A DNA stretch of 64,000 nucleotides, from assembly GCA_963682135.1 (NCBI GenBank), contig OY821645.1, positions 1 to 64,000 on the forward strand, read 5' to 3'. The position numbers and the translations under genes are program-made. Origin of the DNA: Methanothrix sp. Lineage in GTDB: Archaea; Halobacteriota; Methanosarcinia; Methanotrichales; Methanotrichaceae. The notes under the pieces are model-generated. The model did not search any database, was not told the DNA's origin, and saw only the letters and a list, made by a program, of their open reading frames with translations. Shown piece by piece: positions 1 to 64,000 of this stretch; the stretch's first letter is position 1; each line of letters starts with the position of its first letter.

Positions 1-1019
1 CTGTGACCTAAAGATTCTGCAGAGACCTGTCCGGTGAGATCGACTTGCAGAGCGCTGTTGATGGCCGTCATCTTACTGTTTTGAGCAATGATGAGAGGGT
101 TATTGGTGTAGTCGATTGTACGAAACTCTATAGAGCTATTATCCCTCAGAAAATCGAAGGTCTGGCGCCGACCCATGCAGAAGGTGGCAATGCTCTTGCC
201 GGGATTCAGGCTCTTTTGGCTGTTGTCCACAACCCCCTTTTCCATCAGAGCGGCAATACCATCGTTAAGCAGTTCCGTGTGCACTCCCAGATGCTTTTTT
301 CCTTGCAGACTGCTGACTACTGCATTGGGAATGCTGCCATATCCCACCTGAATTGTAGAGCCATCTTCCACGATGCGGGCCACATATCTCCCAATCTTTT
401 GAGCAATATCGCCGGGAACATCTTCGATATACTCCAGCAGGGGCTCATCTTTGGCAATGATGTAGTCGACATCATCCATGTCGATCCAGCCATCTCCAGC
501 CACTACAGGCATAAAGGAGTTAGGCTGGGCGATCACAATTGCGGCCTTATCGACGGCAGCTCTGCAGATGTCCACGCTGACGCCCAGATTCATATTGCCG
601 TCCTCATCAGGAGTGGTGGTCTGGATGAGGGCCACATCAATAGGTATCCTCTCTGATCTGATAAGGGCAGGTAGCTCTGAGAGGAAGATAGGTGTGTAAT
701 CGGCTCCACACCGGTTTACGGCCTTTCGGGTGTTGTCTCCGATAAAAAAGGAGTTGAGCCGAAAGTTGTCTTTGAACTTTTCGTCCGTGTAGGCAGCAAC
801 GCCAAGCGTGACTATGTTTATCAGCTCGGCATCCATGAAGGCCTTGGGCTGGCTCTGAACGAAATTGAGCAGAGAGCTGACCAGATGCACAGGCTCGCCA
901 CAGCCCGTGCCCACGAATATCCGGTCGCCCGGCCGAATATTTTGGAAGACAAAGCGTTCCTGATCATGGAACTTACTGGGCCATCTGCGTTTGATTCCGT
1001 CCGCTATCTTTTCATTCAT
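1..1019 (-). CDS. Acetyl-CoA hydrolase/CoA-transferase family protein, 3' part runs off the window
   Basis: Hand translation from ATG 1019: MNEKIADG...IRPGDRIFVGTGCGEP...NLGVSVD...IVEDGSTIQVGYGSIPNAV...HLGVHTELL; absent from the ORF track because it has no stop in the window. Confidence 0.85.
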   Translation of the reverse strand, partial: MNEKIADGIKRRWPSKFHDQERFVFQNIRPGDRIFVGTGCGEPVHLVSSLLNFVQSQPKAFMDAELINIVTLGVAAYTDEKFKDNFRLNSFFIGDNTRKAVNRCGADYTPIFLSELPALIRSERIPIDVALIQTTTPDEDGNMNLGVSVDICRAAVDKAAIVIAQPNSFMPVVAGDGWIDMDDVDYIIAKDEPLLEYIEDVPGDIAQKIGRYVARIVEDGSTIQVGYGSIPNAVVSSLQGKKHLGVHTELLNDGIAALMEKGVVDNSQKSLNPGKSIATFCMGRRQTFDFLRDNSSIEFRTIDYTNNPLIIAQNSKMTAINSALQVDLTGQVSAESLGH

Positions 1020-1393
1020 GTGATTAACTCGTTGTATGGGTAATTGAGAATCATCCGGGCATTCTCCACCAGCTCGCCAGAGGGTAGCGATCCATACTTG
1101 TACCGCCTGCAATCGGATAAGGCATCGGCAGTGGAGCTTCCGGCTCGCAGGACCGGCCTGCCTTCTCCCGTGTCTTTTCCTCGAAGAGTCAAGAGGGGGG
1201 TTGTTATATTCAAATTGACATAGTACTCACCACTCTGCACTTCGATGATATCTCCCGGATGGGCTGAATCGAGAGCCGACTCGATCCTGTAGAAATCGCA
1301 GCCGTTCGGTCCGACAGTGATGACCGATTCCTGCGACAGGGCAACAGAGGCAATCAGGATGAAACCAATAACCAGATGGGCAATTGAAGGCAT
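1016..1393 (-). CDS. Short secreted protein resembling only the N-terminus of NosD/beta-helix surface proteins; possibly truncated
   Basis: Signal peptide then ITVGPNGCDFYRIESALDSAHPGDIIEVQSGEY, similar to the N-terminus of the 17824-19833 protein, but ends at 125 aa. Confidence 0.5.
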   Translation of the reverse strand: MPSIAHLVIGFILIASVALSQESVITVGPNGCDFYRIESALDSAHPGDIIEVQSGEYYVNLNITTPLLTLRGKDTGEGRPVLRAGSSTADALSDCRRYKYGSLPSGELVENARMILNYPYNELIT

Positions 1394-1451
1394 AATTATC
1401 CTTTTGAGACTGAAAATTATAAGTATTTATGGTTATGGCAATGGAAATTCA

Positions 1452-3137
1452 TTATTTCAGGATGGTTCGAAAATTTTTCCAGTCATTGCTTCGATCGTAT
1501 TTCCGGCTGAATGCCTCAATTCCCTTCGGACTGCCCATCAGTGCCAGAATATCGCCAACTTCTACCACTATCTTTTTGTCCGGCAATGCCATGGCCTGGC
1601 CCATCCGCTCCAGAGCCACAACCCGACAGCCGAACCTCTGCGGCAGATTCAGTTCTTCCAGGGTTCTTTCCGCCAGGCCGGATCTTTTTTTTGCGAGGAA
1701 TATCTTCAGTTCCAGATCCTCATAAAGCAGATCCATCTTCCCCTCATCCCCCTGAATGATCCTGGCCAGCATGTGACTGGCCACGATTGGTAAAGATGCT
1801 ACATAATCGGCCCCGGCCCGATAGATATTCTCGGCCGACCTGAGGTTATTGGCCCTCACCACCACAAATGCCTGGGGATTAAGATTTTTAGCGAGAAGAG
1901 TGGCATAAATGGCATCAGAGTCTTGGTTGAGCATGATCAAGACTCCAACTGCCTCCTTGATTCCTGCTTGCAGTAGGTCGGTCTCTGCCGTAGCATCTCC
2001 TATTATGTGCGGAAAGTCGGTTTCAGTTAGATCGCGCAGATCCAGAATCGTGGGGTTGGTTCCGCAGTCGGATAGCACTGCAGCCACCCGTTTTCCCACA
2101 TCCCCGTACCCCAGGATCATTTGAGGCCCCTCCTTGCGAGTGCCCAGTGTGAGATCTCTGATGGCAGAGAGCTGCTCGATGTTTCCTACCGCCATCAGCA
2201 CCGAATTGGAGTGCACAGTCTCCTCTGGACCGGGGCTGAGATGAAAGACACCCCTCTGCCAGATGCCTGCAATGCCTCCTCCTGATCTCTTCATGCCAAT
2301 TTCTTCCAGCTTCTCTCCTATCAACTCCGCTCCCGGATAGATGGGCAGCTCCGCCAGAAGAAGATCGCCAAAGAGCTGGATTGATCCCGGAAACACATTT
2401 CTCATGGGCAGCGAGGTGATCTGGGCAATGAAGGTTCCAAGGAGCGTCTTGGGCGAGATTATGCGGGAGGCTCCCGCATACCTCAGGAACCTGGATCTTG
2501 TCAGATCGTCTACCAGAGCGATGATCTCGATATCAGAGATCTCTCGCAGTGTTAAAATGACCTCGGCATTCAGCTCGTCATTTTCATTGGTTATAAAAAG
2601 CCGGGCTGAACTGATGCTAGCTCTTCTTTGCACCTCTTGCCTAGAAGGATCACCCCATACCACAGGATAATTTTTATAGATACCTCTGGCCGCGCTCTCC
2701 GAACGCTCGATGATCAAGAATGGAATATTGAGCAGCGAAAATCTCTCAGCTAATGTATCCACAATTGGGTTATAACCAGAAATGATTATGTGCCCTTCCA
2801 TCTTCTCGGGAGCTGAAGTGGGAGCGGCTCGGACTATGCGCTCCAGATTAGGAGTTATGCCCAGTGGCACCACCACTGCCCAGAGAATGGCAATTCCGGA
2901 GAGCGATACAATGATCGTAAAAATGTATCCAATAGGTGTTTTGAAAACGATATCTCCAAATCCCAGAGTGGTCATGGTCACCACTACCCAGTAGATAGCC
3001 GTGGCAATATTCACATTCACAGACTGCCCCTCAAGGCTCATCAGTGCCATAAAGACAAGGCTATAAACCAGCAAAATGAGAAGTAATGTTAGTACGAGAC
3101 GGTAGTCTTTGCGCAGCAGAGATCCCCTTATGTCAAT
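1452..3137 (-). CDS. Potassium channel with tandem RCK (TrkA-N/TrkA-C) domains
   Basis: Pore motif TMTTLGFGD; Rossmann motifs IISGYNP and ILGYGDVG; track start is 3074 but the frame is open to an ATT at 3137 behind GGAGGG. Confidence 0.9.
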   Translation of the reverse strand: MDIRGSLLRKDYRLVLTLLLILLVYSLVFMALMSLEGQSVNVNIATAIYWVVVTMTTLGFGDIVFKTPIGYIFTIIVSLSGIAILWAVVVPLGITPNLERIVRAAPTSAPEKMEGHIIISGYNPIVDTLAERFSLLNIPFLIIERSESAARGIYKNYPVVWGDPSRQEVQRRASISSARLFITNENDELNAEVILTLREISDIEIIALVDDLTRSRFLRYAGASRIISPKTLLGTFIAQITSLPMRNVFPGSIQLFGDLLLAELPIYPGAELIGEKLEEIGMKRSGGGIAGIWQRGVFHLSPGPEETVHSNSVLMAVGNIEQLSAIRDLTLGTRKEGPQMILGYGDVGKRVAAVLSDCGTNPTILDLRDLTETDFPHIIGDATAETDLLQAGIKEAVGVLIMLNQDSDAIYATLLAKNLNPQAFVVVRANNLRSAENIYRAGADYVASLPIVASHMLARIIQGDEGKMDLLYEDLELKIFLAKKRSGLAERTLEELNLPQRFGCRVVALERMGQAMALPDKKIVVEVGDILALMGSPKGIEAFSRKYDRSNDWKNFRTILK

Positions 3138-3161
3138 AACCCCTCCCCAGAGGGGATATAC

Positions 3162-3965
3162 TTAACGGTTAAGTAATCTGATAAATTTCTTGATTTGCTG
3201 GTGCATGTGGCTGATGAGACGGTCGTACCGATCGCTATCTTCTCCGACAAATGCTACGGCTGCACCTTTCCATTTTCCGCCATCCAGTCCCGCCTCGGAA
3301 AATTGCAGTTCGAATTTATCGAGTCCCTCAGGCGCAGTCTGCATGTCCATCATGTACCACCAAAGCACTATCCATCCCAGGTCTTTCGCTTCTTGCAGCA
3401 GCTTTACTGCAAGCGGTGCGTCTTCGGGATCGATATACGCAGGATCGATGAAAAGAAGGCCGGGCGGAGATCTGCATAGCCGGGACATCATTCCTGTAAA
3501 TCCGTCTCCCTGGTGAAAGACAATTCCTGCCGATGGAAGTGATCCCATCGACTCTGCCGCCTGAGTGAAGCTCTCCCAAGAGCCGGCTACATCCGCATCA
3601 TTGTCCCAGACATTGGCCTGCAGATTTGCTCCTTTCCTCCTGGCCAGCTCATCGATGAGGCGGATGGACCCGGGATAGATTATAAGAGATGGTGAAACAA
3701 TGGACTGACTATCCTTATTCAAATCGGCCAGGATATCAAAATAGGGAAAATTTCTAAGGGATGGTAGAAACGGCCAGATTTTGCCTATTCCGCCTTCCCA
3801 ATCTCCAGGCGATCTCAGGACGTATTCGGGACGGCCTGCATGGCTTTCCGCATAGATCAGGCTACCGCCGGGTTCGAGGAGGCAATCTGCCGCCTCCAGC
3901 AGGAGGAAATGCTTCCAGACGTCGCCGGCATTGCCCGCATGCACTCTGTGATCATATCGGCCCAT
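3162..3965 (-). CDS. RlmJ-like adenine-N6 methyltransferase
   Basis: N-terminal YDHRVHAGNAGDVWKH matches RlmJ YxHxFHAGNxADVxKH; ESHAG motif I; IDPAY motif IV. Confidence 0.75.
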   Translation of the reverse strand: MGRYDHRVHAGNAGDVWKHFLLLEAADCLLEPGGSLIYAESHAGRPEYVLRSPGDWEGGIGKIWPFLPSLRNFPYFDILADLNKDSQSIVSPSLIIYPGSIRLIDELARRKGANLQANVWDNDADVAGSWESFTQAAESMGSLPSAGIVFHQGDGFTGMMSRLCRSPPGLLFIDPAYIDPEDAPLAVKLLQEAKDLGWIVLWWYMMDMQTAPEGLDKFELQFSEAGLDGGKWKGAAVAFVGEDSDRYDRLISHMHQQIKKFIRLLNR

Positions 3966-3980
3966 TCATGTCTGAGTTCT

Positions 3981-4499
3981 TCACTCTTTGTTCATCTTCT
4001 TGGCGATATTGAAGGCCTGAGCCGGGGTGGCCCGGGCAATCTTCTGGGAATCATCAAAGGAGGGCTTTGAGGCTGCAGCCGTGGCCGCTGCGGTTCGCAG
4101 AAGCTTCTTGTCCACCTCGTTGGTCAGCCAGCGGGCTCCGCCTATCCCTACCAAAACTGCGCCCGCGATGGATGCAATGGAGACGGTTATCTCATCCGTT
4201 CCCATTCCGCTTTTCGAGCCCCAGATAACTGCATTGCTGAAAGCTCCATAAAGGCCCCAGGAGATGAAGGCTGCCATTGCTCCCAGAAGTATGTTGCCTG
4301 CAAAGCCGGGGCGAATTATGGTGACTTCGCCGGTCGTCTCTTCACTGGGCCGGACAAAACCGTTGTCGCTCACCAGTGCATTCACAATTCCGCCTACTGC
4401 ACCGCTCAGCATTACTATGCCGATAGGTATCAACATTGACGTTTTAAATACCCCCTTCACTGAATTCATTGAACCGATTCGGGAAAGCTTTACATCCAT
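3981..4499 (-). CDS. Three-TM membrane protein (DUF4257/YLATT-like)
   Basis: Three Gly-rich hydrophobic segments: GAVGGIVNAL, GNILLGAMAA, AVLVGIGG. Confidence 0.5.
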   Translation of the reverse strand: MDVKLSRIGSMNSVKGVFKTSMLIPIGIVMLSGAVGGIVNALVSDNGFVRPSEETTGEVTIIRPGFAGNILLGAMAAFISWGLYGAFSNAVIWGSKSGMGTDEITVSIASIAGAVLVGIGGARWLTNEVDKKLLRTAAATAAASKPSFDDSQKIARATPAQAFNIAKKMNKE

Positions 4500-4649
4500 C
4501 CCCTCAGATGGCTGTTATAGGCCCGTATCACACATCATCTGTTATTCTAAACTAATTTTTTTAATAATGATTTGTTTTAATACTATTTGAACTTTATGTT
4601 TGAAGAGGCTCTTGCAAGGACAGGCAGATCGACGGGGGCCCAGGTCTGC

Positions 4650-4700
4650 ACTCAGACGTAGGCGCATATGCGCGCGTGGGCAGACGCTTGCGGGCGCGGG
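4650..4700 (+). repeat. Outlying partial copy of the GC-rich intergenic element
   Basis: ATGCGCGCGTGGGCAGACGC shares the GCGCGTGGGC core of the 24-33.5 kb copies. Confidence 0.45.
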
Positions 4701-4826
4701 ATTTTGGAAAAGGAACGAATGCCTGCTAATACCATTGATTGATTATTATATCCAAACAACTGACGATCTTACCACAAATGCACAGAACACACAGAGACTA
4801 CCCAATTTATATATTTCGGTCCATGT

Positions 4827-5567
4827 TCAAATATTAAATAGCTTGAGTTCTATCCTTGGTGGTCCCTCAATAATGCTGTCAAATTCTCTGGTGGATGCAT
4901 TTCCATCCTTCCCTTTGCCGGGAATATAGCAGCGCTTCATAGAACAATTTTTTTGTACGTGAGCAGAACAAGCTGATGCAATGCGATTATGGCATAGCTT
5001 CTTCATTGAGTTCGTTGATCTGAAACCGTGACCTCTATGAATGAGATCTACAATGATCTTAGGATGAGGGCTACATTTTATGAGTGCATTCCGTATGCGT
5101 TCGTTGAAAAGTTCTCCACATAATAAAACGCCAGCAACTCCACCTTCTGTCGTGATAAGATGAACCGCATCGTAACTCTTTAGTTTGGCATCCCATTCGT
5201 TATCGGTTAGTATAATTTGCTGCTCATTTTTTTTATTCCATAGTCTGGTAGATGATCTTTCTTCCCAACAATATGCTATTTTGTCAACTGCGCTCCAAGC
5301 ATATCCATATGCTTGGGGCCAACTATTATCGTCCACGCCAAAAACCACTGCAAGCTCTAAGCTGCGAGCTTCATCTATGAGTGCATCTGCTATTCGTCGC
5401 CTTGATTTAGAGTCATTACCGACTACGAAGCCCCCAGGAAGTACTAATATATCAGCACCCAATGATTTCGTCTTTGCCATCGCTAGCTTTCCGGCTTTTA
5501 GTCGTCCTTCATTTTTGGATTCATCTTCAGGCCCTTTGCACCCGACCGTAGTGATGGCAACATTCAT
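4827..5567 (-). CDS. Carbon-nitrogen hydrolase (nitrilase)-fold protein, atypical
   Basis: ADILVLPGG and GVLLCGELFN segments; AT-rich relative to neighbours. Confidence 0.55.
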   Translation of the reverse strand: MNVAITTVGCKGPEDESKNEGRLKAGKLAMAKTKSLGADILVLPGGFVVGNDSKSRRRIADALIDEARSLELAVVFGVDDNSWPQAYGYAWSAVDKIAYCWEERSSTRLWNKKNEQQIILTDNEWDAKLKSYDAVHLITTEGGVAGVLLCGELFNERIRNALIKCSPHPKIIVDLIHRGHGFRSTNSMKKLCHNRIASACSAHVQKNCSMKRCYIPGKGKDGNASTREFDSIIEGPPRIELKLFNI

Positions 5568-5633
5568 TTTTATCTTCTCTGTGACTTGCTCACATAGCTA
5601 TGAATAGTCATCTCAATTGCATTAGGGCAATTC

Positions 5634-6373
5634 ATGAAACATTTTAAAACTTTGCTCGATAGAGCGACCTCTATGAGAATTGATGATGCAACCGATCAAC
5701 AAGTTAAGACTCTGGTGTCAGTGGCTAAAAATCTTCGAGACAAGTATAATGAAGAATTGGAGAGAAAGAAAAAGGACGCTCTATACTCAAAAGACCTGAT
5801 TTCTTGTGGCATGAGTTATTAGTGAGTTATTCAACTTGGGGCGGCATAAGCAGAAACGAAGATATGGTCACAGACAAAAATAAAAATCAACCGATCACTT
5901 ATGATGAACTGAAGAAACTCAACAATGAAGACCGTGTGAATAGGCTGCGGCAAGTCATGAAAGGTGCTAAGATACACTTCTACAAGAAAAAAGCTCCGAT
6001 GCTTGCACGATGCTTTGAGAAAATTGAAGAGATGGGTGGATTAGAGCAGGCCAATGCAATGCTGCTCAATAAAAAATGCGCAGCAGAAATGACGGAATTC
6101 CTTGACGATTTTCCTGGAATAGGTCCGAAATATGCGAATAATATTATGATGGATTGCTATCATCCGTTTTTCCGTGAAAAGATAGCACTCGATGCACGCA
6201 TCCATTCCGTATCCAACGAACTGGGGCTGAATCTGAAGAAGTACTCGGATCATGAAAAATTCTACTTGAATATTGCAAAAGAAGCGGGAATAGAGGGCTG
6301 GGAATTAGATAGATTGATTTTTGCACATCGAGACGAATTTCTAATTGCCTTAAGATCCCACGCCGAGCCTTAA
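5634..6373 (+). pseudogene. HhH DNA glycosylase-like (OGG-like) gene split by a -1 frameshift near 5768-5774
   Basis: ORF 5634-5822 and the frame of 5804-6373 (open from 5753: KGRSILKRPDFLWHELL) overlap; FPGIGPKYA HhH motif, IALD, ELDRLIF. Confidence 0.55.
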
Positions 6374-6427
6374 TGCGTTACCATCTCCCAAACCTTTATC
6401 TCCTATCACCCCATCCCCCCTCTAGTT

Positions 6428-6458
6428 CCGGAATGTGACCCGTTTTGGGTCGAACCGG
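6428..6458 (+). promoter_or_regulatory. Candidate eL15 ribosomal leader hairpin
   Basis: CCGG-AATGT-GACCC-GTTTT-GGGTC-GAA-CCGG stem with internal loop directly upstream of the rpl15e RBS. Confidence 0.5.
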
Positions 6459-6474
6459 TAAAGGTGAAAAGAGA

Positions 6475-7062
6475 ATGAAGTCTTTTTACGGTTATATCAG
6501 CGATGCCTGGTCATCTCCCCGAGAGGGATATGTAGGCGCACTGCGGCAGGACAGGCTCAAGGCCTGGCGCCAGGAAAGCACCGTGCAGAGAATCGATAGG
6601 CCCACCCGCCTGGACAGGGCGCGCGCGCTCGGCTACAAGGCCAAGCAGGGCATTATCGTGGCACGTGTCAAGGTAAGACGCGGCGGCCGCAAGAAGTCCC
6701 GTTACGAGAGGAACAGAAAGACCAGCAAGATGGGCGTGAACGCCATCAGCATGGGCAAGTCCATTCAGAGGATCGCCGAGGAAAGAGCTGGAAGGCGGTA
6801 CCGCAACATGGAAGTCCTCAACTCCTACTGGGTGGCCGAGGACGGCAAGCAGAAGTTCTACGAGGTCATTTTGGTGGACCCCTGCGCACCCTCCATCATG
6901 AACGACAAGAACCTTAACTGGGTCTGCAACGATGTTCATCGCGGCAGAGCCGTGCGCGGCAAGACCAGCGCAGGTCGCAAGGGCAGAGGCCAGAGGCACA
7001 AGGGCTTCGGCACCGAGAAGACCAGGCCCGGCATCAGAGCCCACGACGGAAAAGGAAAGTAA
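6475..7062 (+). CDS. rpl15e: 50S ribosomal protein L15e
   Basis: [37 protein letters not shown]. Confidence 0.97.
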
Positions 7063-7479
7063 GTGATTGACAAGGTCTCTTTCCGGGCCTTTGTGGCAGC
7101 AACGGAAGACGAGGGCCGCGTGCGCGAGGCGCTCGCAGTCTTCGTTCCTCTGGACAGAATCACAGGAGTTACTGCCGAGGGCCATTTCGGAAATGAGATA
7201 AAAATACTGGAGGCGGAGCTGCGCAAGAGAGAAGCTGCCGCCTTCTTTCAAATACTGCGCGAGCAGCTTCCCGCCGAAGACCTGGCAAAGCTTCGCCGGG
7301 AGATCCCGGACCGATTGGAGGGGGAAAGCCATTTTCACCTGCGTCTGGACAAACAGGCCGCCTACAAAGGCCTGCTGCGCCTGACCGACTCCAAGGATGC
7401 CCTGGACACAACAATCCTCATCAAGACCTATCCGGCCCGGCGCGAGTCTGCTCTGAAGATCATAAGCGAGCTCATATGA
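7063..7479 (+). CDS. Exosome-superoperon RNA-binding protein (COG1325-like)
   Basis: ATEDEGRV, GHFGNEI, LRLDKQAAY; conserved position after rpl15e. Confidence 0.85.
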   Translation: MIDKVSFRAFVAATEDEGRVREALAVFVPLDRITGVTAEGHFGNEIKILEAELRKREAAAFFQILREQLPAEDLAKLRREIPDRLEGESHFHLRLDKQAAYKGLLRLTDSKDALDTTILIKTYPARRESALKIISELI

Positions 7480-8153
7480 GCTTTTACGAATGTCTTAGCG
7501 TCTTTCCTGAAGGTGCTTCTTCAGCCAGCCGCATGGCTCTTACTGCCAAGGGATTGGGCTATCGGGGCATAATCATCTGCAACTGCGATCCTGGCAGGAT
7601 CTTCATGCCCCAGGCAGCAGAGAAGATCAAGGGAATTGAGGTGGTCATCGGCGCAGAGGTAACGGCGCCCTCCAGCAAAGCACTCAAGAGCCGCATATCA
7701 GCTCTGCGAGCCAGATATCCGTTTATCATGATTCGGGCAGGATCCGAGGAGATAGTCCGGGTGGCATCTGAAGACCCAAATGTGGACCTTCTCATGCATC
7801 CCTGCGATTTTAGACGCCCTTTTACCATTGCCAGCGCGCGCGCCGCTAAGCTAAATCAGATCAGCATAGGTTTTGATCTCAGCGGCCTGGTGCATCTGCG
7901 GGGCAGCTCGCGCTCTCGCTGGTTGGGAGCCCTTCGCCGCAATCTTCAGCTGGTAAGAAAGTTCGAGCTACACCCGGTCATTACCATGAGTGCGCTCTCT
8001 CATCTTGACCTGCACTCTCCCCGTGACCTGGTCGCCATGGCAGAGGTGGCGGGCTTTGAGACGGATGAGGCACGAGAAGCTTTGCGTCGTCCTGGGATAC
8101 TGCTGGCGCTCAATCGCAGAAAGTGGGTGGGTCCGGGAGTAGAGCTTCTATGA
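7476..8153 (+). CDS. rnp3: RNase P protein Rpp30
   Basis: PHP-like fold, VDLLMHP, SHLDLHSPRDL; operon context. Confidence 0.9.
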   Translation: MSFYECLSVFPEGASSASRMALTAKGLGYRGIIICNCDPGRIFMPQAAEKIKGIEVVIGAEVTAPSSKALKSRISALRARYPFIMIRAGSEEIVRVASEDPNVDLLMHPCDFRRPFTIASARAAKLNQISIGFDLSGLVHLRGSSRSRWLGALRRNLQLVRKFELHPVITMSALSHLDLHSPRDLVAMAEVAGFETDEAREALRRPGILLALNRRKWVGPGVELL

Positions 8154-8689
8154 GAAGCAGATTTCCCGTGCTGCGGGAGCGAAGGCGGTATATGATCTTC
8201 GAGCTATTGTCTGAAGGCGAAATCTCGCCCAAAGATCTGATGAATGAGGTTACTTCATCTCAGTTATCCCTTTTCGGCGACGAAGGAGCAGCGAAAAACC
8301 GGCTCAAAATGATAGCTTTCAATGGCCGCTATGGCTTGATCCGTTTTTCCCATGAACATGTCCAGGAGACACGAGCGACACTGGCTACGATTCATTCAAT
8401 TCATGGGATTCGAGTCGTTCTCCATACAAAAGGCGTCTCGGGAACAATCAAATCCGCTACAGAAAAGTATTTACCAAGACTGAGTAAAATATGTGCTGAA
8501 AGCGACGGAAGAAGAATCGAACTGAGAGACGTTTCCGGGTGTATTATCCGCACCCATGGTGTAAAAGTCGATCTCTGTCCGGACGACCGCAATAAGAGCA
8601 CAGGATCAGACACCCAATACTTGGGGCTGACCTCTTTTGATTTAAGTGGAGGACACGAGGATGCAGATGGCACCGCAGATGGGTTATGA
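8150..8689 (+). CDS. rnp2: RNase P protein Pop5
   Basis: [24 protein letters not shown]. Confidence 0.9.
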
Positions 8690-9428
8690 TAGGGCGATTA
8701 CCGTATTCAGCCCTGATGGCAGATTATTTCAAGTTGAATATGCCCGCGAGGCCGTGCGCAGAGGAACCACGGCAGTAGGCATCAAGTCAAAAGACGGCGT
8801 AGCAGTACTGGTAGACAAGAGAATCACCAGCAGGCTCATGGAGCCCAAGTCCATTGAGAAGATTTTTCAGATAGACACACATATCGGCGCCGCCACATCC
8901 GGCCTGGTAGCAGATGCCAGAGTGCTGATCGACCGAGCCAGGGTAGAGAGCCAGATAAACCGTTTGGTCTACGACGAGCCCATTGGAGTCGAGGCCCTGG
9001 CTAAGAAGATCTGCGACTTCAAGCAGCAATATACTCAGTACGGCGGAGTTCGTCCCTTTGGAACGGCGCTGCTCATCATCGGCGCAGAGGAGGATAGAAC
9101 TCGTCTCTTTGAGACCGACCCGTCCGGCGCTTTATTGGAATACAAGGCTACGGGCATTGGAGCGGGCAGATCGGCAGTTATGGAGCTCTTCGAAGAGAAA
9201 TACAGAGAAGACCTCACAATGGACGAGGCCGTGCTCATGGGCCTGGAAGCGCTCTACAAGGCTGCCGAAGGAAAGGTAGAAGCTGCCACAACGGAGATCG
9301 GGATAATCAAACTGGGCGACAAGAAGTTCTACAAATTGGCTGAGAAAGAGGTAGCCACTTATGTTGAAAGGATGAAGTCTGCCGTCTCGCCCGGCAAAGT
9401 TGAGAAGGGAGAAAAAGGAGAGGCATAG
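8661..9428 (+). CDS. psmA: Proteasome subunit alpha
   Basis: [25 protein letters not shown]. Confidence 0.98.
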
Positions 9429-9430
9429 GA

Positions 9431-10129
9431 ATGGTCAGACTGGATGACGCTGTTCCTGCCAGACTCAAGACCCACGGAACCATCTTTGAGGTTCTGGTAG
9501 ATCCTGATGGAGCATTGGCTCTGAAAAGGGGGGACCACGTCAACCTGGAAGATATCCTGGCCGTAGAGGATATCTTCGAAAATGCCTCCCGTGGAGACAG
9601 AAGCCCGGAAGAGGATTTGAAAAAGGCCTTTGGGACGTTGGAAGTTCTGCCCATTGCCGAGATAATCATAAAAAAGGGCGATATCAGCCTGACGTCGGAG
9701 CAGAGAAAGCAGTTCATCGAGAACAAGCGTCGCCAGGTCATCGAGATCATAGCCCGGAACGCTATCAATCCTCAGACCAAAACACCTCACCCGCCGACAA
9801 GGATTGATCAGGCCATGACCGAGGCTCGCGTCAATATCGATCCTACTAAATCCACCGATGAGCTGGTCAAGATAGCCATGAAGGCCATTCGACCTCTCAT
9901 CCCTATAAGATTCGAGATGGTAGAGGTAGCGGTAAAAATCCCTTCCGCATATGCTCCCAAGGCTTATGGCGAAGTTGCTGCCTTTGGCAAGCTCAATCGA
10001 GAGGCATGGCAGAACAATGGCTCTTGGATTGGTGTGGTCGAGATACCGGCGGGCATGCAGACCGAATTTTATGCCCTTATCAACCGGCTGACTAAAGGTG
10101 AATCTGAGACGAAGCTTCTTAAGCATTGA
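9431..10129 (+). CDS. Ribosome maturation factor SBDS/Sdo1
   Basis: FEVLVDP, INPQTKTPHPPTRI, IRPLIPIRFE. Confidence 0.95.
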   Translation: MVRLDDAVPARLKTHGTIFEVLVDPDGALALKRGDHVNLEDILAVEDIFENASRGDRSPEEDLKKAFGTLEVLPIAEIIIKKGDISLTSEQRKQFIENKRRQVIEIIARNAINPQTKTPHPPTRIDQAMTEARVNIDPTKSTDELVKIAMKAIRPLIPIRFEMVEVAVKIPSAYAPKAYGEVAAFGKLNREAWQNNGSWIGVVEIPAGMQTEFYALINRLTKGESETKLLKH

Positions 10130-10148
10130 AGATGGGAGTAAAAAGCGC

Positions 10149-10814
10149 ATGGATCGCAAGGTGGTAGTACCAGGTGATCTTCTCTCTGAGGAGGCCAAGA
10201 GGTCGGGCGAGGGGACGTATGTAAGAAACGGTGGCGTCTACTCCTTGCTATATGGTCTTGCGAACTTTAGGGATAAGATAAATGTCATACCCCTGGCGGG
10301 CAAGTATATACCCGGACCGGGGGACAACGTCATAGGTGTCGTGAAGGATATTACCTTCTCAAATTGGATCGTGGACATAAATTCGCCCTACGACGGGCTG
10401 TTGCATATCTCTGAGTTCCCGATTAGGATCGAATCGGATGAGATGTCCAAGTATTTGCGCATCGGCAGCTCGATCATGACGCGCGTGGCTGATGTAGATC
10501 CTACTATGAAGGTGGAGCTCACTTTGAATGACAAGAAGCTCGGGCAGATTAAGGCCGGCCAGGTCATTGAGATAAGCCATACAAGAGTTCCCAGGCTCAT
10601 CGGCAAGGGCGGCTCCATGATCAGCATGTTGAAGAAAGAGGTAAACTGTAATATCTTCGTTGGCCAGAACGGCAGAATCTGGATCCACGGGGGTGCAGAG
10701 GATATGGATCTGGCTCTGAAGACCATAACTCTGATTGAGAAGGAAGCCCATACCAATGGTCTCACTGACAGAATAGTGGACTTCCTAAAGAAGGAGAAAG
10801 GGGCCAGAAGTTGA
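10149..10814 (+). CDS. rrp4: Exosome RNA-binding subunit Rrp4
   Basis: VVPGDLL, S1 domain, KH motif [19 protein letters not shown]. Confidence 0.95.
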
Positions 10815-10819
10815 TCGCT

Positions 10820-11572
10820 ATGGATGAGACTGATATATCATTTTTTAAAGATGGACTGCGCCTGGATGGCCGAAGGGCAGATCAGCTCCGACCTGTGAAA
10901 ATCGAGGTGGGAGTCCTGGCCAGAGCAGACGGCTCATGTTACATCGAGATGGGTGGGAATAAGGTCATTGCGGCAGTTTACGGACCCAGGGAGGTGCATC
11001 CCAGACATTTGCAGGAAGCAACCAGGGCCATTGTGCGCTACCGTTATAATATGGCCTCTTTCTCTGTAGAGGATAGAAAACGGCCGGGTCCGGACCGAAG
11101 GTCGCAAGAGCTTTCCAAGGTTAGCCGGGAAGCACTCGAGCCCGTGATTCTGACCAGCTTCTTCCCCAGATCGGTGATAGATGTTTTTATCGAGGTGCTT
11201 CAGGCCGATGCGGGAACAAGGACCGCTGGCATAAATGCCGCGGCGGTAGCTCTTGCGGATGCAGGTATTCCCATGAAGAGCATGATTTCGTCTTGTGCTG
11301 CTGGAAAAGTGGCGGATACCATAATTCTTGATCCAATGAAAGAGGAAGACAACTTCGGCCAGGCAGACCTGCCCATTGCCATGACTCCGGGTGGAGACAT
11401 CACCTTGCTGCAAATGGATGGCGATCTCACACCGGACGAGTTTCATAGGGCCGTGGAGATGGCCATGAAGGGAGCCAGAGACATCTATGAGATGCAAAGA
11501 GCAGCTCTTGTGAAGAAATATAGCCAGATGGTAGAACAGCCCGTGCGAGAGGATGTGCATGTCTGTGACTAA
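10820..11572 (+). CDS. rrp41: Exosome subunit Rrp41
   Basis: RLDGR, ADGS, VYGPRE, ADAGTR, LLQMDG. Confidence 0.96.
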
Positions 11573-12341
11573 CGTCATCTCCGAGATAAAGAAGGACTTT
11601 ATCTACAACCTGCTTCTCAAAGGAGAGAGGATTGATGGCCGCACTTTTGATGAGTACCGGGAGATATCCATCCAGAGAGATGTGATCCGCAAGGCGGAAG
11701 GTAGTGCGCTTGTTAAATTAGGATCAAGCCAGGTGCTGGTGGGCGTGAAGATGCAACCCGGGGAGCCTTTCTCGGATACGCCCAATAAGGGAGTCATCAT
11801 CACCAATGCCGAGCTGGTGCCGCTTGCCTCACCATCTTTTGAGCCGGGTCCGCCCAATGAGATGGGAATTGAGCTGGCGCGGGTAGTGGATCGCGGCGTG
11901 CGCGAGTCCAAGGCAGTGGATCTGGAAGCGTTGTGCATTGTGCCCGGCAAGCAGGTCTGGATTATATTCATCGATATTCATATCCTGGATGACTGCGGAA
12001 ATATTCTTGATGCCGCGTCACTGGGCGCTATCGCTGCGCTGCTGTCCACCAAGGTGCCGGCAGCCCGGTTCGGTCTGGGCGAGGATTACGTCTTGCCCAT
12101 AAGAGATATCCCCATAGCGACGACGGCCATTGAATTCAATGATGTCTTGATGTTCGATCCCGGGGTCGATGAAGAGGCCATTGCCAATACCCGTCTCACC
12201 ATGATATCTACGGTGGAAGGCAATATCTGCGGCTCACAGAAGAGTGGCGCGGGAATGCTCAAACCTGAGCAGATCTACCGCATCATTGATATAGCATGTG
12301 AGAAGGCGAAAGAAATCCGGGAAAAGTTTCTGGAAGCATAA
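11559..12341 (+). CDS. rrp42: Exosome subunit Rrp42
   Basis: [38 protein letters not shown]. Confidence 0.96.
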
Positions 12342-12356
12342 ACGGAAGTTAAGATC

Positions 12357-12638
12357 ATGGCAAAGCAGACTACAAAAGGAAGGAAGAGCAGGTCCGCAGC
12401 CCGGTTTGGTCCCAGGTACGGCCGCAAATCACGAAAGCTCGTGGCAGATTTGGAAGAAAAGAGCAAGGCTTCTTATGACTGCCCCTCATGCAATAGGAAT
12501 AAAGTGACAAGGATAAGCACCGCCATCTGGAGCTGCAGCAAGTGCGGCTATACCTTTGCTGGCGGCTCTTTCCTGCCTGAGACGTCTTTGGGACGCTCAG
12601 TGATAAGGTCTCTCAAGAAGACCCTTGAGGCGGCTTAG
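12357..12638 (+). CDS. rpl37ae: 50S ribosomal protein L37Ae
   Basis: RFGPRYG, CPSC...WSCSKC, FAGG. Confidence 0.96.
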
Positions 12639-12641
12639 AAG

Positions 12642-12779
12642 ATGGCGTATAAGTGCACCAGATGCAAGAAGACCGTTGAGGTTGATTATGAGTACAGCGG
12701 CATACGCTGTCCATATTGTGGGCATAGGATTCTGATGAAGGAGCGGCCCACCACGGTCAAGAAGATGAAAGCCGTCTGA
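12642..12779 (+). CDS. rpoP: DNA-directed RNA polymerase subunit P (45 aa, below ORF-track cutoff)
   Basis: [45 protein letters not shown]. Confidence 0.95.
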
Positions 12780-13192
12780 TGCTGCTCACCACTTCGCGAG
12801 ATCCTTCCAGCAAGGCAAGAAGGTTTGCCAGGGCTCTGGCCTCGTTTCTCTCTCTGCCCTATGTGAATAGGGGAAAGCAAAGTCTGGGGGAGGACGAAAC
12901 CTGGCTGGTGGTGATAGAGGACCACGGCAATCCGGCAGGTCTCTTCAAGCGCTCCTCGGGAAGAGAGGAGCAATTGAGCTTTCGGCTTTCAGGAGAACCG
13001 GAAGCAAGGCGGCTCAAGAGTAGCGTGCCGAAAGTTGCCGGCATGGCAGCGGTTGCTCTTCCAATTGCGCAGTTCTTTGAGCTGGAGTGGCTTGGCGAGG
13101 CCCCTCCGGCCCAGGGACGCATAATCTGGGTTGCACCAAATACTATCGAATTCATAGATGAGGGCCAAGCCAAATTCAGGCTTAAGATATGA
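12779..13192 (+). CDS. Brix-domain ribosome biogenesis protein
   Basis: [20 protein letters not shown]; operon position. Confidence 0.85.
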   Translation: MLLTTSRDPSSKARRFARALASFLSLPYVNRGKQSLGEDETWLVVIEDHGNPAGLFKRSSGREEQLSFRLSGEPEARRLKSSVPKVAGMAAVALPIAQFFELEWLGEAPPAQGRIIWVAPNTIEFIDEGQAKFRLKI

Positions 13193-13416
13193 AGGGCTGC
13201 GCAGAGTTCGTGTTTGAAAGCGAGCATGCCCCTGAGATCTATCAGGCGCTGGCTCCCGAAATTGAAGACGAACTGCATAGGTCCAATGTAATTCTGGGCC
13301 TGGAAGATGGTTCGATTAGATTGAGGATCTGGGGCGAGGATACAGTCTCTCTCCGGGCAGCCTTAAATACATGGATAAGGTTGGTTAACATCGCATTTGA
13401 GATGGTGAGTATATGA
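13189..13416 (+). CDS. pcc1: KEOPS complex subunit Pcc1
   Basis: ALAPE...DTVSLRAALNTWIRL. Confidence 0.9.
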   Translation: MKGCAEFVFESEHAPEIYQALAPEIEDELHRSNVILGLEDGSIRLRIWGEDTVSLRAALNTWIRLVNIAFEMVSI

Positions 13417-13775
13417 GTGGCGAATTGCCTCCGCAGATACAGAATCAGTTGGCTCAGCTCCAGCAGCTCCAGCAGCAGGCGCAAGCGGTCATGGCTCAAA
13501 AGGGCCAGATCGAAGGTCTGATCAGAGAGACTGAAGCGGCGCTCAAGGAACTGGAGAAGAGCGCAGACGATGCAGTTATATACAAGGGCGTCGGGGAACT
13601 CCTCTTTAAGGCCGACAAGCTCAAGCTGATCGAAGAGCTGAAAGAGAAGAAGGATATGAACGAGATCCGCAAGAAGAACATGGCCAATCAGGAAGAACGC
13701 ATTCAGGGCCGGTTCACTCAGCTTCAAGAGCAGCTTAAAATGTCATTAGGTCAGATGCCGCCCAAGGGCGGCTAA
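13413..13775 (+). CDS. pfdB: Prefoldin beta subunit
   Basis: LPPQIQNQLAQLQQLQQQ, IYKGVGELL. Confidence 0.95.
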   Translation: MSGELPPQIQNQLAQLQQLQQQAQAVMAQKGQIEGLIRETEAALKELEKSADDAVIYKGVGELLFKADKLKLIEELKEKKDMNEIRKKNMANQEERIQGRFTQLQEQLKMSLGQMPPKGG

Positions 13776-13785
13776 AACCATTTGC

Positions 13786-13862
<77 letters not shown>

Positions 13863-13892
13863 TTATTATTACCATCATTTTTAGGAGGAACT

Positions 13893-14081
13893 ATGTGCGA
13901 ACTTACGGTTTACATTTTGAAGGGAAATTCTCGCGAAAAGGCAATGGAGGGCGTAGTGAGGCTCATGGCCCACAACGGCAAGGTGCTCATGGAAGGCATC
14001 TTCGGCGATTCCATGGAAGTGGAGGGCCGCATCGGTGATGTGGATATCATGTCCCAATCAGCCAATATCATCGCGAATTAG
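13893..14081 (+). CDS. CooT-family small nickel-binding protein
   Basis: MCELTVY start (Cys2), ME.V, GIFGD; RBS AGGAGG. Confidence 0.75.
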   Translation: MCELTVYILKGNSREKAMEGVVRLMAHNGKVLMEGIFGDSMEVEGRIGDVDIMSQSANIIAN

Positions 14082-14230
14082 GCTAACAACGTGCCTTTAT
14101 AGGGAGATAGGAATCGGAATATTGTTATAAAATCGTTCATTTTTTATCAAATTATAAGTGCTATAGGTGCTTGCGAATCGATCATATTAATATGGTATGG
14201 ATACTTAAATCTCGCTGTGAGGAATAGACG

Positions 14231-15085
14231 ATGAGATGGATTCGTATAGTTCAAATCATCTGTTTCATTATATCCTTCCTATCATGTTTAGGGGGATCTT
14301 TAGGTCAATCAGATGATGTTGTAGGTCCTTGGGCGATCAGAGGTGACCTTCCAATAGCCGGTGACTTCAATGGTGACAGTATAAACGATGATGTAGGTGT
14401 TTTCAGGCCATCAGAGCGCAATTGGTACTTTGACTATTTCCGGGATGGGACAACAGATAAAAAGATCGGACCATGGGGCAACCAGGGAGATCGGCCAATA
14501 GCTGGCGACTTTGATAGTGATGGTCATAATGACGATATCGCCGTATTCAGGCCATCTGACTCTAGCTGGTATTTTGACTACAATGCAAATGGAGATACCA
14601 ATAAAGTCATAAAACCATGGGGCCTTCAAGACGATCTTCCTCTCGCCGGAGATTTTGACAACGATGGATATTGTGACGACATTGGTGTCTTCAGACCATC
14701 TGAAACCAAATGGTATTTTGACTTTGATGCCACCGGGAATACCGATAAAAAAATAGCACATTGGGGCTGGTCAGGAGATTTGCCAATTCCGAACGCTGCC
14801 GATTTTGAAGGCTCTGGCGAATATAATAACGATATTGGAGTATTCCGGCCTTCCGTGAAACAATGGTTCCTTGATTTTGATGCTAATGGGAATACCAATC
14901 AAGAATTCATTTATGGTTGGCCGGGGGATCTTCCAGTCGCCGGTGACTTCGACAGAGATGGATGGAACAATGATATAGGGGTGTTTCGGCCTTCCGAGAG
15001 GAAATGGTATTACAAATATCTATATTTGGGAAAGAGCTTGCCGGGAATGACAGGAGGAGCAACTCCTGGATATGTTAATTCCTAA
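14231..15085 (+). CDS. Secreted FG-GAP/VCBS-like repeat protein
   Basis: Signal peptide; five ~49 aa repeats GDxPxAGDFDxDGxxDDIGVFRPSxxxWY. Confidence 0.8.
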   Translation: MRWIRIVQIICFIISFLSCLGGSLGQSDDVVGPWAIRGDLPIAGDFNGDSINDDVGVFRPSERNWYFDYFRDGTTDKKIGPWGNQGDRPIAGDFDSDGHNDDIAVFRPSDSSWYFDYNANGDTNKVIKPWGLQDDLPLAGDFDNDGYCDDIGVFRPSETKWYFDFDATGNTDKKIAHWGWSGDLPIPNAADFEGSGEYNNDIGVFRPSVKQWFLDFDANGNTNQEFIYGWPGDLPVAGDFDRDGWNNDIGVFRPSERKWYYKYLYLGKSLPGMTGGATPGYVNS

Positions 15086-15113
15086 CGCCAAATGTCCTCG
15101 CCAATTAAGCGCG

Positions 15114-15986
15114 CTAATGCTTGATCAGTGGCACATACTCCACACCCGGTCGGCTTCTTCCCGCTTCCATGCGGTACAGGTCCATCAGGGCATAGACCTC
15201 ATCTGGTACATCGGTCTGCACGCATTCACCCAGGAGAGATTGAGCCTGCTCGGCCATAAAAGGATGATCATGAGTATATTTTCCTGAGACGAACTCCTCG
15301 ATGATGCTCTCCATCTTCTCGCCGCCGCACTTTCCTTCCAGGATCTTTTTGAGGAGATTTCTCATCTGGCTCATGGCCTTTTTCGCCTCCTCGGCATAGA
15401 TGAGGGTCTTGTCGTCGATCTCATCGATCTTCTTCTTGCCGACGACTGCCAGGAGCGATGTTGCCGGATAGCTGCCCTGCATATCTCCCAGTTGCGGGTC
15501 CACGGGACCCAGGGCGGCGTGCGGGTCCATGATTATCTTGTCGGCGGCAAAAGCGATGAGAGTTCCGCCGCTCATGGCATAATGGGGCACAATCACTGTC
15601 TTTTTGGCGGGATGGGCCTTCAGCGCCATGGCAATTTGCGTGGCAGCCAGAGCCAGGCCTCCCGGGGTATGCAAGATGATGTCGATGGGCACATCTTTTT
15701 GCGCTGCGCGAATGGCCCTCAAGACTCGCTCGCTGTCATCTATATCGATATAGCGAGCTAAGGGGATGCCCAGAAAGCTGATGGTCTCCTGGCGATGGAT
15801 AAGCGTTATGACCTGTGTGCCTCGCGTTTTGCCCAGCTTTGCCAGGACGCTCTTTCTGGCAGTCTGCAGGTAGTACCTCTGCGCCATGGGGACCAGGAAG
15901 AGAAATATGAATAGTAGGAACCAGATGTTGTTGAGCAATGCACTTGCCGTATCTCCGCCTACCTGGGCTTGAAGTAGATCCATCAT
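15114..15986 (-). CDS. ClpP-class serine protease (SDH family), membrane anchored
   Basis: ILHTPGG, AMSGGTLIA, LGPVDPQ, THDHP. Confidence 0.9.
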   Translation of the reverse strand: MMDLLQAQVGGDTASALLNNIWFLLFIFLFLVPMAQRYYLQTARKSVLAKLGKTRGTQVITLIHRQETISFLGIPLARYIDIDDSERVLRAIRAAQKDVPIDIILHTPGGLALAATQIAMALKAHPAKKTVIVPHYAMSGGTLIAFAADKIIMDPHAALGPVDPQLGDMQGSYPATSLLAVVGKKKIDEIDDKTLIYAEEAKKAMSQMRNLLKKILEGKCGGEKMESIIEEFVSGKYTHDHPFMAEQAQSLLGECVQTDVPDEVYALMDLYRMEAGRSRPGVEYVPLIKH

Positions 15987-16036
15987 TCAACATTATGTTC
16001 GAATCATATATTTATCTTGTGGGATCATTCATTAGC

Positions 16037-16060
16037 CTTCGCGTCTTCGCGGCTTCGCGT
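16037..16060 (+). repeat. 3x 8-bp tandem repeat CTTCGCG(T/G)
   Basis: CTTCGCGT CTTCGCGG CTTCGCGT read directly. Confidence 0.8.
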
Positions 16061-16248
16061 GAGAAATCGGTTAGTTCTGCGGCACTAAACCCTATCGGCA
16101 GCAAACACAGCAAAATCACTGAGGAAATGAGCCAATACGACATGGCTTTGATAAGCAAGCCTCCAGAAGAAGCTCGCTTTCGGTATCTATATTAATGATT
16201 ATGGCTTAATAGGGACGTCTCAAATGAACAATAAAGGAGGTTACAGCC

Positions 16249-16905
16249 TTGATGATTAGAAATTTTGGTTTAATGGCAATTCTTCTTTTAACTTTCTCAG
16301 CATCTGTATCCATGGCGTCCGCTCAGGATGCCTCATCTGGCCATAATAGTAGCACGGCTCAATATGACTCATCCACAGCTTCCGCCAGCGCGCAGGGCAT
16401 CTGGAAGGCCTCCTTAGGAGAAAAGGATATTATCATAGCTGTGAGCCAATCAGATCACTCTTTGTTTGGCCTGGCCAAATTCGAAGGAGACGATCCCTGG
16501 AATGGTGCAGTAGCCGGATCTATTTCTGCAAATGAGGTCTCTTTATCTCTGGCTGCTCTTGATAGCCTGGCGCTGGCATCTATTTACATTAGCGCTACCT
16601 TGGATGGTGAAACCATGAAGGGATTTTTCGTCCGATCGGACAGCACAGGCAAAGCAAGCAAGGGAGACTTCACAGCTAACATGATCAGCCCGGATACATC
16701 CGGTTACAGCCCTGTCGAGGTTACAACCGCCTCTGTAAAGGCAGATGAGACGGATCAAGTAAGCGCAGAGCAAACGGCTGAATTGCCCGCCAGCGAAGAG
16801 AGTGAGAAGCCCGCTGTCGCAAAGAGCGAGAGCCGATTCAAGGATGTTACAAAGCTGGCTAAAGGAATCAATCCGGATATATTGCCCAGGATGGCTGCAT
16901 TGTAG
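16249..16905 (+). CDS. Secreted hypothetical protein
   Basis: RBS AAGGAGG, signal peptide, Ser/Ala-rich. Confidence 0.7.
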   Translation: MMIRNFGLMAILLLTFSASVSMASAQDASSGHNSSTAQYDSSTASASAQGIWKASLGEKDIIIAVSQSDHSLFGLAKFEGDDPWNGAVAGSISANEVSLSLAALDSLALASIYISATLDGETMKGFFVRSDSTGKASKGDFTANMISPDTSGYSPVEVTTASVKADETDQVSAEQTAELPASEESEKPAVAKSESRFKDVTKLAKGINPDILPRMAAL

Positions 16906-17523
16906 GTGTTTTTAGTGAAACGCATATATCGCTCACAGACTTTCTTGATTGGGCTGGCATTGGGTCTGGCACTCTTGCTTACCGTGCATGGGCTTGGGTC
17001 CATGATGGATGAATTATCTGTCACGTCCTTCTCTGAGGACTGCGGCAAGTGGAAGATCAACTTCAACTGGTCGGAAATGGACGAATACAAAAGCAGCGTC
17101 TCGCATGGAGATAGCACATCCGGAAAAGTTGCCGTCGCGACAGATGCATTGACGCTGGAGTCGGCATCCGATAAATCCAAGATATTGAAGATCTCGGTCA
17201 TAATGTACTCCCATAACGATGCATCTCTGATCAACCAATCTCGCTTGATGGACCTAGCCAACGGTACCCTAACAAAATCTAAAGTATGCAAAGATATCAG
17301 TATAACTGAGAGGATGATAGATGGACGCTCCGGGATATTTGGCAGCGGCCTGAAGTGTCCGATAGATGAGCCGGTTTACGTTGCAGTCTATCCCGTAGAA
17401 TATCATCTGGATCGACCGGGAGGCATTCTGGCATCCACGGCTGTAGGATTGATTCTCTCCACCTATGGTCAAGAAGCTACAGAACGATTTATTAATTCGG
17501 TTAAAGTCCTGCAATTAAAATAA
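16906..17523 (+). CDS. Membrane-anchored/secreted hypothetical protein
   Basis: N-terminal hydrophobic helix, 205 aa ORF abutting the upstream gene. Confidence 0.6.
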   Translation: MFLVKRIYRSQTFLIGLALGLALLLTVHGLGSMMDELSVTSFSEDCGKWKINFNWSEMDEYKSSVSHGDSTSGKVAVATDALTLESASDKSKILKISVIMYSHNDASLINQSRLMDLANGTLTKSKVCKDISITERMIDGRSGIFGSGLKCPIDEPVYVAVYPVEYHLDRPGGILASTAVGLILSTYGQEATERFINSVKVLQLK

Positions 17524-17622
17524 CATCAAAGCATCAAAGACCGAGTTAACCGGCATCTTTGTCCAATATGGCCCTTGGGGTGCTCAAATCCGCCCCCCAA
17601 AAGACATAATTGACTTTATAGC

Positions 17623-17796
17623 CTAAGGCCAGAGGCCAAAGGCGATATTTAGTCCCATTACTACCACGCCTGCACCAATGCAGGCTCCCAGTACCATCTT
17701 AGGATTAAGCTTTATTGCAGTATCATCCGCCTCGAAGTACCTCATGAGGCCTGCTGATGACTGAAGACCGCTGCCTTCATTCTTTTTCTTTGCCAT
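17623..17796 (-). CDS. secG: Preprotein translocase subunit Sec61beta (57 aa, below ORF-track cutoff)
   Basis: MAKKKNEGSGLQSSAGLMRYFEADDTAIKLNPKMVLGACIGAGVVVMGLNIAFGLWP. Confidence 0.93.
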   Translation of the reverse strand: MAKKKNEGSGLQSSAGLMRYFEADDTAIKLNPKMVLGACIGAGVVVMGLNIAFGLWP

Positions 17797-17823
17797 ATCC
17801 AACTCCTATCTTTCTCCATCATA

Positions 17824-19833
17824 TTAAGTATTGCGGCTTTGAGCGGCGGCAGCCTTTCGCCAGCCGCTCTCATCCTGGAAGGGATAATTGTCCAGCATGC
17901 CTGCGCCTTTGATCATCCTTGGCCAATTCTGGCTGGGATTGCCAATAGCCACATGATCCATCCAGTAATTGCCGCCCGTGACATTGCCTTCGTCCCAGCT
18001 ATTGCTGCCCCCGATATCTTGAGAATGCTCCTTATTGCCCAGGAAGTTATTGTGGAAGATTCTGTTTCCAGTGGAATGCATTACCTGCAGGCCAATAGGA
18101 TTGTTGCTGATGTTATTCTGATATAACTGGTTATCATTAGAGAGGTTTAGCCAGATACCTGTGGCAGCATTTGCATCAACCATGTTGTCACGAATGGTGT
18201 TCTCGCTACAGGAGAGGAGTGAGATGCCGTTCTGATTGTTTCGCGAGGCATTATTTCCTGCAATTTGGTTGCCGTCCGAGGCGTACAGGAATATGCCGCT
18301 AAATTTATTGCCAAGAAGGCGGTTGCCTGATATCTCATTCTCATCAGACTGAACGAGACGCATGCCGTATCTTCCAGAGATGTTATTCTCCTGGACCCTG
18401 TTATTTTTTGAATCAAAGAGGAATACGGCATCGTTGGTGATGGCATTATTCCTTACTGTGACATTTTCACAGTAGGCTAATGTAAGATGAGCGAGATCTC
18501 TATCCAGGATCTTACCTCCAAGATTGCCAAAGAGATATACTATGGGGCGGGAATCCACAACATTAGATTCATCAACGGAATTATTAAATCCCTCCTTGGT
18601 CTCAGCTTCTGCGTAAAAGCTCCACTCTACATTCTGGAAACGATTGGCCGAAAGCTGATTGGCTGATGATTCCAGCAGGATAATTCCTTTGGAACTATTT
18701 GCGATCAGATTGTCGGATAGAGTGTTCTCGTTGGAGGATGAAATCTGTATCGCGGTGTCTGTTATGCCGGAGATCTTGTTTTCGGAAAAATTGTTCTGTC
18801 TGCTTTGGCTCATTTCAAGGCCAACGGTGCCGTCTTCTATCTTGTTCTGACTGAAAGAATTCTTGCTGGAATTTTCCATCCTAATGCCATATTCAGTCGT
18901 GATGATGCTATTGTTTTTTATCTCAAGCAGATCTGCGTCCTTAATATAAGCTGCATTCGTGCAGCGGAGCATCGCATTATCCGTCAGTTTGTTGTTCTTG
19001 CTGCTGGCGATGATCAGACCAAAGGTAGCGTCATTGATTTCATTGCTCTGCAATGTAATTTCGCTGGCGTTCGCGAGATTTATTCCTTGTGTGATATCGG
19101 CGGCAGAACCTCTGATGCGGACCCTATTTTGAGAAATATCGTTGTAGCTGCTGTTCAAGATCCACATGCCATATCTCTTGCTTTGGATATCATTGCTTTC
19201 GACTTGGCAGCTTTTGGCATGATCAAGCCACATACCCCAATAAGCATCAGATATTTTATTGCTCAGGATTTTATTCTCAGCAGCTTCCCGCACTACTATG
19301 GACAGATTGCAGCCTACGATATTGTTTTCTGTAACCACGTTTTTGGTGGAGTTCTCCCAGATGGCCACCGCCCCCTGGCAGTCCATCATTGCGTTTTCGG
19401 TAATTGAATTCTCATGAGAACCGCGGACCAGTATAGCGGGATTGGAGTTTTTAAACACATTTTCCTTGATGGTGTTTCGGTCTGATTGAATATACATAGC
19501 AGGCCCGGAAAAGTCCTGTATGGTTAGGCCCTGCAGAGAGCAGCCCTCTGCGGTTATTGTGACCCCTGTCTCCAGGCCATTTCCTTTGAGGATTATAGGC
19601 CCGTTCTCACCGGTGAGAGGCATTAGGTTCAGGCTCTTGTTCAGGATTACCGCTTCATTATATTCACCAGGCTTGATGTATATGGTATCTCCATTACTGG
19701 CAGCAACAACGGCCTCTTGGATGGTTTCATAATTGGCAAAGCCGCTGTCGTCAACGATATATGTTCTTGCTCCATCAATGGGCATAAGCCAGATGAGCAA
19801 AGCCATGAAGATGATCATCGGAATTCTAAGCAT
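17824..19833 (-). CDS. NosD/CASH right-handed beta-helix cell-surface protein
   Basis: Signal peptide, many GI.L..S..N.I..N repeats, NSWD..GGNYW.D, DNYPF. Confidence 0.9.
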   Translation of the reverse strand: MLRIPMIIFMALLIWLMPIDGARTYIVDDSGFANYETIQEAVVAASNGDTIYIKPGEYNEAVILNKSLNLMPLTGENGPIILKGNGLETGVTITAEGCSLQGLTIQDFSGPAMYIQSDRNTIKENVFKNSNPAILVRGSHENSITENAMMDCQGAVAIWENSTKNVVTENNIVGCNLSIVVREAAENKILSNKISDAYWGMWLDHAKSCQVESNDIQSKRYGMWILNSSYNDISQNRVRIRGSAADITQGINLANASEITLQSNEINDATFGLIIASSKNNKLTDNAMLRCTNAAYIKDADLLEIKNNSIITTEYGIRMENSSKNSFSQNKIEDGTVGLEMSQSRQNNFSENKISGITDTAIQISSSNENTLSDNLIANSSKGIILLESSANQLSANRFQNVEWSFYAEAETKEGFNNSVDESNVVDSRPIVYLFGNLGGKILDRDLAHLTLAYCENVTVRNNAITNDAVFLFDSKNNRVQENNISGRYGMRLVQSDENEISGNRLLGNKFSGIFLYASDGNQIAGNNASRNNQNGISLLSCSENTIRDNMVDANAATGIWLNLSNDNQLYQNNISNNPIGLQVMHSTGNRIFHNNFLGNKEHSQDIGGSNSWDEGNVTGGNYWMDHVAIGNPSQNWPRMIKGAGMLDNYPFQDESGWRKAAAAQSRNT

Positions 19834-20089
19834 GAGAAGCAAATTTACATGAAGCCTCTTATAGTTAATGCAAAATCCGGGCAGAGGAATTTCTCATCAT
19901 CAACCCCTTTATTTCCAGTGGAAAAATAAACATTGAATTTTTTCTTCATTGAACTTAGGATACCTTCGAAAAAAATCAAACTGTATGTTTGTGATAATAA
20001 TGTTATTTTGAAAGTAATATATTGTGAGGTGGTGGTGGCAAGGCAAAACCTTATTTACTCTCTCTTCTAAAGCCGTAGATGGTGATACG

Positions 20090-20284
20090 ATGACAGAAAT
20101 TATGCCGCACAAACACTGCATGGTCTGCGGCAATGCCGTGCGCCCTGACGAAAACTTCTGCGACGAGCTATGCGAGTCGAAGTTCAAATCGGCTCAGAGA
20201 AAGCAGCAGCTCTTATTTCTAGCATTTCTTGCCATAATGGGACTGATTTTGTTTCTGCCGTCGATCCTTAAGATGTATGGGTGA
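20090..20284 (+). CDS. DUF2116-like Zn-ribbon membrane protein
   Basis: PHKHCMVCGNAV...FCDELC then a TM helix. Confidence 0.85.
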   Translation: MTEIMPHKHCMVCGNAVRPDENFCDELCESKFKSAQRKQQLLFLAFLAIMGLILFLPSILKMYG

Positions 20285-20287
20285 AGG

Positions 20288-20779
20288 ATGCGCTCCATAG
20301 CTTTTTTTGCGTTTCTTATTCTGGGCGTTTTATCGATCTGTTCAGCTGTCGGCAGCGAATATATCGAGATAAGGGAAGTGACCATGCGCCTGGATGGCGA
20401 CAATGCCACTTTTGAGCTTAACTACACCCTGGATACTTTTTCCCGTTTTTATGTCTCGGCTCTGGGATGCAGATATCTGGAGCCCGAACTGATATCTTTT
20501 CTAGGGGGATACAGAGATGTTATGCTCATAAAGGCGGATACACAAGGCGCGACCCTGCAGGTAGTGGGTGCTGGTAAATATAATAGCGGCTATTATCTTT
20601 TCGACTCCACGCCCTTCGGTAGCATGGACAAGCCCCTGAAAGAAAGCATTGCCAGGTTCTCGGTTGTGTATCCTAGTGGGCGGCTTAGGACATTTTATAA
20701 TGTAACTGCCACGCAAAACGTCTTTTCTCAGGCGGCGCAGCCACTGGTAGATTCTGCCAGGGCGAAAAGCCAAAGCTAG
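20288..20779 (+). CDS. Secreted hypothetical protein
   Basis: Signal peptide; GGTGA RBS. Confidence 0.65.
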   Translation: MRSIAFFAFLILGVLSICSAVGSEYIEIREVTMRLDGDNATFELNYTLDTFSRFYVSALGCRYLEPELISFLGGYRDVMLIKADTQGATLQVVGAGKYNSGYYLFDSTPFGSMDKPLKESIARFSVVYPSGRLRTFYNVTATQNVFSQAAQPLVDSARAKSQS

Positions 20780-20823
20780 TAATAAGTAATCTGCCATCAA
20801 TTGATGGAGACTTCAACCGTCGA

Positions 20824-20949
20824 TCAGATCATCGGCTTGAAGAGAGCCGATAGTGCTGTCATGGCGTAGATTACTGCACCAACAAGTCCCACTTCAATGG
20901 CGTAGAGCCCAATATTGAAGGGGTCCATCATGTTTATTGCATCTGTCAC
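20824..20949 (-). CDS. Possible small single-TM peptide (up to 41 aa)
   Basis: ...MMDPFNIGLYAIEVGLVGAVIYAMTALSALFKPMI; GAGG and AT-rich boxes upstream. Confidence 0.4.
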   Translation of the reverse strand: MTDAINMMDPFNIGLYAIEVGLVGAVIYAMTALSALFKPMI

Positions 20950-21200
20950 ATTATTGCCTCAATCATCTATCGGTGGCCTTGTATAAAAAGAAATCGCGAG
21001 GTATATAAATGCCAACCATTCAGGACTCTACACTGGAACGTGGAGCGCAAGACGGTCATCAGTCATCTCAAAGGAGAAGCAGAAGCCGGTAAATATTATA
21101 TTTTTATGAACATGACTGTTTTGATTGATTGTGACGGCTGAAGCGATTGAATATCTTTAATAGCTCACAGATTCAATATTCTATAATAGGTGAGGCTAAC

Positions 21201-21548
21201 ATGAGCAAGAAATTTGCAGCTTTATTGCTATTGCCAGCTCTGTTGCTGGTAGCACCAGTTTGCTTTGCACAATCTGATCATGAGAAAGAGCAGGTCTGGC
21301 TTCCTCCCAGTTGGGTTTTTGGCAGTGGATACACTCCCTATGATTATCCCGGCAGCGTGGGGGGCTGGGGGGGTGATGTCTTTTCCTACTATAACTATCA
21401 AGGGAAGACCTATCGACCAGATCGATATTACTACTATCCAGGTGGTGTCTGGTATCCGTCCTATTATCGATATGGGTACTACAATCCATACGCTTACCGC
21501 AATTATTGGTACCCTTACACTTACCATAGCGGTTACTGGTGGTCTTGA
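21201..21548 (+). CDS. Secreted Tyr/Trp/Gly/Pro-rich small protein
   Basis: RBS AGGTGAGG, signal peptide, RYYYYPGGVWYPSYYRYGYY. Confidence 0.7.
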   Translation: MSKKFAALLLLPALLLVAPVCFAQSDHEKEQVWLPPSWVFGSGYTPYDYPGSVGGWGGDVFSYYNYQGKTYRPDRYYYYPGGVWYPSYYRYGYYNPYAYRNYWYPYTYHSGYWWS

Positions 21549-21679
21549 TTAGCTCATTCTGAGTGGGGTGATCCTAATTGACCTGGATCGCCTCTGTTTT
21601 TTGTCGACGATCTACTACATGATATAAATTATTGGCTGCAAAAGAAAAAAAAGTAGTTTGAATCTTCAGCAAATTTGTG

Positions 21680-22891
21680 TCAGATCGGCGCGTAGCCTGC
21701 CAATTCCATGTAGCCTGTGCCTATCTGTTTGCCGCTTATATCTCCTTCACGAACTCGCATTATTCCTTCCCAGTACTTAACCTCACCTTGGGCGACATTC
21801 ATAGTCTGTTCATCAAAGTAGGGCTGCAACGCGTATTTGCCGACTGGAGTATTGATGGTCCAATCCAACGGATATTTGAAACCAAACAGATCGGATTTCC
21901 ACCATCGGGTTGCGGTCAAGTTTGCTGCATCTTCTCCATACCACCATTCAACTTTTCCGTTGCGATCAATATAGCTCAGGCCACGTTGATCGGGGATGTC
22001 GTTTAATGATGGATCTTTGAAATTGTACAGCATGACAAAGCTGCCGTCATCGAGGCGCAAGCTAAACCAATCCCATGCAGGTAAGCATTTCCCAAAACCA
22101 CCCCATTGATGGTCAAACCAGCTGGATCCTTGAACATCAATGCTGCGTCCATCTATTGTAAGAGTTCCCGTTGTCGTCATCGATGGATGAGAGTAATAAT
22201 AGGATTTTCCTGACATTGGTTGCGAACCCATATCCTGGCAAGCACCTTGGTCACTTAATCCATCTTGCCCGTGGATGTAATAATCAGCATTATCGTTTAC
22301 TATGGTCAGATTAAGGGAAATGTTCTGCCCATGTCCGCCGTCATTGGATACATTTCCAGATGCTGCAATGTTCCAGGCGTCTAGATCTTCCCAATAAGTG
22401 AGTGTTGTTTGATTATCCTCGTAACGCCAGTATGGTCCCATATCAGCATCAGTGCCATTGGTGATATTGGCCTGATCGGGAAGAGCTACGTATCGATAAC
22501 GCGGGTGCTGGCTATTGCGAATATCGCTAATGGCAGCATGATTGACGTAGCCAATCAATCCCGGTTGCAGGTTTTGCTGAAAGAGCGTATACTGGAAGCC
22601 ATACAGGTCACCGGTCTTGATATCTTCTAATTCGCCTGTCCAGTAAAGCCACTCAACAAAGAGTTCAATATTCTCGACAATTGCCTCTGGCTGGTGCAGG
22701 ACATGATCCTCAGGAAATTCGAATACATCCCCGGCACTACCTGAATTATTGCCTTTTGATAGAGCTGGAGCAATATTAGTATCATGCAATAAGTTTTCAT
22801 CTGCCGAGACTGCCGGAATCAGGACGGCAATTAGACAACTCACGATAAGAAGCATTAGCCCCAAATCTGATTGATTGGTATACAGTTTCAT
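21680..22891 (-). CDS. Secreted AttH/CrtC-like double-lipocalin protein
   Basis: FPEDH, EWLYWTG, SYYYS, WFDHQWG, WDWFSL, YWEG, GYMELAGY. Confidence 0.85.
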   Translation of the reverse strand: MKLYTNQSDLGLMLLIVSCLIAVLIPAVSADENLLHDTNIAPALSKGNNSGSAGDVFEFPEDHVLHQPEAIVENIELFVEWLYWTGELEDIKTGDLYGFQYTLFQQNLQPGLIGYVNHAAISDIRNSQHPRYRYVALPDQANITNGTDADMGPYWRYEDNQTTLTYWEDLDAWNIAASGNVSNDGGHGQNISLNLTIVNDNADYYIHGQDGLSDQGACQDMGSQPMSGKSYYYSHPSMTTTGTLTIDGRSIDVQGSSWFDHQWGGFGKCLPAWDWFSLRLDDGSFVMLYNFKDPSLNDIPDQRGLSYIDRNGKVEWWYGEDAANLTATRWWKSDLFGFKYPLDWTINTPVGKYALQPYFDEQTMNVAQGEVKYWEGIMRVREGDISGKQIGTGYMELAGYAPI

Positions 22892-22914
22892 CTTGATGAC
22901 TCCTAGACTTTTGG

Positions 22915-23649
22915 TCAGGTGATGATTAGGTTCCTTTCATAAAGATTTAATATCTTGCGTGCCGTTTCCTCCTCTCCTTGCGGCACCGGGATCCCAATGT
23001 CGAAGGGAGTGCGGATATTGAGCCCGACAGACTGGGTGAAGGAGAATATTAGCACCGCAGGCTTTTTTCCTGTTTTCTCCTGGAATGTTGCTCCATCCAT
23101 TCTCATAAGCAAGGATTGGAACGGATAGACTGCTCCTTCATAAATAATCCCATTCTCCGCGATGTAAGCTTCTCTAGGAGACGCAAGTGCATATTTCAGC
23201 ACTATCGCCGGAGCAATCCTGGAGACAATGAAGAGGAAGACTGTGAATGCCAGAAGAAATACCCCGCTTATGAAGCCTCCTTCTCCGGCAAATATCATCA
23301 TAACCAGCGAGGCGAGAGCAAGCATTCCTCCAATAATGAGAAACATAGCACGATTTCTTTCCTGATAATCTGCATATTCGCGCCTCGCACTCTGCTCAGC
23401 TTCGTCTGCTGAGTATATCCAATGGGCCAGTGGCTGTGTGCTGTTCAGAATGCAATCCATAACCCTGGCACGGTGGAAAAATAATGCAGCGACCGCAACT
23501 GCTGAAACTGCGAGGAAGAATGATACGAATGCGATAGCATAGCCTCCAGAGAAGCCGTCAATAAAGATGAATGCACAGATGCAAACGACTGAAAAGATTG
23601 CTGCCAGAAACAGCGATCTGTAGCACCATTTCCACTGAGTATTCTGCAT
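22915..23649 (-). CDS. Four-TM membrane hypothetical protein
   Basis: Two pairs of hydrophobic helices, C-terminal IPVPQGEEE. Confidence 0.7.
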   Translation of the reverse strand: MQNTQWKWCYRSLFLAAIFSVVCICAFIFIDGFSGGYAIAFVSFFLAVSAVAVAALFFHRARVMDCILNSTQPLAHWIYSADEAEQSARREYADYQERNRAMFLIIGGMLALASLVMMIFAGEGGFISGVFLLAFTVFLFIVSRIAPAIVLKYALASPREAYIAENGIIYEGAVYPFQSLLMRMDGATFQEKTGKKPAVLIFSFTQSVGLNIRTPFDIGIPVPQGEEETARKILNLYERNLIIT

Positions 23650-23748
23650 CGTCTCTATCTTTTGTGTTATTGATCCAGATATAGCTATGTGTTTGCAGGC
23701 AAACCTTTTTTGCTCATGAGCCTCAATCGGCGTGGTGGAGGTTGATCT

Positions 23749-24051
23749 ATGAGACTGCTAATTGGCGTTATGCTTCTTCTACTGATTATTGGCTTGGCAG
23801 AATCAATACAGGAAGGTGCAACTACAGGAAAGATGATCTTCCTTGGCAGCTTATCCAAGAATGCTATGATTCAAGCCAATGTTTCAAATGAGACCAATAT
23901 CACAAATCAAACTAATATAACAAATCCAGCCAGCAAGGTAATTGCTATAAAGAATCCCATGAGCGTAATTCCTGTATCGAATAAGGTCAAGGGGTTAACT
24001 TTACCCAACTCCATACAAGCCAACTCAATTGCATACAGATTTACAACCTGA
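23749..24051 (+). CDS. Small secreted hypothetical protein with N-x-T sequons
   Basis: RBS GGAGG, signal peptide, NVSNETNITNQTNIT. Confidence 0.6.
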   Translation: MRLLIGVMLLLLIIGLAESIQEGATTGKMIFLGSLSKNAMIQANVSNETNITNQTNITNPASKVIAIKNPMSVIPVSNKVKGLTLPNSIQANSIAYRFTT

Positions 24052-24052
24052 A

Positions 24053-24210
24053 CTTTCATCCGTTACGACTGCATCGTAACTCCTGCAAACTCTGCGGAGT
24101 TAGCGAGATCACCCAGAAGGATGGGGACTTACCGATGTTTCGACTTCTCGTCGAAACTCTCGCTGACCCGCGGTTAGCGAAATCCGTCCTTCGCAATCCT
24201 ACAAGCTAAA
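24053..24210 (-). mobile_element. Orphan IS200/IS605 left-end remnant interrupted by two ~48 bp palindromic inserts
   Basis: Reverse strand has GTAGGATTGCGAAGGAC, AAGTCCCCATCCTTC(T)GGGTG and GGATGAAAG in the same order as the tnpB element left end at 62505-62560. Confidence 0.8.
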
Positions 24211-24245
24211 AGGTTTTTCTATTGGATGGCCTGCCATCTTGATTC

Positions 24246-24390
24246 GCCTTCTCGTGCGCCCCCTGTGCCCGCTCGCACGGGCACTCCTGCATGCGCGTGG
24301 GCCGCCGCTGAGGGGCCGGGCCCATGTGGCGGCGATCCGGTGAGCGAGAGCGGGAAGCAGAAAGCTTGGGCGGACCAGGCAGGACGGAGA
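24246..24390 (+). repeat. GC-rich intergenic element, copy B
   Basis: CCTGCATGCGCGTGGGCCGCCGCTGAGGGGCCGGG...GGCGGCGATCCGG...GAAAGCTTGGG. Confidence 0.8.
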
Positions 24391-24395
24391 TCTCG

Positions 24396-24584
24396 TTAAG
24401 GGATTTCGTTTGCCTCAAAGACCTCTCTGCCAAAGGTTTCGATATGGAACTGGATGGCAGATTTCACATCGGCAAGAGCTTCTTCATAGGTATCGCCCTC
24501 TCCTACTACTATCCCTTTAATTCCGACTGGGTAGGCTACATAGCCATCAAAATGATTTTCTATAATTATTTTTACCGGTTGCAT
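24396..24584 (-). CDS. HicB-like antitoxin, orphan and probably truncated
   Basis: DGYVAY...GEGDTYEEALADVKSAIQFHIE; no HicA adjacent. Confidence 0.75.
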   Translation of the reverse strand: MQPVKIIIENHFDGYVAYPVGIKGIVVGEGDTYEEALADVKSAIQFHIETFGREVFEANEIP

Positions 24585-24691
24585 CCATTAGTAAGAGGCA
24601 TTTCTCGAAAATAAATCTATGCCTTGGCTTGAGCACTGAGTTCACGGCAATAGTGGAGCCGGACTCATGGATCGCCTATCTCCGGTTAGAA

Positions 24692-24820
24692 GCCGCATGT
24701 GGATGGCCGGAAGCCCGCGAACATGAGCTTGATCGTGTCTGTGCGCTCACACGTGGGCAAGGCATGCCTGGTTAGCCGGTGCCCTCTGGCAGCTTGCCCA
24801 GATTGCCGATCTCGATCTGG
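24692..24820 (+). repeat. GC-rich intergenic element, copy C
   Basis: GTGCGCTCACACGTGGGC...GGTGCCCTCTGGCAGCTT; aligns with 33403-33530. Confidence 0.75.
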
Positions 24821-24858
24821 TCTTTAAATATCACCACCATAATGTGGAGCCCTCTCGT

Positions 24859-25212
24859 TCACCTGGCCTCTTTACAGAGCTCTTCTTGAATCTTCAGTAT
24901 CTTCTCCTTCAGATCCGGAAAATCCACTGTTGCCGCCTGCCAGACTGCTTCTAGATCTACCCCAAAATATTGATGGACTACAATATCCCTCATTCCTGCC
25001 ATGTCTCTCCAGGGAACCTCTGGGTGATCTTTTCTCAGATCAGCGGGCAGGTTTTTCACAGCTTCTCCGATTATCTCGATCCTTCGGATGATTTTATCCT
25101 GCAGGCCAACTGAATTCATCAAATCCAGCTCGGTCTTTCCCCTGGAATAACTCTCGATAAGCTCAATGCTGTCTAATATATGGCCCAGGAAAACTGTTGG
25201 ATCTTTCTTCAT
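24859..25212 (-). CDS. HepT (DUF86) HEPN RNase toxin
   Basis: [24 protein letters not shown] (R-x4-H-x-Y). Confidence 0.92.
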
Positions 25213-25496
25213 ATTATCTGGACTTGCTCGGCCAGAATTCTATCTTTGAGACGGGGGTGCAGCGACTTGTAAGTCAGAACATCTACTCGTCTGCTAATGG
25301 CATCTTCCAGCTCGTTCTTCAAATGGGCTATATCCAGAAGGCTCTTTTTCCCTTTAAATTCGACCAAAAGATCCACATCGCTCTCTTCGGTCATCTCCCC
25401 TCTCACGATTGAACCGAAAAAGGATGCCTTTTTTACATCATTTCTGTGCAAGATGCCTATTATCTTTTCACGAACGGGCTGCATCTGGTCGTTCAA
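25209..25496 (-). CDS. MNT nucleotidyltransferase antitoxin
   Basis: [19 protein letters not shown] (GS-x10-DxD); overlaps HepT start. Confidence 0.92.
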
Positions 25497-25640
25497 GCTT
25501 TTCCCCTCTCTAAAGACAATGAGGTCATGACATTTGACCTTTTCTAAGATGTAATCTGCGTTAGCCGGAATTCCAATATACTTTATCCAGTTCATCCTGA
25601 CAGGCACGCTGCCCATGCCGCCTTCCCCGGATCATTTACC

Positions 25641-25730
25641 ATTCTCGTGTGCTGCCTTCGCACGCCGGGGCCACTCGCCCCTGGATCCGCCTGCTCGCGC
25701 TCGTTCGCACGCGCGTAAGCCGGAGCCCTT
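25641..25730 (+). repeat. GC-rich intergenic element, copy D
   Basis: TTCTCGTGTGCTGCCTTCGCACGCCGGGGCC...GCACGCGCGT. Confidence 0.7.
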
Positions 25731-25905
25731 TGGAGCTGGCTACCACAGCTACTGCGGCATCCAGATAAGGAAATTCCAGATCAATGCAAGATGGCGGGCA
25801 GCCTGGCGTCAGTTGCCATCTTCCAGCTTTGGAGCGTATTTGAGGCAGATTTTTATTCTTTGACATCACACATGTAATCGTGAAAATGGGATCGGTGACC
25901 TAACA

Positions 25906-26193
25906 ATGAAGATTATCGACATCTTGAGAAAGCGTGATCGAGAAATAAAAGAGCGATTCCATGTCAAGAGAATAGGCCTATTCGGCTCCTTTGCTCGCGG
26001 GGATGAGAAAGAAACCAGCGACGTGGATATAATGGTGGAGTTTGAAAAGCCGACTTTTAACAACTTCATGAATTTAGCCTTCTTCCTCGAAGATCTCTTT
26101 GGCAGGAGGGTGGAGCTTGTCACACCTGATTCATTGAGCCCCTACATTGCTTCATACGTCGCAAGAGAGGTGGTATGGGCTGATCAAAGATGA
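25906..26193 (+). CDS. MNT nucleotidyltransferase antitoxin
   Basis: FGSFARGDEKETSDVDIMV. Confidence 0.92.
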   Translation: MKIIDILRKRDREIKERFHVKRIGLFGSFARGDEKETSDVDIMVEFEKPTFNNFMNLAFFLEDLFGRRVELVTPDSLSPYIASYVAREVVWADQR

Positions 26194-26405
26194 CTCTGTC
26201 TTTTTAAAGCACATTCTCGATGAAATTGACTTTCTCGACGAGAGCGGAATTGGAATCAAATTTGGAGACCTGATAAAAAATAAGGAAAAACAAAGAGCAT
26301 GGCTTAGAAGCCTCGAAGTAATAGGTGAGGCGACAAAGAATTTGTCAGTCGAATTTCGTGAGAAGCATCCTGAGATAGAATGGAGAAAGGTGGCGGGACT
26401 TCGAG

Positions 26406-28053
26406 CCTGACCTCCCCATTTTTTAGGCACACATATGAATGGCATCCAGAATTTGACGCTGTTTCTTAGTGATCTCGGTCGTGATTCTTTCTCCATCCGG
26501 CAAGACCATGATCTTGATTTTTTCGAGTTCAGTGAACAATCCCTCAACCGAGTATCTTTTATTCAGCTCGGCATCGATCATCATTCGCATGAGCTTCATC
26601 CTCAAGATCAGAGCAAGGAATGAAATGAATAGGTAGCCCCTTAGACTACTGTTGGTCCTCAGGTTCGCGGGCATCAAATCGATGTCGTTCTTCAGAACAT
26701 CGAATCCCTTTTCAACGATATCCTTGCTTCTATAAAGCGCAAGACATTCCACCCACGTGAACTCGCCTCGATAAAGCAAGATAAACTTTCCCATTTTATT
26801 AATAGCCTGGGAGACCGCATTTTTTCTAAGTGATACCTGAAACTTACCGTCTATTGCTTTCCATTCTATAAACTTGGCATCTCTTTTCGCAGTCGCCCTG
26901 AAAACTTCTCCAGGATTCATCCAGGGTTTCAGGTTCTTGGACTTGAGCACTTCCATCAAATCGTAGAGTCGCTTATAAAACGTATTTCTTTCCTGCTGCT
27001 CTCTTTTCTGATCGTAATATGCATATCCGTTCAGCTTGTTTTCACCAACATCGATCTCTACAGGCATCACAAACAGCGGCTCTTTTTCATAGAGTTTTAG
27101 ATGCTCTGGATCGTCAATGCTTTTGTGGATAGCAGATATCGCTTCTTTGACGTTCTTGAGATTACTCGTTGGCGGAATAATGAACGACAGATCTGCAGAT
27201 ATCATCTCCTCGATATTGTCGGTTGAAAAGAAGCCTCTATCCATGATCAGAGTATAATTTCTGACGCCCTGTGCATTCATTTTCTTGATAGTATTCTTAA
27301 GCGTAGATACATCTGCGATGCTTCCTGGGTAGAGATCATACATCAACGGTATGCCCAGATCTTTGTCCACGACTAGAGACAGATTGATTTGAGGCAGGTC
27401 GAGGCCATCTCGATTATAGCCGTATTCAAGGAGGCTGATGCTCTGAGAGTAAGACGAAAAGGAGGTTATATCGTAGACTAGCGTGCTGGCTGTGGATACT
27501 TGCTCAATGAGTTTGCGAGAGAATTCCAGATTCACAGTACCTTCACCGATACTGCTTAGCATTCGTGAAAGGCTCTGTGATGATAAGGGAAGATTCGGAT
27601 GGTCTTCAGACATGACCGTACCTTCATACCAGCTCTGGATATGGGTTAGTGCTCGGGGGTGTGTGGCATAGTTCATTGCCAGTGTCAAAATCGGCCGGAC
27701 TTCTTTACCAGGAAGAACATCAGAGAGGATCTTTTCTAGCTTAAGGTCCTCTGTGATCTTCTTGAGTGGAACGAATTCGCCATGCGATAGCACTTTCTTG
27801 GGGATTTGGTCTTTGGCGCGAACCTTCACGGGAACTCCATTGACATTCTTTCCCAAGTATTTGCTTTTCTGCCGAATTTGCTTCTTTTCCTTATCGTAAT
27901 AAGGTGTAATTTCATATATGTATTCCAGGCCATTTATCTTTTTGGTTCGAATAAAAGATTTCATGTTGTATTTAGGCACAGCATACTATTTATAGTTTTT
28001 GGTCATCGATGGCGAAAATTGATCAGATATGCCTAAATTTCGGGGAGCTTAGG
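26406..28053 (-). mobile_element. IS1634-family insertion sequence
   Basis: TTCGAG duplicated at 26400-26405 and 28054-28059; imperfect 26 bp TIRs CCTGACCTCCCCATTTTTTAGGCACA / CCTAAGCTCCCCGAAATTTAGGCATA. Confidence 0.93.
26423..27979 (-). CDS. IS1634-family DDE transposase
   Basis: YDITSFS, YGYNRD, PQINL, IMDRGF, YRSKDIVEKGF. Confidence 0.93.
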   Translation of the reverse strand: MPKYNMKSFIRTKKINGLEYIYEITPYYDKEKKQIRQKSKYLGKNVNGVPVKVRAKDQIPKKVLSHGEFVPLKKITEDLKLEKILSDVLPGKEVRPILTLAMNYATHPRALTHIQSWYEGTVMSEDHPNLPLSSQSLSRMLSSIGEGTVNLEFSRKLIEQVSTASTLVYDITSFSSYSQSISLLEYGYNRDGLDLPQINLSLVVDKDLGIPLMYDLYPGSIADVSTLKNTIKKMNAQGVRNYTLIMDRGFFSTDNIEEMISADLSFIIPPTSNLKNVKEAISAIHKSIDDPEHLKLYEKEPLFVMPVEIDVGENKLNGYAYYDQKREQQERNTFYKRLYDLMEVLKSKNLKPWMNPGEVFRATAKRDAKFIEWKAIDGKFQVSLRKNAVSQAINKMGKFILLYRGEFTWVECLALYRSKDIVEKGFDVLKNDIDLMPANLRTNSSLRGYLFISFLALILRMKLMRMMIDAELNKRYSVEGLFTELEKIKIMVLPDGERITTEITKKQRQILDAIHMCA

Positions 28054-28269
28054 TTCGAGATAAGCTCATCCATCACTATTTTGGGGTGAAGTGGGAAATC
28101 GTTTGGGATGTTGTGAAGAACGAGATTCCAGAAATCAGGCTTAAGATTGAAGCAATGCTCTACGAATTCGATTCAACTCACTAGTCTCAGATTTTCGGAT
28201 CTGCTCTTATGGCGCGCATTGTTTGTTCAAACAATAGCGCCAGCTTCGGCCTCTCCGTTTCGCCTCTAA

Positions 28270-28345
28270 TTCTCTCATGCGCGTGGGCCGCTCTGAGAGG
28301 CCGGGGCTTACCTGGGGTGGCAAGCGTTCCTGCGGGCGAGAGGGA
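28270..28345 (+). repeat. GC-rich intergenic element, copy E
   Basis: CATGCGCGTGGGCCGCTCTGAGAGGCCGGGG...GCGGGCGAGAGG. Confidence 0.75.
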
Positions 28346-28359
28346 CTTTCAACGTTTCG

Positions 28360-28707
28360 CTAGAGGTCTACATCAGCCAATACATTTTGCATCATGAGTC
28401 GAAGCTCTGGAAATTCGATGGCAGCAGTTATCCAGACAATTTCCAGGTTCACTTTGAAATAACCATGTACGAGCCGATCCCTAATTCCAGCCATATCTCG
28501 CCAGGGAATCTCCGGATATTTTTCTCTAATCGAGTCTGGGATTTGCTTCGTCGCCTCTCCCACAATCTCAATGCACTTTGTTACCGAGAGAATTGTCTTT
28601 TTATCGTTTGCGAATTCTTCGAATGTCCTATATTTTATAAATTCTTCTGCATAACCCATATGCTCGATAATATCCTCAATATAACTCCCGTAATCACGTT
28701 TTTTCAT
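28360..28707 (-). CDS. HepT (DUF86) HEPN RNase toxin
   Basis: EIVGEATK, PWRDMAGIRDRLVHGY. Confidence 0.92.
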   Translation of the reverse strand: MKKRDYGSYIEDIIEHMGYAEEFIKYRTFEEFANDKKTILSVTKCIEIVGEATKQIPDSIREKYPEIPWRDMAGIRDRLVHGYFKVNLEIVWITAAIEFPELRLMMQNVLADVDL

Positions 28708-28997
28708 ACGTAAATTACCTCTTTCAGGATATGGCCGCTTATCCTGGGTTTGAGGCCTGACTTTGTTATAAGATCTACTCTTTCACCGATCTTGTCGCTC
28801 AAGTAGTTTTGCAATCCGACATAGCGGATGAGGCCGATCGGCTCCTCAAAGTCGATAAGCAAATCCAGATCGCTGGTCTCATTCTGTTCTCCTCGCACAA
28901 ATGAGCCGAAGATGCCGATTTCCTTCACTTTGAACCTTTGCCTGATGATCGGCTTTTGGTCTATCAGAATGCTCTTTACCTCTTGAAGCGTTTTCAT
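28704..28997 (-). CDS. MNT nucleotidyltransferase antitoxin
   Basis: FGSFVRGEQNETSDLDLLI. Confidence 0.92.
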   Translation of the reverse strand: MKTLQEVKSILIDQKPIIRQRFKVKEIGIFGSFVRGEQNETSDLDLLIDFEEPIGLIRYVGLQNYLSDKIGERVDLITKSGLKPRISGHILKEVIYV

Positions 28998-29168
28998 TGT
29001 CTCCTCTGAATCTTAAACGAATTGATAGTAAATAAATATGGTGAGATGTTTACATTACATCCAGATATGTCAAAAATTCTCAGGCATGAGATTTTTCTGC
29101 AGAAAGCTCGCTGGCTGCTTTGTCATCTTAAACTCGCATCTTATTCTTTTTGTGAACCGGATTTTGAT

Positions 29169-29290
29169 GCCGTTCGCCCGAGGGCGCGCCTGCATGCGCC
29201 TGGGCCGTCGCTGGGAGGCGGGACCGGGGGCTGGGCAAGTGGTGGTTTGCGGCGGGCGGGAGGACCGGAAGAGGAAAGCCAGAGCGGTTG
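29169..29290 (+). repeat. GC-rich intergenic element, copy F
   Basis: TCGCCCGAGGGCGCGCCTGCATGCGCCTGGGCCGTCGCTG...CGGCGGGCGGGAGG...GGAAAGC. Confidence 0.8.
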
Positions 29291-29485
29291 GAATGGATGA
29301 AGACTCCCCAATGCATTTGCGGTCCGATCGTGGCGACAGGATAGCCGTCCGGCAGAATGGACAGTAGAGAAAACCAGCTTGTTGGATTAGACAGCGTGCC
29401 AAGATCAAGCAGATCTGCAGAGCCCTTAGGAGCTTAAATAGACAGGTTTTTAATCTTCGGCGACATAATAATGGCGGTGGTTTCG

Positions 29486-29674
29486 ATGCTTGTTCGAGCG
29501 ATCTATGAGAACAGCGTTCTAAGGCCATTGGAAAGGCTGGATCTAAAAGATGGCGAACTGGTCGAGATCGAAGTGAAGAAAAGTCCTGTCGATCAACTTT
29601 ATGGCATCATAAAAATCCAGAATAAACAATGGCTGGATGAGATCATTGAGAGTCCTGATTTGGAGCCAATTTAA
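29486..29674 (+). CDS. AF2212-like (DUF104) antitoxin
   Basis: VRAIYENSVLRPLERLDLKDGELVEI. Confidence 0.88.
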   Translation: MLVRAIYENSVLRPLERLDLKDGELVEIEVKKSPVDQLYGIIKIQNKQWLDEIIESPDLEPI

Positions 29675-29680
29675 TGCCCT

Positions 29681-30175
29681 ATGACATCGAAACAGGTACG
29701 AATTGTTTTTGTCGATGCGAATATCTTGCTTTATGCAGTGTCCGGCCATTGGAAGTTTGGCAATTCATCCAAGTGGCTTCTTGAGTCTATAAATGACGGC
29801 GAATATAATGGAATTACATCAGTTCTTGTGTGCAGTGAAGTATTTCATAGGTCACTAATAGCAGAAATTGTGGAAAGAGAATGCATAAGTCCAGAATCGG
29901 TTTTGAAATGCCTGAAGAAAGATCCTGGTCTGGTGAGTGAATCAACTAAGGCCTGGACTGCAATCGAGAAAATAAAGCAGATAAATAACCTGAAGATAGT
30001 AGGAATTGATGACAGCGCTTTTGATATGGCACTGAGATATTCAAAGAAATTCGGACTCTTATCTAATGACGCTCTTCATCTGGCAATTATGAAACGGGAA
30101 GGTGTGAATACAATGGCATCAAATGACAGAGATTATAAGGGTGTTAGTTGGCTGCAGATCTGGAGGCCCCAATAA
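29681..30175 (+). CDS. VapC PIN-domain toxin
   Basis: VFVDANILL, EV, NDALHLA, ASNDRDY. Confidence 0.9.
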   Translation: MTSKQVRIVFVDANILLYAVSGHWKFGNSSKWLLESINDGEYNGITSVLVCSEVFHRSLIAEIVERECISPESVLKCLKKDPGLVSESTKAWTAIEKIKQINNLKIVGIDDSAFDMALRYSKKFGLLSNDALHLAIMKREGVNTMASNDRDYKGVSWLQIWRPQ

Positions 30176-30190
30176 CTGCCGTACTTTGAC

Positions 30191-30270
30191 TCGCCTCCCT
30201 TTCCCGTGCGCTGCCTTCGGTGCGCGTGGGGTCGGCGCGCTCAGGTGGGCCTGCGCCCTCGGGCCAGATC
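30191..30270 (+). repeat. GC-rich intergenic element, copy G
   Basis: TTCCCGTGCGCTGCCTTCGGTGCGCGTGGGG...GCGCCCTCGGGC. Confidence 0.75.
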
Positions 30271-30322
30271 CTTGGTAGCTGGTCGAATCGGGCAGCATTT
30301 TGAGCTCTTTTTCCTTTAGTTC

Positions 30323-30418
30323 TCAGTCTTTCAGCTCATCCTCGATGCGCCGGAACTGCTCTAGCGCAGTCTTCTGGCTCTCCACGATCTCCAGCTCCAG
30401 AGCCACATGATTTGGCAT
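30323..30418 (-). pseudogene. Remnant resembling the C-terminus of a type I R-M HsdM
   Basis: MPNHVALELEIVESQKTALEQFRRIEDELKD*, similar to the HsdM tail LAxEIVExLxxALEQF. Confidence 0.5.
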
Positions 30419-30505
30419 GTTATTTCCAATCCACCAGTCGGACCTCATAGAGCTCTGTGAGACAAATATTTAATCCAGGAGACTGAATTGTTAAAGGGTG
30501 GCATC

Positions 30506-30694
30506 ATGCTTGTTAAGGCGGTTTATGAAAACAATATCCTAAGGCCATTAGAGAAGCTTGACCTCAAGGAGGGAGACGTGGTCGATATTGAGGTAAAAAA
30601 GGATGCAGTAGATCGATTAGGTGGCCTGGTTAAGATCTCCCAAAGAGATGTTGTCGATGAGATAATAGAAAGCCCTGAGCTGGAGCCGATCTGA
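30506..30694 (+). CDS. AF2212-like (DUF104) antitoxin, paralog of 29486
   Basis: VKAVYENNILRPLEKLDLKEGDVVDI...DEIIESPELEPI. Confidence 0.88.
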   Translation: MLVKAVYENNILRPLEKLDLKEGDVVDIEVKKDAVDRLGGLVKISQRDVVDEIIESPELEPI

Positions 30695-31191
30695 TGCAAA
30701 ATGCACTCCGACCAGGGATGATAATTTTTATTGACGCAAATATATTTCTGTATAAGATCCTGGAACATTGGAAATATGCACAACCGTGCACTGAATTCCT
30801 AAAGGATGTCAATTATGGCAAGTATTCCGGCGTTACTTCCGTATTCGTATGTAATGAAGTATTTCACAGAGTTATGTTCGCAGAGCTTTTTGAGAAGTAC
30901 AACATTGAAGCCAAGCATGCTATAAAATATCTCAAAGATAATCCAGAAGTAATAAAAGAATTGTGCGCAGCCAGGGAGGCCATTGAGAATATTTCGCAGA
31001 TCGACAACCTCATAGTAATAGGAGTCGGAAGAGATGTTTTGCATCTAGCCTTAGCGTTCTCTCAGAAGTACGGGCTTCTTTCGACAGATGCGATTCATGC
31101 TGCGACGATGAAAACGGAAGGATTGAGCATTTTGGCTTCGAACGACCGGGATTTTGAGAGGGTGGACTGGTTGAAACTCTGGAAGCCCTGA
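30694..31191 (+). CDS. VapC PIN-domain toxin, paralog of 29681
   Basis: IFIDANIFL, EVFHR, TDAIHAA, ASNDRDF. Confidence 0.9.
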   Translation: MQNALRPGMIIFIDANIFLYKILEHWKYAQPCTEFLKDVNYGKYSGVTSVFVCNEVFHRVMFAELFEKYNIEAKHAIKYLKDNPEVIKELCAAREAIENISQIDNLIVIGVGRDVLHLALAFSQKYGLLSTDAIHAATMKTEGLSILASNDRDFERVDWLKLWKP

Positions 31192-31260
31192 ATTGCAGGG
31201 TCTCCGTGATTGGACGCTCAGCTAAATCTTTGGGATTCGCATCAGCGCAGCCTTGCGGTC

Positions 31261-31375
31261 TCGCTTCGCATTCACGTGCGCTGCCTTCGCATGCGGGGCC
31301 GCTCGTGGATGGCTGGCCGCTCGCCCGAGGGCGTGCCTGCATGCACGTGGGCTGTCGCTAAGGGGCCGGGCCGGG
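31261..31375 (+). repeat. GC-rich intergenic element, copy H (most complete 5' half)
   Basis: TTCACGTGCGCTGCCTTCGCATGCGGGGCCGCTCGTGGATGGCTGGCCGCTCGCCCGAGGGCGTGCCTGCATGCACGTGGGCTGTCGCTAAGGGGCCGGG. Confidence 0.85.
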
Positions 31376-31463
31376 TTGTACTCAGCTCTCATCTTTAAGC
31401 TCACATGCTTCGTCCCTTTGCACCAGTTCTTTGGGTTAGGTTTTTCCCCGTCAAAATGGTTAT

Positions 31464-32303
31464 TCAAGTTGTGTTTTGTCCAAATAGTTCGTCCAATGTG
31501 CGGTTTTGAGATTTCCTAGGAAGTTCGGGTTGCTTGGGTGGATAATATAAACCGACTATCAGCCAAGTAGGAAATTGAGAGAATGTTCCAACATAGAAAT
31601 AAAGGTCGCTGCCCAACATAGATTTATAATATTGATCTTGCAGTTTCTCCCAAAGCAAATCCAAGTCACCGTACCACATCCCCCAGCGTCTGTAGGATTC
31701 AAACAGCTCCCAATCCTCGCATTGAATGTTATGCTCTTTTCCTTTCAGACATCCATTGCATCTGAATCTATAGCCGAATAGGTGAGGGATTTCTTCTATA
31801 TCCGGAATCTTTGTCCCAAAAAGAGATTGCTGAAATACCTTCGGATCCTGATAAATCTGCAGGTCTCCTTTTTTATAAAACTCAAAGACTTCTGCGGGCT
31901 TTATCAGACCAATCGATGTTCTATCGTCATTAAATTTGGCTTGAAGATCTTCGAGAGACGGCGCGACATGACTGAGCAGTAACCTATTGCGCTCATTCCA
32001 GTCCACTCTTCCTTTGATTTTCCTCAAGCTGAGGTTTCTGTCGACGATTTTCAAAGAGGCATCTCTGATGCGATAGCTTTCTTTGCGGCTCAGCTTTTCT
32101 TCTGCTCTTTTGCATTCTACTTCTATCCAATCATATTTTCTGAGCTTTTGCGGTCCCGAAAAAACATTGAACGGAACCGGATAGAGGCGAATCCAGTCAC
32201 CTTCTTCTGTGAGACCTATGGTGCATACGACCTGGCCATATTTTTTGCTCTTTTCGGGATATGCGGTTACGGTGACCAGTACTCGTTTCTTTTGCCAGGT
32301 CAT
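31464..32303 (-). CDS. DUF488-associated conserved protein (dual OB-like)
   Basis: VTVTAYPEKSKKYGQVVCTIG...WIRLYPVPF; CEDWE; coupled to the DUF488 gene. Confidence 0.6.
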   Translation of the reverse strand: MTWQKKRVLVTVTAYPEKSKKYGQVVCTIGLTEEGDWIRLYPVPFNVFSGPQKLRKYDWIEVECKRAEEKLSRKESYRIRDASLKIVDRNLSLRKIKGRVDWNERNRLLLSHVAPSLEDLQAKFNDDRTSIGLIKPAEVFEFYKKGDLQIYQDPKVFQQSLFGTKIPDIEEIPHLFGYRFRCNGCLKGKEHNIQCEDWELFESYRRWGMWYGDLDLLWEKLQDQYYKSMLGSDLYFYVGTFSQFPTWLIVGLYYPPKQPELPRKSQNRTLDELFGQNTT

Positions 32304-33124
32304 AGGTCGATTACCTCGACTCCGCTTTCCCTGAGTCGCTCTGCGATTACGCCTCTGTGGCAGTACTTTACATCCTTCTCAAAGCACATCAAGGATACTT
32401 TTTTATTTTGGCTGATTGATTTTATTCTCTCCAGATAGTCCATTTTAGTCTCAATTTCCTGTCTGTAGCTGGCAAAGAGAGCTTGATAGTCCTCATAAGA
32501 ATTGAGACTCTTCCGGGAGTCGCTGGGGATGCCAAGTTCAGGCATGTGGATGTAATCGATGCCCATTTTCTCCAAGTAACTTTTTAATTTATTTCGATGA
32601 AATCCAAATTTCATGCTGTAGGCATTTCTTCTCACGTCTGCGACTATGCCTATCTTATTTTTTATCAGCTCATAAAGGAATTTATCGATTGTCTTTCCCT
32701 CGTAGCCTATGGTCACAATACCGGATGAATTCCTATCGTATTCCATCTTTTTCTTGTACTGGCTGAAAATCGTGAATTCGGGATGCTCCTCATAAATATA
32801 ATCCAGCAGCATCTTGTCGTCGAGGGCGGAAAATCTCTCCGAGTTCATGCGAACTACATTTTTTATCTTGAGATCGAGCGAGGGAAGTTCTGCCGTTAAT
32901 AAATGCACAGAATCGTCATCGATAGATACAAAACCTTCTCTTTGCAAATGTGATAGATCATGATAAAGCTGAAAGGAGAATGGTCCGTACTTGTATGGTA
33001 CAAAGTAATAGAGCGGTATTCTCTTTGAGACCAGGAACATGAGCTTGACGAGGCGAAGCTTTGACATATTATTTTTATTATTATTTAAAAGATAGATAAT
33101 ACCTTTTTCTCCGCTGGTCAGCAT
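32300..33124 (-). CDS. wHTH (SocA/YwgA-like) fused DUF488 protein
   Basis: LVKLMFL...YKYGPFS N-domain; TIGYEG, ADVRR, ELGIP, LMCFEKDVKYCHR; RBS GAGGTGA. Confidence 0.85.
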   Translation of the reverse strand: MLTSGEKGIIYLLNNNKNNMSKLRLVKLMFLVSKRIPLYYFVPYKYGPFSFQLYHDLSHLQREGFVSIDDDSVHLLTAELPSLDLKIKNVVRMNSERFSALDDKMLLDYIYEEHPEFTIFSQYKKKMEYDRNSSGIVTIGYEGKTIDKFLYELIKNKIGIVADVRRNAYSMKFGFHRNKLKSYLEKMGIDYIHMPELGIPSDSRKSLNSYEDYQALFASYRQEIETKMDYLERIKSISQNKKVSLMCFEKDVKYCHRGVIAERLRESGVEVIDL

Positions 33125-33219
33125 ATCATGTCACCTCGCAGTGATATAATCAAACCATTAAATATAAGTCTTTTTGCCGTGGCCGGGGCGAAAGTGATGG
33201 CATGCCTCTCTTGCGTCTC

Positions 33220-33530
33220 GGACGCGGGGCCGCTCGTGGACGGCTGGCCGCCCGCTTGAGGGCGCGCCCGTGCGCGTGGTCCACGGCTGATGGGCAGGGG
33301 CAGGCGGCGGTGATCCGGCGGGCGGGAGGGCCTGACGTGGAAAGCTTGGGTGGATCGGGATGAGTGTGGGGCAGGTTCTGGGATCGCTGATCTCAGTTGG
33401 TGGCGGCTCGTGGACGGCTGGACGCCCGCCTGCACGCGCTCCCACCAGCGCCCGTGCGCCCACACGTGGGCTGACTCGCTCAGTTGACTGGTGCCCTCGG
33501 GCTGCTTATCTGGATTGGAGATCTTAATTT
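33220..33530 (+). repeat. GC-rich intergenic element, two tandem copies (33220-33360, 33403-33530)
   Basis: Both contain GCTCGTGGACGGCTGG; first ends GGAAAGCTTGGG like copy B, second ends GGTGCCCTCGGGCTGCTT like copy C. Confidence 0.8.
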
Positions 33531-33784
33531 GGTAGTTGCAGATCTCCGCCAAAATGTTGGTGCCCTTTCGATTGCCTGGCCTCTTTACTTAACTCTGATT
33601 GGATAAATTTCTCTGCTCTGTCGATGAGAAGCTCACTAAATAGGGATCGAGCTTTAGTGGTACCCTTACAAGCGTAATAATGCTACATCCCATCAGCCTA
33701 ATTAGGAACATACCATAAAAGTCTTATTATAATTTGATAAAAAAGTTGGAAAGTAGAGTAAAATTAAAAGTTGATATGCTGGCA

Positions 33785-36007
33785 CTAACTTTTGCATACC
33801 TCTTCCAAAAATATTTTAATTTCATTATCGATTTCACCTTCTGCCATCAAAGCAGCTAATCTTTCTCCGTCTTTGACTTTGTTAAATCTTGTGCCATATT
33901 TTCTACATACATTGTCTATCAAGATATCTCCAGGAACGATTGATAATCTCATTGTCTCCCAATTACTATTCACAAAATTCTTTTGTGCATCATAAATTTC
34001 GTCAATTCTTTTATCTTTTTCCTCTAATATTTTGATCATTCTTTGGATATCAGCAGAGACTCTATCCTTCATCATCGGTTCGTCCATGTTTTCAAAATCA
34101 AAATCTTTCGTCGGATGGATGGGGGAGAATATTCGCAAAAATATACGCTTGTTAATTGCAAATTGCTTCAATTGATTTGCACTCTCAATTATGTCTTCTT
34201 TAATTTTATCTTCATTAGGCAATTCTTCTGATTTGCCTGAAGTATCTTGTTTTAATTTTATAAACTCCCTGAGTACACGCGGATGAATTAGATAATTTTC
34301 TAATTCCCGTTTGCTCAATACTTTCAGAATAGCTCTTCCATTTAGCATTTTTCGCATTTTATCAAAATAATCATCTTCTCTTTCATCCCTATCAAGCAAA
34401 AAACAAATTCCAACTCTGCGTTTTGTTAAAAATGATAAAGTATCTTCTGCGGCATAATAAGCAAAATTTCTCACGCCACTCATGCGAATAAATCCTACAT
34501 TATATTGACCCAAGTTGAATTCCAATTTTGACGCCAATTCCCGAAGAACGTTTTCATCAGAAGGGCCTTCGACAAAAACAAGCTTATCATACATGAATAG
34601 GGAACTCAGTCTTATACCTAGCTCGTTCGGAATCTTAGCTTCTGCTTCTTCGAGATTTAGGAGTTCAACTGATGTTGCGGTTGTTTTAGATACTAAATAT
34701 ATATTTTTCATTTCTGCAGTATCTAGAAAGTTCGTCGAATGAGTTGTGATAAATATCTGACAGCTTTCACTTTTTCGCTTTAGATATTGCATCATACTCG
34801 TTTCAAGCGAGGGATGCAAATGCACCTCTGGTTCCTCAACTAGAAGGACATCCGGATGTAGAAATTCTACATCTAGTATTATCCTTAAAGCCTCTCTGAT
34901 ACCAGAACCGTTTGCTTGAACCAAAAAATCACCAACATCTAGTTCCGCAGGCACTTCCGATCTGCGTGATGAGACACTACCTTGAAATGCGTCAATGCTT
35001 ACACCAAGCAATGTCAAAACAGTCTCCTGAATATTGCGAAGAACAATCGATCCACCTCTGCGTACTTTTAGATCTAATAGCCTAGCTGCTTCATCCTCAC
35101 CTATCGGTTTGCGTCTTTCTGTAAGATTAAGTACTTTGGTTCTTGATATACTCAACAATAGATTGGAGATGTATTTTGGTATAGACGCCTCTTCGCCTGC
35201 GAACGATGTTATCTTATTTCTTAACTCTTCTTTTTGAATTGCTGTAAACTCTTCACCAAGGAATGATGAAATATTTTCTAAACTCTTGCTAAACTCTTCA
35301 TATGTCTTAGAACTTCGAACAATTGAATAAATCTCGTCTCTGATTTTTTCACTTGATCCAGAAACCAAATCTCTGGTATAATATTTAAAATAGTTTTGAT
35401 CTTCAGATAAGCGACGCCAATCACCAGGTTCTATTCGTTTAGTGAGATTCTCTATGCTCTTGATATCTTCGTCAAGTTGGCGTGATCTAGATAAGTTGTC
35501 TCTAAGTTCGATCGAAGCGTTATAATTAATGCTAAGTAAAATATTTTTTTTATCTAAAGTTACATTTTCTTTGGATTTTATTAATGCTAATTCGCTAACA
35601 AAGCTAAACGGAGAACTCGAGGGATTGATATTAATGGTTGCAGATAGTATCGATATGTCTATTCCCTCAACTGCGGTTTTCATTTGAGGAGTTTCTTTTA
35701 TAATATTTTGTTTCAATTGATCGATTTCATAGACTGTGAGCACGAAATATATCGTAACTTCTATCGGTAATTTTCTTACATCTCTCGGATTAGAAGTCTT
35801 ATAAAAATCAATTTCTCTGCCAATTGGTGGATTTAAATTTACAAAACTGCCTTCATCAATACAGGAGAAAAAGGCATTGATTGCTGAAAGAATATTAGAT
35901 TTCCCCGAATTGTTTTTCCCTATCAATACATTGAATCCATCGCAATTGTTTAATGCTAATGTTTCAATGCTTCGATAATTTTTTATTACTATTGTATCTA
36001 GTTTCAT
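33785..36007 (-). CDS. OLD-family ABC ATPase-TOPRIM nuclease
   Basis: GKNNSGKS, LLVEEPEVHLHP, ITTHS, FVEGPSDE, LLDRD; very AT-rich. Confidence 0.9.
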   Translation of the reverse strand: MKLDTIVIKNYRSIETLALNNCDGFNVLIGKNNSGKSNILSAINAFFSCIDEGSFVNLNPPIGREIDFYKTSNPRDVRKLPIEVTIYFVLTVYEIDQLKQNIIKETPQMKTAVEGIDISILSATININPSSSPFSFVSELALIKSKENVTLDKKNILLSINYNASIELRDNLSRSRQLDEDIKSIENLTKRIEPGDWRRLSEDQNYFKYYTRDLVSGSSEKIRDEIYSIVRSSKTYEEFSKSLENISSFLGEEFTAIQKEELRNKITSFAGEEASIPKYISNLLLSISRTKVLNLTERRKPIGEDEAARLLDLKVRRGGSIVLRNIQETVLTLLGVSIDAFQGSVSSRRSEVPAELDVGDFLVQANGSGIREALRIILDVEFLHPDVLLVEEPEVHLHPSLETSMMQYLKRKSESCQIFITTHSTNFLDTAEMKNIYLVSKTTATSVELLNLEEAEAKIPNELGIRLSSLFMYDKLVFVEGPSDENVLRELASKLEFNLGQYNVGFIRMSGVRNFAYYAAEDTLSFLTKRRVGICFLLDRDEREDDYFDKMRKMLNGRAILKVLSKRELENYLIHPRVLREFIKLKQDTSGKSEELPNEDKIKEDIIESANQLKQFAINKRIFLRIFSPIHPTKDFDFENMDEPMMKDRVSADIQRMIKILEEKDKRIDEIYDAQKNFVNSNWETMRLSIVPGDILIDNVCRKYGTRFNKVKDGERLAALMAEGEIDNEIKIFLEEVCKS

Positions 36008-36019
36008 TTATTACATCTG

Positions 36020-36730
36020 GAGTGCGGAGGGTCACGAATACCCCAACCTTCAGGTTGGGGATGAAGTGAACCCTCGCCGTTTTTTGCGTTAATTCATATC
36101 GATCAACCGTTGCTTCTTTTAAAATGAAATCGTATTTGGCACTTTAGCCACAGGTGGTGCCACCCACCTATGGCTAGGATGTGATAAGCGTTGGAATTGC
36201 GCAGTTTTAGCCATGGCTATGGTCAAATTACCTACCACATCGTACTGGTGCCAAAGTATCGATACAAGATATTCTATGATAAGCGAGTTAAAAAGGATTG
36301 CGAGCTAATTCTCATCAATATTTGCATGGAGCAAGGCTATAAAATTCATGCAATGGAAATTGTAGACGATCATGTTCACTTGTTTCTGGAATTCCACCCG
36401 AGCTCTTCTCTATCAAGAGTCGTTCAATTTTTGAAAGGAGGTAGTTCATATAGAATGTTCAAGCTTCATCCCGAATTGAAAAAAAGATATTGGGGCGGAA
36501 GCTTGTGGTCAAGTGGCAAATTCTTTCGATCCGTCGGAAATGTGACTGCTGACACAATAAAGCACTATATTAAGGAATCTCAGGGGAAAACAAAAGCAGA
36601 ATCGCAATTTTGCAGATCAAAGGAATCTGGGCAAAGAAGGCTCGATGATTTCTGATCTCCAGCTAACTGGGCGTGCGTGCGGCCCGAAGCATACCCCATC
36701 CCTTTAGGGTGGGGTGGCCGCACGCAGTTT
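36020..36730 (+). mobile_element. IS200-type element (tnpA only); ends approximate
   Basis: Hairpins CCCCAACCT-TC-AGGTTGGGG (36041-36060) and ACCCCATCCC-TTTA-GGGTGGGGT enclosed by perfect TGCGTGCGGCC/GGCCGCACGCA (36674-36726). Confidence 0.85.
36191..36655 (+). CDS. tnpA: IS200/IS605 HUH (Y1) transposase
   Basis: YHIVLVPKYR, DHVHL, LKGGSS, LWSSGKF, HYI. Confidence 0.95.
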   Translation: MELRSFSHGYGQITYHIVLVPKYRYKIFYDKRVKKDCELILINICMEQGYKIHAMEIVDDHVHLFLEFHPSSSLSRVVQFLKGGSSYRMFKLHPELKKRYWGGSLWSSGKFFRSVGNVTADTIKHYIKESQGKTKAESQFCRSKESGQRRLDDF

Positions 36731-36777
36731 GATTCTCACTCCAATTAAAATATGTTATTCGGAAAAAAATGGCAAAA

Positions 36778-37788
36778 TTATCCCATCTTCTCCCTCACCG
36801 GCGCCAGTATCTCGTTCATGCTCTCTGCACATGCCTTCTTGAGATCCATGGGGTGCAGCGCCCCGCTTACGAAGTCCGCCTCCAGCGTCTCGTAATTCTG
36901 GTAAGAAACATCCCCGCCGAACTTGGCCGGCCTCTTGATGGTCATCCCTTCCTCAATCCTGGGGAAGACATGATACTTGCATATGGCCAGCACTGCATTG
37001 TTCTCCACAATCTTGGCCGGACAAAATGCGCTCTTGATCTTCTTCTCGACGTCGGCAGCCGGCTCGTCCACTGCAATGTTGTTGCCCTTGGAGGAGGACA
37101 TCTTCTCGCCGTTCAGACCGGGGATGAGAGGCGTGTGCATGCACACCGGCGCGGGCAGGCCCAGCCGGGGCAGCTCCTCACGGGCCAGCATGTGAATCTT
37201 TCTCTGGTCAATGCCGCCTACTGCCAGGTCGATCTTGAGGTCGGCAATGTCGATGGCCTGCATGAGCGGGTAAATCATCTGGGAGACCATGGGGTTCTCG
37301 GCATTTCTGCTGACCTCGTCCATGCTTCTCCTGGCCCGGTTGAGAGTGGTATTCCTGGCCATCTGCAAGATCTTGAGCATATAATCCGGCTTGAGCTGAT
37401 AGTCGGTTCCGTAAACAAACTCCGTCCTCTCCGGGTCCAGGCCCAGAGCCATGAAGCAGTCCCGGTTGTAGTCGGCAATCTTTCGCACCTCTTCCAGGGT
37501 GCCCTTCTCGTTGAGGAAGGCATGCAGATCGGCTAAGAGGACGACGACGTCAAAGCCCACCTTCTGCAGGTCCAGGAGCTTGTTGGCCGTGAGCATGTGG
37601 CCCAGATGCACCTTGCCGCTCGTCTCGTAGCCCACATAAGCGCGCGGCCTGCGGCTCTGCTCCAAAAGGCCCTTGAGTTCGTCTACCGTCACTATCTCTT
37701 CTGTATTTCTCATCACCAGCTCAAGCTTATCCAATGCACATTCACCACCCTCACAGAGGAATGGGGATGTATAATGCTTTTGGTTCAT
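36778..37788 (-). CDS. tyrS: Tyrosine--tRNA ligase
   Basis: AYVGYETSGKVHLGH, YPLMQAID, GGIDQRKIH, KMSSS. Confidence 0.96.
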   Translation of the reverse strand: MNQKHYTSPFLCEGGECALDKLELVMRNTEEIVTVDELKGLLEQSRRPRAYVGYETSGKVHLGHMLTANKLLDLQKVGFDVVVLLADLHAFLNEKGTLEEVRKIADYNRDCFMALGLDPERTEFVYGTDYQLKPDYMLKILQMARNTTLNRARRSMDEVSRNAENPMVSQMIYPLMQAIDIADLKIDLAVGGIDQRKIHMLAREELPRLGLPAPVCMHTPLIPGLNGEKMSSSKGNNIAVDEPAADVEKKIKSAFCPAKIVENNAVLAICKYHVFPRIEEGMTIKRPAKFGGDVSYQNYETLEADFVSGALHPMDLKKACAESMNEILAPVREKMG

Positions 37789-37837
37789 GTCATGTCATAG
37801 GAAAAACAATTAATACTACCGTTGTTGATGGTCAGGC

Positions 37838-38020
37838 ATGCAAAGGCGTAATTTTAGCCTGCCGCGCCCAGCCTTAAGCCGTGAGAAGAATCTGGTCCTG
37901 ATATTGCTGGCTGTTTTAACAGCCGTGATACTCTGGAACACCTTCTGGTGGTTGATGCGCATTGTGCTTTTCGTAGTGGTAGTCTATGCGATTTATCAGA
38001 TCCTAAAGCACTACGTCTGA
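37838..38020 (+). CDS. Small two-TM membrane protein
   Basis: 60 aa hydrophobic ORF divergent from tyrS. Confidence 0.5.
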   Translation: MQRRNFSLPRPALSREKNLVLILLAVLTAVILWNTFWWLMRIVLFVVVVYAIYQILKHYV

Positions 38021-38713
38021 AACATTGCATTCATGTTTGCAAAAATATTGATGCTTTTTGCAGTTCGGCCAGAGCATTCTGGCCTCTTCCAGATCTTCTC
38101 TCGTATTCAGATTAAAGAAGCTGAGAAGATCCGGGTCAATAGGACGCAGCAGATCCACAAGAATTCGTTTGATGCTTAGCTCCTGTAGCGGCGCATGAAT
38201 TCTGCGCTCAGCCCTCTCCAGAGCTCTCTCGCAGGCGGAAAGCATTTTCTCCCGGTGGTAAACGCAGTGAAGCGGCTCGAAAAATCCGTTAGGCTGCACC
38301 GGGACTGCCGCATCATAGCTTTTTTCATCTTCATATTCATTTTCTTCGACCAGCTCGAAGAGTCTCTCTATAACCTGGGGGTTTAAAAATGGAAGGTCGC
38401 ATCCCGTGGCGAAGGCAAAATCCCCACGGGCTTTCTTCATCCCGGCAGAGAGGCCGGCCACCGGCCCAAATCCCGCCACGCGATCCCAGGTGAAGACGAC
38501 TCCCGTCTCAGACTGAAGGGCAAAATGCGAGATCATCTCTTGCAGATGCTCGGCATGGGCCTCATCCCGGGCCACTACTACTACTTCATCTGCAGCCTGA
38601 AAGAGCTTCTCCGCCGTCCAGCAGATCAGTGGCCTATTCTCGAACTCCAGGAGTGCCTTTTCCGCTCCCAGGCGGCGACCATTGCCGCCAGCCAATATCA
38701 CTGCTGAGCGCAT
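38003..38713 (-). CDS. mobA: Molybdenum cofactor guanylyltransferase
   Basis: ILAGGNGRRLGAEKA, GPVAG, CDLPF, EPLHCVY, FFNLNT. Confidence 0.92.
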   Translation of the reverse strand: MRSAVILAGGNGRRLGAEKALLEFENRPLICWTAEKLFQAADEVVVVARDEAHAEHLQEMISHFALQSETGVVFTWDRVAGFGPVAGLSAGMKKARGDFAFATGCDLPFLNPQVIERLFELVEENEYEDEKSYDAAVPVQPNGFFEPLHCVYHREKMLSACERALERAERRIHAPLQELSIKRILVDLLRPIDPDLLSFFNLNTREDLEEARMLWPNCKKHQYFCKHECNVSDVVL

Positions 38714-39315
38714 AGCCTCCAGCCACTCTCTTTACAGTCCTCCTCCAGAGCCTTTAGGAGGGCCGCTTTGGGATCGGACTGTTTGATATCGCTTCGCAGA
38801 ACCGTGCTCTCCCGGCTTACTGATGCCGTACACTCCCCCGCCTTGACCAAAATGCTCTTGATGAGGGGCTCGTTCACCCTTCCACCCGCCCGGCCAACCT
38901 CATCGTAAGCCAGCTTCTGGGTGAAACGATTGCCAAAGACTGTGCACCCTACGCCGTCCCAGGCTCTGATCCTCGCCTCGCCATTTGCATCCGCAACCTT
39001 GCCACTTGTGATGTCTACCTGCAGGCTGGCTCCGGGTGCAAGGTAAATTCGCCTGCGCTTGGATCGCTCAAAAGAGATCTCAGTGACTTCTCCCACCAGC
39101 AGATCACCCCGCCTCCAGACCTTCTCCCGGCTGCTCGTGATATGTAAAATGCCGCCAAGCTCTCTGGCTCTGTCCAGAAGTTGCTGGTCATTTTTGATCA
39201 GCCCGGAGTATAGCTCCTCTTCTAACTTGGGGCAAGTTCCTAAGAAGGCGATAGCTCTCCTGTCGGCTCCAATTACAGCCTCCCGGCTGGCAGCCAGTGC
39301 AATGACCAGGGACAT
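38698..39315 (-). CDS. DUF2121 connectase (proteasome-beta-like protein ligase of methanogens)
   Basis: N-terminal Ser nucleophile MSLVIA, D.R.I.F, LEEELYSG, LVGEV, KRRRIY, FGN.FT, TASVS. Confidence 0.85.
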   Translation of the reverse strand: MSLVIALAASREAVIGADRRAIAFLGTCPKLEEELYSGLIKNDQQLLDRARELGGILHITSSREKVWRRGDLLVGEVTEISFERSKRRRIYLAPGASLQVDITSGKVADANGEARIRAWDGVGCTVFGNRFTQKLAYDEVGRAGGRVNEPLIKSILVKAGECTASVSRESTVLRSDIKQSDPKAALLKALEEDCKESGWRLCAQQ

Positions 39316-39453
39316 TTCAAATCATCTCGACGATAGGAGATAATACTTTCTTAAACCTTCCGTTTGCCAGTCCGCCAGCCGGAAAATGAATACCTTCGCT
39401 TTGCGGTGGATAACATAAAAAAATAAATTCTCGTGGATCCTAGATGGTACCTT

Positions 39454-40182
39454 TCACAGCTTTCTATGGCAGAACCACCAGTCTTCGCAGACCATATCGC
39501 CGCCCGTCTTCCTGGTGGCTGCGGTCTTTTCATCGCCCGGAGGCGGAATGATCACCTGATCGCCGATAAGCTCATTGTTGGGCCAGTTAGCGGGAGCTGC
39601 TACTTTGTTCTTGTCCACAACCTGCAAAGCCTTCACCGCCCTCAATATCTCATCCATATTCCTGCCTACTTCCTGGGGATAGAAGAGTATCAAGCGGACG
39701 GTTGCCTCCGGGTCGACGACAAAGACGGCTCGCACTGTATTGCTGGCCTTTCCGGGATGGATCATGCCCATTCTCTGAGCAATTTTCCCCTGATCATCGG
39801 CAATGATGGGAAACTTGATCTCTACCTTTAGATTCTCCTTTATCCACTGCGTCCACTTCATATGGGAGAAGACCTGATCGATTGACAGGCCGATCAGTTC
39901 GCAATTCAGTTTCTCAAACTCTTCTCGCCTCTTCTCAAAGGCCACAAATTCTGTTGTGCAGACCGGTGTAAAGTCTGCAGGATGGCTGAATAATACGAAC
40001 CATTTCCCTGCGAAGGCATCAGGCAGGGTCATCATGCCGTGGGTGGTCTTGACTTCCATCCTGGGCATCTTGTCACCAATGAGCGGAAAACCACCCTCGC
40101 TTGCGCACATTTGATGCATCATTCCCATGTGTTTCATTCCCATTCCCATATGTTTTCCCATCTGCGTTTCCATCTGACACAT
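39454..40182 (-). CDS. Peroxiredoxin (archaeal Prx6 type)
   Basis: [33 protein letters not shown]. Confidence 0.95.
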
Positions 40183-40378
40183 AATATTTTCCTCATTTCC
40201 GATTAGATGATTGTTTTGCAGCTATGATAGCTACGTCAACCCAGTAATTAAAGGTTACTATCATCAGGTGAGCAAAAATGATTCTGCGTGGACAACAGGG
40301 TCTCTTGTCATGCAGCGTGCATAGAATAGATTTGAAACATGCGCGAAAAATGAGTCATCACTTTGGCTGTTCATGGCT

Positions 40379-40693
40379 TTACGCTTTTAGAGGATTTGTC
40401 CGATTCTCCTGCTTATATCCTCTGGAGTCTGGCGAGAATTTATCCCTAGCTATGCACACTGGATAAACGACCGCTCTCTTAGCCAGGGCATTGCAGCATC
40501 TCCGGCATTCCAGCTTTTTCTCAAGTTCCAGAGCTACCCAGGCAGGCGCATTGGACCGGCGTATCTCGGCCAGGATCAAATGCTTCATGATACTGCAATC
40601 GCGGTCATCCTCTGCATCACATGTGTGTTCATAAAGAATGCTCATCAGATCGATACTCTGCGGTTCGGTACCTTTTTCGACGAATTCGATCAT
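40379..40693 (-). CDS. Cys-rich hypothetical protein
   Basis: HTC...DC...CRRCC...C; 104 aa. Confidence 0.5.
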   Translation of the reverse strand: MIEFVEKGTEPQSIDLMSILYEHTCDAEDDRDCSIMKHLILAEIRRSNAPAWVALELEKKLECRRCCNALAKRAVVYPVCIARDKFSPDSRGYKQENRTNPLKA

Positions 40694-40952
40694 AATATAA
40701 CTATTAAGCGTTATAAAACTATTTAATCCTTGCCGCTAATTCAGCAGAAATTGAACAAGATTGAGGTTCGCGATGTCCTTCACCAAAACGCCTGATGATA
40801 GCTATAAAAGTGATTGCGCCAGAAAGTGCTGTGGCTGGAACTGCAAAATTGTAAGATCAGCTAGATAAATGGGCCGATACAGCGATACAGGGATATTGTC
40901 AGCACGGAAAAAGGCTAAATAGAATCAGCCAAAGGCGTAGCGAGGTGACTAT

Positions 40953-41090
40953 ATGCCAACAAGTAAAAAACAATTAGAGAAGCTGAACCGGGTGAAGAAA
41001 GCCAAGGCAGAAGAGCTTTCGAAGCAGGCGGCTGCGGGCAGCCAAGATGCTAAGAAGAAGCTCAAAAAGCTCGAGAAAAAGATGAAGTAA
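40953..41090 (+). CDS. Small basic helical protein (45 aa)
   Basis: RBS GAGGTGA; MPTSKKQLEKLNRVKKAKAEELSKQAAAGSQDAKKKLKKLEKKMK; T-rich tract downstream. Confidence 0.7.
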   Translation: MPTSKKQLEKLNRVKKAKAEELSKQAAAGSQDAKKKLKKLEKKMK

Positions 41091-41208
41091 ACCATCTGGT
41101 CTTTCCATACATTTTCGTTTTCTTTTTTAATTTTCAAAGCTGGGCGCGAAATAATTTCAGGACTCATCACTTCAATCCACTAACTTGATAACCCATAGCT
41201 CGGCATAT

Positions 41209-42402
41209 ATGCTCGCAGAGGTGCCGTCCCTGCCCAATATCATTCCCGAATTCGAATTATCTGTAGTCATGCGGCATATAGCCTACCGAAAAAGAGGCAC
41301 TTTCCTCTCTGTGGCAGCTATTGCACTAGCTGTGGCCATATCTCTGATATCCGTATCCATGCAGGATGGGTTTCAGGGTATGCTTTTTGATATAATTGTT
41401 GAGGATCTTCCTCACGTTACCGTCACACCAAGGGAAGGCGATGACTACATTTACCTTTACAAGACCCTCATGGATCGGATTTGGTCCATTCCCGGTGTGG
41501 TTGCCGTCTCTCCCAGCCTGGGAACAGAAGTGACATTCGCCTACAAGGACAACGTGGAAAGCGTAGCCCTGTCTGGCGCAAATCCGGCGGATATAGATAA
41601 AATCTACCACATAGGAAAGCATGTTTTCCAGGGAGACCTCTCTTCCATCCAGAATGGCAATAAGGTGGTGCTGGGAGAAAAGCTGGCCGATAGGCTGAAG
41701 GTCAAGCTGGGACAGACGATCTTTGCCGGCATTCCTGGTGTTGGTGGCAGCAGCCTGGTAGTCTCCGGTATCTTCAGGCTGCCCACGGGATGGCCCGAGA
41801 ATATAGCCTTCGTATCCCTCTCCACAGTCAGAGAATTCTCAACTGAAGGTGATGTGGTCTCTTCAGTCGATATAAAGCTGAATGATGTCTATTTGGCAGA
41901 TGGCGTTGCCGCAAATTTGCGGGGGCAGGGATACAAGGCAGAGAGCTGGCAGACTCTTTACCCTGAGATCTTGAAGACGCTGGCCATAGAAGAGTTTCAG
42001 AACCGACTTGTAATGTTATTGATAATGATAATAGCCGCCTTTGGAATTGGCAGCGTAATGTATATGCTGGTTAATGAGAAGACCAGCGAGATTGGCATGT
42101 TCATGGCCATGGGAGCCTGCGGCAAGAACATAAGAAACATCTTCCTCTTGGAGAGCGCCATCCTGGGTTTGATGGGCGGCTTGCTGGGAAGCATCCTGGG
42201 TCTTGCCGTTGCCCTTTATCTGAAGAGCCTGGATATCAAAATGCAGGCGCCCGGGGGGCAGGAGATAGCCTTGCCGGTGGTGATCAATGCCGGCAGCTTC
42301 ATAACAATAGTGCTGGTGGCGGCAGCCCTGAGCGTGGTTGCAGGCTTGTATCCTGCCTGGAAGGCATCCAGGCTTGATCCTGCTCTGGCCATCAATGGAT
42401 GA
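41209..42402 (+). CDS. LolE/MacB-type ABC permease
   Basis: N-terminal TM, extracytoplasmic domain, EKTSEIGMFMAMGA, YPAWKASRLDP. Confidence 0.9.
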   Translation: MLAEVPSLPNIIPEFELSVVMRHIAYRKRGTFLSVAAIALAVAISLISVSMQDGFQGMLFDIIVEDLPHVTVTPREGDDYIYLYKTLMDRIWSIPGVVAVSPSLGTEVTFAYKDNVESVALSGANPADIDKIYHIGKHVFQGDLSSIQNGNKVVLGEKLADRLKVKLGQTIFAGIPGVGGSSLVVSGIFRLPTGWPENIAFVSLSTVREFSTEGDVVSSVDIKLNDVYLADGVAANLRGQGYKAESWQTLYPEILKTLAIEEFQNRLVMLLIMIIAAFGIGSVMYMLVNEKTSEIGMFMAMGACGKNIRNIFLLESAILGLMGGLLGSILGLAVALYLKSLDIKMQAPGGQEIALPVVINAGSFITIVLVAAALSVVAGLYPAWKASRLDPALAING

Positions 42403-43577
42403 GTGATGAGGATAAAATGTATGAGTTTACCATAGCCAAGAGTCACATCCTCAGAAATCCTAAGCTCGCATTCTTCACAGTCGCAGCAGTTACGCTGGCC
42501 GTAGCTGTGATCGTCGTCTTCATGGGCCTCTTAGGAGGCTTTGAGGAAGAGATCATCACGACTACTGTCGAGAACAATCCTCACATTTACGTTCAGCCCA
42601 AGTCAGACGAGAAGTACATCTATCTTTATAGAACCGTCTCCGCCCGTTTGTGGGATTATCCTGAAGTGGAAGCGGTCTCAGCGAGGCTGATTGGAAAGGG
42701 CGCGGCCAAGTACAAGGATAAGGTGAGGGGAGTAGAATTCCTGGGAGTCAATCCGACGAATGAAGACTTATTGATGAAGGTTAAAAAGGATATTGTCATT
42801 GGCAACTTTCAGGATCTGGAGAACAGAAAGCTTTCGGCCTTTATGGGGACCAAGCTGGCCGAAGAGTTGAAGCTGCAGCCAGAAGACGATTTTATCCTGG
42901 CGAGAGGAAACATATCCCTGCGCCTCAGGGTTGCCGGCCTTTTTGAGACGGGATCGGCCAAAGACAAGACTCTGATCTACATCCCTCTTAGCACAGCCCA
43001 GGATCTGGTAGGAAAAGGAGATGTAGTCTCCGAGGTGGACGTTGGGATAAGTGACATCTACCAGGCACCTTACATAGTCTCCGACCTCAAAACAAGATTC
43101 CGCTATGAATCCAAATCCTGGGAGGATATGAATGCCGATATCTTAAAGCTCATTCAGACCCAGTCCATCTTCTCCTGGATATTCTATATACTCATATTCG
43201 TTATAGCCGGATTTGGCATAGCCAATACCATGATAATGATAATTAGCAGAAGGACAAAAGAGATAGGCATTCTCATGGCCATGGGTGCCACCAGGCAATC
43301 TATTCTCAAGATATTCATGCTGGAGAGCCTGATCCTGGCCCCGCCTGCCGCAGTGCTGGGCAGCATCCTGGCTTTTATGGCAGCCCGGCTCATCATGTCC
43401 TACGACATCCAGCTTCCTTCCGAGATATACATGGTATCCAGGATGAACATCACCATGAAGCCGGAGTTCTTCATTTATGCCATCGTCTTTGCCCTGGCTG
43501 TTAACTTTGTGGCGGGGCTATATCCTGCCTGGAAGGCTTCCCGCATGGACCCGGTGGAGGCGATAGGGAGCATATGA
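42399..43577 (+). CDS. LolE/MacB-type ABC permease (paralog)
   Basis: RRTKEIGILMAMGA, YPAWKASRMDPVEA. Confidence 0.9.
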   Translation: MSDEDKMYEFTIAKSHILRNPKLAFFTVAAVTLAVAVIVVFMGLLGGFEEEIITTTVENNPHIYVQPKSDEKYIYLYRTVSARLWDYPEVEAVSARLIGKGAAKYKDKVRGVEFLGVNPTNEDLLMKVKKDIVIGNFQDLENRKLSAFMGTKLAEELKLQPEDDFILARGNISLRLRVAGLFETGSAKDKTLIYIPLSTAQDLVGKGDVVSEVDVGISDIYQAPYIVSDLKTRFRYESKSWEDMNADILKLIQTQSIFSWIFYILIFVIAGFGIANTMIMIISRRTKEIGILMAMGATRQSILKIFMLESLILAPPAAVLGSILAFMAARLIMSYDIQLPSEIYMVSRMNITMKPEFFIYAIVFALAVNFVAGLYPAWKASRMDPVEAIGSI

Positions 43578-46500
43578 CGGCAATCATGAACTACTCAGAT
43601 ATCAGGCAAAACGTGATCTTGCGAGGGCCATTATTTCCCGAACCAGTCCAGGTTATCACAGTAATTCCAATGGGAGATGCAATCAAACTAATTGGAAAAG
43701 GACTAAACACAGGCAAGCTTCATGATCCCATATTATCCACAGAGCAACTGGCAACTCTAGAGATAACTCCGGAAGATGAACCATTTGATGGTGATGCCGG
43801 AAACTTCCGCCTGGGCGTTGAAGCTATGCGACTCGCCCTAGCCTACGAATACGATCCTTACTTCACCCTGTCGATTGCCAGAGTAGATCCACTGCCTCAT
43901 CAACTGGAAGCCGTCTACGACTATTTCCTGAAGCTTCCTCGCATACGCTTCCTCCTGGCGGATGACCCAGGAGCGGGCAAAACCATCATGGCCGGTCTAC
44001 TAATTAAGGAATTAAAGATTCGTGGCCTGATCAAGCGCATACTCATTGTCTCTCCTGCCAACCTCACCTTTCAGTGGCAGCGTGAGATGCAAGATAAGTT
44101 CAGAGAACATTTCGAGGTATTGAGAAGCGATATTCTCCGGGCTAACTACGGCTCCAATCCCTGGCAAGAGAGAAACCAGATTGTGACTTCCATGCCATGG
44201 GTTTCCATAATCGAGGATGCCAAAGAGAGCCTTCTGCGCAGTCATTGGGATCTCATCGTTGTGGACGAGGCCCATAAGATGAGTGCCTATAGCCAGGATC
44301 ACAAAACTCTGGCTTACCAGTTAGGTGAGGCGCTCTCCGACAGAACCGATCACCTCCTTCTGATGACAGCAACGCCTCATAAAGGCGATCCGGAGAACTT
44401 CAGTCTCTTCTTGCGATTACTGGATAAGGATGTCTACGCCGATATAAAGAGCCTTGAAGAAGCGATGAGGCGGCACGAGGCCCCCTTCTACCTTCGCAGA
44501 GTAAAAGAGGCAATGGTAAGCTTCCCAGATCCGGATACTGGTAAGGTCAAGAGTCTTTTTACGAGAAGGCTGGTCAAGACTATTGAATTTGAAATCGACA
44601 GTGATGAATGGGATTTGTACAACTCATTGACAGAATATGTTCAGGCGCAGTCAATTAAGGCGTCGCAGGATGACTCAGCCCGCGGACGCGCACTTGGCTT
44701 CACGATGGCCATGCTGCAAAGAAGGTTTGCTTCCAGCATCTATGCCCTGCGGCGCAGTCTGGAGCGAATCAAGGACAAGCGAGAAAAGGTACTCAAAGAC
44801 CCCGAGGGTTATCGTCAGCTGCAGAAGCTCAAGAAAGTGCCTGAGGATTATGAAGAATTGCCCGAGGACGAACAGCAAGAGATACTCGATGACCTGGAGA
44901 GCGTTGTAGCGTCCATCGATCCTGATGCTCTTAAAGAGGAAATATTCCAGCTTGGCAAGCTGATAGATCTGGCCCGACTTCTGGAGCAGCGGGAAGTTGA
45001 ATCAAAGCTACGCAAGTTGAAGGACGTACTAACAGAGCAGGGTGTCTTCAAGGACCCGAAGATGAAGCTGCTCCTATTTACTGAACATAAAGACACTCTT
45101 GACTATCTAGCGGGGGATGGAAAGGATGGGCGACCCCTGGGAAAGCTACGAGATTGGGGCCTGTCCGTCACCCAGATTCACGGCGGCATGAAGATAGGCG
45201 ACCGGGATACCCCCGGCACGAGAATAAATGCAGAACGGGTATTCAAGGAGGAGTGCCAGGTCATGGCGGCCACCGAGGCTGCTGGAGAGGGCATTAATCT
45301 GCAGTTCTGCTGGTTCATGATCAACTACGATATACCCTGGAACCCCATGAGGCTGGAGCAGCGCATGGGCCGTATCCACAGGTATGGCCAGGAAAAGGAC
45401 TGCTTGATCCTGAACTTTGTTTCAACAAAAACCCGTGAAGGAAGAGTGCTGCAGAAGCTTTTCGAAAGGATCAAGCAGATTGAGAAAGATCTTGATCCCC
45501 AAAATACGGGCAAGGTGTTCAATGTCCTGGGCGAAGTTCTTCCCGCGAATCAGCTTGAGCGGATGCTGCGGGATATGTACGCCAACATTACTTCAGAAGA
45601 TGCTATCAAGAGCCGCATTGTTGAGGAAGTGGACATAGACCGCTTCCGGCAGATCACTGAGCACACTCTTGAGGGGCTGGCAAAGAAGGAGCTGAACTTA
45701 TCTGCCATCATCGGTAAATCGGAGGAGGCCAAGGAGAGGCGTCTGGTTCCTGAGGTAATAGAGGACTTCTTCCTCAAGGCGGCGCCGCTGGCCGGCATAA
45801 CCCTGAAAGAAGTAAAGCAAAATCCGCATGTCTACCGACCTGGTGGAAAGGTTCCGAGAAACCTCTGGCCGATAGGCGAGGCTCAAGAAAGGCAGTATGG
45901 CAAACTGGGCAAGGAATACAAGCAGATAGTCTTTGATAAGGCGCTCCTTGCCAAAGACTCCACTGTGGAATGGGTGACTCCCGGCCATCCGTTGTTTGAG
46001 GCAGTCAGGGTCTGTGCAATGCGGATAGTGGAGGCGGACCTGAGAAAGGGTGCGATCTTCTTTGACCTTTACAGCAAAGAGCCTTCCCGGTTAGATGTGT
46101 ACTCCGCGGCGATCAAGGACGGCCGTGGTAACGTCATACATAAACGCATATTCGTGGTCCGGACGGATATGGACGGCGCCATCACCATCCGGCAGCCTAC
46201 GATCTTTCTGGATCTGATACCATCAACGAAACAAGTCTCGCCTCCGGATGGAAATGGCCTGCCACAGCGCGATCAATTAGAACAGTCCTTGTTTAATATG
46301 GCGCTTTTGCCTTTCCTGCAAGAGATAAACGCCCAAAGGACAAAGGAGATAGAAACTATCGAACGCCATATGGAGATCAGCCTCAACGAGCTGATCGTCA
46401 GGCAGAACGTGATCCTGAGCGAGCTGATTGAGAAGCAGCAAGCGGGAGAGACGGCGCAGCCCATTGCGGCCAGCAAAAAATCCACAGAGGATCGCCTGGA

Positions 46501-47032
46501 AGATCTATTTGAAAGGCTGGAGCGGCGCAGAAGAGAGCTGATCCAGGAGCATAATCTCACCATCTCCGATATCCAGCATCTTGGCCGGGCCTGGGTGCTG
46601 CCTCACCCGGAAAGAAAATCGCCGGGAATGGTACAGATGATTCAGGATGAGAGAGTTGAGAAGACTGCAATTCAGGCTGTCATCGCTCATGAGGAGGCTC
46701 GGGGCTGGAGGGTCGAGAGCGTGGAGCAGGACAGCCGGGGTTTTGATCTGATCTCAAGGAAACCCCATCCGGAAGATGCGCAGACGGCGGTAGAGGTTAG
46801 ATTCATCGAGGTGAAGGGGCGAGCCGGGGTGGGTGAGATTGCCCTGACATCCAACGAATACAGGACAGCGGAGAGGCTGAAGAATGACTACTGGCTTTAC
46901 GTAGTCTTCAATTGCTCCTCGAAGCCGCAAATACATCCTATCCAGAACCCGAGCCGCCTGGGATGGGAGCCGCTGGTGAAGATCGAGCATTATTATTTAA
47001 GATCAGAAAAAATTAAAACATTCGTTTTGTAA
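43574..47032 (+). CDS. SNF2-family helicase with C-terminal DUF3883 nuclease-like domain
   Basis: LADDPGAGKT, DEAH, TATPH, GEGINLQ, QRMGRIHRYGQ; GFDLISR...FIEVKGR. Confidence 0.92.
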   Translation: MTAIMNYSDIRQNVILRGPLFPEPVQVITVIPMGDAIKLIGKGLNTGKLHDPILSTEQLATLEITPEDEPFDGDAGNFRLGVEAMRLALAYEYDPYFTLSIARVDPLPHQLEAVYDYFLKLPRIRFLLADDPGAGKTIMAGLLIKELKIRGLIKRILIVSPANLTFQWQREMQDKFREHFEVLRSDILRANYGSNPWQERNQIVTSMPWVSIIEDAKESLLRSHWDLIVVDEAHKMSAYSQDHKTLAYQLGEALSDRTDHLLLMTATPHKGDPENFSLFLRLLDKDVYADIKSLEEAMRRHEAPFYLRRVKEAMVSFPDPDTGKVKSLFTRRLVKTIEFEIDSDEWDLYNSLTEYVQAQSIKASQDDSARGRALGFTMAMLQRRFASSIYALRRSLERIKDKREKVLKDPEGYRQLQKLKKVPEDYEELPEDEQQEILDDLESVVASIDPDALKEEIFQLGKLIDLARLLEQREVESKLRKLKDVLTEQGVFKDPKMKLLLFTEHKDTLDYLAGDGKDGRPLGKLRDWGLSVTQIHGGMKIGDRDTPGTRINAERVFKEECQVMAATEAAGEGINLQFCWFMINYDIPWNPMRLEQRMGRIHRYGQEKDCLILNFVSTKTREGRVLQKLFERIKQIEKDLDPQNTGKVFNVLGEVLPANQLERMLRDMYANITSEDAIKSRIVEEVDIDRFRQITEHTLEGLAKKELNLSAIIGKSEEAKERRLVPEVIEDFFLKAAPLAGITLKEVKQNPHVYRPGGKVPRNLWPIGEAQERQYGKLGKEYKQIVFDKALLAKDSTVEWVTPGHPLFEAVRVCAMRIVEADLRKGAIFFDLYSKEPSRLDVYSAAIKDGRGNVIHKRIFVVRTDMDGAITIRQPTIFLDLIPSTKQVSPPDGNGLPQRDQLEQSLFNMALLPFLQEINAQRTKEIETIERHMEISLNELIVRQNVILSELIEKQQAGETAQPIAASKKSTEDRLEDLFERLERRRRELIQEHNLTISDIQHLGRAWVLPHPERKSPGMVQMIQDERVEKTAIQAVIAHEEARGWRVESVEQDSRGFDLISRKPHPEDAQTAVEVRFIEVKGRAGVGEIALTSNEYRTAERLKNDYWLYVVFNCSSKPQIHPIQNPSRLGWEPLVKIEHYYLRSEKIKTFVL

Positions 47033-47074
47033 TTGCCATTATTCAAATTGAATCCAAGGGAGTGAGGTGATATA

Positions 47075-47977
47075 ATGAAGGATAGTATGTTAAAATTAAG
47101 TGAGCTATTCAATTATATTGGACCGTTAGCAGCTGTCACTTTGTTGTTCTTATTTATACGATATATATATCTTACATCCTTCTTTAGGAGATTATCACTC
47201 ACCTATTCTATCTTTTCACTTCCCACGGATTTCCAATTAAATGAAATTATGGGTGTATTTTCAATAACACTATATGTATTGTTTATTATCCTAGCAATGA
47301 AAAGCCAGCTAACAGAAGATTTCGATAGAAATATTTTCGGAAAAATTTGGGTTTCAATTTTTATTTTCATTATATTTATACCGATTACATTAGTGATAAA
47401 TTATTTTATTGATTACTCCGGATCTTTATTATTATTATTTTTATCTTTCTGTATTTTAGTATATTATTCTGATATGAATCAAGATAAGGTAAAGCATCAT
47501 GATTTAAAGAAATGGCACGAGATATCACTGGATGTAGCAAACGTAAAATTAGAGTCCAGCGAAACAGATAAATCTCTTTCTGGCGCAGATATCGCATATT
47601 ACCTATTTATATTATTCATATTAATATTGCCTACGATAGTAGTTGCTGCTTATTTAGGAAATTTGCATGCCGAAGAATTGATGGGAGGAAACTCTAATAA
47701 TTGCATCGAAGTTAAATTGATCCTTGATGAAAGTAGAATCCCACTTCCAAACAGTACCTTTATTCTTATTTCTTACCAAAATGGAAACTATTTTTTGATT
47801 GAAAAGAATAAGTCAAAACCGAAAGATCCTACAGCTTATATTATAAATGATAACTATGTAAAAGAAGCTCGATTAAAACATTCGAGCAAAGATACAATTA
47901 ATTGGTTGTCGGAGGAAATTGATTCAATTACCAACACAGTTAAGCACTATTTAACGCCAAGGATCAATCCAAGATGA
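47075..47977 (+). CDS. AT-rich multi-TM membrane protein inside the defence operon
   Basis: About five hydrophobic helices; RBS GAGGTGA; stop overlaps the methylase ATG. Confidence 0.7.
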   Translation: MKDSMLKLSELFNYIGPLAAVTLLFLFIRYIYLTSFFRRLSLTYSIFSLPTDFQLNEIMGVFSITLYVLFIILAMKSQLTEDFDRNIFGKIWVSIFIFIIFIPITLVINYFIDYSGSLLLLFLSFCILVYYSDMNQDKVKHHDLKKWHEISLDVANVKLESSETDKSLSGADIAYYLFILFILILPTIVVAAYLGNLHAEELMGGNSNNCIEVKLILDESRIPLPNSTFILISYQNGNYFLIEKNKSKPKDPTAYIINDNYVKEARLKHSSKDTINWLSEEIDSITNTVKHYLTPRINPR

Positions 47978-50925
47978 ATACATACCCCAAGCGCCTCATT
48001 GAAGTCGATTTGCCCATAAAGAAGATCAGCGCCCATGCCCGCCGGGAGAAGTCCATCCGGCACGGTCACATCTCGACGCTGCATATCTGGTGGGCGCGCC
48101 GGCCATTGGCCGCCTGCCGGGCGGTGATCTGCGCTGCTCTCTGGCCCGACCCGGCCCAGGATGACTGCCCACCAAAGTTTCGTGAGGATGCCTCCGCCAT
48201 CATGGCCCGCTTCAGAAATCCCCTCGGCAGGAGCGATCTGGATTTTCACGATCCAATGGCGCTGCGCAAAGCCCTGCTGGACTTCATCGCCGACTTTGCC
48301 AACTGGGACAACTCGACCAGGAAGGAGTATCTGGAGACGGCCCGCGCCCTCACAGGCTCGGCGCACCTGGCCCTGGGTGGCCTGCCCGGCACCCGTCCGC
48401 TGGTGGTGGACCCGTTCGCAGGCGGCGGCTCGATACCGCTTGAAGCCCTGCGGGTGGGGGCAGACGCCTTCGCCAGTGACCTCAACCCTGTTGCCGTCTT
48501 GCTCAACAAAGTTGTCCTGGAGTACATACCGAAATACGGCCAGACGCTGGCGGATGAAGTTCGCAAATGGGGCGAGTGGATCAAGATCGAAGCGGAGAAG
48601 GAGCTGGGCCGGTTTTATCCAAAAGATCCGGATGGAGCGACTCCCATCGCTTACTTATGGGCGCGGACGGTCACCTGCGAGGGGCCGGGCTGCGGGGCAG
48701 AGGTGCCGCTCATGCGCTCCTTGTGGCTGGCAAAGAAGAGCCGCCGCTCGGTAGCACTGAAATTCATCCCGGACAGGGAAAAGAAGCATGTCGATTTTGA
48801 GATAATCCAGGATTTCAAGGCCCAGGATGTGAGCGAAGGCACAGTGCGGCGCGGCTCGGCCACCTGTCCCGTCTGCGGCTATACCACGCCCGTGGCATCA
48901 GTGCGAAAGCAGCTCAAGGCCCGGCGGGGCGGAGCGGCGGACGCCAGGCTCTTTTGCGTGGTCACAACGAGGCCAGGGCAGCAGGGGCGCTTTTACCGGC
49001 TGCCGACGGAGAGGGATCTGCAGGCCGTCCGGAACGCAGCGGAGGAGCTGGAGCGAAGGAAAGCGGCGCACACCGGGGCATTGAGCCTGGTGCCGGATGA
49101 GCCGACGCCGCTGGGAGGGGGCAGCGGAGCCGGAAGGGCTTTCTCACAGAGAAACTACGGCATGGATCTGTTCGAGGATCTTTTCACCCCCAGGCAGGCC
49201 CTGGCGCTGACCACGCTGGCCCGAATGGTGCGGGAGGCTGGCCGGAAGCTGGCGGAGGAGAACGACGCCGGTATGGCGGGGGCGGTGCAGACATGCTTGG
49301 CGCTAGTGGTGGATCGACAAGCTGATGCGACATCTTCTCTTTGCAGGTGGCATGTAACTGGAGAAAAACACACCGCAACGTTTAGTCGTCAAGCAATCCC
49401 AATGGTTTGGGACTTTTCCGAAGTAAATATTCTCTCAGCTTCTACCGGCGGATTCCCTGGCGCGATCGAATGGGTTTCCCAGGTTTGTGAATCAATTTCA
49501 CTTGTTTTATCTTTTGGTCAAGCGGGGCAGGCAACTGCAACAACAAATCCGCTTCCCGACGACTCTGCAAGGCTATTTCTTACAGATCCGCCATACTATG
49601 ATGCAGTTCCTTATGCAGATCTCTCTGATTTCTTTTTCGTATGGCTGAAAAGGACTTTAGGGGATCTGCACAGTACCATATTCAATGCAGTCCTAACTCC
49701 AAAAGACGAAGAATGTATCGTCGATGAAGTGAAGGGAAAGGACAAAGTCTATTTTGAGGCTAAAATGGGGCTTGCGATGTCGGAAGGCCGTCGAATTCTA
49801 ACGCCGGATGGCATCGGCATCGTCGTCTTCGCCCACAAATCTACAAGTGGCTGGGAGGCCTTACTGCAAGCAATGATTGATGCAGGCTGGATATTCACTG
49901 GTTCCTGGCCCATCGACACTGAGATGGGCACAAGACTTCGAGCCATGGACTCCGCCGCTCTCGCCTCCTCGATCCACCTTGTCTGCCGCCCCCGTGAGAA
50001 CCCGGACGGCTCCGTTCGGGAAGACGACGTGGGCGACTGGTCCGACGTGCTGGCCGAGCTTCCCCGCCGCATCCACGCCTGGCTGCCCGGCCTGGCAGCC
50101 GAGGGCGTTGTCGGCGCTGATGCCATCTTCTCCTGCCTGGGGCCCGCCCTGGAGATCTACAGCCGCTACACCCGCGTGGAGAAGGCCAGCGGCGAGGTTG
50201 TGGCCCTCAAGGTGTATCTGGAAGAGGTCTGGGCGGCAGTCTCCCGTGAGGCGCTGGGCATGATCTTCGAGAGCGGGGACGGCTCGGGCCTGGAGGAAGA
50301 CGCCAGGCTGACTGCCATGTGGCTGTGGACCCTCTCAGCCGGAGCCGATAATGGAGATAGTAGTAGCAATAGTAGTAACGAGGGTGAGGGCGAGACGGAT
50401 GAGGACAAAACGCCTAAAGCCACGCTGAAGGGCTTCGTCCTGGAGTATGATGCGGCACGGAAAATTGCGCAGGGCCTGGGCGCACATCTGGAGAACCTGA
50501 CGACTCTGGTGGAGGTAAAGGGCGACAAGGCCCGGCTTCTTCCTGTCTCCGAGCGCACTTCTTATCTCTTCGGCCAGGTGCAGGCGTCTCCTGCCACCAA
50601 AAGAGAGCGCAAGAAGAAAACGGAGCAGCAGACCACGCTTTCCGGAGGCATCGTGCACCAAGCCGAAAACATGACGAGCGGGCCGGCGGGCGAACTCACC
50701 TCACCGGCCCCCGGCTCGACCGTGCTGGACCGGCTGCACCAGGCCATGCTGCTGTTTTCGAGCGGCAGAAGCGAGGCGCTGAAAAGGTTCATCGAAGAGG
50801 ACATCAGCCAGGATCAGGGGCTGTGGAGCCTGGCTCAGTCGCTGTCTGCTCTCTATCCTGCCGGAAGCGAGGAGCGGCGGTGGGTGGAGGGGGTGCTGAC
50901 AAGGAAGAAGAGCCTGGGGATGTGA
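47974..50925 (+). CDS. DUF1156 adenine DNA methyltransferase with Zn ribbon
   Basis: LHIWWARRPL, DPFAGGGSIP, CEGPGC...CPVC, TDPPYYD. Confidence 0.92.
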   Translation: MNTYPKRLIEVDLPIKKISAHARREKSIRHGHISTLHIWWARRPLAACRAVICAALWPDPAQDDCPPKFREDASAIMARFRNPLGRSDLDFHDPMALRKALLDFIADFANWDNSTRKEYLETARALTGSAHLALGGLPGTRPLVVDPFAGGGSIPLEALRVGADAFASDLNPVAVLLNKVVLEYIPKYGQTLADEVRKWGEWIKIEAEKELGRFYPKDPDGATPIAYLWARTVTCEGPGCGAEVPLMRSLWLAKKSRRSVALKFIPDREKKHVDFEIIQDFKAQDVSEGTVRRGSATCPVCGYTTPVASVRKQLKARRGGAADARLFCVVTTRPGQQGRFYRLPTERDLQAVRNAAEELERRKAAHTGALSLVPDEPTPLGGGSGAGRAFSQRNYGMDLFEDLFTPRQALALTTLARMVREAGRKLAEENDAGMAGAVQTCLALVVDRQADATSSLCRWHVTGEKHTATFSRQAIPMVWDFSEVNILSASTGGFPGAIEWVSQVCESISLVLSFGQAGQATATTNPLPDDSARLFLTDPPYYDAVPYADLSDFFFVWLKRTLGDLHSTIFNAVLTPKDEECIVDEVKGKDKVYFEAKMGLAMSEGRRILTPDGIGIVVFAHKSTSGWEALLQAMIDAGWIFTGSWPIDTEMGTRLRAMDSAALASSIHLVCRPRENPDGSVREDDVGDWSDVLAELPRRIHAWLPGLAAEGVVGADAIFSCLGPALEIYSRYTRVEKASGEVVALKVYLEEVWAAVSREALGMIFESGDGSGLEEDARLTAMWLWTLSAGADNGDSSSNSSNEGEGETDEDKTPKATLKGFVLEYDAARKIAQGLGAHLENLTTLVEVKGDKARLLPVSERTSYLFGQVQASPATKRERKKKTEQQTTLSGGIVHQAENMTSGPAGELTSPAPGSTVLDRLHQAMLLFSSGRSEALKRFIEEDISQDQGLWSLAQSLSALYPAGSEERRWVEGVLTRKKSLGM

Positions 50926-51030
50926 TGAAATTGGATTACTTTCGGGGTGCTAGCATCAGATCTATTAAGATGAAATTAACCTAAGAATAATACCGTCTGT
51001 AAACGCACGATCTGGTGGGGATAAATAAAA

Positions 51031-52377
51031 ATGAGGATTCTGCTGGATAGTAAAATCTATGAGATAACGGCAGATCACGTTCTTTCGAACAATCTACAAG
51101 ATCTCTTAGATGTCCTAAAAGGAGTAGGAGCAGAGGTAATTACCGGACCGTTATCTTTGAAGGACCTAGTAAGAACGGACTTCGTAACCGACTTCTTGGT
51201 AACAGAAGATAGAGACATTCATAAAGATGCTAGCACAAGAGACTTGGACGATAGAGTCCTTCTGGTCGAAGAAGCGCTACAAATTTTTAATAGTTATATA
51301 AATAAAGATATTAAAATAGTGCCGCTTCCTTTGAAGCGTGAGTTAGTTCGGAATTTGAATTATGATGATCATATTTTCGACACGCTAAAAGAAGAATACA
51401 AGCCGAAGTTTGAAGAATGGTTTAAAAAGATCTCAAAGGAGGGTCGAAAAAGCTGGGTATACTATAGGAAAGATGGAACTATCGGTGCAATTCTTATTTA
51501 TAAATTGGAGACGGAGTCAATAGAGGATTCAAAGCCGCCTCTCCCGGAGAGAAAGAGGCTCAAAGTAGCTATGTTAAAGGTTACGTATATTGAGCACAAA
51601 ATTGGGGAGCTATTTATCAAAATGGCGGTGGATGTTTCTGTTAAGAATAACATCGAGGAGATCTATTTAACTCATTTTACCAAACCTAATGACCCGTTAG
51701 TCAAATTGATATCCGAATATGGCTTCAATAAAATAGCCGTAAAGAATAATGGGGAAGATATCTTTGCCAAAAGGCTAATAGTCGAGGGTGTTGTGTCAAA
51801 GAGATTTTCTCCAATCGAAATATCCAAAATATTTTATCCTAGTTTTTATGATGGCGATCAAGTAAAGAAATTCGTTGTTCCTATTCTTCCTGAGTATCAT
51901 AACAAGCTGTTTACCGACTTTTCCAGAAGACAAATTATGCTGCCAGAATACGCCGATGAATTCGTTGTTGAAGGAAATACCATAAAGAAAGCTTATCTCT
52001 CTCATTCGAATATTAAACGAATGGGACGGGGAGATCTTATATTATTTTATAGATCGGAAGATGAACAAGCCATAACATCTCTCGGTGTTGTAGAAGCAGT
52101 CTACACGGGCATAAAAGATGCTGGACAAATACTTCAACTCGTTGGAAAGAGGACCGTCTTCTCCCGTGAAGAAATCGATAAGTGGGTAGAAAAAAGCCCT
52201 GTATCAATCTTTCTTTTCAGACATCACTTCCATTTAATGAGGTCCGTGAACCTAGAGAAGCTAATCGATGGGCAAGTCATTAAAGCAGCTCCCCAGTCGG
52301 TGATGGAGATATCTAGCGAAAAATACGCACTAATAAAAAAAATGGGCGGTATCGATGAACGTTATATTGTCCATTAG
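51031..52377 (+). CDS. PIN-like remnant/GNAT/PUA(EVE-like) multidomain protein
   Basis: LKVAMLKV...KIGELFIK...IYLT...YGF (GNAT); VPILPEYHNKLF, NTIKKAYL, GDLILFYRS (PUA-like). Confidence 0.75.
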   Translation: MRILLDSKIYEITADHVLSNNLQDLLDVLKGVGAEVITGPLSLKDLVRTDFVTDFLVTEDRDIHKDASTRDLDDRVLLVEEALQIFNSYINKDIKIVPLPLKRELVRNLNYDDHIFDTLKEEYKPKFEEWFKKISKEGRKSWVYYRKDGTIGAILIYKLETESIEDSKPPLPERKRLKVAMLKVTYIEHKIGELFIKMAVDVSVKNNIEEIYLTHFTKPNDPLVKLISEYGFNKIAVKNNGEDIFAKRLIVEGVVSKRFSPIEISKIFYPSFYDGDQVKKFVVPILPEYHNKLFTDFSRRQIMLPEYADEFVVEGNTIKKAYLSHSNIKRMGRGDLILFYRSEDEQAITSLGVVEAVYTGIKDAGQILQLVGKRTVFSREEIDKWVEKSPVSIFLFRHHFHLMRSVNLEKLIDGQVIKAAPQSVMEISSEKYALIKKMGGIDERYIVH

Positions 52378-52795
52378 GCCGAAATACGCGGAGTTGATAT
52401 TGAGCGGAGCAAAGAGATATGAGTTTCGCAAATCAATATTTAGTAATAAATATGTTGAAGAAGCTTATATTTATGAAACATATCCGATAAAAAAGATAAT
52501 AGGCGTATTTAATATTGGCAATATAATTAGAGATAGTCCTAAAAGCTTATGGGATCAATTCGGCCATCTTTCCGGGATGAATGAAGCTGAATTCTTCAAT
52601 TATTTCCAGGATATCCAAATCGGCTTTGCAATTGAGATCAAACACTTGGTGATCCTGGACACTCCAATCGATCCAAGGGAAAAGATTTTGGACTTCACTC
52701 CACCTCAATCCTTCTGTTACCTGAAATATTCCTTAGTTCCAGAATGTGTAGCTATTAACGGCCATACCGAGCCACGATTTGGAAGCTTCCTGTGA
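52355..52795 (+). CDS. ASCH-domain protein
   Basis: LSIRPKYAELILSGAKRYEFRK, PPQSFCY. Confidence 0.88.
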   Translation: MNVILSIRPKYAELILSGAKRYEFRKSIFSNKYVEEAYIYETYPIKKIIGVFNIGNIIRDSPKSLWDQFGHLSGMNEAEFFNYFQDIQIGFAIEIKHLVILDTPIDPREKILDFTPPQSFCYLKYSLVPECVAINGHTEPRFGSFL

Positions 52796-52797
52796 TC

Positions 52798-52940
52798 CTA
52801 ACGAGAAATGAAGTTGCATGCTGTGCAAAATGCTGCATAGTAAGCTCTGCTGATCGATGATCGCAACTTTGCCTCATCATTGGAGCTTTCGGCCAGCTCT
52901 TCCGCTAGCTCATGGTAAGACTTCCAGTTGAACTCTGCAT
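52798..52940 (-). pseudogene. Truncated HEPN-domain gene
   Basis: AEFNWKSYHELAEEL...EAKLRSSISRAYYAAF then stop; the nearby ATG is out of frame. Confidence 0.7.
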
Positions 52941-52949
52941 GCCGCTCTG

Positions 52950-53324
52950 CTATCTGTATTCCACCTTAATACAGATATCTGCAGGCGAAGTGCTTGAGGC
53001 ACCAAGCCACCAGCTATCATCAAAAGCATCCAGCTTTCTGAGGGCATCGCTTGGCGGAAGGCTGGTAGATATGGAGATCAAAAGCTCTCTTTCATTCGGT
53101 GAGCCGGGATCTCTGAGTACTTCCATAAAGATCTCGCCCAGTGGAAAATGCTCTCGGATTCTCTCTTGCGCCTCTGAGACTAATGCAATGGCTGAAGGCT
53201 CCTTCTTTAAGAAGTCATACACATCATCAGGCCTCCGATGAGTATAATCCATGGCCATTGCCACAATATCCCTATTCAGATTATCAATTCCAGCGAACCT
53301 GGCTTCCAACTTTTGCACAAGCAT
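52950..53324 (-). CDS. HEPN-associated hypothetical protein (putative antitoxin partner)
   Basis: V..FL...AQERIREHF...EVLRDP...LDAFDDSWW; directly upstream of the HEPN remnant. Confidence 0.55.
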   Translation of the reverse strand: MLVQKLEARFAGIDNLNRDIVAMAMDYTHRRPDDVYDFLKKEPSAIALVSEAQERIREHFPLGEIFMEVLRDPGSPNERELLISISTSLPPSDALRKLDAFDDSWWLGASSTSPADICIKVEYR

Positions 53325-53423
53325 CTCCTGAATAATGATCCGAGTCGATAATATTTATCTCTTTGGTCTGCGAATATTGTCGCGGATCGTGTAGAGATCC
53401 GACAGGCAGTAAAGGATGAACGG

Positions 53424-54002
53424 ATGATCAATAATCGGTGGAAAGAAGCCTTCCTGGGAACTGTCCAGCATTACGAGAATGCCGGCCTGCTCCGAACGGC
53501 AGCCCTGGATGAGCGGCTGGCGGACTGGACGGCACACCTCACAGGTGCTGTGGTCCAGACCTGCGATAGCTTGGGCTGGGTTTCGGCTGCTAAGGGAAAT
53601 AAGCTGCATATCCTGCCCATACCCCACTGTGAATATCTCACCCTGGACGTTATGGCTTTCGCTCCTGCGTCCTCCGGCGGCTGGTGTTTTCCAGTCGCTG
53701 TCGCTGAGCTGGAGAACAGCCCTGACGAAAGAAGGATCGCTTATTCCCTCTGGAAGGTCCTCTGCGTGAGATCAGACCTGCGGATCGTCTTCTGCTACCG
53801 CCATAGCTTCGCAGACGCTCCGGCGCTGGTCAGATACCTTGGTCAGGAAGTAGTAAAGGCATTACCCGTAGAAGATCGAATGAACCTCAAAGGTGAGACC
53901 TACCTGGTCGTCGGAAGCAGGAACGATTCCGCCACTTTCCCTTACGGCTTCTTCAAGTGGTGGCAGCTTGACAAAAACACCGGAAACTTTAACGTTATGT
54001 AA
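53424..54002 (+). CDS. Putative PD-(D/E)xK-fold nuclease-like protein
   Basis: EYLTLDVMAF...VAVAELENS (D...ExE); co-oriented just before DUF499. Confidence 0.55.
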   Translation: MINNRWKEAFLGTVQHYENAGLLRTAALDERLADWTAHLTGAVVQTCDSLGWVSAAKGNKLHILPIPHCEYLTLDVMAFAPASSGGWCFPVAVAELENSPDERRIAYSLWKVLCVRSDLRIVFCYRHSFADAPALVRYLGQEVVKALPVEDRMNLKGETYLVVGSRNDSATFPYGFFKWWQLDKNTGNFNVM

Positions 54003-54027
54003 TTAAATCGCTTCCATCAACGGGAGC

Positions 54028-57000
54028 ATGGAAGAAATGGCACTTACACCCTGGCATAAATCGGCTACGCCGCGTGAAGACCTGCGCAAAGGCAAGCCAA
54101 TGGACGCAGCGGAATTCGCCGTAAACCTCGATCGAGTCAGGGATGGCAAAGCGCCTGATGATTACAAGGACCCAAGGCAGTTCTTCGAGAGAACTTACCT
54201 CACCAAGAATCTGACCGCACTGGCCGCGGAGGTACAGCGCCGCTTTTCCGGCATTCGGACGGAGACTTCCGCCGTCTTCAATATGGCCACCCAGTTTGGC
54301 GGAGGAAAGACTCACGCACTCACCCTGCTTTACCACCTGGCCAGAAACGGCCCGGCCGCTAATGAGTGGCCAGGCGTTAGTAAGATCCTGGGCCAGGCAG
54401 GACTTGATAGTATTCCAAGGGCAGCGACTGCCGTCTTCGTGGGCACTGAATTCGACTCTATTGCCGGAAAGGGTGGCAATGGAAACGGCGAGCCCCTGCG
54501 AAAGACGCCCTGGGGCGAGATAGCCTTCCAATTGAGCGGTGCGCAGGGCTTTTCTGTAGTCGAGGAGCATGATAAACTGAAGACCGCACCGGGCGGCGAT
54601 GTGATCCGCAGTTTTCTGCCTAAAGATCGGCCTTGCCTCATCCTCATGGACGAGCTGATGAACTACGTCAGCAGAAACCGCGAGTCCGGTCTCTCCGATC
54701 AGCTTTACAACTTCATCCAGAACCTGACAAACGTCGCCAGCGGTGAGGACCGGGTGGTCCTGGTGGCCTCCATTCCCGGTTCCCAGATGGAGATGAACGA
54801 AGCTGATTTTTCTGACTACAACAGCTTCAAGAAAATCATGGATAAGCACGGCAAAGCGGTGATGATATCCGCCGAGGCTGAAACCTCAGAGATCATACGC
54901 AGAAGGCTGTTTGAGTGGGGTCCTGAGGAAATATCCTCTGACGGAAAGATTCGGCTGGGCGCTGAAGCCAAAAAGACCTGCAAAGCTTACGCCTCCTGGG
55001 TCAAGGCTCATCGGCATCAAGTTCCTGGCTGGTTTCCTGTCGATCATGCCGAAGAAATGTTTGAGGCGACCTATCCTTTTCATCCCATGGTCCTCTCCGT
55101 CTTTGAGACGAAATGGCAAGCTCTTCCCAGGTTCCAGAGGACACGCGGCATTCTCCGTCTTCTTGCTCTCTGGGTATCCAAGGTCTATCAAGAAAACTAT
55201 ACTGACGCCCATTCTGACGCTCTAATCGGCCTTGGCACGGCTCCTTTAGAAGATCCGATTTTCCGTGCAGCTATCTTCGAGCAGCTCGGCGAGGATCGCC
55301 TGGAAGGATCAGTTACGACAGACATTGCAGGACGAAAAGAGGCCCATGCCGTAAGGCTTGACAATGAGGCCGGCTCTAGCATCAAGAAGGCCCGCCTGCA
55401 CCGGAAGGTAGCTACTGTCATTCTCTTTGAATCCAATGGTGGCCAGACACACGGCACACAAGCGACTCTGCCGGAAATACGCCTGGCAGTGGCGGAGCCG
55501 GATCTTGATATCGGAAATATCGAGACAGTCTTGGATACTCTTTCCAGCAACTGTTATTACCTGGAGGCCTACGGGACGAGCTACAGATTCGGTCTGCAGA
55601 TACAACTGCCCAAGATTCATGCCGACCGCAAGGCAAGTGTCCCTAAGCCGGAAATTGATGAGTGCTTGAAGAATGCCATAATTAAGGTCTTCAATGAAAG
55701 CAATATCATCAAGACGGTATTCTTCCCGGAGAAGAGCAGCGATATCCAGGATAATCCTGCCCTGGCCCTCATTGTCCTGTCTCCAGATCATCGCAGATTG
55801 GACCATGTGGCTATGGACCTTGTTGAGTCCATGACTAAAGATCATGGTACCTCTGCCAGGACGTACAAAAGTGCTCTGATCTGGGCTATGGTTGATAATG
55901 ATGCGAATCTGACGAGCGAAGCTCGTAATGCTCTTGCCTGGGAGAAGATCCATGATGAGGCGGATCAACTGCATCTCAACGAGAGGCAGAATAGAGAAGT
56001 AAACGAGAAGATCGGCAAAGCTAAACGAGACCTTAGAGAAGCAGTCTGGAGAAGCTACAAGAACCTTGCTATCCTTGGAAAGGATAACAGGATCTCCTTG
56101 ATAGATCTTGGCCTGATTCATTCCAGCGCCGCTAAGACCATTGTGGACCTTTATCTTATGCAACTGAGGCAGAAAGACACTATCACCAGCAGCATCAGCC
56201 CCAATTTTCTATTCAAGAACTGGCCCCCGGCTTTTAAGGAATGGTCGACGAAGTCGGTTCGTGATGCATTTTTTGCGTCACCTCAGTTTCCGAGAATATT
56301 GAATCCGGATGCTGTAAAGGAAGCCATCTCAAAAGGCGTTTCTAACGGGATCTTTGCATACGTTGGCAAGTCTGCAGCAGGCGAATATGATCCTGTCTAT
56401 TACAATATTGGCCTACTACCCGAAGAGGTAGAAATATCAGAGGAATGGTTCATTGTGAAGGAGCCCAAGACACCAGAGCTTCATGAGATCATTGTATCCC
56501 CTAATCAGACAAGCATCAAGCCGGGTGAGGAAGTTGCATTTACTGCAATTGGGCTAAGCAAGCAGGGTTTAGAAGTTAAGATAGATGCATTAAACTGGAT
56601 TGCAACAGGCGGCACTATCAATGCACCTGGTATCTTTAAGGCAGGGACCGAAGAGGGTGTTTTTTCTGTAAATGCAATTGCATGTGATGTCAAGGGATCG
56701 GCTTGTGTCACCATCTTAGCAGCGGGCGTGGGCCGAGCATTGAAACGTGTGACAGTATCTCCACAAGATTCGCATATCGGACCCGGCAAGACACAGGTAT
56801 TTACTGCAAAAGGATTTGACAAAGATGGCCTTGAAGTGCCATTAGTTAAGATCGATTGGAGTGCGACAGGCGGCACAATCGATGGTAATGGGGTCTTCCA
56901 GGCAGGCCAAGAGGAAGGCGTCTTCAAGGTAACTGCGATAGCGAGGGATGCTAACGGCTCTGCATCTCTTAAAGTCGGGTGGCTAAGTCCTCACTGGGAT

Positions 57001-57180
57001 GGAGAAATACCACATCAAAAATGGACACAATTCTATAACAGGATCCTATCTAAGTTTGCAGTCCGCAAAGGGTTGAAGCTGACGGTAGCCGTGGATATTT
57101 TGGATGCCTCTGAGGAAGAAGTTGAGGATATGAGGACGGCTCTACGCGAACTGGGTCTTGAGGATACAGTCATAGTGTAG
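54028..57180 (+). CDS. DUF499 AAA+ ATPase with two C-terminal Ig-like repeats
   Basis: TQFGGGKTH, LILMDEL, YPFHP, FQRTRGILRLL; two repeats VSP....I.PG...FTA.G....G......W.ATGGTI...G.F.AG.EEG.F.V.A. Confidence 0.9.
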   Translation: MEEMALTPWHKSATPREDLRKGKPMDAAEFAVNLDRVRDGKAPDDYKDPRQFFERTYLTKNLTALAAEVQRRFSGIRTETSAVFNMATQFGGGKTHALTLLYHLARNGPAANEWPGVSKILGQAGLDSIPRAATAVFVGTEFDSIAGKGGNGNGEPLRKTPWGEIAFQLSGAQGFSVVEEHDKLKTAPGGDVIRSFLPKDRPCLILMDELMNYVSRNRESGLSDQLYNFIQNLTNVASGEDRVVLVASIPGSQMEMNEADFSDYNSFKKIMDKHGKAVMISAEAETSEIIRRRLFEWGPEEISSDGKIRLGAEAKKTCKAYASWVKAHRHQVPGWFPVDHAEEMFEATYPFHPMVLSVFETKWQALPRFQRTRGILRLLALWVSKVYQENYTDAHSDALIGLGTAPLEDPIFRAAIFEQLGEDRLEGSVTTDIAGRKEAHAVRLDNEAGSSIKKARLHRKVATVILFESNGGQTHGTQATLPEIRLAVAEPDLDIGNIETVLDTLSSNCYYLEAYGTSYRFGLQIQLPKIHADRKASVPKPEIDECLKNAIIKVFNESNIIKTVFFPEKSSDIQDNPALALIVLSPDHRRLDHVAMDLVESMTKDHGTSARTYKSALIWAMVDNDANLTSEARNALAWEKIHDEADQLHLNERQNREVNEKIGKAKRDLREAVWRSYKNLAILGKDNRISLIDLGLIHSSAAKTIVDLYLMQLRQKDTITSSISPNFLFKNWPPAFKEWSTKSVRDAFFASPQFPRILNPDAVKEAISKGVSNGIFAYVGKSAAGEYDPVYYNIGLLPEEVEISEEWFIVKEPKTPELHEIIVSPNQTSIKPGEEVAFTAIGLSKQGLEVKIDALNWIATGGTINAPGIFKAGTEEGVFSVNAIACDVKGSACVTILAAGVGRALKRVTVSPQDSHIGPGKTQVFTAKGFDKDGLEVPLVKIDWSATGGTIDGNGVFQAGQEEGVFKVTAIARDANGSASLKVGWLSPHWDGEIPHQKWTQFYNRILSKFAVRKGLKLTVAVDILDASEEEVEDMRTALRELGLEDTVIV

Positions 57181-57194
57181 ATCAGATGTCATTC

Positions 57195-57773
57195 TCAGTC
57201 ATTTTTCTTCCCCGACAGTTTTTTCCCAATGATATCTCGAATCGGCTGGATCTGGCCTCGCTTGGCGCTCATGGGAGCAATCCGGTCCGTCCACTGCGTC
57301 CAGGGGGGCATCATACCCAGCCTCTCGCAGATAAGATCCAGTGCTCCATCCACGTCCACCTTGGCGATGCGATCCATCTTGTTTGCCGCCAAAACCACAT
57401 CCAGCCCCATATCGGTCAGGAACTGCCAGAGTTCGATCTCAAAAGGCACCTCTCCCCGTCCTTCCCAGCGATCGGCGATATCCAGGAAAGAGGCCGCATC
57501 GATCACCTGTATGGCCAAAATGATCTCCTCTGCATTCTGCTCGAAATAATGCACGATCAAGTCCTTGGTCTTCTCCTGATCGGCGCGGGTTGCTTTGAGC
57601 ATGAAACCGTACCCCGGCATATCTACGTAATAGATGTCCCCGACCTTTGTCTTGAAGGGGTACTGAGTGATTCCGGGGCGTTTTCCTACCCGGACCTTTT
57701 TTCCCGTAAGCTCCCAAAAGAGGGTGGATTTGCCGACGTTGGACCTGCCGATGAGGACGATCTCCCTGGACAT
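57195..57773 (-). CDS. engB: GTP-binding protein EngB
   Basis: GRSNVGKS, PGIT, DMPGYG, NKMD, SAK. Confidence 0.93.
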   Translation of the reverse strand: MSREIVLIGRSNVGKSTLFWELTGKKVRVGKRPGITQYPFKTKVGDIYYVDMPGYGFMLKATRADQEKTKDLIVHYFEQNAEEIILAIQVIDAASFLDIADRWEGRGEVPFEIELWQFLTDMGLDVVLAANKMDRIAKVDVDGALDLICERLGMMPPWTQWTDRIAPMSAKRGQIQPIRDIIGKKLSGKKND

Positions 57774-57832
57774 AATAATCATAAAGAAGGGCAAGATTGA
57801 AAAGGATGCCTATGCAAAGTTAGGTAGAATAA

Positions 57833-58438
57833 ATGACTGAGATGATTCGGCTGAATAGAGATCCAAAATATGTCGCCTTGCAGCTCCTCTCAGCTATCTC
57901 CTTGCCGGACGGGCAGGTCTTCCGGGAGCTGGACGCTACCCGCTACACCACCGTTGATTACTATCGCATGGCCTGCCACCTGATCTTTGAATGCCAGAGG
58001 TGCGCAAGCTGCTGCAAAATGGGCGACCCGATAAGGCTGCGGCAGGAAGATGTAGCTCTACTGGCCAGGGGCCTCAAGATACCTATCAATAAGGCCCTTA
58101 AGAAGTACACTATCAAGGACCCGCAAAAAGAGGGAGTATTGAACTTCAAGCATATCTTGCCCTGCAAATTCTATGATCCATCAGCGAAGGGCTGCAAGAT
58201 TTATGACATCCGGCCCTGGTCCTGCCGCATCTTTCCCTTCCTGGGAATTTACGGATCTGAGGATAGAGTCGTGGTGAATGAATCATGTCCAGGATCGATC
58301 GAGACCATGAATGTCCTGAAAGAGGCGATAGAGGCAGTCAGGGCAGATGCAGATATATCTAATGCTGCGAACCCAGCAGAAGTAAGAAGTGCAAAGCTGT
58401 TTTTGAGAGAGGCTTTGAACTCAATTCAATTCAAATAA
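57833..58438 (+). CDS. YkgJ-family Cys-cluster (CxxCxxCC) protein
   Basis: FECQRCASCC, PCKFY, CKIYDIRPWSCRIFPF. Confidence 0.88.
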   Translation: MTEMIRLNRDPKYVALQLLSAISLPDGQVFRELDATRYTTVDYYRMACHLIFECQRCASCCKMGDPIRLRQEDVALLARGLKIPINKALKKYTIKDPQKEGVLNFKHILPCKFYDPSAKGCKIYDIRPWSCRIFPFLGIYGSEDRVVVNESCPGSIETMNVLKEAIEAVRADADISNAANPAEVRSAKLFLREALNSIQFK

Positions 58439-58498
58439 TCATTCATCGTCTTATGGCGATATGTTTATATTCGAATAGGCACTAGATCCGTTCTCATC

Positions 58499-58843
58499 AT
58501 GACAGCAAAATCGGTCTCAAATCTGCGCGTTAAGATCCTCAGTGCCTTATCCGATCCCACCCGGCTACAGCTGCTGGAATATTTATCGGGTGGCGAGAGG
58601 TGCGTCTGCGAGATTCTACCGGCATTTCAAAGATCCCAATCTACCATATCCAAGCATCTGAATATCCTCTACGAAGCAGATATTTTGGAGCGCAAGGTAG
58701 ACGGAAAAAGGACAATCTACTGCATAAAAGATCCAAAGGTATTGGAATTAATTCGCATGGTAGATTCTCTGGCCTTAACGCAGATATCACAGCTTGCCGA
58801 GGCTGGTAAAATTTTGGAGAAATCGCTCAGCAACAATCAATGA
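58499..58843 (+). CDS. ArsR/SmtB transcriptional regulator
   Basis: ALSDPTRL, ERCVCEI, SQSTISKHL. Confidence 0.93.
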   Translation: MTAKSVSNLRVKILSALSDPTRLQLLEYLSGGERCVCEILPAFQRSQSTISKHLNILYEADILERKVDGKRTIYCIKDPKVLELIRMVDSLALTQISQLAEAGKILEKSLSNNQ

Positions 58844-58876
58844 ACCGCAGTTATCTAAAAAGGAGATGATCTGCAA

Positions 58877-59956
58877 ATGGTTACTTACACCATCATGGCG
58901 GCCTTGCAGGCAGGACTATCAACATTGCTGGAATACTTATCAGCACATGTCTTAACCTGTCTTATACCGGCATTCTTCATTGCCGGAGCCATAGCCGCAC
59001 TCTTGCACAAGGAAACTGTGCTTAAATACTTCGGAGCCGATGCCCCCAAGTGGCTCTGCTACAGTGTGGCAGCCACTTCGGGCACGATCCTGGCCGTATG
59101 CAGCTGTACCATCCTGCCCATGTTCGCAGGAATCCAAAAGAGAGGTGCTGGGATCGGTCCGGCCACGGCATTCCTCTTCTCTGGGCCGGCCATTAACCTC
59201 ATGGCCATCATCCTCACGGCGCGGGTCCTGGGTCTCGATCTAGGCATAGCCAGGGCAGTGGCTGCAGTGAGCATGGCTGTCGTCATCGGCCTGATCATGG
59301 CTGCCATATTCCAGAAATCTGAAAAGAGATGCGAATCATCGCCTGCGCCAGCTTTCCAGGTCGATTCCGATCCCGAGGCGAAGAGTCGTCCCAGCTATAT
59401 CACAGGCTTATTCATGGCCGTTCTGGTTGCCATATTGCTGGTGGCCACCTCCAGTCTCTTCGAATTGCTGCCCAAAGCAATAATCGTGGGTGTACTGGTA
59501 CTCGTAGCGGCCTTCCTCATGAAAACCTACTATCAGCCCGAAGAGCGGGAGGCATTCCTCTCTGAAACATGGTGGCTCACCAAGAAGATCTTTCCCCTGC
59601 TGGTAGTCGGCACATTTATCACCGGCATAATCGGCTACTTCTTGCCTGTGGAGTGGATCAGAACTCTATTCGGCACGAACAACTTCATATCTTGCTTCGT
59701 GGCCTCGGCAATCGGCGCTCTGCTCTACATGCCCACCTTGCTGGAAGTTCCCATTGTCGGAACGCTCTTCGGCTACAGTAGCGGAGTTACCGCCGCGGGC
59801 CCAGCTTTATCTTTACTGCTGGCCGGGCCTTCTTTGAGCCTGCCCAGCATGATTGTAATCACAAGGATCATGGGCCTGAAGAAAGCCGGTGTCTATATTG
59901 TACTGGTTGTTCTGATATCGACGCTGTCAGGTATGATCTATGGAGCGATAGTTTAA
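58877..59956 (+). CDS. ArsP (DUF318) permease
   Basis: HVLTCLIPAFFIAG, LAVCSCTILP, FLFSGPAIN, LLAGPSLSLP. Confidence 0.9.
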   Translation: MVTYTIMAALQAGLSTLLEYLSAHVLTCLIPAFFIAGAIAALLHKETVLKYFGADAPKWLCYSVAATSGTILAVCSCTILPMFAGIQKRGAGIGPATAFLFSGPAINLMAIILTARVLGLDLGIARAVAAVSMAVVIGLIMAAIFQKSEKRCESSPAPAFQVDSDPEAKSRPSYITGLFMAVLVAILLVATSSLFELLPKAIIVGVLVLVAAFLMKTYYQPEEREAFLSETWWLTKKIFPLLVVGTFITGIIGYFLPVEWIRTLFGTNNFISCFVASAIGALLYMPTLLEVPIVGTLFGYSSGVTAAGPALSLLLAGPSLSLPSMIVITRIMGLKKAGVYIVLVVLISTLSGMIYGAIV

Positions 59957-59981
59957 ATTGATAAATTCGGGTGATGAAAAA

Positions 59982-60218
59982 ATGGTGAAGATTGAAGTCC
60001 TGGGAACAGGCTGCGCAAAGTGCAAGAGCCTGCTCAAGAGTGTGGAGAAGGCAGTTGCAGAATCGGACATAGCAGCAGAAGTGATCAAGGTGGACAGCAT
60101 CCAGGAGATCATGGACCGGGGAGTGATGATGACCCCTGCCCTGTATATCGATGGCAAATCCGTGATGATGGGCAGGACTGCCACCGTGGAAGAGATCAAA
60201 AGATTACTGAAGAAATGA
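59982..60218 (+). CDS. Small thioredoxin-like redox protein (MTH895 type)
   Basis: IEVLGTGCAKC, GVMMTPAL.IDG. Confidence 0.9.
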   Translation: MVKIEVLGTGCAKCKSLLKSVEKAVAESDIAAEVIKVDSIQEIMDRGVMMTPALYIDGKSVMMGRTATVEEIKRLLKK

Positions 60219-60249
60219 TGTTTGGATTGATCAATAGGGGAATATTAGT

Positions 60250-60600
60250 ATGCCATTTATGAAGGATATGCTGCCTGAGACATCTGAAGCTTTTGATAAG
60301 TTGAGAGATACGATTTTCAATGGTGGAGAGATAGATCGGAAAACAAAGGAACTTATTGCTGTTGCTTGCTCAGTTCTCATGCGCTGCCAATTTTGTGTCC
60401 ATACGCACTCCCAAAGGGCCATTGCTCATGGAGCAAGCAAAAAGGAGATTTCTGAGGCGATTTCCATTGCCATGTTCATTGCCGGCGGCACCCAGCTTGG
60501 CTGGACAAATGATCTCGGCAAAAGCGCTTATGATCTAATATTCGAAGACAAAAAATCAGAAGAACTAAACGAAGGAAAAAGATGCAGTTGCGGGCAATAG
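60250..60600 (+). CDS. Carboxymuconolactone decarboxylase/AhpD-like protein
   Basis: KTKELIAVA...RCQFCVHTH...GAS..EI.E. Confidence 0.88.
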   Translation: MPFMKDMLPETSEAFDKLRDTIFNGGEIDRKTKELIAVACSVLMRCQFCVHTHSQRAIAHGASKKEISEAISIAMFIAGGTQLGWTNDLGKSAYDLIFEDKKSEELNEGKRCSCGQ

Positions 60601-60638
60601 GTTGTTGAACAATTGGAAATAGGTATGAGGTTTTATTC

Positions 60639-61019
60639 ATGGAAGAGAAGAAGAAATGCCTGTGTGGCGGCTTAGATGTGCGCGTTGTGACCTGCTCAGG
60701 AGCCTCAAATGTGGGACAGATCGCAAACCAGGCGGCAATAATGCTTGCTAAAGAGAAAGTGGCAGGATTCTTCTGTCTGGCAGGAGTGGGCGGCCATATC
60801 CCTGGAATGGTCAAAGCGGCAAAGCAAGCGGGTCTGATGGTGGCTATAGACGGCTGTCCGGTGCAGTGTGCTGCAAAGACACTGCAGCATGCCGAGATCG
60901 AACCGGCCATACAGGTAATTGTAACTGAGCTTGGCATTGAGAAGTCTCATGATATTGCCATTGATGAAAAGGTCTGCTCCCGAGTTGTGGAGAAAGTGAA
61001 AGAAGAGCTTGCGGCCTGA
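60639..61019 (+). CDS. DGC-domain putative zinc-binding protein
   Basis: CSGASNVGQ, CLAGVG, AIDGCPVQCA. Confidence 0.9.
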   Translation: MEEKKKCLCGGLDVRVVTCSGASNVGQIANQAAIMLAKEKVAGFFCLAGVGGHIPGMVKAAKQAGLMVAIDGCPVQCAAKTLQHAEIEPAIQVIVTELGIEKSHDIAIDEKVCSRVVEKVKEELAA

Positions 61020-61087
61020 AAAGAAAGGTGAAATAAGAGTTGTGGGTCGATGCTGCAAATTAGGAGCAAGATCGGCCCGGAGAATAA

Positions 61088-62410
61088 ATGACATTACGAA
61101 ATATTGTTTCAGATTCCGCAGGAAAGGCGATGCTCATTTACGGGATTGTATCCATTCTTTTGTATGGCCTGGTCCTGAGCTCGCCTGCCCTGGCGGAGAC
61201 GCAAACTGACAGCCTTGCGAAGGCGTTTGTATCACCTGTTGATCTCTCGCCGGATGATATTGTGCTGGACATCAGCCCAGATGCTACTCGATTCTTGGAA
61301 GGTGCCGTCAATATCAACTATGAGGACTTCATGGGGGAAGGAGGTCAGCTCAAGTCCGTAAAGGAAATAGCCGCTCTGCTTGGCGAAGCTGGCCTATTGA
61401 GCAATGATTCACTGGTTATCGCGGGCGAATGTCTTCCTTGCGGCGGCGGGCCATCGCCGGCGATCTTCTCTTACTGGCTGCTCAAGTACCTGGGGCATGA
61501 AAGAGTAAGAGTTCTGAGCGGTAGCATGGATGACTGGGCCGCATCCGGGCTGAACATCAGCAATAAATCCGCCACAAGACAGAAGACGGAATATATTCCT
61601 CACCTTGTGCCCGAGCTTCTCGCCACCTATGAGTTCGTGGTTAATGGCGCAGCCCAGATCGTGGATGCCAGGCCGGCCAGGGACTACGGCATTGGCTTTA
61701 TTCCCGGAGCCGTCAACATTCCTTACGAGAATGTGCTGGTAAATAAGAGCATTAAGCCGGTGGAGGATCTGTCGAAGGTCTTTACTAAGCTGGAGAAGGA
61801 TCGGCCCGTCGTGGTCTACACCAACGTGGGCGTCGAGGCTTCTTTGGTCTGGCTGGCGCTGACCCTCTCCGGCTACGATGCCAGGCTCTATACATGGCGG
61901 GATTGGCTGGAAAACCAGCCCAAATTCAACTTCGAGCTGATAGACATAGGAGCCAAACCCAATCCCGTAAGGTCTGGCTCGACTACAACCATAACGGCAT
62001 CCTTCCAGGAGAGACATATAGCCACTGCCGGCAATTCCTCAGGCGATGATGTCAAGCTCACGATCAAGGGATGCTCTACCTGCGGATTTGAAGGATTCGC
62101 TTTAGGAACCTCTGGTGCATCTGGTGCCTCTGGAAACAAATCTGGGACCATCCAACTAAGCTCCTCAGGCAAGACAATGCAGTCCAGCGCCGCCGGCCAG
62201 GATAACGCGTTGCACTGCACTGCCGTAATAAACGCCCCCGATGGCTCCAAGGTTGCAGGTACAAGCCTACTGCGCACCTCTGGATACAAATATGTAGGAA
62301 TCTGGAGTGCCAATGTAGCGCCCGGCATTTACAAGGTGAGCATAGCTGCCACATCTTCCAAAAGCGCCGAGACCTTTGAGGATGTTTTAAAGATAGAGGT
62401 AACCGGATAG
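61088..62410 (+). CDS. Secreted tandem-rhodanese protein with C-terminal beta-rich domain
   Basis: Signal peptide; YWLLKYLGH.RV.VL.G..DDW, IVDAR...IPGAVNIP. Confidence 0.8.
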   Translation: MTLRNIVSDSAGKAMLIYGIVSILLYGLVLSSPALAETQTDSLAKAFVSPVDLSPDDIVLDISPDATRFLEGAVNINYEDFMGEGGQLKSVKEIAALLGEAGLLSNDSLVIAGECLPCGGGPSPAIFSYWLLKYLGHERVRVLSGSMDDWAASGLNISNKSATRQKTEYIPHLVPELLATYEFVVNGAAQIVDARPARDYGIGFIPGAVNIPYENVLVNKSIKPVEDLSKVFTKLEKDRPVVVYTNVGVEASLVWLALTLSGYDARLYTWRDWLENQPKFNFELIDIGAKPNPVRSGSTTTITASFQERHIATAGNSSGDDVKLTIKGCSTCGFEGFALGTSGASGASGNKSGTIQLSSSGKTMQSSAAGQDNALHCTAVINAPDGSKVAGTSLLRTSGYKYVGIWSANVAPGIYKVSIAATSSKSAETFEDVLKIEVTG

Positions 62411-62501
62411 GCCGGAGGGCCTATCATACCTCTCATTTCGCATAAATTCCAGATCCCAGGAACCAGGTGTCATCGACTCTCGAGACGTAGCTGAGCTTTA
62501 A

Positions 62502-63826
62502 CTGGTAGGATTGCGAAGGACAGAGCGGGAAGTCCCCATCCTTCAGGGTGGGGATGAAAGCGGAGTCCTTTGCCATGATTACTTTCGCGCTGCCCTCAAC
62601 TAATATAAATATTAAGTATGCATATCTGTATTTATGATAATCAGCTACAAGTATCCCATCTTCCCTAACAAGGTCACTGCATGGAAGTTAGCGGAGAATT
62701 TGGATGCTTGCAGGTGGCTCTATAATCGGCTTCTCCAAGACCTGAATGAAGCAAAACGAAAAGGCATCAAGCTCAAGACCTATGATTCTCAGAACATGAT
62801 TCCTTCTTTGAAGCTCATAAATCCGAAGCTGAATCTCGTCTACTCTAAAGTTCTTCAGATGGTGAATTATACTCTTTGGTCTAACATCAAAGGACTCTTC
62901 GCATCAAAGAAGAACGGTCGGAAGATCGGTCATATTCGCTTCAAAGGGTATGGTTGGTACAATACCCTGAATTACAACCAATCCGGATTCAAGGTCGATC
63001 AAGATCACAGCATTTTGCATCTATCCAAGATAGGAGATATGCGGATCAAGATCTATCGAAAGATCGAAGGTTGCATCAAAGCTGTCATAATCAAGAGAGA
63101 AGGCAAGAGGTGGTTCGCCATAGTCCAGGCCGATCAGGAACCACAGCAGTTACCGGAAACTGGAGAAGCAGTAGGTCTGGATGTCGGTTTGACTTCCTTT
63201 GTGGTTGATTCTGTTGGCAATGAGATAGAGAATCCAAGATGTGGCGAGCAATCTGCTGATAAACTGGCAAGACTGCAACGAAAGCTAGCCAGAGCAGTGA
63301 GGGGATCGAATAATTATAAGTTCCTCAAGGATAAAATCGCTAAACTGCATAAAAGAATCAACTGCCAACGAGACGATTTCCTGCATAAGTTATCTCGGAT
63401 GTATGTCAACAACTTCGATATTGTTTGCGTCGAGGATCTTGATGTCAAAGGTCTGAAAGAGAAAGGCCATAATAATGGTATGCATCGCAGCATCCATGAT
63501 GCATCCTGGTCTAAGTTCATATTCATGCTTTCGTACAAGGCTCAAAGTGCTGGTCGAAAGTTGATAAAAGTAGAACCCAGGAACACCACTCAAAGGTGTT
63601 CAGCTTGTGGAAGCATCGTAAAGAAAGATTTGTCGGTACGAATACATGAGTGCCCTTATTGCGGATTCTCATGTGACAGAGACTACAATGCTTCCAGGAA
63701 CATACTCATCACAGGGATGGAACAGCCCGTAGCGCCCATAGAACCAAAACCTCTACATCACATAACAGTGATGCAAGTATTGGCGATGAAGTGGGAAGCC
63801 GCGCCCTTCAGGACGCGGTAGTTCAC
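62502..63826 (+). mobile_element. tnpB-only IS200/IS605 (IS1341-like) element
   Basis: Left hairpin TCCCCATCC-TTCA-GGGTGGGGA (62533-62554); right end GAAG-CCGCGCCC-TTCA-GGACGCGG-TAGT-TCAC ending 63826; left boundary approximate. Confidence 0.85.
62634..63821 (+). CDS. tnpB: TnpB RNA-guided endonuclease
   Basis: YKYPIFP/CRWLYN N-terminus, RuvC GLDVG, VEDL, DRDYNAS, Zn finger CSAC...CPYC. Confidence 0.95.
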   Translation: MIISYKYPIFPNKVTAWKLAENLDACRWLYNRLLQDLNEAKRKGIKLKTYDSQNMIPSLKLINPKLNLVYSKVLQMVNYTLWSNIKGLFASKKNGRKIGHIRFKGYGWYNTLNYNQSGFKVDQDHSILHLSKIGDMRIKIYRKIEGCIKAVIIKREGKRWFAIVQADQEPQQLPETGEAVGLDVGLTSFVVDSVGNEIENPRCGEQSADKLARLQRKLARAVRGSNNYKFLKDKIAKLHKRINCQRDDFLHKLSRMYVNNFDIVCVEDLDVKGLKEKGHNNGMHRSIHDASWSKFIFMLSYKAQSAGRKLIKVEPRNTTQRCSACGSIVKKDLSVRIHECPYCGFSCDRDYNASRNILITGMEQPVAPIEPKPLHHITVMQVLAMKWEAAPFRTR

Positions 63827-64000
63827 TATTATCATTATGACTATCTAATCGTATAAAATTCCCTCCTATACGAATTTTGCAGACTCTTCAGCCAATTCTC
63901 TGCCTATTGCATCACGCGGTCTCTTTGGCAGAAGATGAATATCAACACGGACTAGAACTCTCCCAATGTGAATTGATCCTGCAGCCCGATCTCTTTGGAC

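Follow-up and report, generated by a model that had tools for sequence, protein, structure and literature searches.

In some Methanothrix genomes, a hypervariable island of toxin-antitoxin (TA) and defence genes occupied a fixed chromosomal position downstream of the TyrRS gene. It was shown that its cassettes were tail-genes-head units of fixed orientation relative to a repeated non-coding element, and that this element was confined to these arrays. Sequence comparison further showed that species, and also near-identical strains, differ through apparent reassortment, loss and gain of cassettes, the junctions of which lay in the element. Similarity-guided recombination between element copies may drive this exchange, the chances of that being close to even, and is favoured over a dedicated recombinase because breakpoints occurred at several positions in the element and cassette interiors eroded imprecisely.

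Features of the array

The window (the whole stretch of Methanothrix DNA analysed, 64,000 nucleotides) held nine array copies of the element spanning 24.2–33.5 kb. E-values of copies are from nhmmer; L numbers denote loci in relatives.

24241..24371, +, copy B: lacks part of its head; core and long tail (E = 5.2e-18)
24396..24584, -, orphan HicB-like antitoxin cassette, without HicA (78–86% DNA identity to relatives' ORFs)
24689..24798, +, copy B2: head divergent, core present, tail of the HM1-linked type (E = 1.2e-12)
24859..25616, -, MNT-HepT cassette 1 (HM1): HepT 24859–25212 and MNT 25209–25616, both - (Pfam HepT-like, 3.3e-28; NTP_transf_2/Polbeta)
25635..25745, +, copy C (E = 1.1e-14)
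25906..28184, +, MNT-HepT cassette 2 (HM2; Pfam), HepT split by a DDE-transposase insertion sequence (IS) at about 26406–28053, transposase 26423–27979 on the - strand
28213..28350, +, copy D (E = 3e-20); joints at 28277, 28299
28360..28997, -, MNT-HepT cassette 3 (HM3; Pfam)
29142..29284, +, copy E (E = 7.2e-16); joint at 29202
29471..30175, +, AF2212-like antitoxin and PIN toxin cassette 1 (PIN1; Pfam; 84% to L021 17275–18008)
30194..30273, +, copy F: core and tail follow the head directly (window profile, E = 0.03; genus profile, E = 4.2e-22); joint at 30228
30276..30400, -, hsdM 3' end scrap on the tail of copy F (blastn to full L025 hsdM)
30488..31191, +, AF2212-like antitoxin and PIN toxin cassette 2 (PIN2; Pfam; 82% to L021 18851–19604)
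31263..31379, +, copy G: most complete head (E = 9.3e-23); joints at 31277, 31297, 31325, 31337
31464..33124, -, two-gene DUF488 cassette: B 31464–32303, A 32300–33124 (Pfam DUF488, 1.9e-27)
33201..33351, +, copy H1 (E = 5.6e-20); joints at 33216, 33228, 33254
33385..33510, +, copy H2 (E = 6.1e-14): direct-repeat family D5, then a HepT 3' scrap at 33558–33604
33785..36007, -, OLD-family ATPase/TOPRIM nuclease gene (Pfam AAA_15, OLD-like_TOPRIM), between array and TyrRS
36078..36675, +, IS200-type insertion sequence, incidental; Y1 transposase 36191–36655 (Pfam Y1_Tnp)
36778..37788, -, TyrRS/TrpRS-class synthetase gene, conserved anchor (Pfam tRNA-synt_1b); 3' end faces the array

The first-pass annotation had described nine copies in eight consecutive spacers, all on the + strand. 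This was upheld by a profile built from the nine and run against the whole 3,043,341-base genome, which returned exactly these copies (next match, E = 5.3). A tenth copy lay outside the window beside a lone HicB gene (genome 79798–79945, - strand), and 9 of the 10 copies in the genome fell within 9.3 kb; the spacer between the OLD gene and TyrRS contained none. Cassette order around the copies was as first described, and Pfam agreed on the cassette families. The copies were indeed GC-rich (68.6%, against 43.2% for the rest of 24240–33515), and the sequence blocks said to be shared among them were real, but the two tail types proposed proved to be more than two across the genus.

The element was about 170 nt long and non-coding. 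Its conserved head was followed by a middle of varying length, built of short CRTGCGC-like motifs, then by a conserved core and a tail. Copies were degenerate (60–87% in ungapped blocks), with conservation concentrated in discrete boxes split by a variable-length spacer, and many were truncated or internally deleted (e.g., D, F and L025_4878). Across species the element was conserved roughly as well as adjoining genes. Alternating purine/pyrimidine tracts were enriched (fraction 0.115 vs 0.051 in dinucleotide shuffles; 0 of 200 shuffle sets reached the observed value). Speculatively, these motifs and the high GC content may arise as a consequence of frequent recombination or help to bring it about.

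Cassettes were mostly 0.8–2 kb with mixed gene orientation, and the element sat at gene starts, gene ends, convergent gaps and divergent gaps alike. The label HicB, given in the first-pass annotation, survived in part: the 62-aa ORF had no Pfam match, but is named HicB-like because its homologue in relatives (L025, L024, L026) adjoins HicA. The start of MNT in cassette 1 is probably over-extended into the element. This cassette recurred in L025 (94%), L024 (88%) and L021 (83%), and the sequence from the tail of copy B2 onward matched, at 94% identity, the region upstream of it in L025. Cassette 2 was intact and IS-free in L025 (98%/95%), while metagenome runs X6 and X9 contained the IS-free joint from 26399 to 28054, with 6 shared bases. 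Cassette 3 was also found in L021, L023, L026, L031 and L032; PIN1 was skipped in X6 by a joint from 29202 to 30228. The reported hsdM scrap was genuine, since 30191–30400 matched the 3' end of the full gene in L025; hsdM scraps in other loci stopped at six different points. The DUF488 cassette matched the candidate defence system PDC-M19 (PADLOC PDC-M19A, 4.8e-79; PDC-M19B, 2.1e-58), and the pair was present in 13 of 30 element-positive genomes vs 1 of 29 element-negative genomes. The OLD gene (~30–35% GC; matched by PADLOC models GajA/AriA/Old) was covered in X5 alone among four metagenome runs, and a contig from X11 joined 33195 directly to 36779. The IS200-type sequence had seven copies in the genome, and its IS-free joint, from 36078 to 36675, was seen in X9 and X11.

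Distribution of the element

The element was present in 30 of 59 Methanothrix genomes and in 0 of 16 genomes outside the genus. A pattern search of a genome collection gave 9 matches in four MAG records, three titled Methanothrix and one uncultured Methanosarcinales, and 0 viral matches. The suggestion that it builds methanogen defence islands in general was therefore too broad, as the element was found in about half of one genus alone. The link to TA and defence cassette junctions was confirmed for all 10 copies in the genome and for every relatives' array examined. Copies were co-oriented wherever several lay close together on one contig. TyrRS/MobA adjoined the arrays in the window, L021, L023, L028 and L029; in G005 and G022 the TyrRS neighbourhood lacked the element.

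Reassortment of cassettes

It had been proposed to compare genomes and strains for differences in cassette order and content whose breakpoints lie in the element; the check was run and was positive. Among 79 copy pairs with a homologous flank (at least 100 nt), both flanks were common in three, one of them trivial; hence 76 of 78 non-trivial pairs had one flank only in common. Outward from TyrRS, the window order was DUF488, PIN2, PIN1, HM3, HM2, HM1, HicB, while in G017 it was DUF488, HM1, HM3, HicB, PIN1, PIN2. Orientation relative to the element was unchanged in every blastn cassette match. Cassettes 98–99% identical between genomes adjoined far more divergent elements and had different neighbours. 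The tail was passed on together with the cassette downstream of it (identity 0.668 vs 0.561), and the head was only weakly linked to the upstream cassette (0.735 vs 0.690).

Metagenome contigs from three studies, at 92% identity or more, yielded joints of D to G, E core to F core, G to B, H1 to B, DUF488 to HM2 and G to D. In each of these cases both ends fell inside the element. The exact position of a joint between similar copies depends in part on the aligner, several joints have one side of only 21–37 nt, and the contigs may derive from distinct species.

Breakpoints in the nine most recent pairs were at the 5' edge of the head (four), inside the head (one), at or next to the core (two), between tail blocks (one) and at the 3' end of the tail (one). 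In-register joints mapped to consensus columns near 38, 83 and 105. Homology of copy C to L025 (99% flank) ended at 25716, inside the core; in copy D, alignment to L025 showed that head and core meet out of register, joined by a shared 7-nt motif. No two copies in the genome had a perfect match longer than 17 nt (median 9), and none of 35 pairs reached 25 nt; in some other genomes, copies shared long identical stretches (115 nt in G016, 42 nt in G017). Head identity was 0.702 within genomes and 0.690 between genomes (p = 0.11), which indicated no general within-genome homogenisation of copies. Frequent gene conversion would predict such homogenisation, and its absence counts against similarity-guided exchange.

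Fold, symmetry and recombinase genes

The element had been called palindromic, and this was not borne out: there was no fold signal and no covariation. Single-strand DNA folds of the nine copies had z-scores of -0.80 to +1.15 against shuffles, and RNAalifold gave -0.34 kcal/mol for 24 copies, with 0 of 8 pairs compensatory. Short inverted repeats numbered 5.7 per copy vs 4.2 in shuffles; one alone was conserved, in 18 of 38 copies. The copies had no conserved 11-6-11-like inverted repeat, the consensus contained neither GTT nor AAC, and the element had no Rfam match.

Matches to PF00589 in the genome lay at 0.91, 1.63 and 2.81 Mb, and the sole intact tyrosine recombinase gene was 0.9 Mb from the array. 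The genome had no PF00239 match. Array contigs of five relatives had no PF00589 match, and no recombinase was found among ORFs scanned in the relatives' and metagenome arrays. The neighbouring IS200-type Y1 gene was judged incidental, being one of seven ordinary IS copies; neither the arrays of relatives nor two of the metagenome forms contained it.

Mechanism of exchange

Of the three mechanisms first offered for an element marking places of cassette exchange, a role supported here, the homology anchor fits best. The element copies themselves would be the recombination substrate, exchange being guided by inter-copy sequence similarity. Crossing-over of two direct copies would delete the intervening cassettes or free them as a circle; a circle or incoming DNA could cross over with any copy, inserting a cassette in the same orientation; and two flanking copies would permit cassette replacement following DNA uptake. 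Such exchange could take place at any point between the head's 5' edge and the tail, in some cases out of register at short internal motifs, and would not require a dedicated integrase. Its main weakness is that a longest match of 17 nt lies at the margin of what strand-exchange recombination needs, yet the arrangement varies among near-identical strains. Moreover, the discrete conserved boxes resemble recognition sites no less than they do generic homology, and a purely passive model does not demand strict co-orientation or confinement to one locus.

In a less probable alternative, the element is the site of a dedicated site-specific or sequence-specific recombinase or other DNA-processing enzyme, encoded elsewhere in the genome and acting in trans. 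The conserved head and core boxes with a variable-length spacer, the strict co-orientation of copies with cassette orientation fixed relative to them, and cassette order permuted without inversion would all suit such an enzyme, as would sharing of at most 17 identical bases, too few for homologous exchange to be efficient. X11 also holds both a deletion junction (28277 to 31277) and its reciprocal (31337 to 28299), and cassettes of integron arrays without IntI (CALINs) are described as movable by an integrase in trans (PMC9668308). Nevertheless, no tyrosine or serine recombinase occurred on or near any array examined, breakpoints fell at no fewer than five different element positions, cassette edges were imprecise, and the element had no conserved inverted-repeat core, fold or covariation. 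DUF488/PDC-M19, the most array-associated pair, was missing from the array-bearing genomes G015, G063, G061 and G074, each at least 98% complete. Were this alternative true, the array would be the archaeal counterpart of an integron, built on a double-stranded site of a new kind.

It is improbable that the element is primarily cis-acting (an insulator, a protein-binding or regulatory site, or a small RNA gene), with recombination incidental because the element is repeated. Non-coding sequence conserved about as well as neighbouring genes, purine/pyrimidine alternation beyond dinucleotide shuffles and a single orientation throughout accord with this. However, the element's position with respect to genes was indiscriminate, no conserved secondary structure or Rfam match was found, a common operator is not expected for cassettes from unrelated families, and many copies were truncated or internally deleted.

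A passive relic is rather less credible again. Here an ancestral element-plus-gene unit would have been tandemly duplicated, its genes replaced or lost, and the array passed on by vertical descent with differential loss, without a continuing role. Old, degenerate copies, adjoining gene scraps and a conserved chromosomal position agree with this, but differential loss cannot permute order, as between the window and G017. Nor does it suit the rarity of pairs sharing both flanks, nearly identical cassettes beside much more divergent elements with different neighbours, or strains at 92–99% identity that differ in adjacencies.

Finally, it is highly improbable that the array is what remains of a canonical integron (a CALIN) whose attC sites have diverged: the cassette-array layout is similar, and TA and restriction/defence functions are described as typical of integron cassettes, archaeal ones included (PMC9668308), but IntI, hairpin potential and covariation were all lacking, as were GTT and AAC in the consensus, gene orientation was mixed and breakpoints were dispersed, which bears out the earlier judgement that this is not a canonical integron.

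Comparison with known systems

The attC sites of integrons, for which the Vibrio repeats are an example, have RYYYAAC/GTTRRRY cores, fold, and recombine at a single G/TT point. The Methanothrix array has no IntI or attI, its element lacks fold, covariation and such cores, breakpoints are spread along the element rather than at one G/TT point, and cassette limits are imprecise. Sedentary chromosomal integrons and CALINs are alike in having a fixed array of ~1-kb cassettes, similar co-oriented repeats of 60–170 nt, TA- and defence-rich content, some reversed genes with their own promoters and an order that varies between relatives, as that literature describes them (PMC9668308). Integron arrays can lack an adjacent integrase, and the main text of this paper on archaeal integrons does not mention Methanothrix (PMC9668308).

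The rAID-1 clusters of Bacteroidales, as described, also vary in content between genomes, but have a conserved 5' XerD-family recombinase, co-directional genes and a cargo of orphan immunity genes, whereas the Methanothrix array has no recombinase, mixed orientation and TA/anti-phage cargo (bioRxiv 10.1101/471110). Acinetobacter dif modules are, by their description, small units that often carry TA genes, oriented either way; repeated recombination sites bound them, and they are shuffled from one replicon to another with no recombinase encoded in the module (PMC13141974). Their pdif sites, however, are 28-bp Xer sites, alternating in orientation and plasmid-borne, while the Methanothrix element is ~170 nt, co-oriented and chromosomal. 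A Xer module was rejected, there being no 11-6-11-like inverted repeat and no recombinase nearby, as was an att array, given the lack of a nearby recombinase, fold or covariation and the mixed gene orientation. REP/BIME elements with RAYT, and MITEs, are likewise short, GC-rich, non-coding intergenic repeats, and an IS200-family Y1 gene lies beside the array. These were also rejected: 9 of 10 copies lie in one locus and are non-palindromic, and the Y1 gene is one of seven IS copies, absent from other locus forms. The proposed REP-like substrate fails with them, as the element is not dispersed and the neighbouring Y1 gene is an ordinary IS copy.

In the minimal mobile elements of Neisseria, and at other homologous-recombination hotspots, alternative cassettes at one locus are swapped through flank homology, without a recombinase or transposase. 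Their anchors are conserved flanking genes with one cassette per site, whereas in Methanothrix a non-coding repeat stands between every cassette; unlike the Neisseria arrangement, this iteration would allow serial accumulation and internal reshuffling. The element arrays add a variant of cassette-array organisation, with a layout much like that of an integron: defence cassettes apparently reordered at co-oriented repeats, without an integrase or attC sites.

Composition of the array and its junction element

Between 24.2 and 33.5 kb of the window, GC peaks of 0.55–0.71 (200-nt windows) alternated with AT-richer genes and were linked to one another by direct-repeat families. The nine copies of the junction element (B, B2, C, D, E, F, G, H1 and H2) were aligned, and the resulting profile was used to search the whole genome (one contig, 3,043,341 bases, 50.1% GC, of which the window forms the first 64 kb). 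Only the nine training copies reached significance, every one on the forward strand as the first-pass annotation had reported, and the next match had E = 5.3 with all filters off. The same annotation was right that the copies are far more GC-rich than the cassettes (68.6% GC, against 43.2% in the rest of 24240–33515). A second profile, built from 38 copies of several genomes, added a single copy (79798–79945, reverse strand, E = 2e-14), which brought the total in 3.04 Mb to 10, with 9 clustered inside 9.3 kb. This tenth copy (7799–7946 of the extracted locus L038) had a thermosome gene on one side and a lone HicB-like gene on the other, and lay on the strand opposite to the array; a second copy of the DDE transposase IS that splits one cassette lay 0.9 kb beyond it (L038, 8859–10415).

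The cassette list was confirmed by Pfam, and the features of the array and its right-hand flank were as follows.

Features of the array and its flank (Pfam assignments unless stated)
24859–25616, reverse strand: HepT/MNT pair (HM1)
25906–26410, forward strand: HepT/MNT pair, split by the DDE transposase IS (HM2)
28360–28997, reverse strand: HepT/MNT pair (HM3)
29471–30175, forward strand: AF2212-like/PIN pair (PIN1)
30488–31191, forward strand: AF2212-like/PIN pair (PIN2)
31464–32303, reverse strand: partner of the DUF488 protein, without a Pfam family
32300–33124, reverse strand: DUF488 protein
33785–36007, reverse strand: OLD-family ATPase/TOPRIM protein
36191–36655, forward strand: IS200-type Y1 transposase gene, not mentioned in the first-pass annotation
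36778–37788, reverse strand: TyrRS/TrpRS-class synthetase gene (TyrRS), then a MobA-like gene

The two genes of PDC-M19, a candidate defence system in PADLOC, were both matched by the DUF488 pair (31464–33124; 4.8e-79 and 2.1e-58). The first 145 residues of the DUF488 protein had no Pfam match; archaeal fusions of a ParB-CTPase fold with DUF488-HTH are reported in a preprint to bind CTP (10.1101/2025.10.10.680097). The MNT ORF at 25209–25616 encoded 135 aa, with its Pfam domain starting at residue 50, compared with ~97 aa for the other MNT genes of the window, and its first ~20 codons crossed a stop-poor sequence common to many copies just upstream of the head. This ORF was probably over-extended into element sequence, and the idea of an MNT start relic upstream of the head was dropped for that reason.

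Other features were also present in the window. At the left edge of the array (24053–24213) there was an unrelated ~160-nt dispersed repeat without an Rfam match, with 9 full or partial genomic copies (e.g., near 182.6 kb, 2.515 Mb and 3.030 Mb) and more in the related genomes G005 and G024; this may be a MITE-like element. A second defence-like cluster (43574–57180, forward strand), free of junction-element copies, encoded a SNF2/ResIII helicase with a NOV_C domain, together with DUF1156, EVE-domain and DUF499 proteins. At 62634–63821 lay a gene of the TnpB type (OrfB_IS605, carrying a Cas12f1-like TNB domain).

In the alignment of 38 copies, the element measured ~170 nt and comprised a ~50-nt head that was well conserved, a middle of short CRTGCGC-like motifs that varied in length among copies, a conserved core ending in CACGTGGGC, and a tail. 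The CRTGCGC-like 7-nt motif was present in the head, in the middle and before the core, and was tandemly iterated in some copies (e.g., 8886–9083 of a relative's locus, L023). The element was internally repetitive, and in copy D (at 28270–28285) a head motif was fused straight to a core motif.

Conservation was of sequence and not of structure; the genus consensus (191 columns) contained neither GTT nor AAC. The description of the element as palindromic was not upheld. Single-strand DNA folds of the nine copies, compared with dinucleotide shuffles, gave z-scores from -0.80 to +1.15, none of them better; the consensus fold of 24 copies from seven genomes had -0.34 kcal/mol, with 0 of 8 pairs compensatory; and short inverted repeats, at 5.7 per copy, were barely above the 4.2 found in shuffles. 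A single small inverted repeat recurred, a weak one with 7-nt arms, in 18 of 38 copies; the scan covered 7-nt arms with spacers of 2–12 nt, which a very degenerate site could escape, and the ends of the element are ill-defined. A coding remnant was rejected, since head-to-core lengths modulo 3 were distributed 14/12/9 and no frame was preferentially open. Alternating purine/pyrimidine tracts occupied a fraction of 0.115, compared with 0.051 for dinucleotide shuffles and 0.026 for genomic windows of matched GC, but with runs of only 9–12 nt, in copies that share descent, and as one inherited property of one family. Such Z-DNA-like tracts may bear on the recombinogenicity of the element, which is put forward as an idea and not as evidence.

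Distribution in the genus

When copy G was compared with 40 relatives by BLAST, 10 of 24 same-genus genomes were matched and 0 of 16 outside the genus; the matches were clustered and co-oriented, with spacings of ~0.8–2.8 kb. With a consensus-like natural copy as query, 30 of 59 genus genomes were positive (20 of 30 among high-quality ones). Neighbouring copies on one contig were always on one strand in this survey, with eight co-oriented copies on G068:C6, seven on G017:C11, and four each on G066:C6, G063:C64, G069:C35, G051:C31, G012:C1 and G015:C45. A 31-nt degenerate pattern of the head block was searched in one genome each of 185,579 species and found in 9 stretches of four MAG records, three titled Methanothrix and one uncultured Methanosarcinales. 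The pattern also occurred in 9 short metagenome contigs, again with co-oriented copies, and had 0 matches in viral contigs. Cassettes of the relatives and metagenomes comprised the DUF488 pair, ParE, HicA/HicB, MNT-HepT, AF2212-PIN, PBECR2, DUF2283, Schlafen/AlbA_2, Shedu SduA_C, HsdM/HsdS, a KAP NTPase and several family-less ORFs.

TyrRS and MobA adjoined the array in the window and in four contigs of relatives (L021, L023, L028 and L029). In G005 and G022, both nearly complete and element-free, ordinary genes lay beside TyrRS, with no copy within 15 kb. The left flank was rejected as a second conserved anchor, as it was not syntenic anywhere and its pieces fell on scattered contigs in relatives. 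Some arrays were located away from TyrRS: that of G012 (L026, G012:C1, ~316–319 kb) lay between TPR genes, with a Shedu-like gene and a PAS histidine kinase, while a second array contig of G016 (L024, G016:C166) adjoined an S-adenosylhomocysteine hydrolase gene. More than one array locus per genome may therefore exist.

Cassette reassortment between genomes

Comparison of window positions 20–40 kb with the relatives' loci (blastn) showed that seven window cassettes recurred at 67–98% identity, each with its orientation relative to the element unchanged in every match. From TyrRS outward, the order in the window was DUF488, PIN2, (hsdM scrap), PIN1, HM3, HM2::IS, HM1, HicB; in G017 it was DUF488, ParE, HM1, HM3, PBECR2, HicB, PIN1, HicB', PIN2. 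This permutation cannot be explained by loss alone, and inversion would have flipped cassettes.

The 300 nt upstream and 300 nt downstream of all 38 copies were compared, a shared flank being at least 100 nt. One or more flanks were shared by 79 copy pairs, and both flanks by only 3, one of which was the trivially overlapping pair H1/H2. Tail identity was significantly higher for pairs with a common downstream cassette (0.668, against 0.561), and head identity slightly higher for pairs with a common upstream cassette (0.735, against 0.690), although copy pairs are not independent and p-values overstate these differences. The tail being tied to the downstream cassette and the head slightly to the upstream one, the effective unit is therefore tail-genes-head. 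Within-genome concerted evolution was not seen overall; same-genome copies were no more alike than copies from different genomes.

Variants in environmental populations

Part of the stretch was contained at near-identity in 21 public runs, 4 of which are probably the source or its close kin. Contigs were placed on 22500–37500 at no less than 92% identity, from run X5 and from a wetland (X6), a landfill (X9) and a wastewater (X11) metagenome, each of a separate study; parts of the window uncovered in X6, X9 and X11 (e.g., OLD) were not scored absent unless bridged by a contig. IS-free forms were found for both insertion sequences: the DDE IS was missing in X6 and X9 (26399 joined to 28054, 6 shared bases) and the IS200-type element in X9 and X11 (36078 joined to 36675). 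Six further joints connected different cassettes, with both ends in element copies; these are contig data, in which several sides were only 21–37 nt and to which other species may contribute at 92% identity.

Joints between different cassettes in metagenome contigs
28277 to 31277: head of D to head of G (X9, X11)
29202 to 30228: core of E to core of F, skipping exactly PIN1 (X6)
31325 to 24278: G to B (X6)
33254 to 24278: H1 to B (X9)
33216 to 25689: DUF488 next to HM2, with a 115-nt replacement copy; shorter side 255 nt (X9)
31337 to 28299: G back to D (X11)

The last of these was the reciprocal of the D-to-G deletion, both being present in X11; a circle or tandem duplication could be responsible, and two strains with different orders explain the pair equally well. 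Given the differing cassette orders among genomes and these alternative joints, the proposal that the element marks points of cassette exchange held.

The right-hand end of the array also varied. An X11 contig linked the DUF488 cassette directly to TyrRS, 33195 being fused to the TyrRS 3' end (36779), with H1, H2, OLD and IS200 missing. Among the four runs compared, the OLD-family gene (33785–36007) was covered by X5 only; it had ~30–35% GC and was solitary, no neighbouring gene being called as a GajB-like partner. The gene looks to have been inserted beside the array recently.

Breakpoints within the element

Nine copy pairs whose shared flank was 90–99% identical were examined for the end of homology. 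This fell at or slightly ahead of the head's 5' edge in 4 pairs, at or just before the core in 2, and inside the head, between tail blocks and at the tail 3' end in 1 pair each. For instance, window copy C and the relative's locus L025 were 99% identical in the flank and 96% in the head, until identity collapsed at 25716. In-register metagenome joints mapped to consensus columns ~38, 83 and 105. Overall, breakpoints occurred at five or more positions of the element, their placement being partly chosen by the aligner. Copy D was joined out-of-register, its head meeting the core at a 7-nt motif present in both. The hsdM 3' scrap, which follows one tail type, had six different end points in six loci, while the full gene was kept in two genomes; erosion of cassette interiors is therefore independent of the element. 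These dispersed breakpoints and imprecise limits do not resemble attC recombination, with its one crossover point and its precise cassette boundaries.

Mechanism of exchange

The element is the junction of cassette exchange in fixed orientation, at one chromosomal hotspot, in one genus and with no recombinase gene nearby. The chances are nearly even that similarity between element copies guides this exchange. Crossing-over between two direct copies would delete the intervening cassettes or free them as a circle, and crossing-over with a circle or imported DNA would insert or replace cassettes without changing their orientation. This model agrees with the spread of breakpoints, the joints made out of register and the imprecision seen inside cassettes. 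The strongest argument against it is the limited identity among window copies, where the longest identical stretch was 17 bases (median 9), compared with 115 in G016 and 42 in G017; the array of the window thus has an old appearance and, for classical strand exchange, seems barely recombinogenic.

It is rather unlikely that a dedicated trans-acting enzyme drives the exchange, although box-like conservation with a variable spacer could mean protein recognition. A putative trans-encoded enzyme would then recognise the head and core boxes of the double-stranded ~170-nt element, so that tail-genes-head cassettes would be excised and reinserted in fixed orientation, and the defence/TA array beside TyrRS would be built and reshuffled independently of IntI, attC folding, Xer sites and HUH transposases; such a platform of Methanothrix for gene capture, integron-like but of a new kind, is a comparably doubtful proposition. 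Searches with PF00589 matched the genome at 0.91 Mb (912 kb, intact), 1634 kb and 2807 kb (the latter two with stops), and PF00239 had no match in this genome. PF00589 was absent from the array contigs of G017, G068, G066, G012 and G069, and no recombinase was present among 118 ORFs around relatives' arrays and 30 around metagenome arrays (30 of 44 ORFs, the 14 omitted being short or overlapping element copies).

The DUF488 pair was rejected as the recombinase of the array. It was the most array-linked gene set (13 of 30 element-positive genomes, against 1 of 29 element-negative ones) and always lay within a few kb of an element copy, but several genomes of 98% completeness or more carry arrays and lack it, and it matches PDC-M19; it is cargo. 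A RAYT/REP relationship, suggested by the Y1 gene (36191–36655), was rejected too: the gene is an ordinary IS because PF01797 had 7 scattered matches in the genome, and it was missing from the X9 and X11 contigs and from relatives' arrays.

A primarily cis-regulatory or RNA role for the element is improbable; in an Rfam scan of 23000–37000 (E ≤ 1), the sole match was to a snoRNA and fell below threshold, at 17.5 bits where the gathering score is 45. That the array is a passive duplication relic is more improbable still, and a canonical integron remnant is scarcely credible.

Comparison with known systems

Similarity-guided exchange has a parallel in the minimal mobile elements of Neisseria, which are exchanged without a recombinase through flanking homology; these differ from the array in that their anchors are conserved genes. 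The array resembles a homologous-recombination cassette hotspot of this type in that gene content at one conserved locus differs from strain to strain, and that no recombinase or transposase goes with it. The first-pass suggestion of a REP-like substrate failed, as 9 of 10 copies in 9.3 kb are not dispersed, there is no hairpin, and the Y1 gene belongs to a 7-copy IS; a MITE likewise failed on dispersal and structure. Tandem integrative elements at an att site were rejected, there being no integrases, no copy beside TyrRS in G005 and G022, and 0 viral matches. A tRNA-linked att site was rejected too, as the single tRNA of the window lies at 13786.

In how the layout works, a sedentary chromosomal integron or CALIN is closest, yet all its defining features failed where tested: IntI, folded attC, core motifs and a single crossover point. 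The array is not a canonical integron, as had been anticipated, with no IntI-type recombinase beside it (an optional criterion for a CALIN), no RYYYAAC/GTTRRRY cores and no attC-type hairpin. An attC site is a structure-conserved imperfect inverted repeat, whereas the window element is conserved in sequence and has no hairpin. Archaeal integrons are described as canonical IntI/attC systems with TA and restriction cassettes in PMC9668308, the main text of which does not mention the Methanothrix lineage, although its supplementary lists could include a Methanothrix CALIN. No earlier description of such arrays in Methanothrix was found in the literature searched.

The rAID-1 clusters of Bacteroidales share repetitive intergenic sequences and skewed GC with the array, but their defining features are a XerD-like recombinase and co-directional genes (10.1101/471110). 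Acinetobacter dif modules resemble it as modules without a recombinase that carry TA genes in either orientation, but have 28-bp Xer sites in alternating orientation and reside on plasmids (PMC13141974). Xer-dependent dif modules were rejected for the array, where all copies are co-oriented and no 11-6-11 site was seen, only the weak 7-nt-arm repeat in 18 of 38 copies.

Significance of the array

How defence and TA genes gather into islands, above all in archaea, is an open question, and to our knowledge the canonical integron is the only cassette-capture system described in archaea. The cassette array seen in Methanothrix is real; it is conserved in this one genus and varies among natural populations. 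Its junction element is new, and its organisation is a new form akin to known cassette-array and hotspot systems. It offers a clean and testable natural case, involving one genus, one chromosomal site and a specific non-coding element at every cassette junction, with the same cassettes in different orders in related species and alternative joints visible in environmental populations. Candidate defence genes can also be drawn from the arrays, including PDC-M19/DUF488 pairs, PBECR2, DUF2283, Schlafen/AlbA_2 and family-less cassettes. Should similarity between copies suffice, the array would show that no integrase is needed for an integron-like architecture to arise and function; an enzyme, if one takes part, would represent a new recombination system, and this in a methanogen that contributes greatly to methane production.
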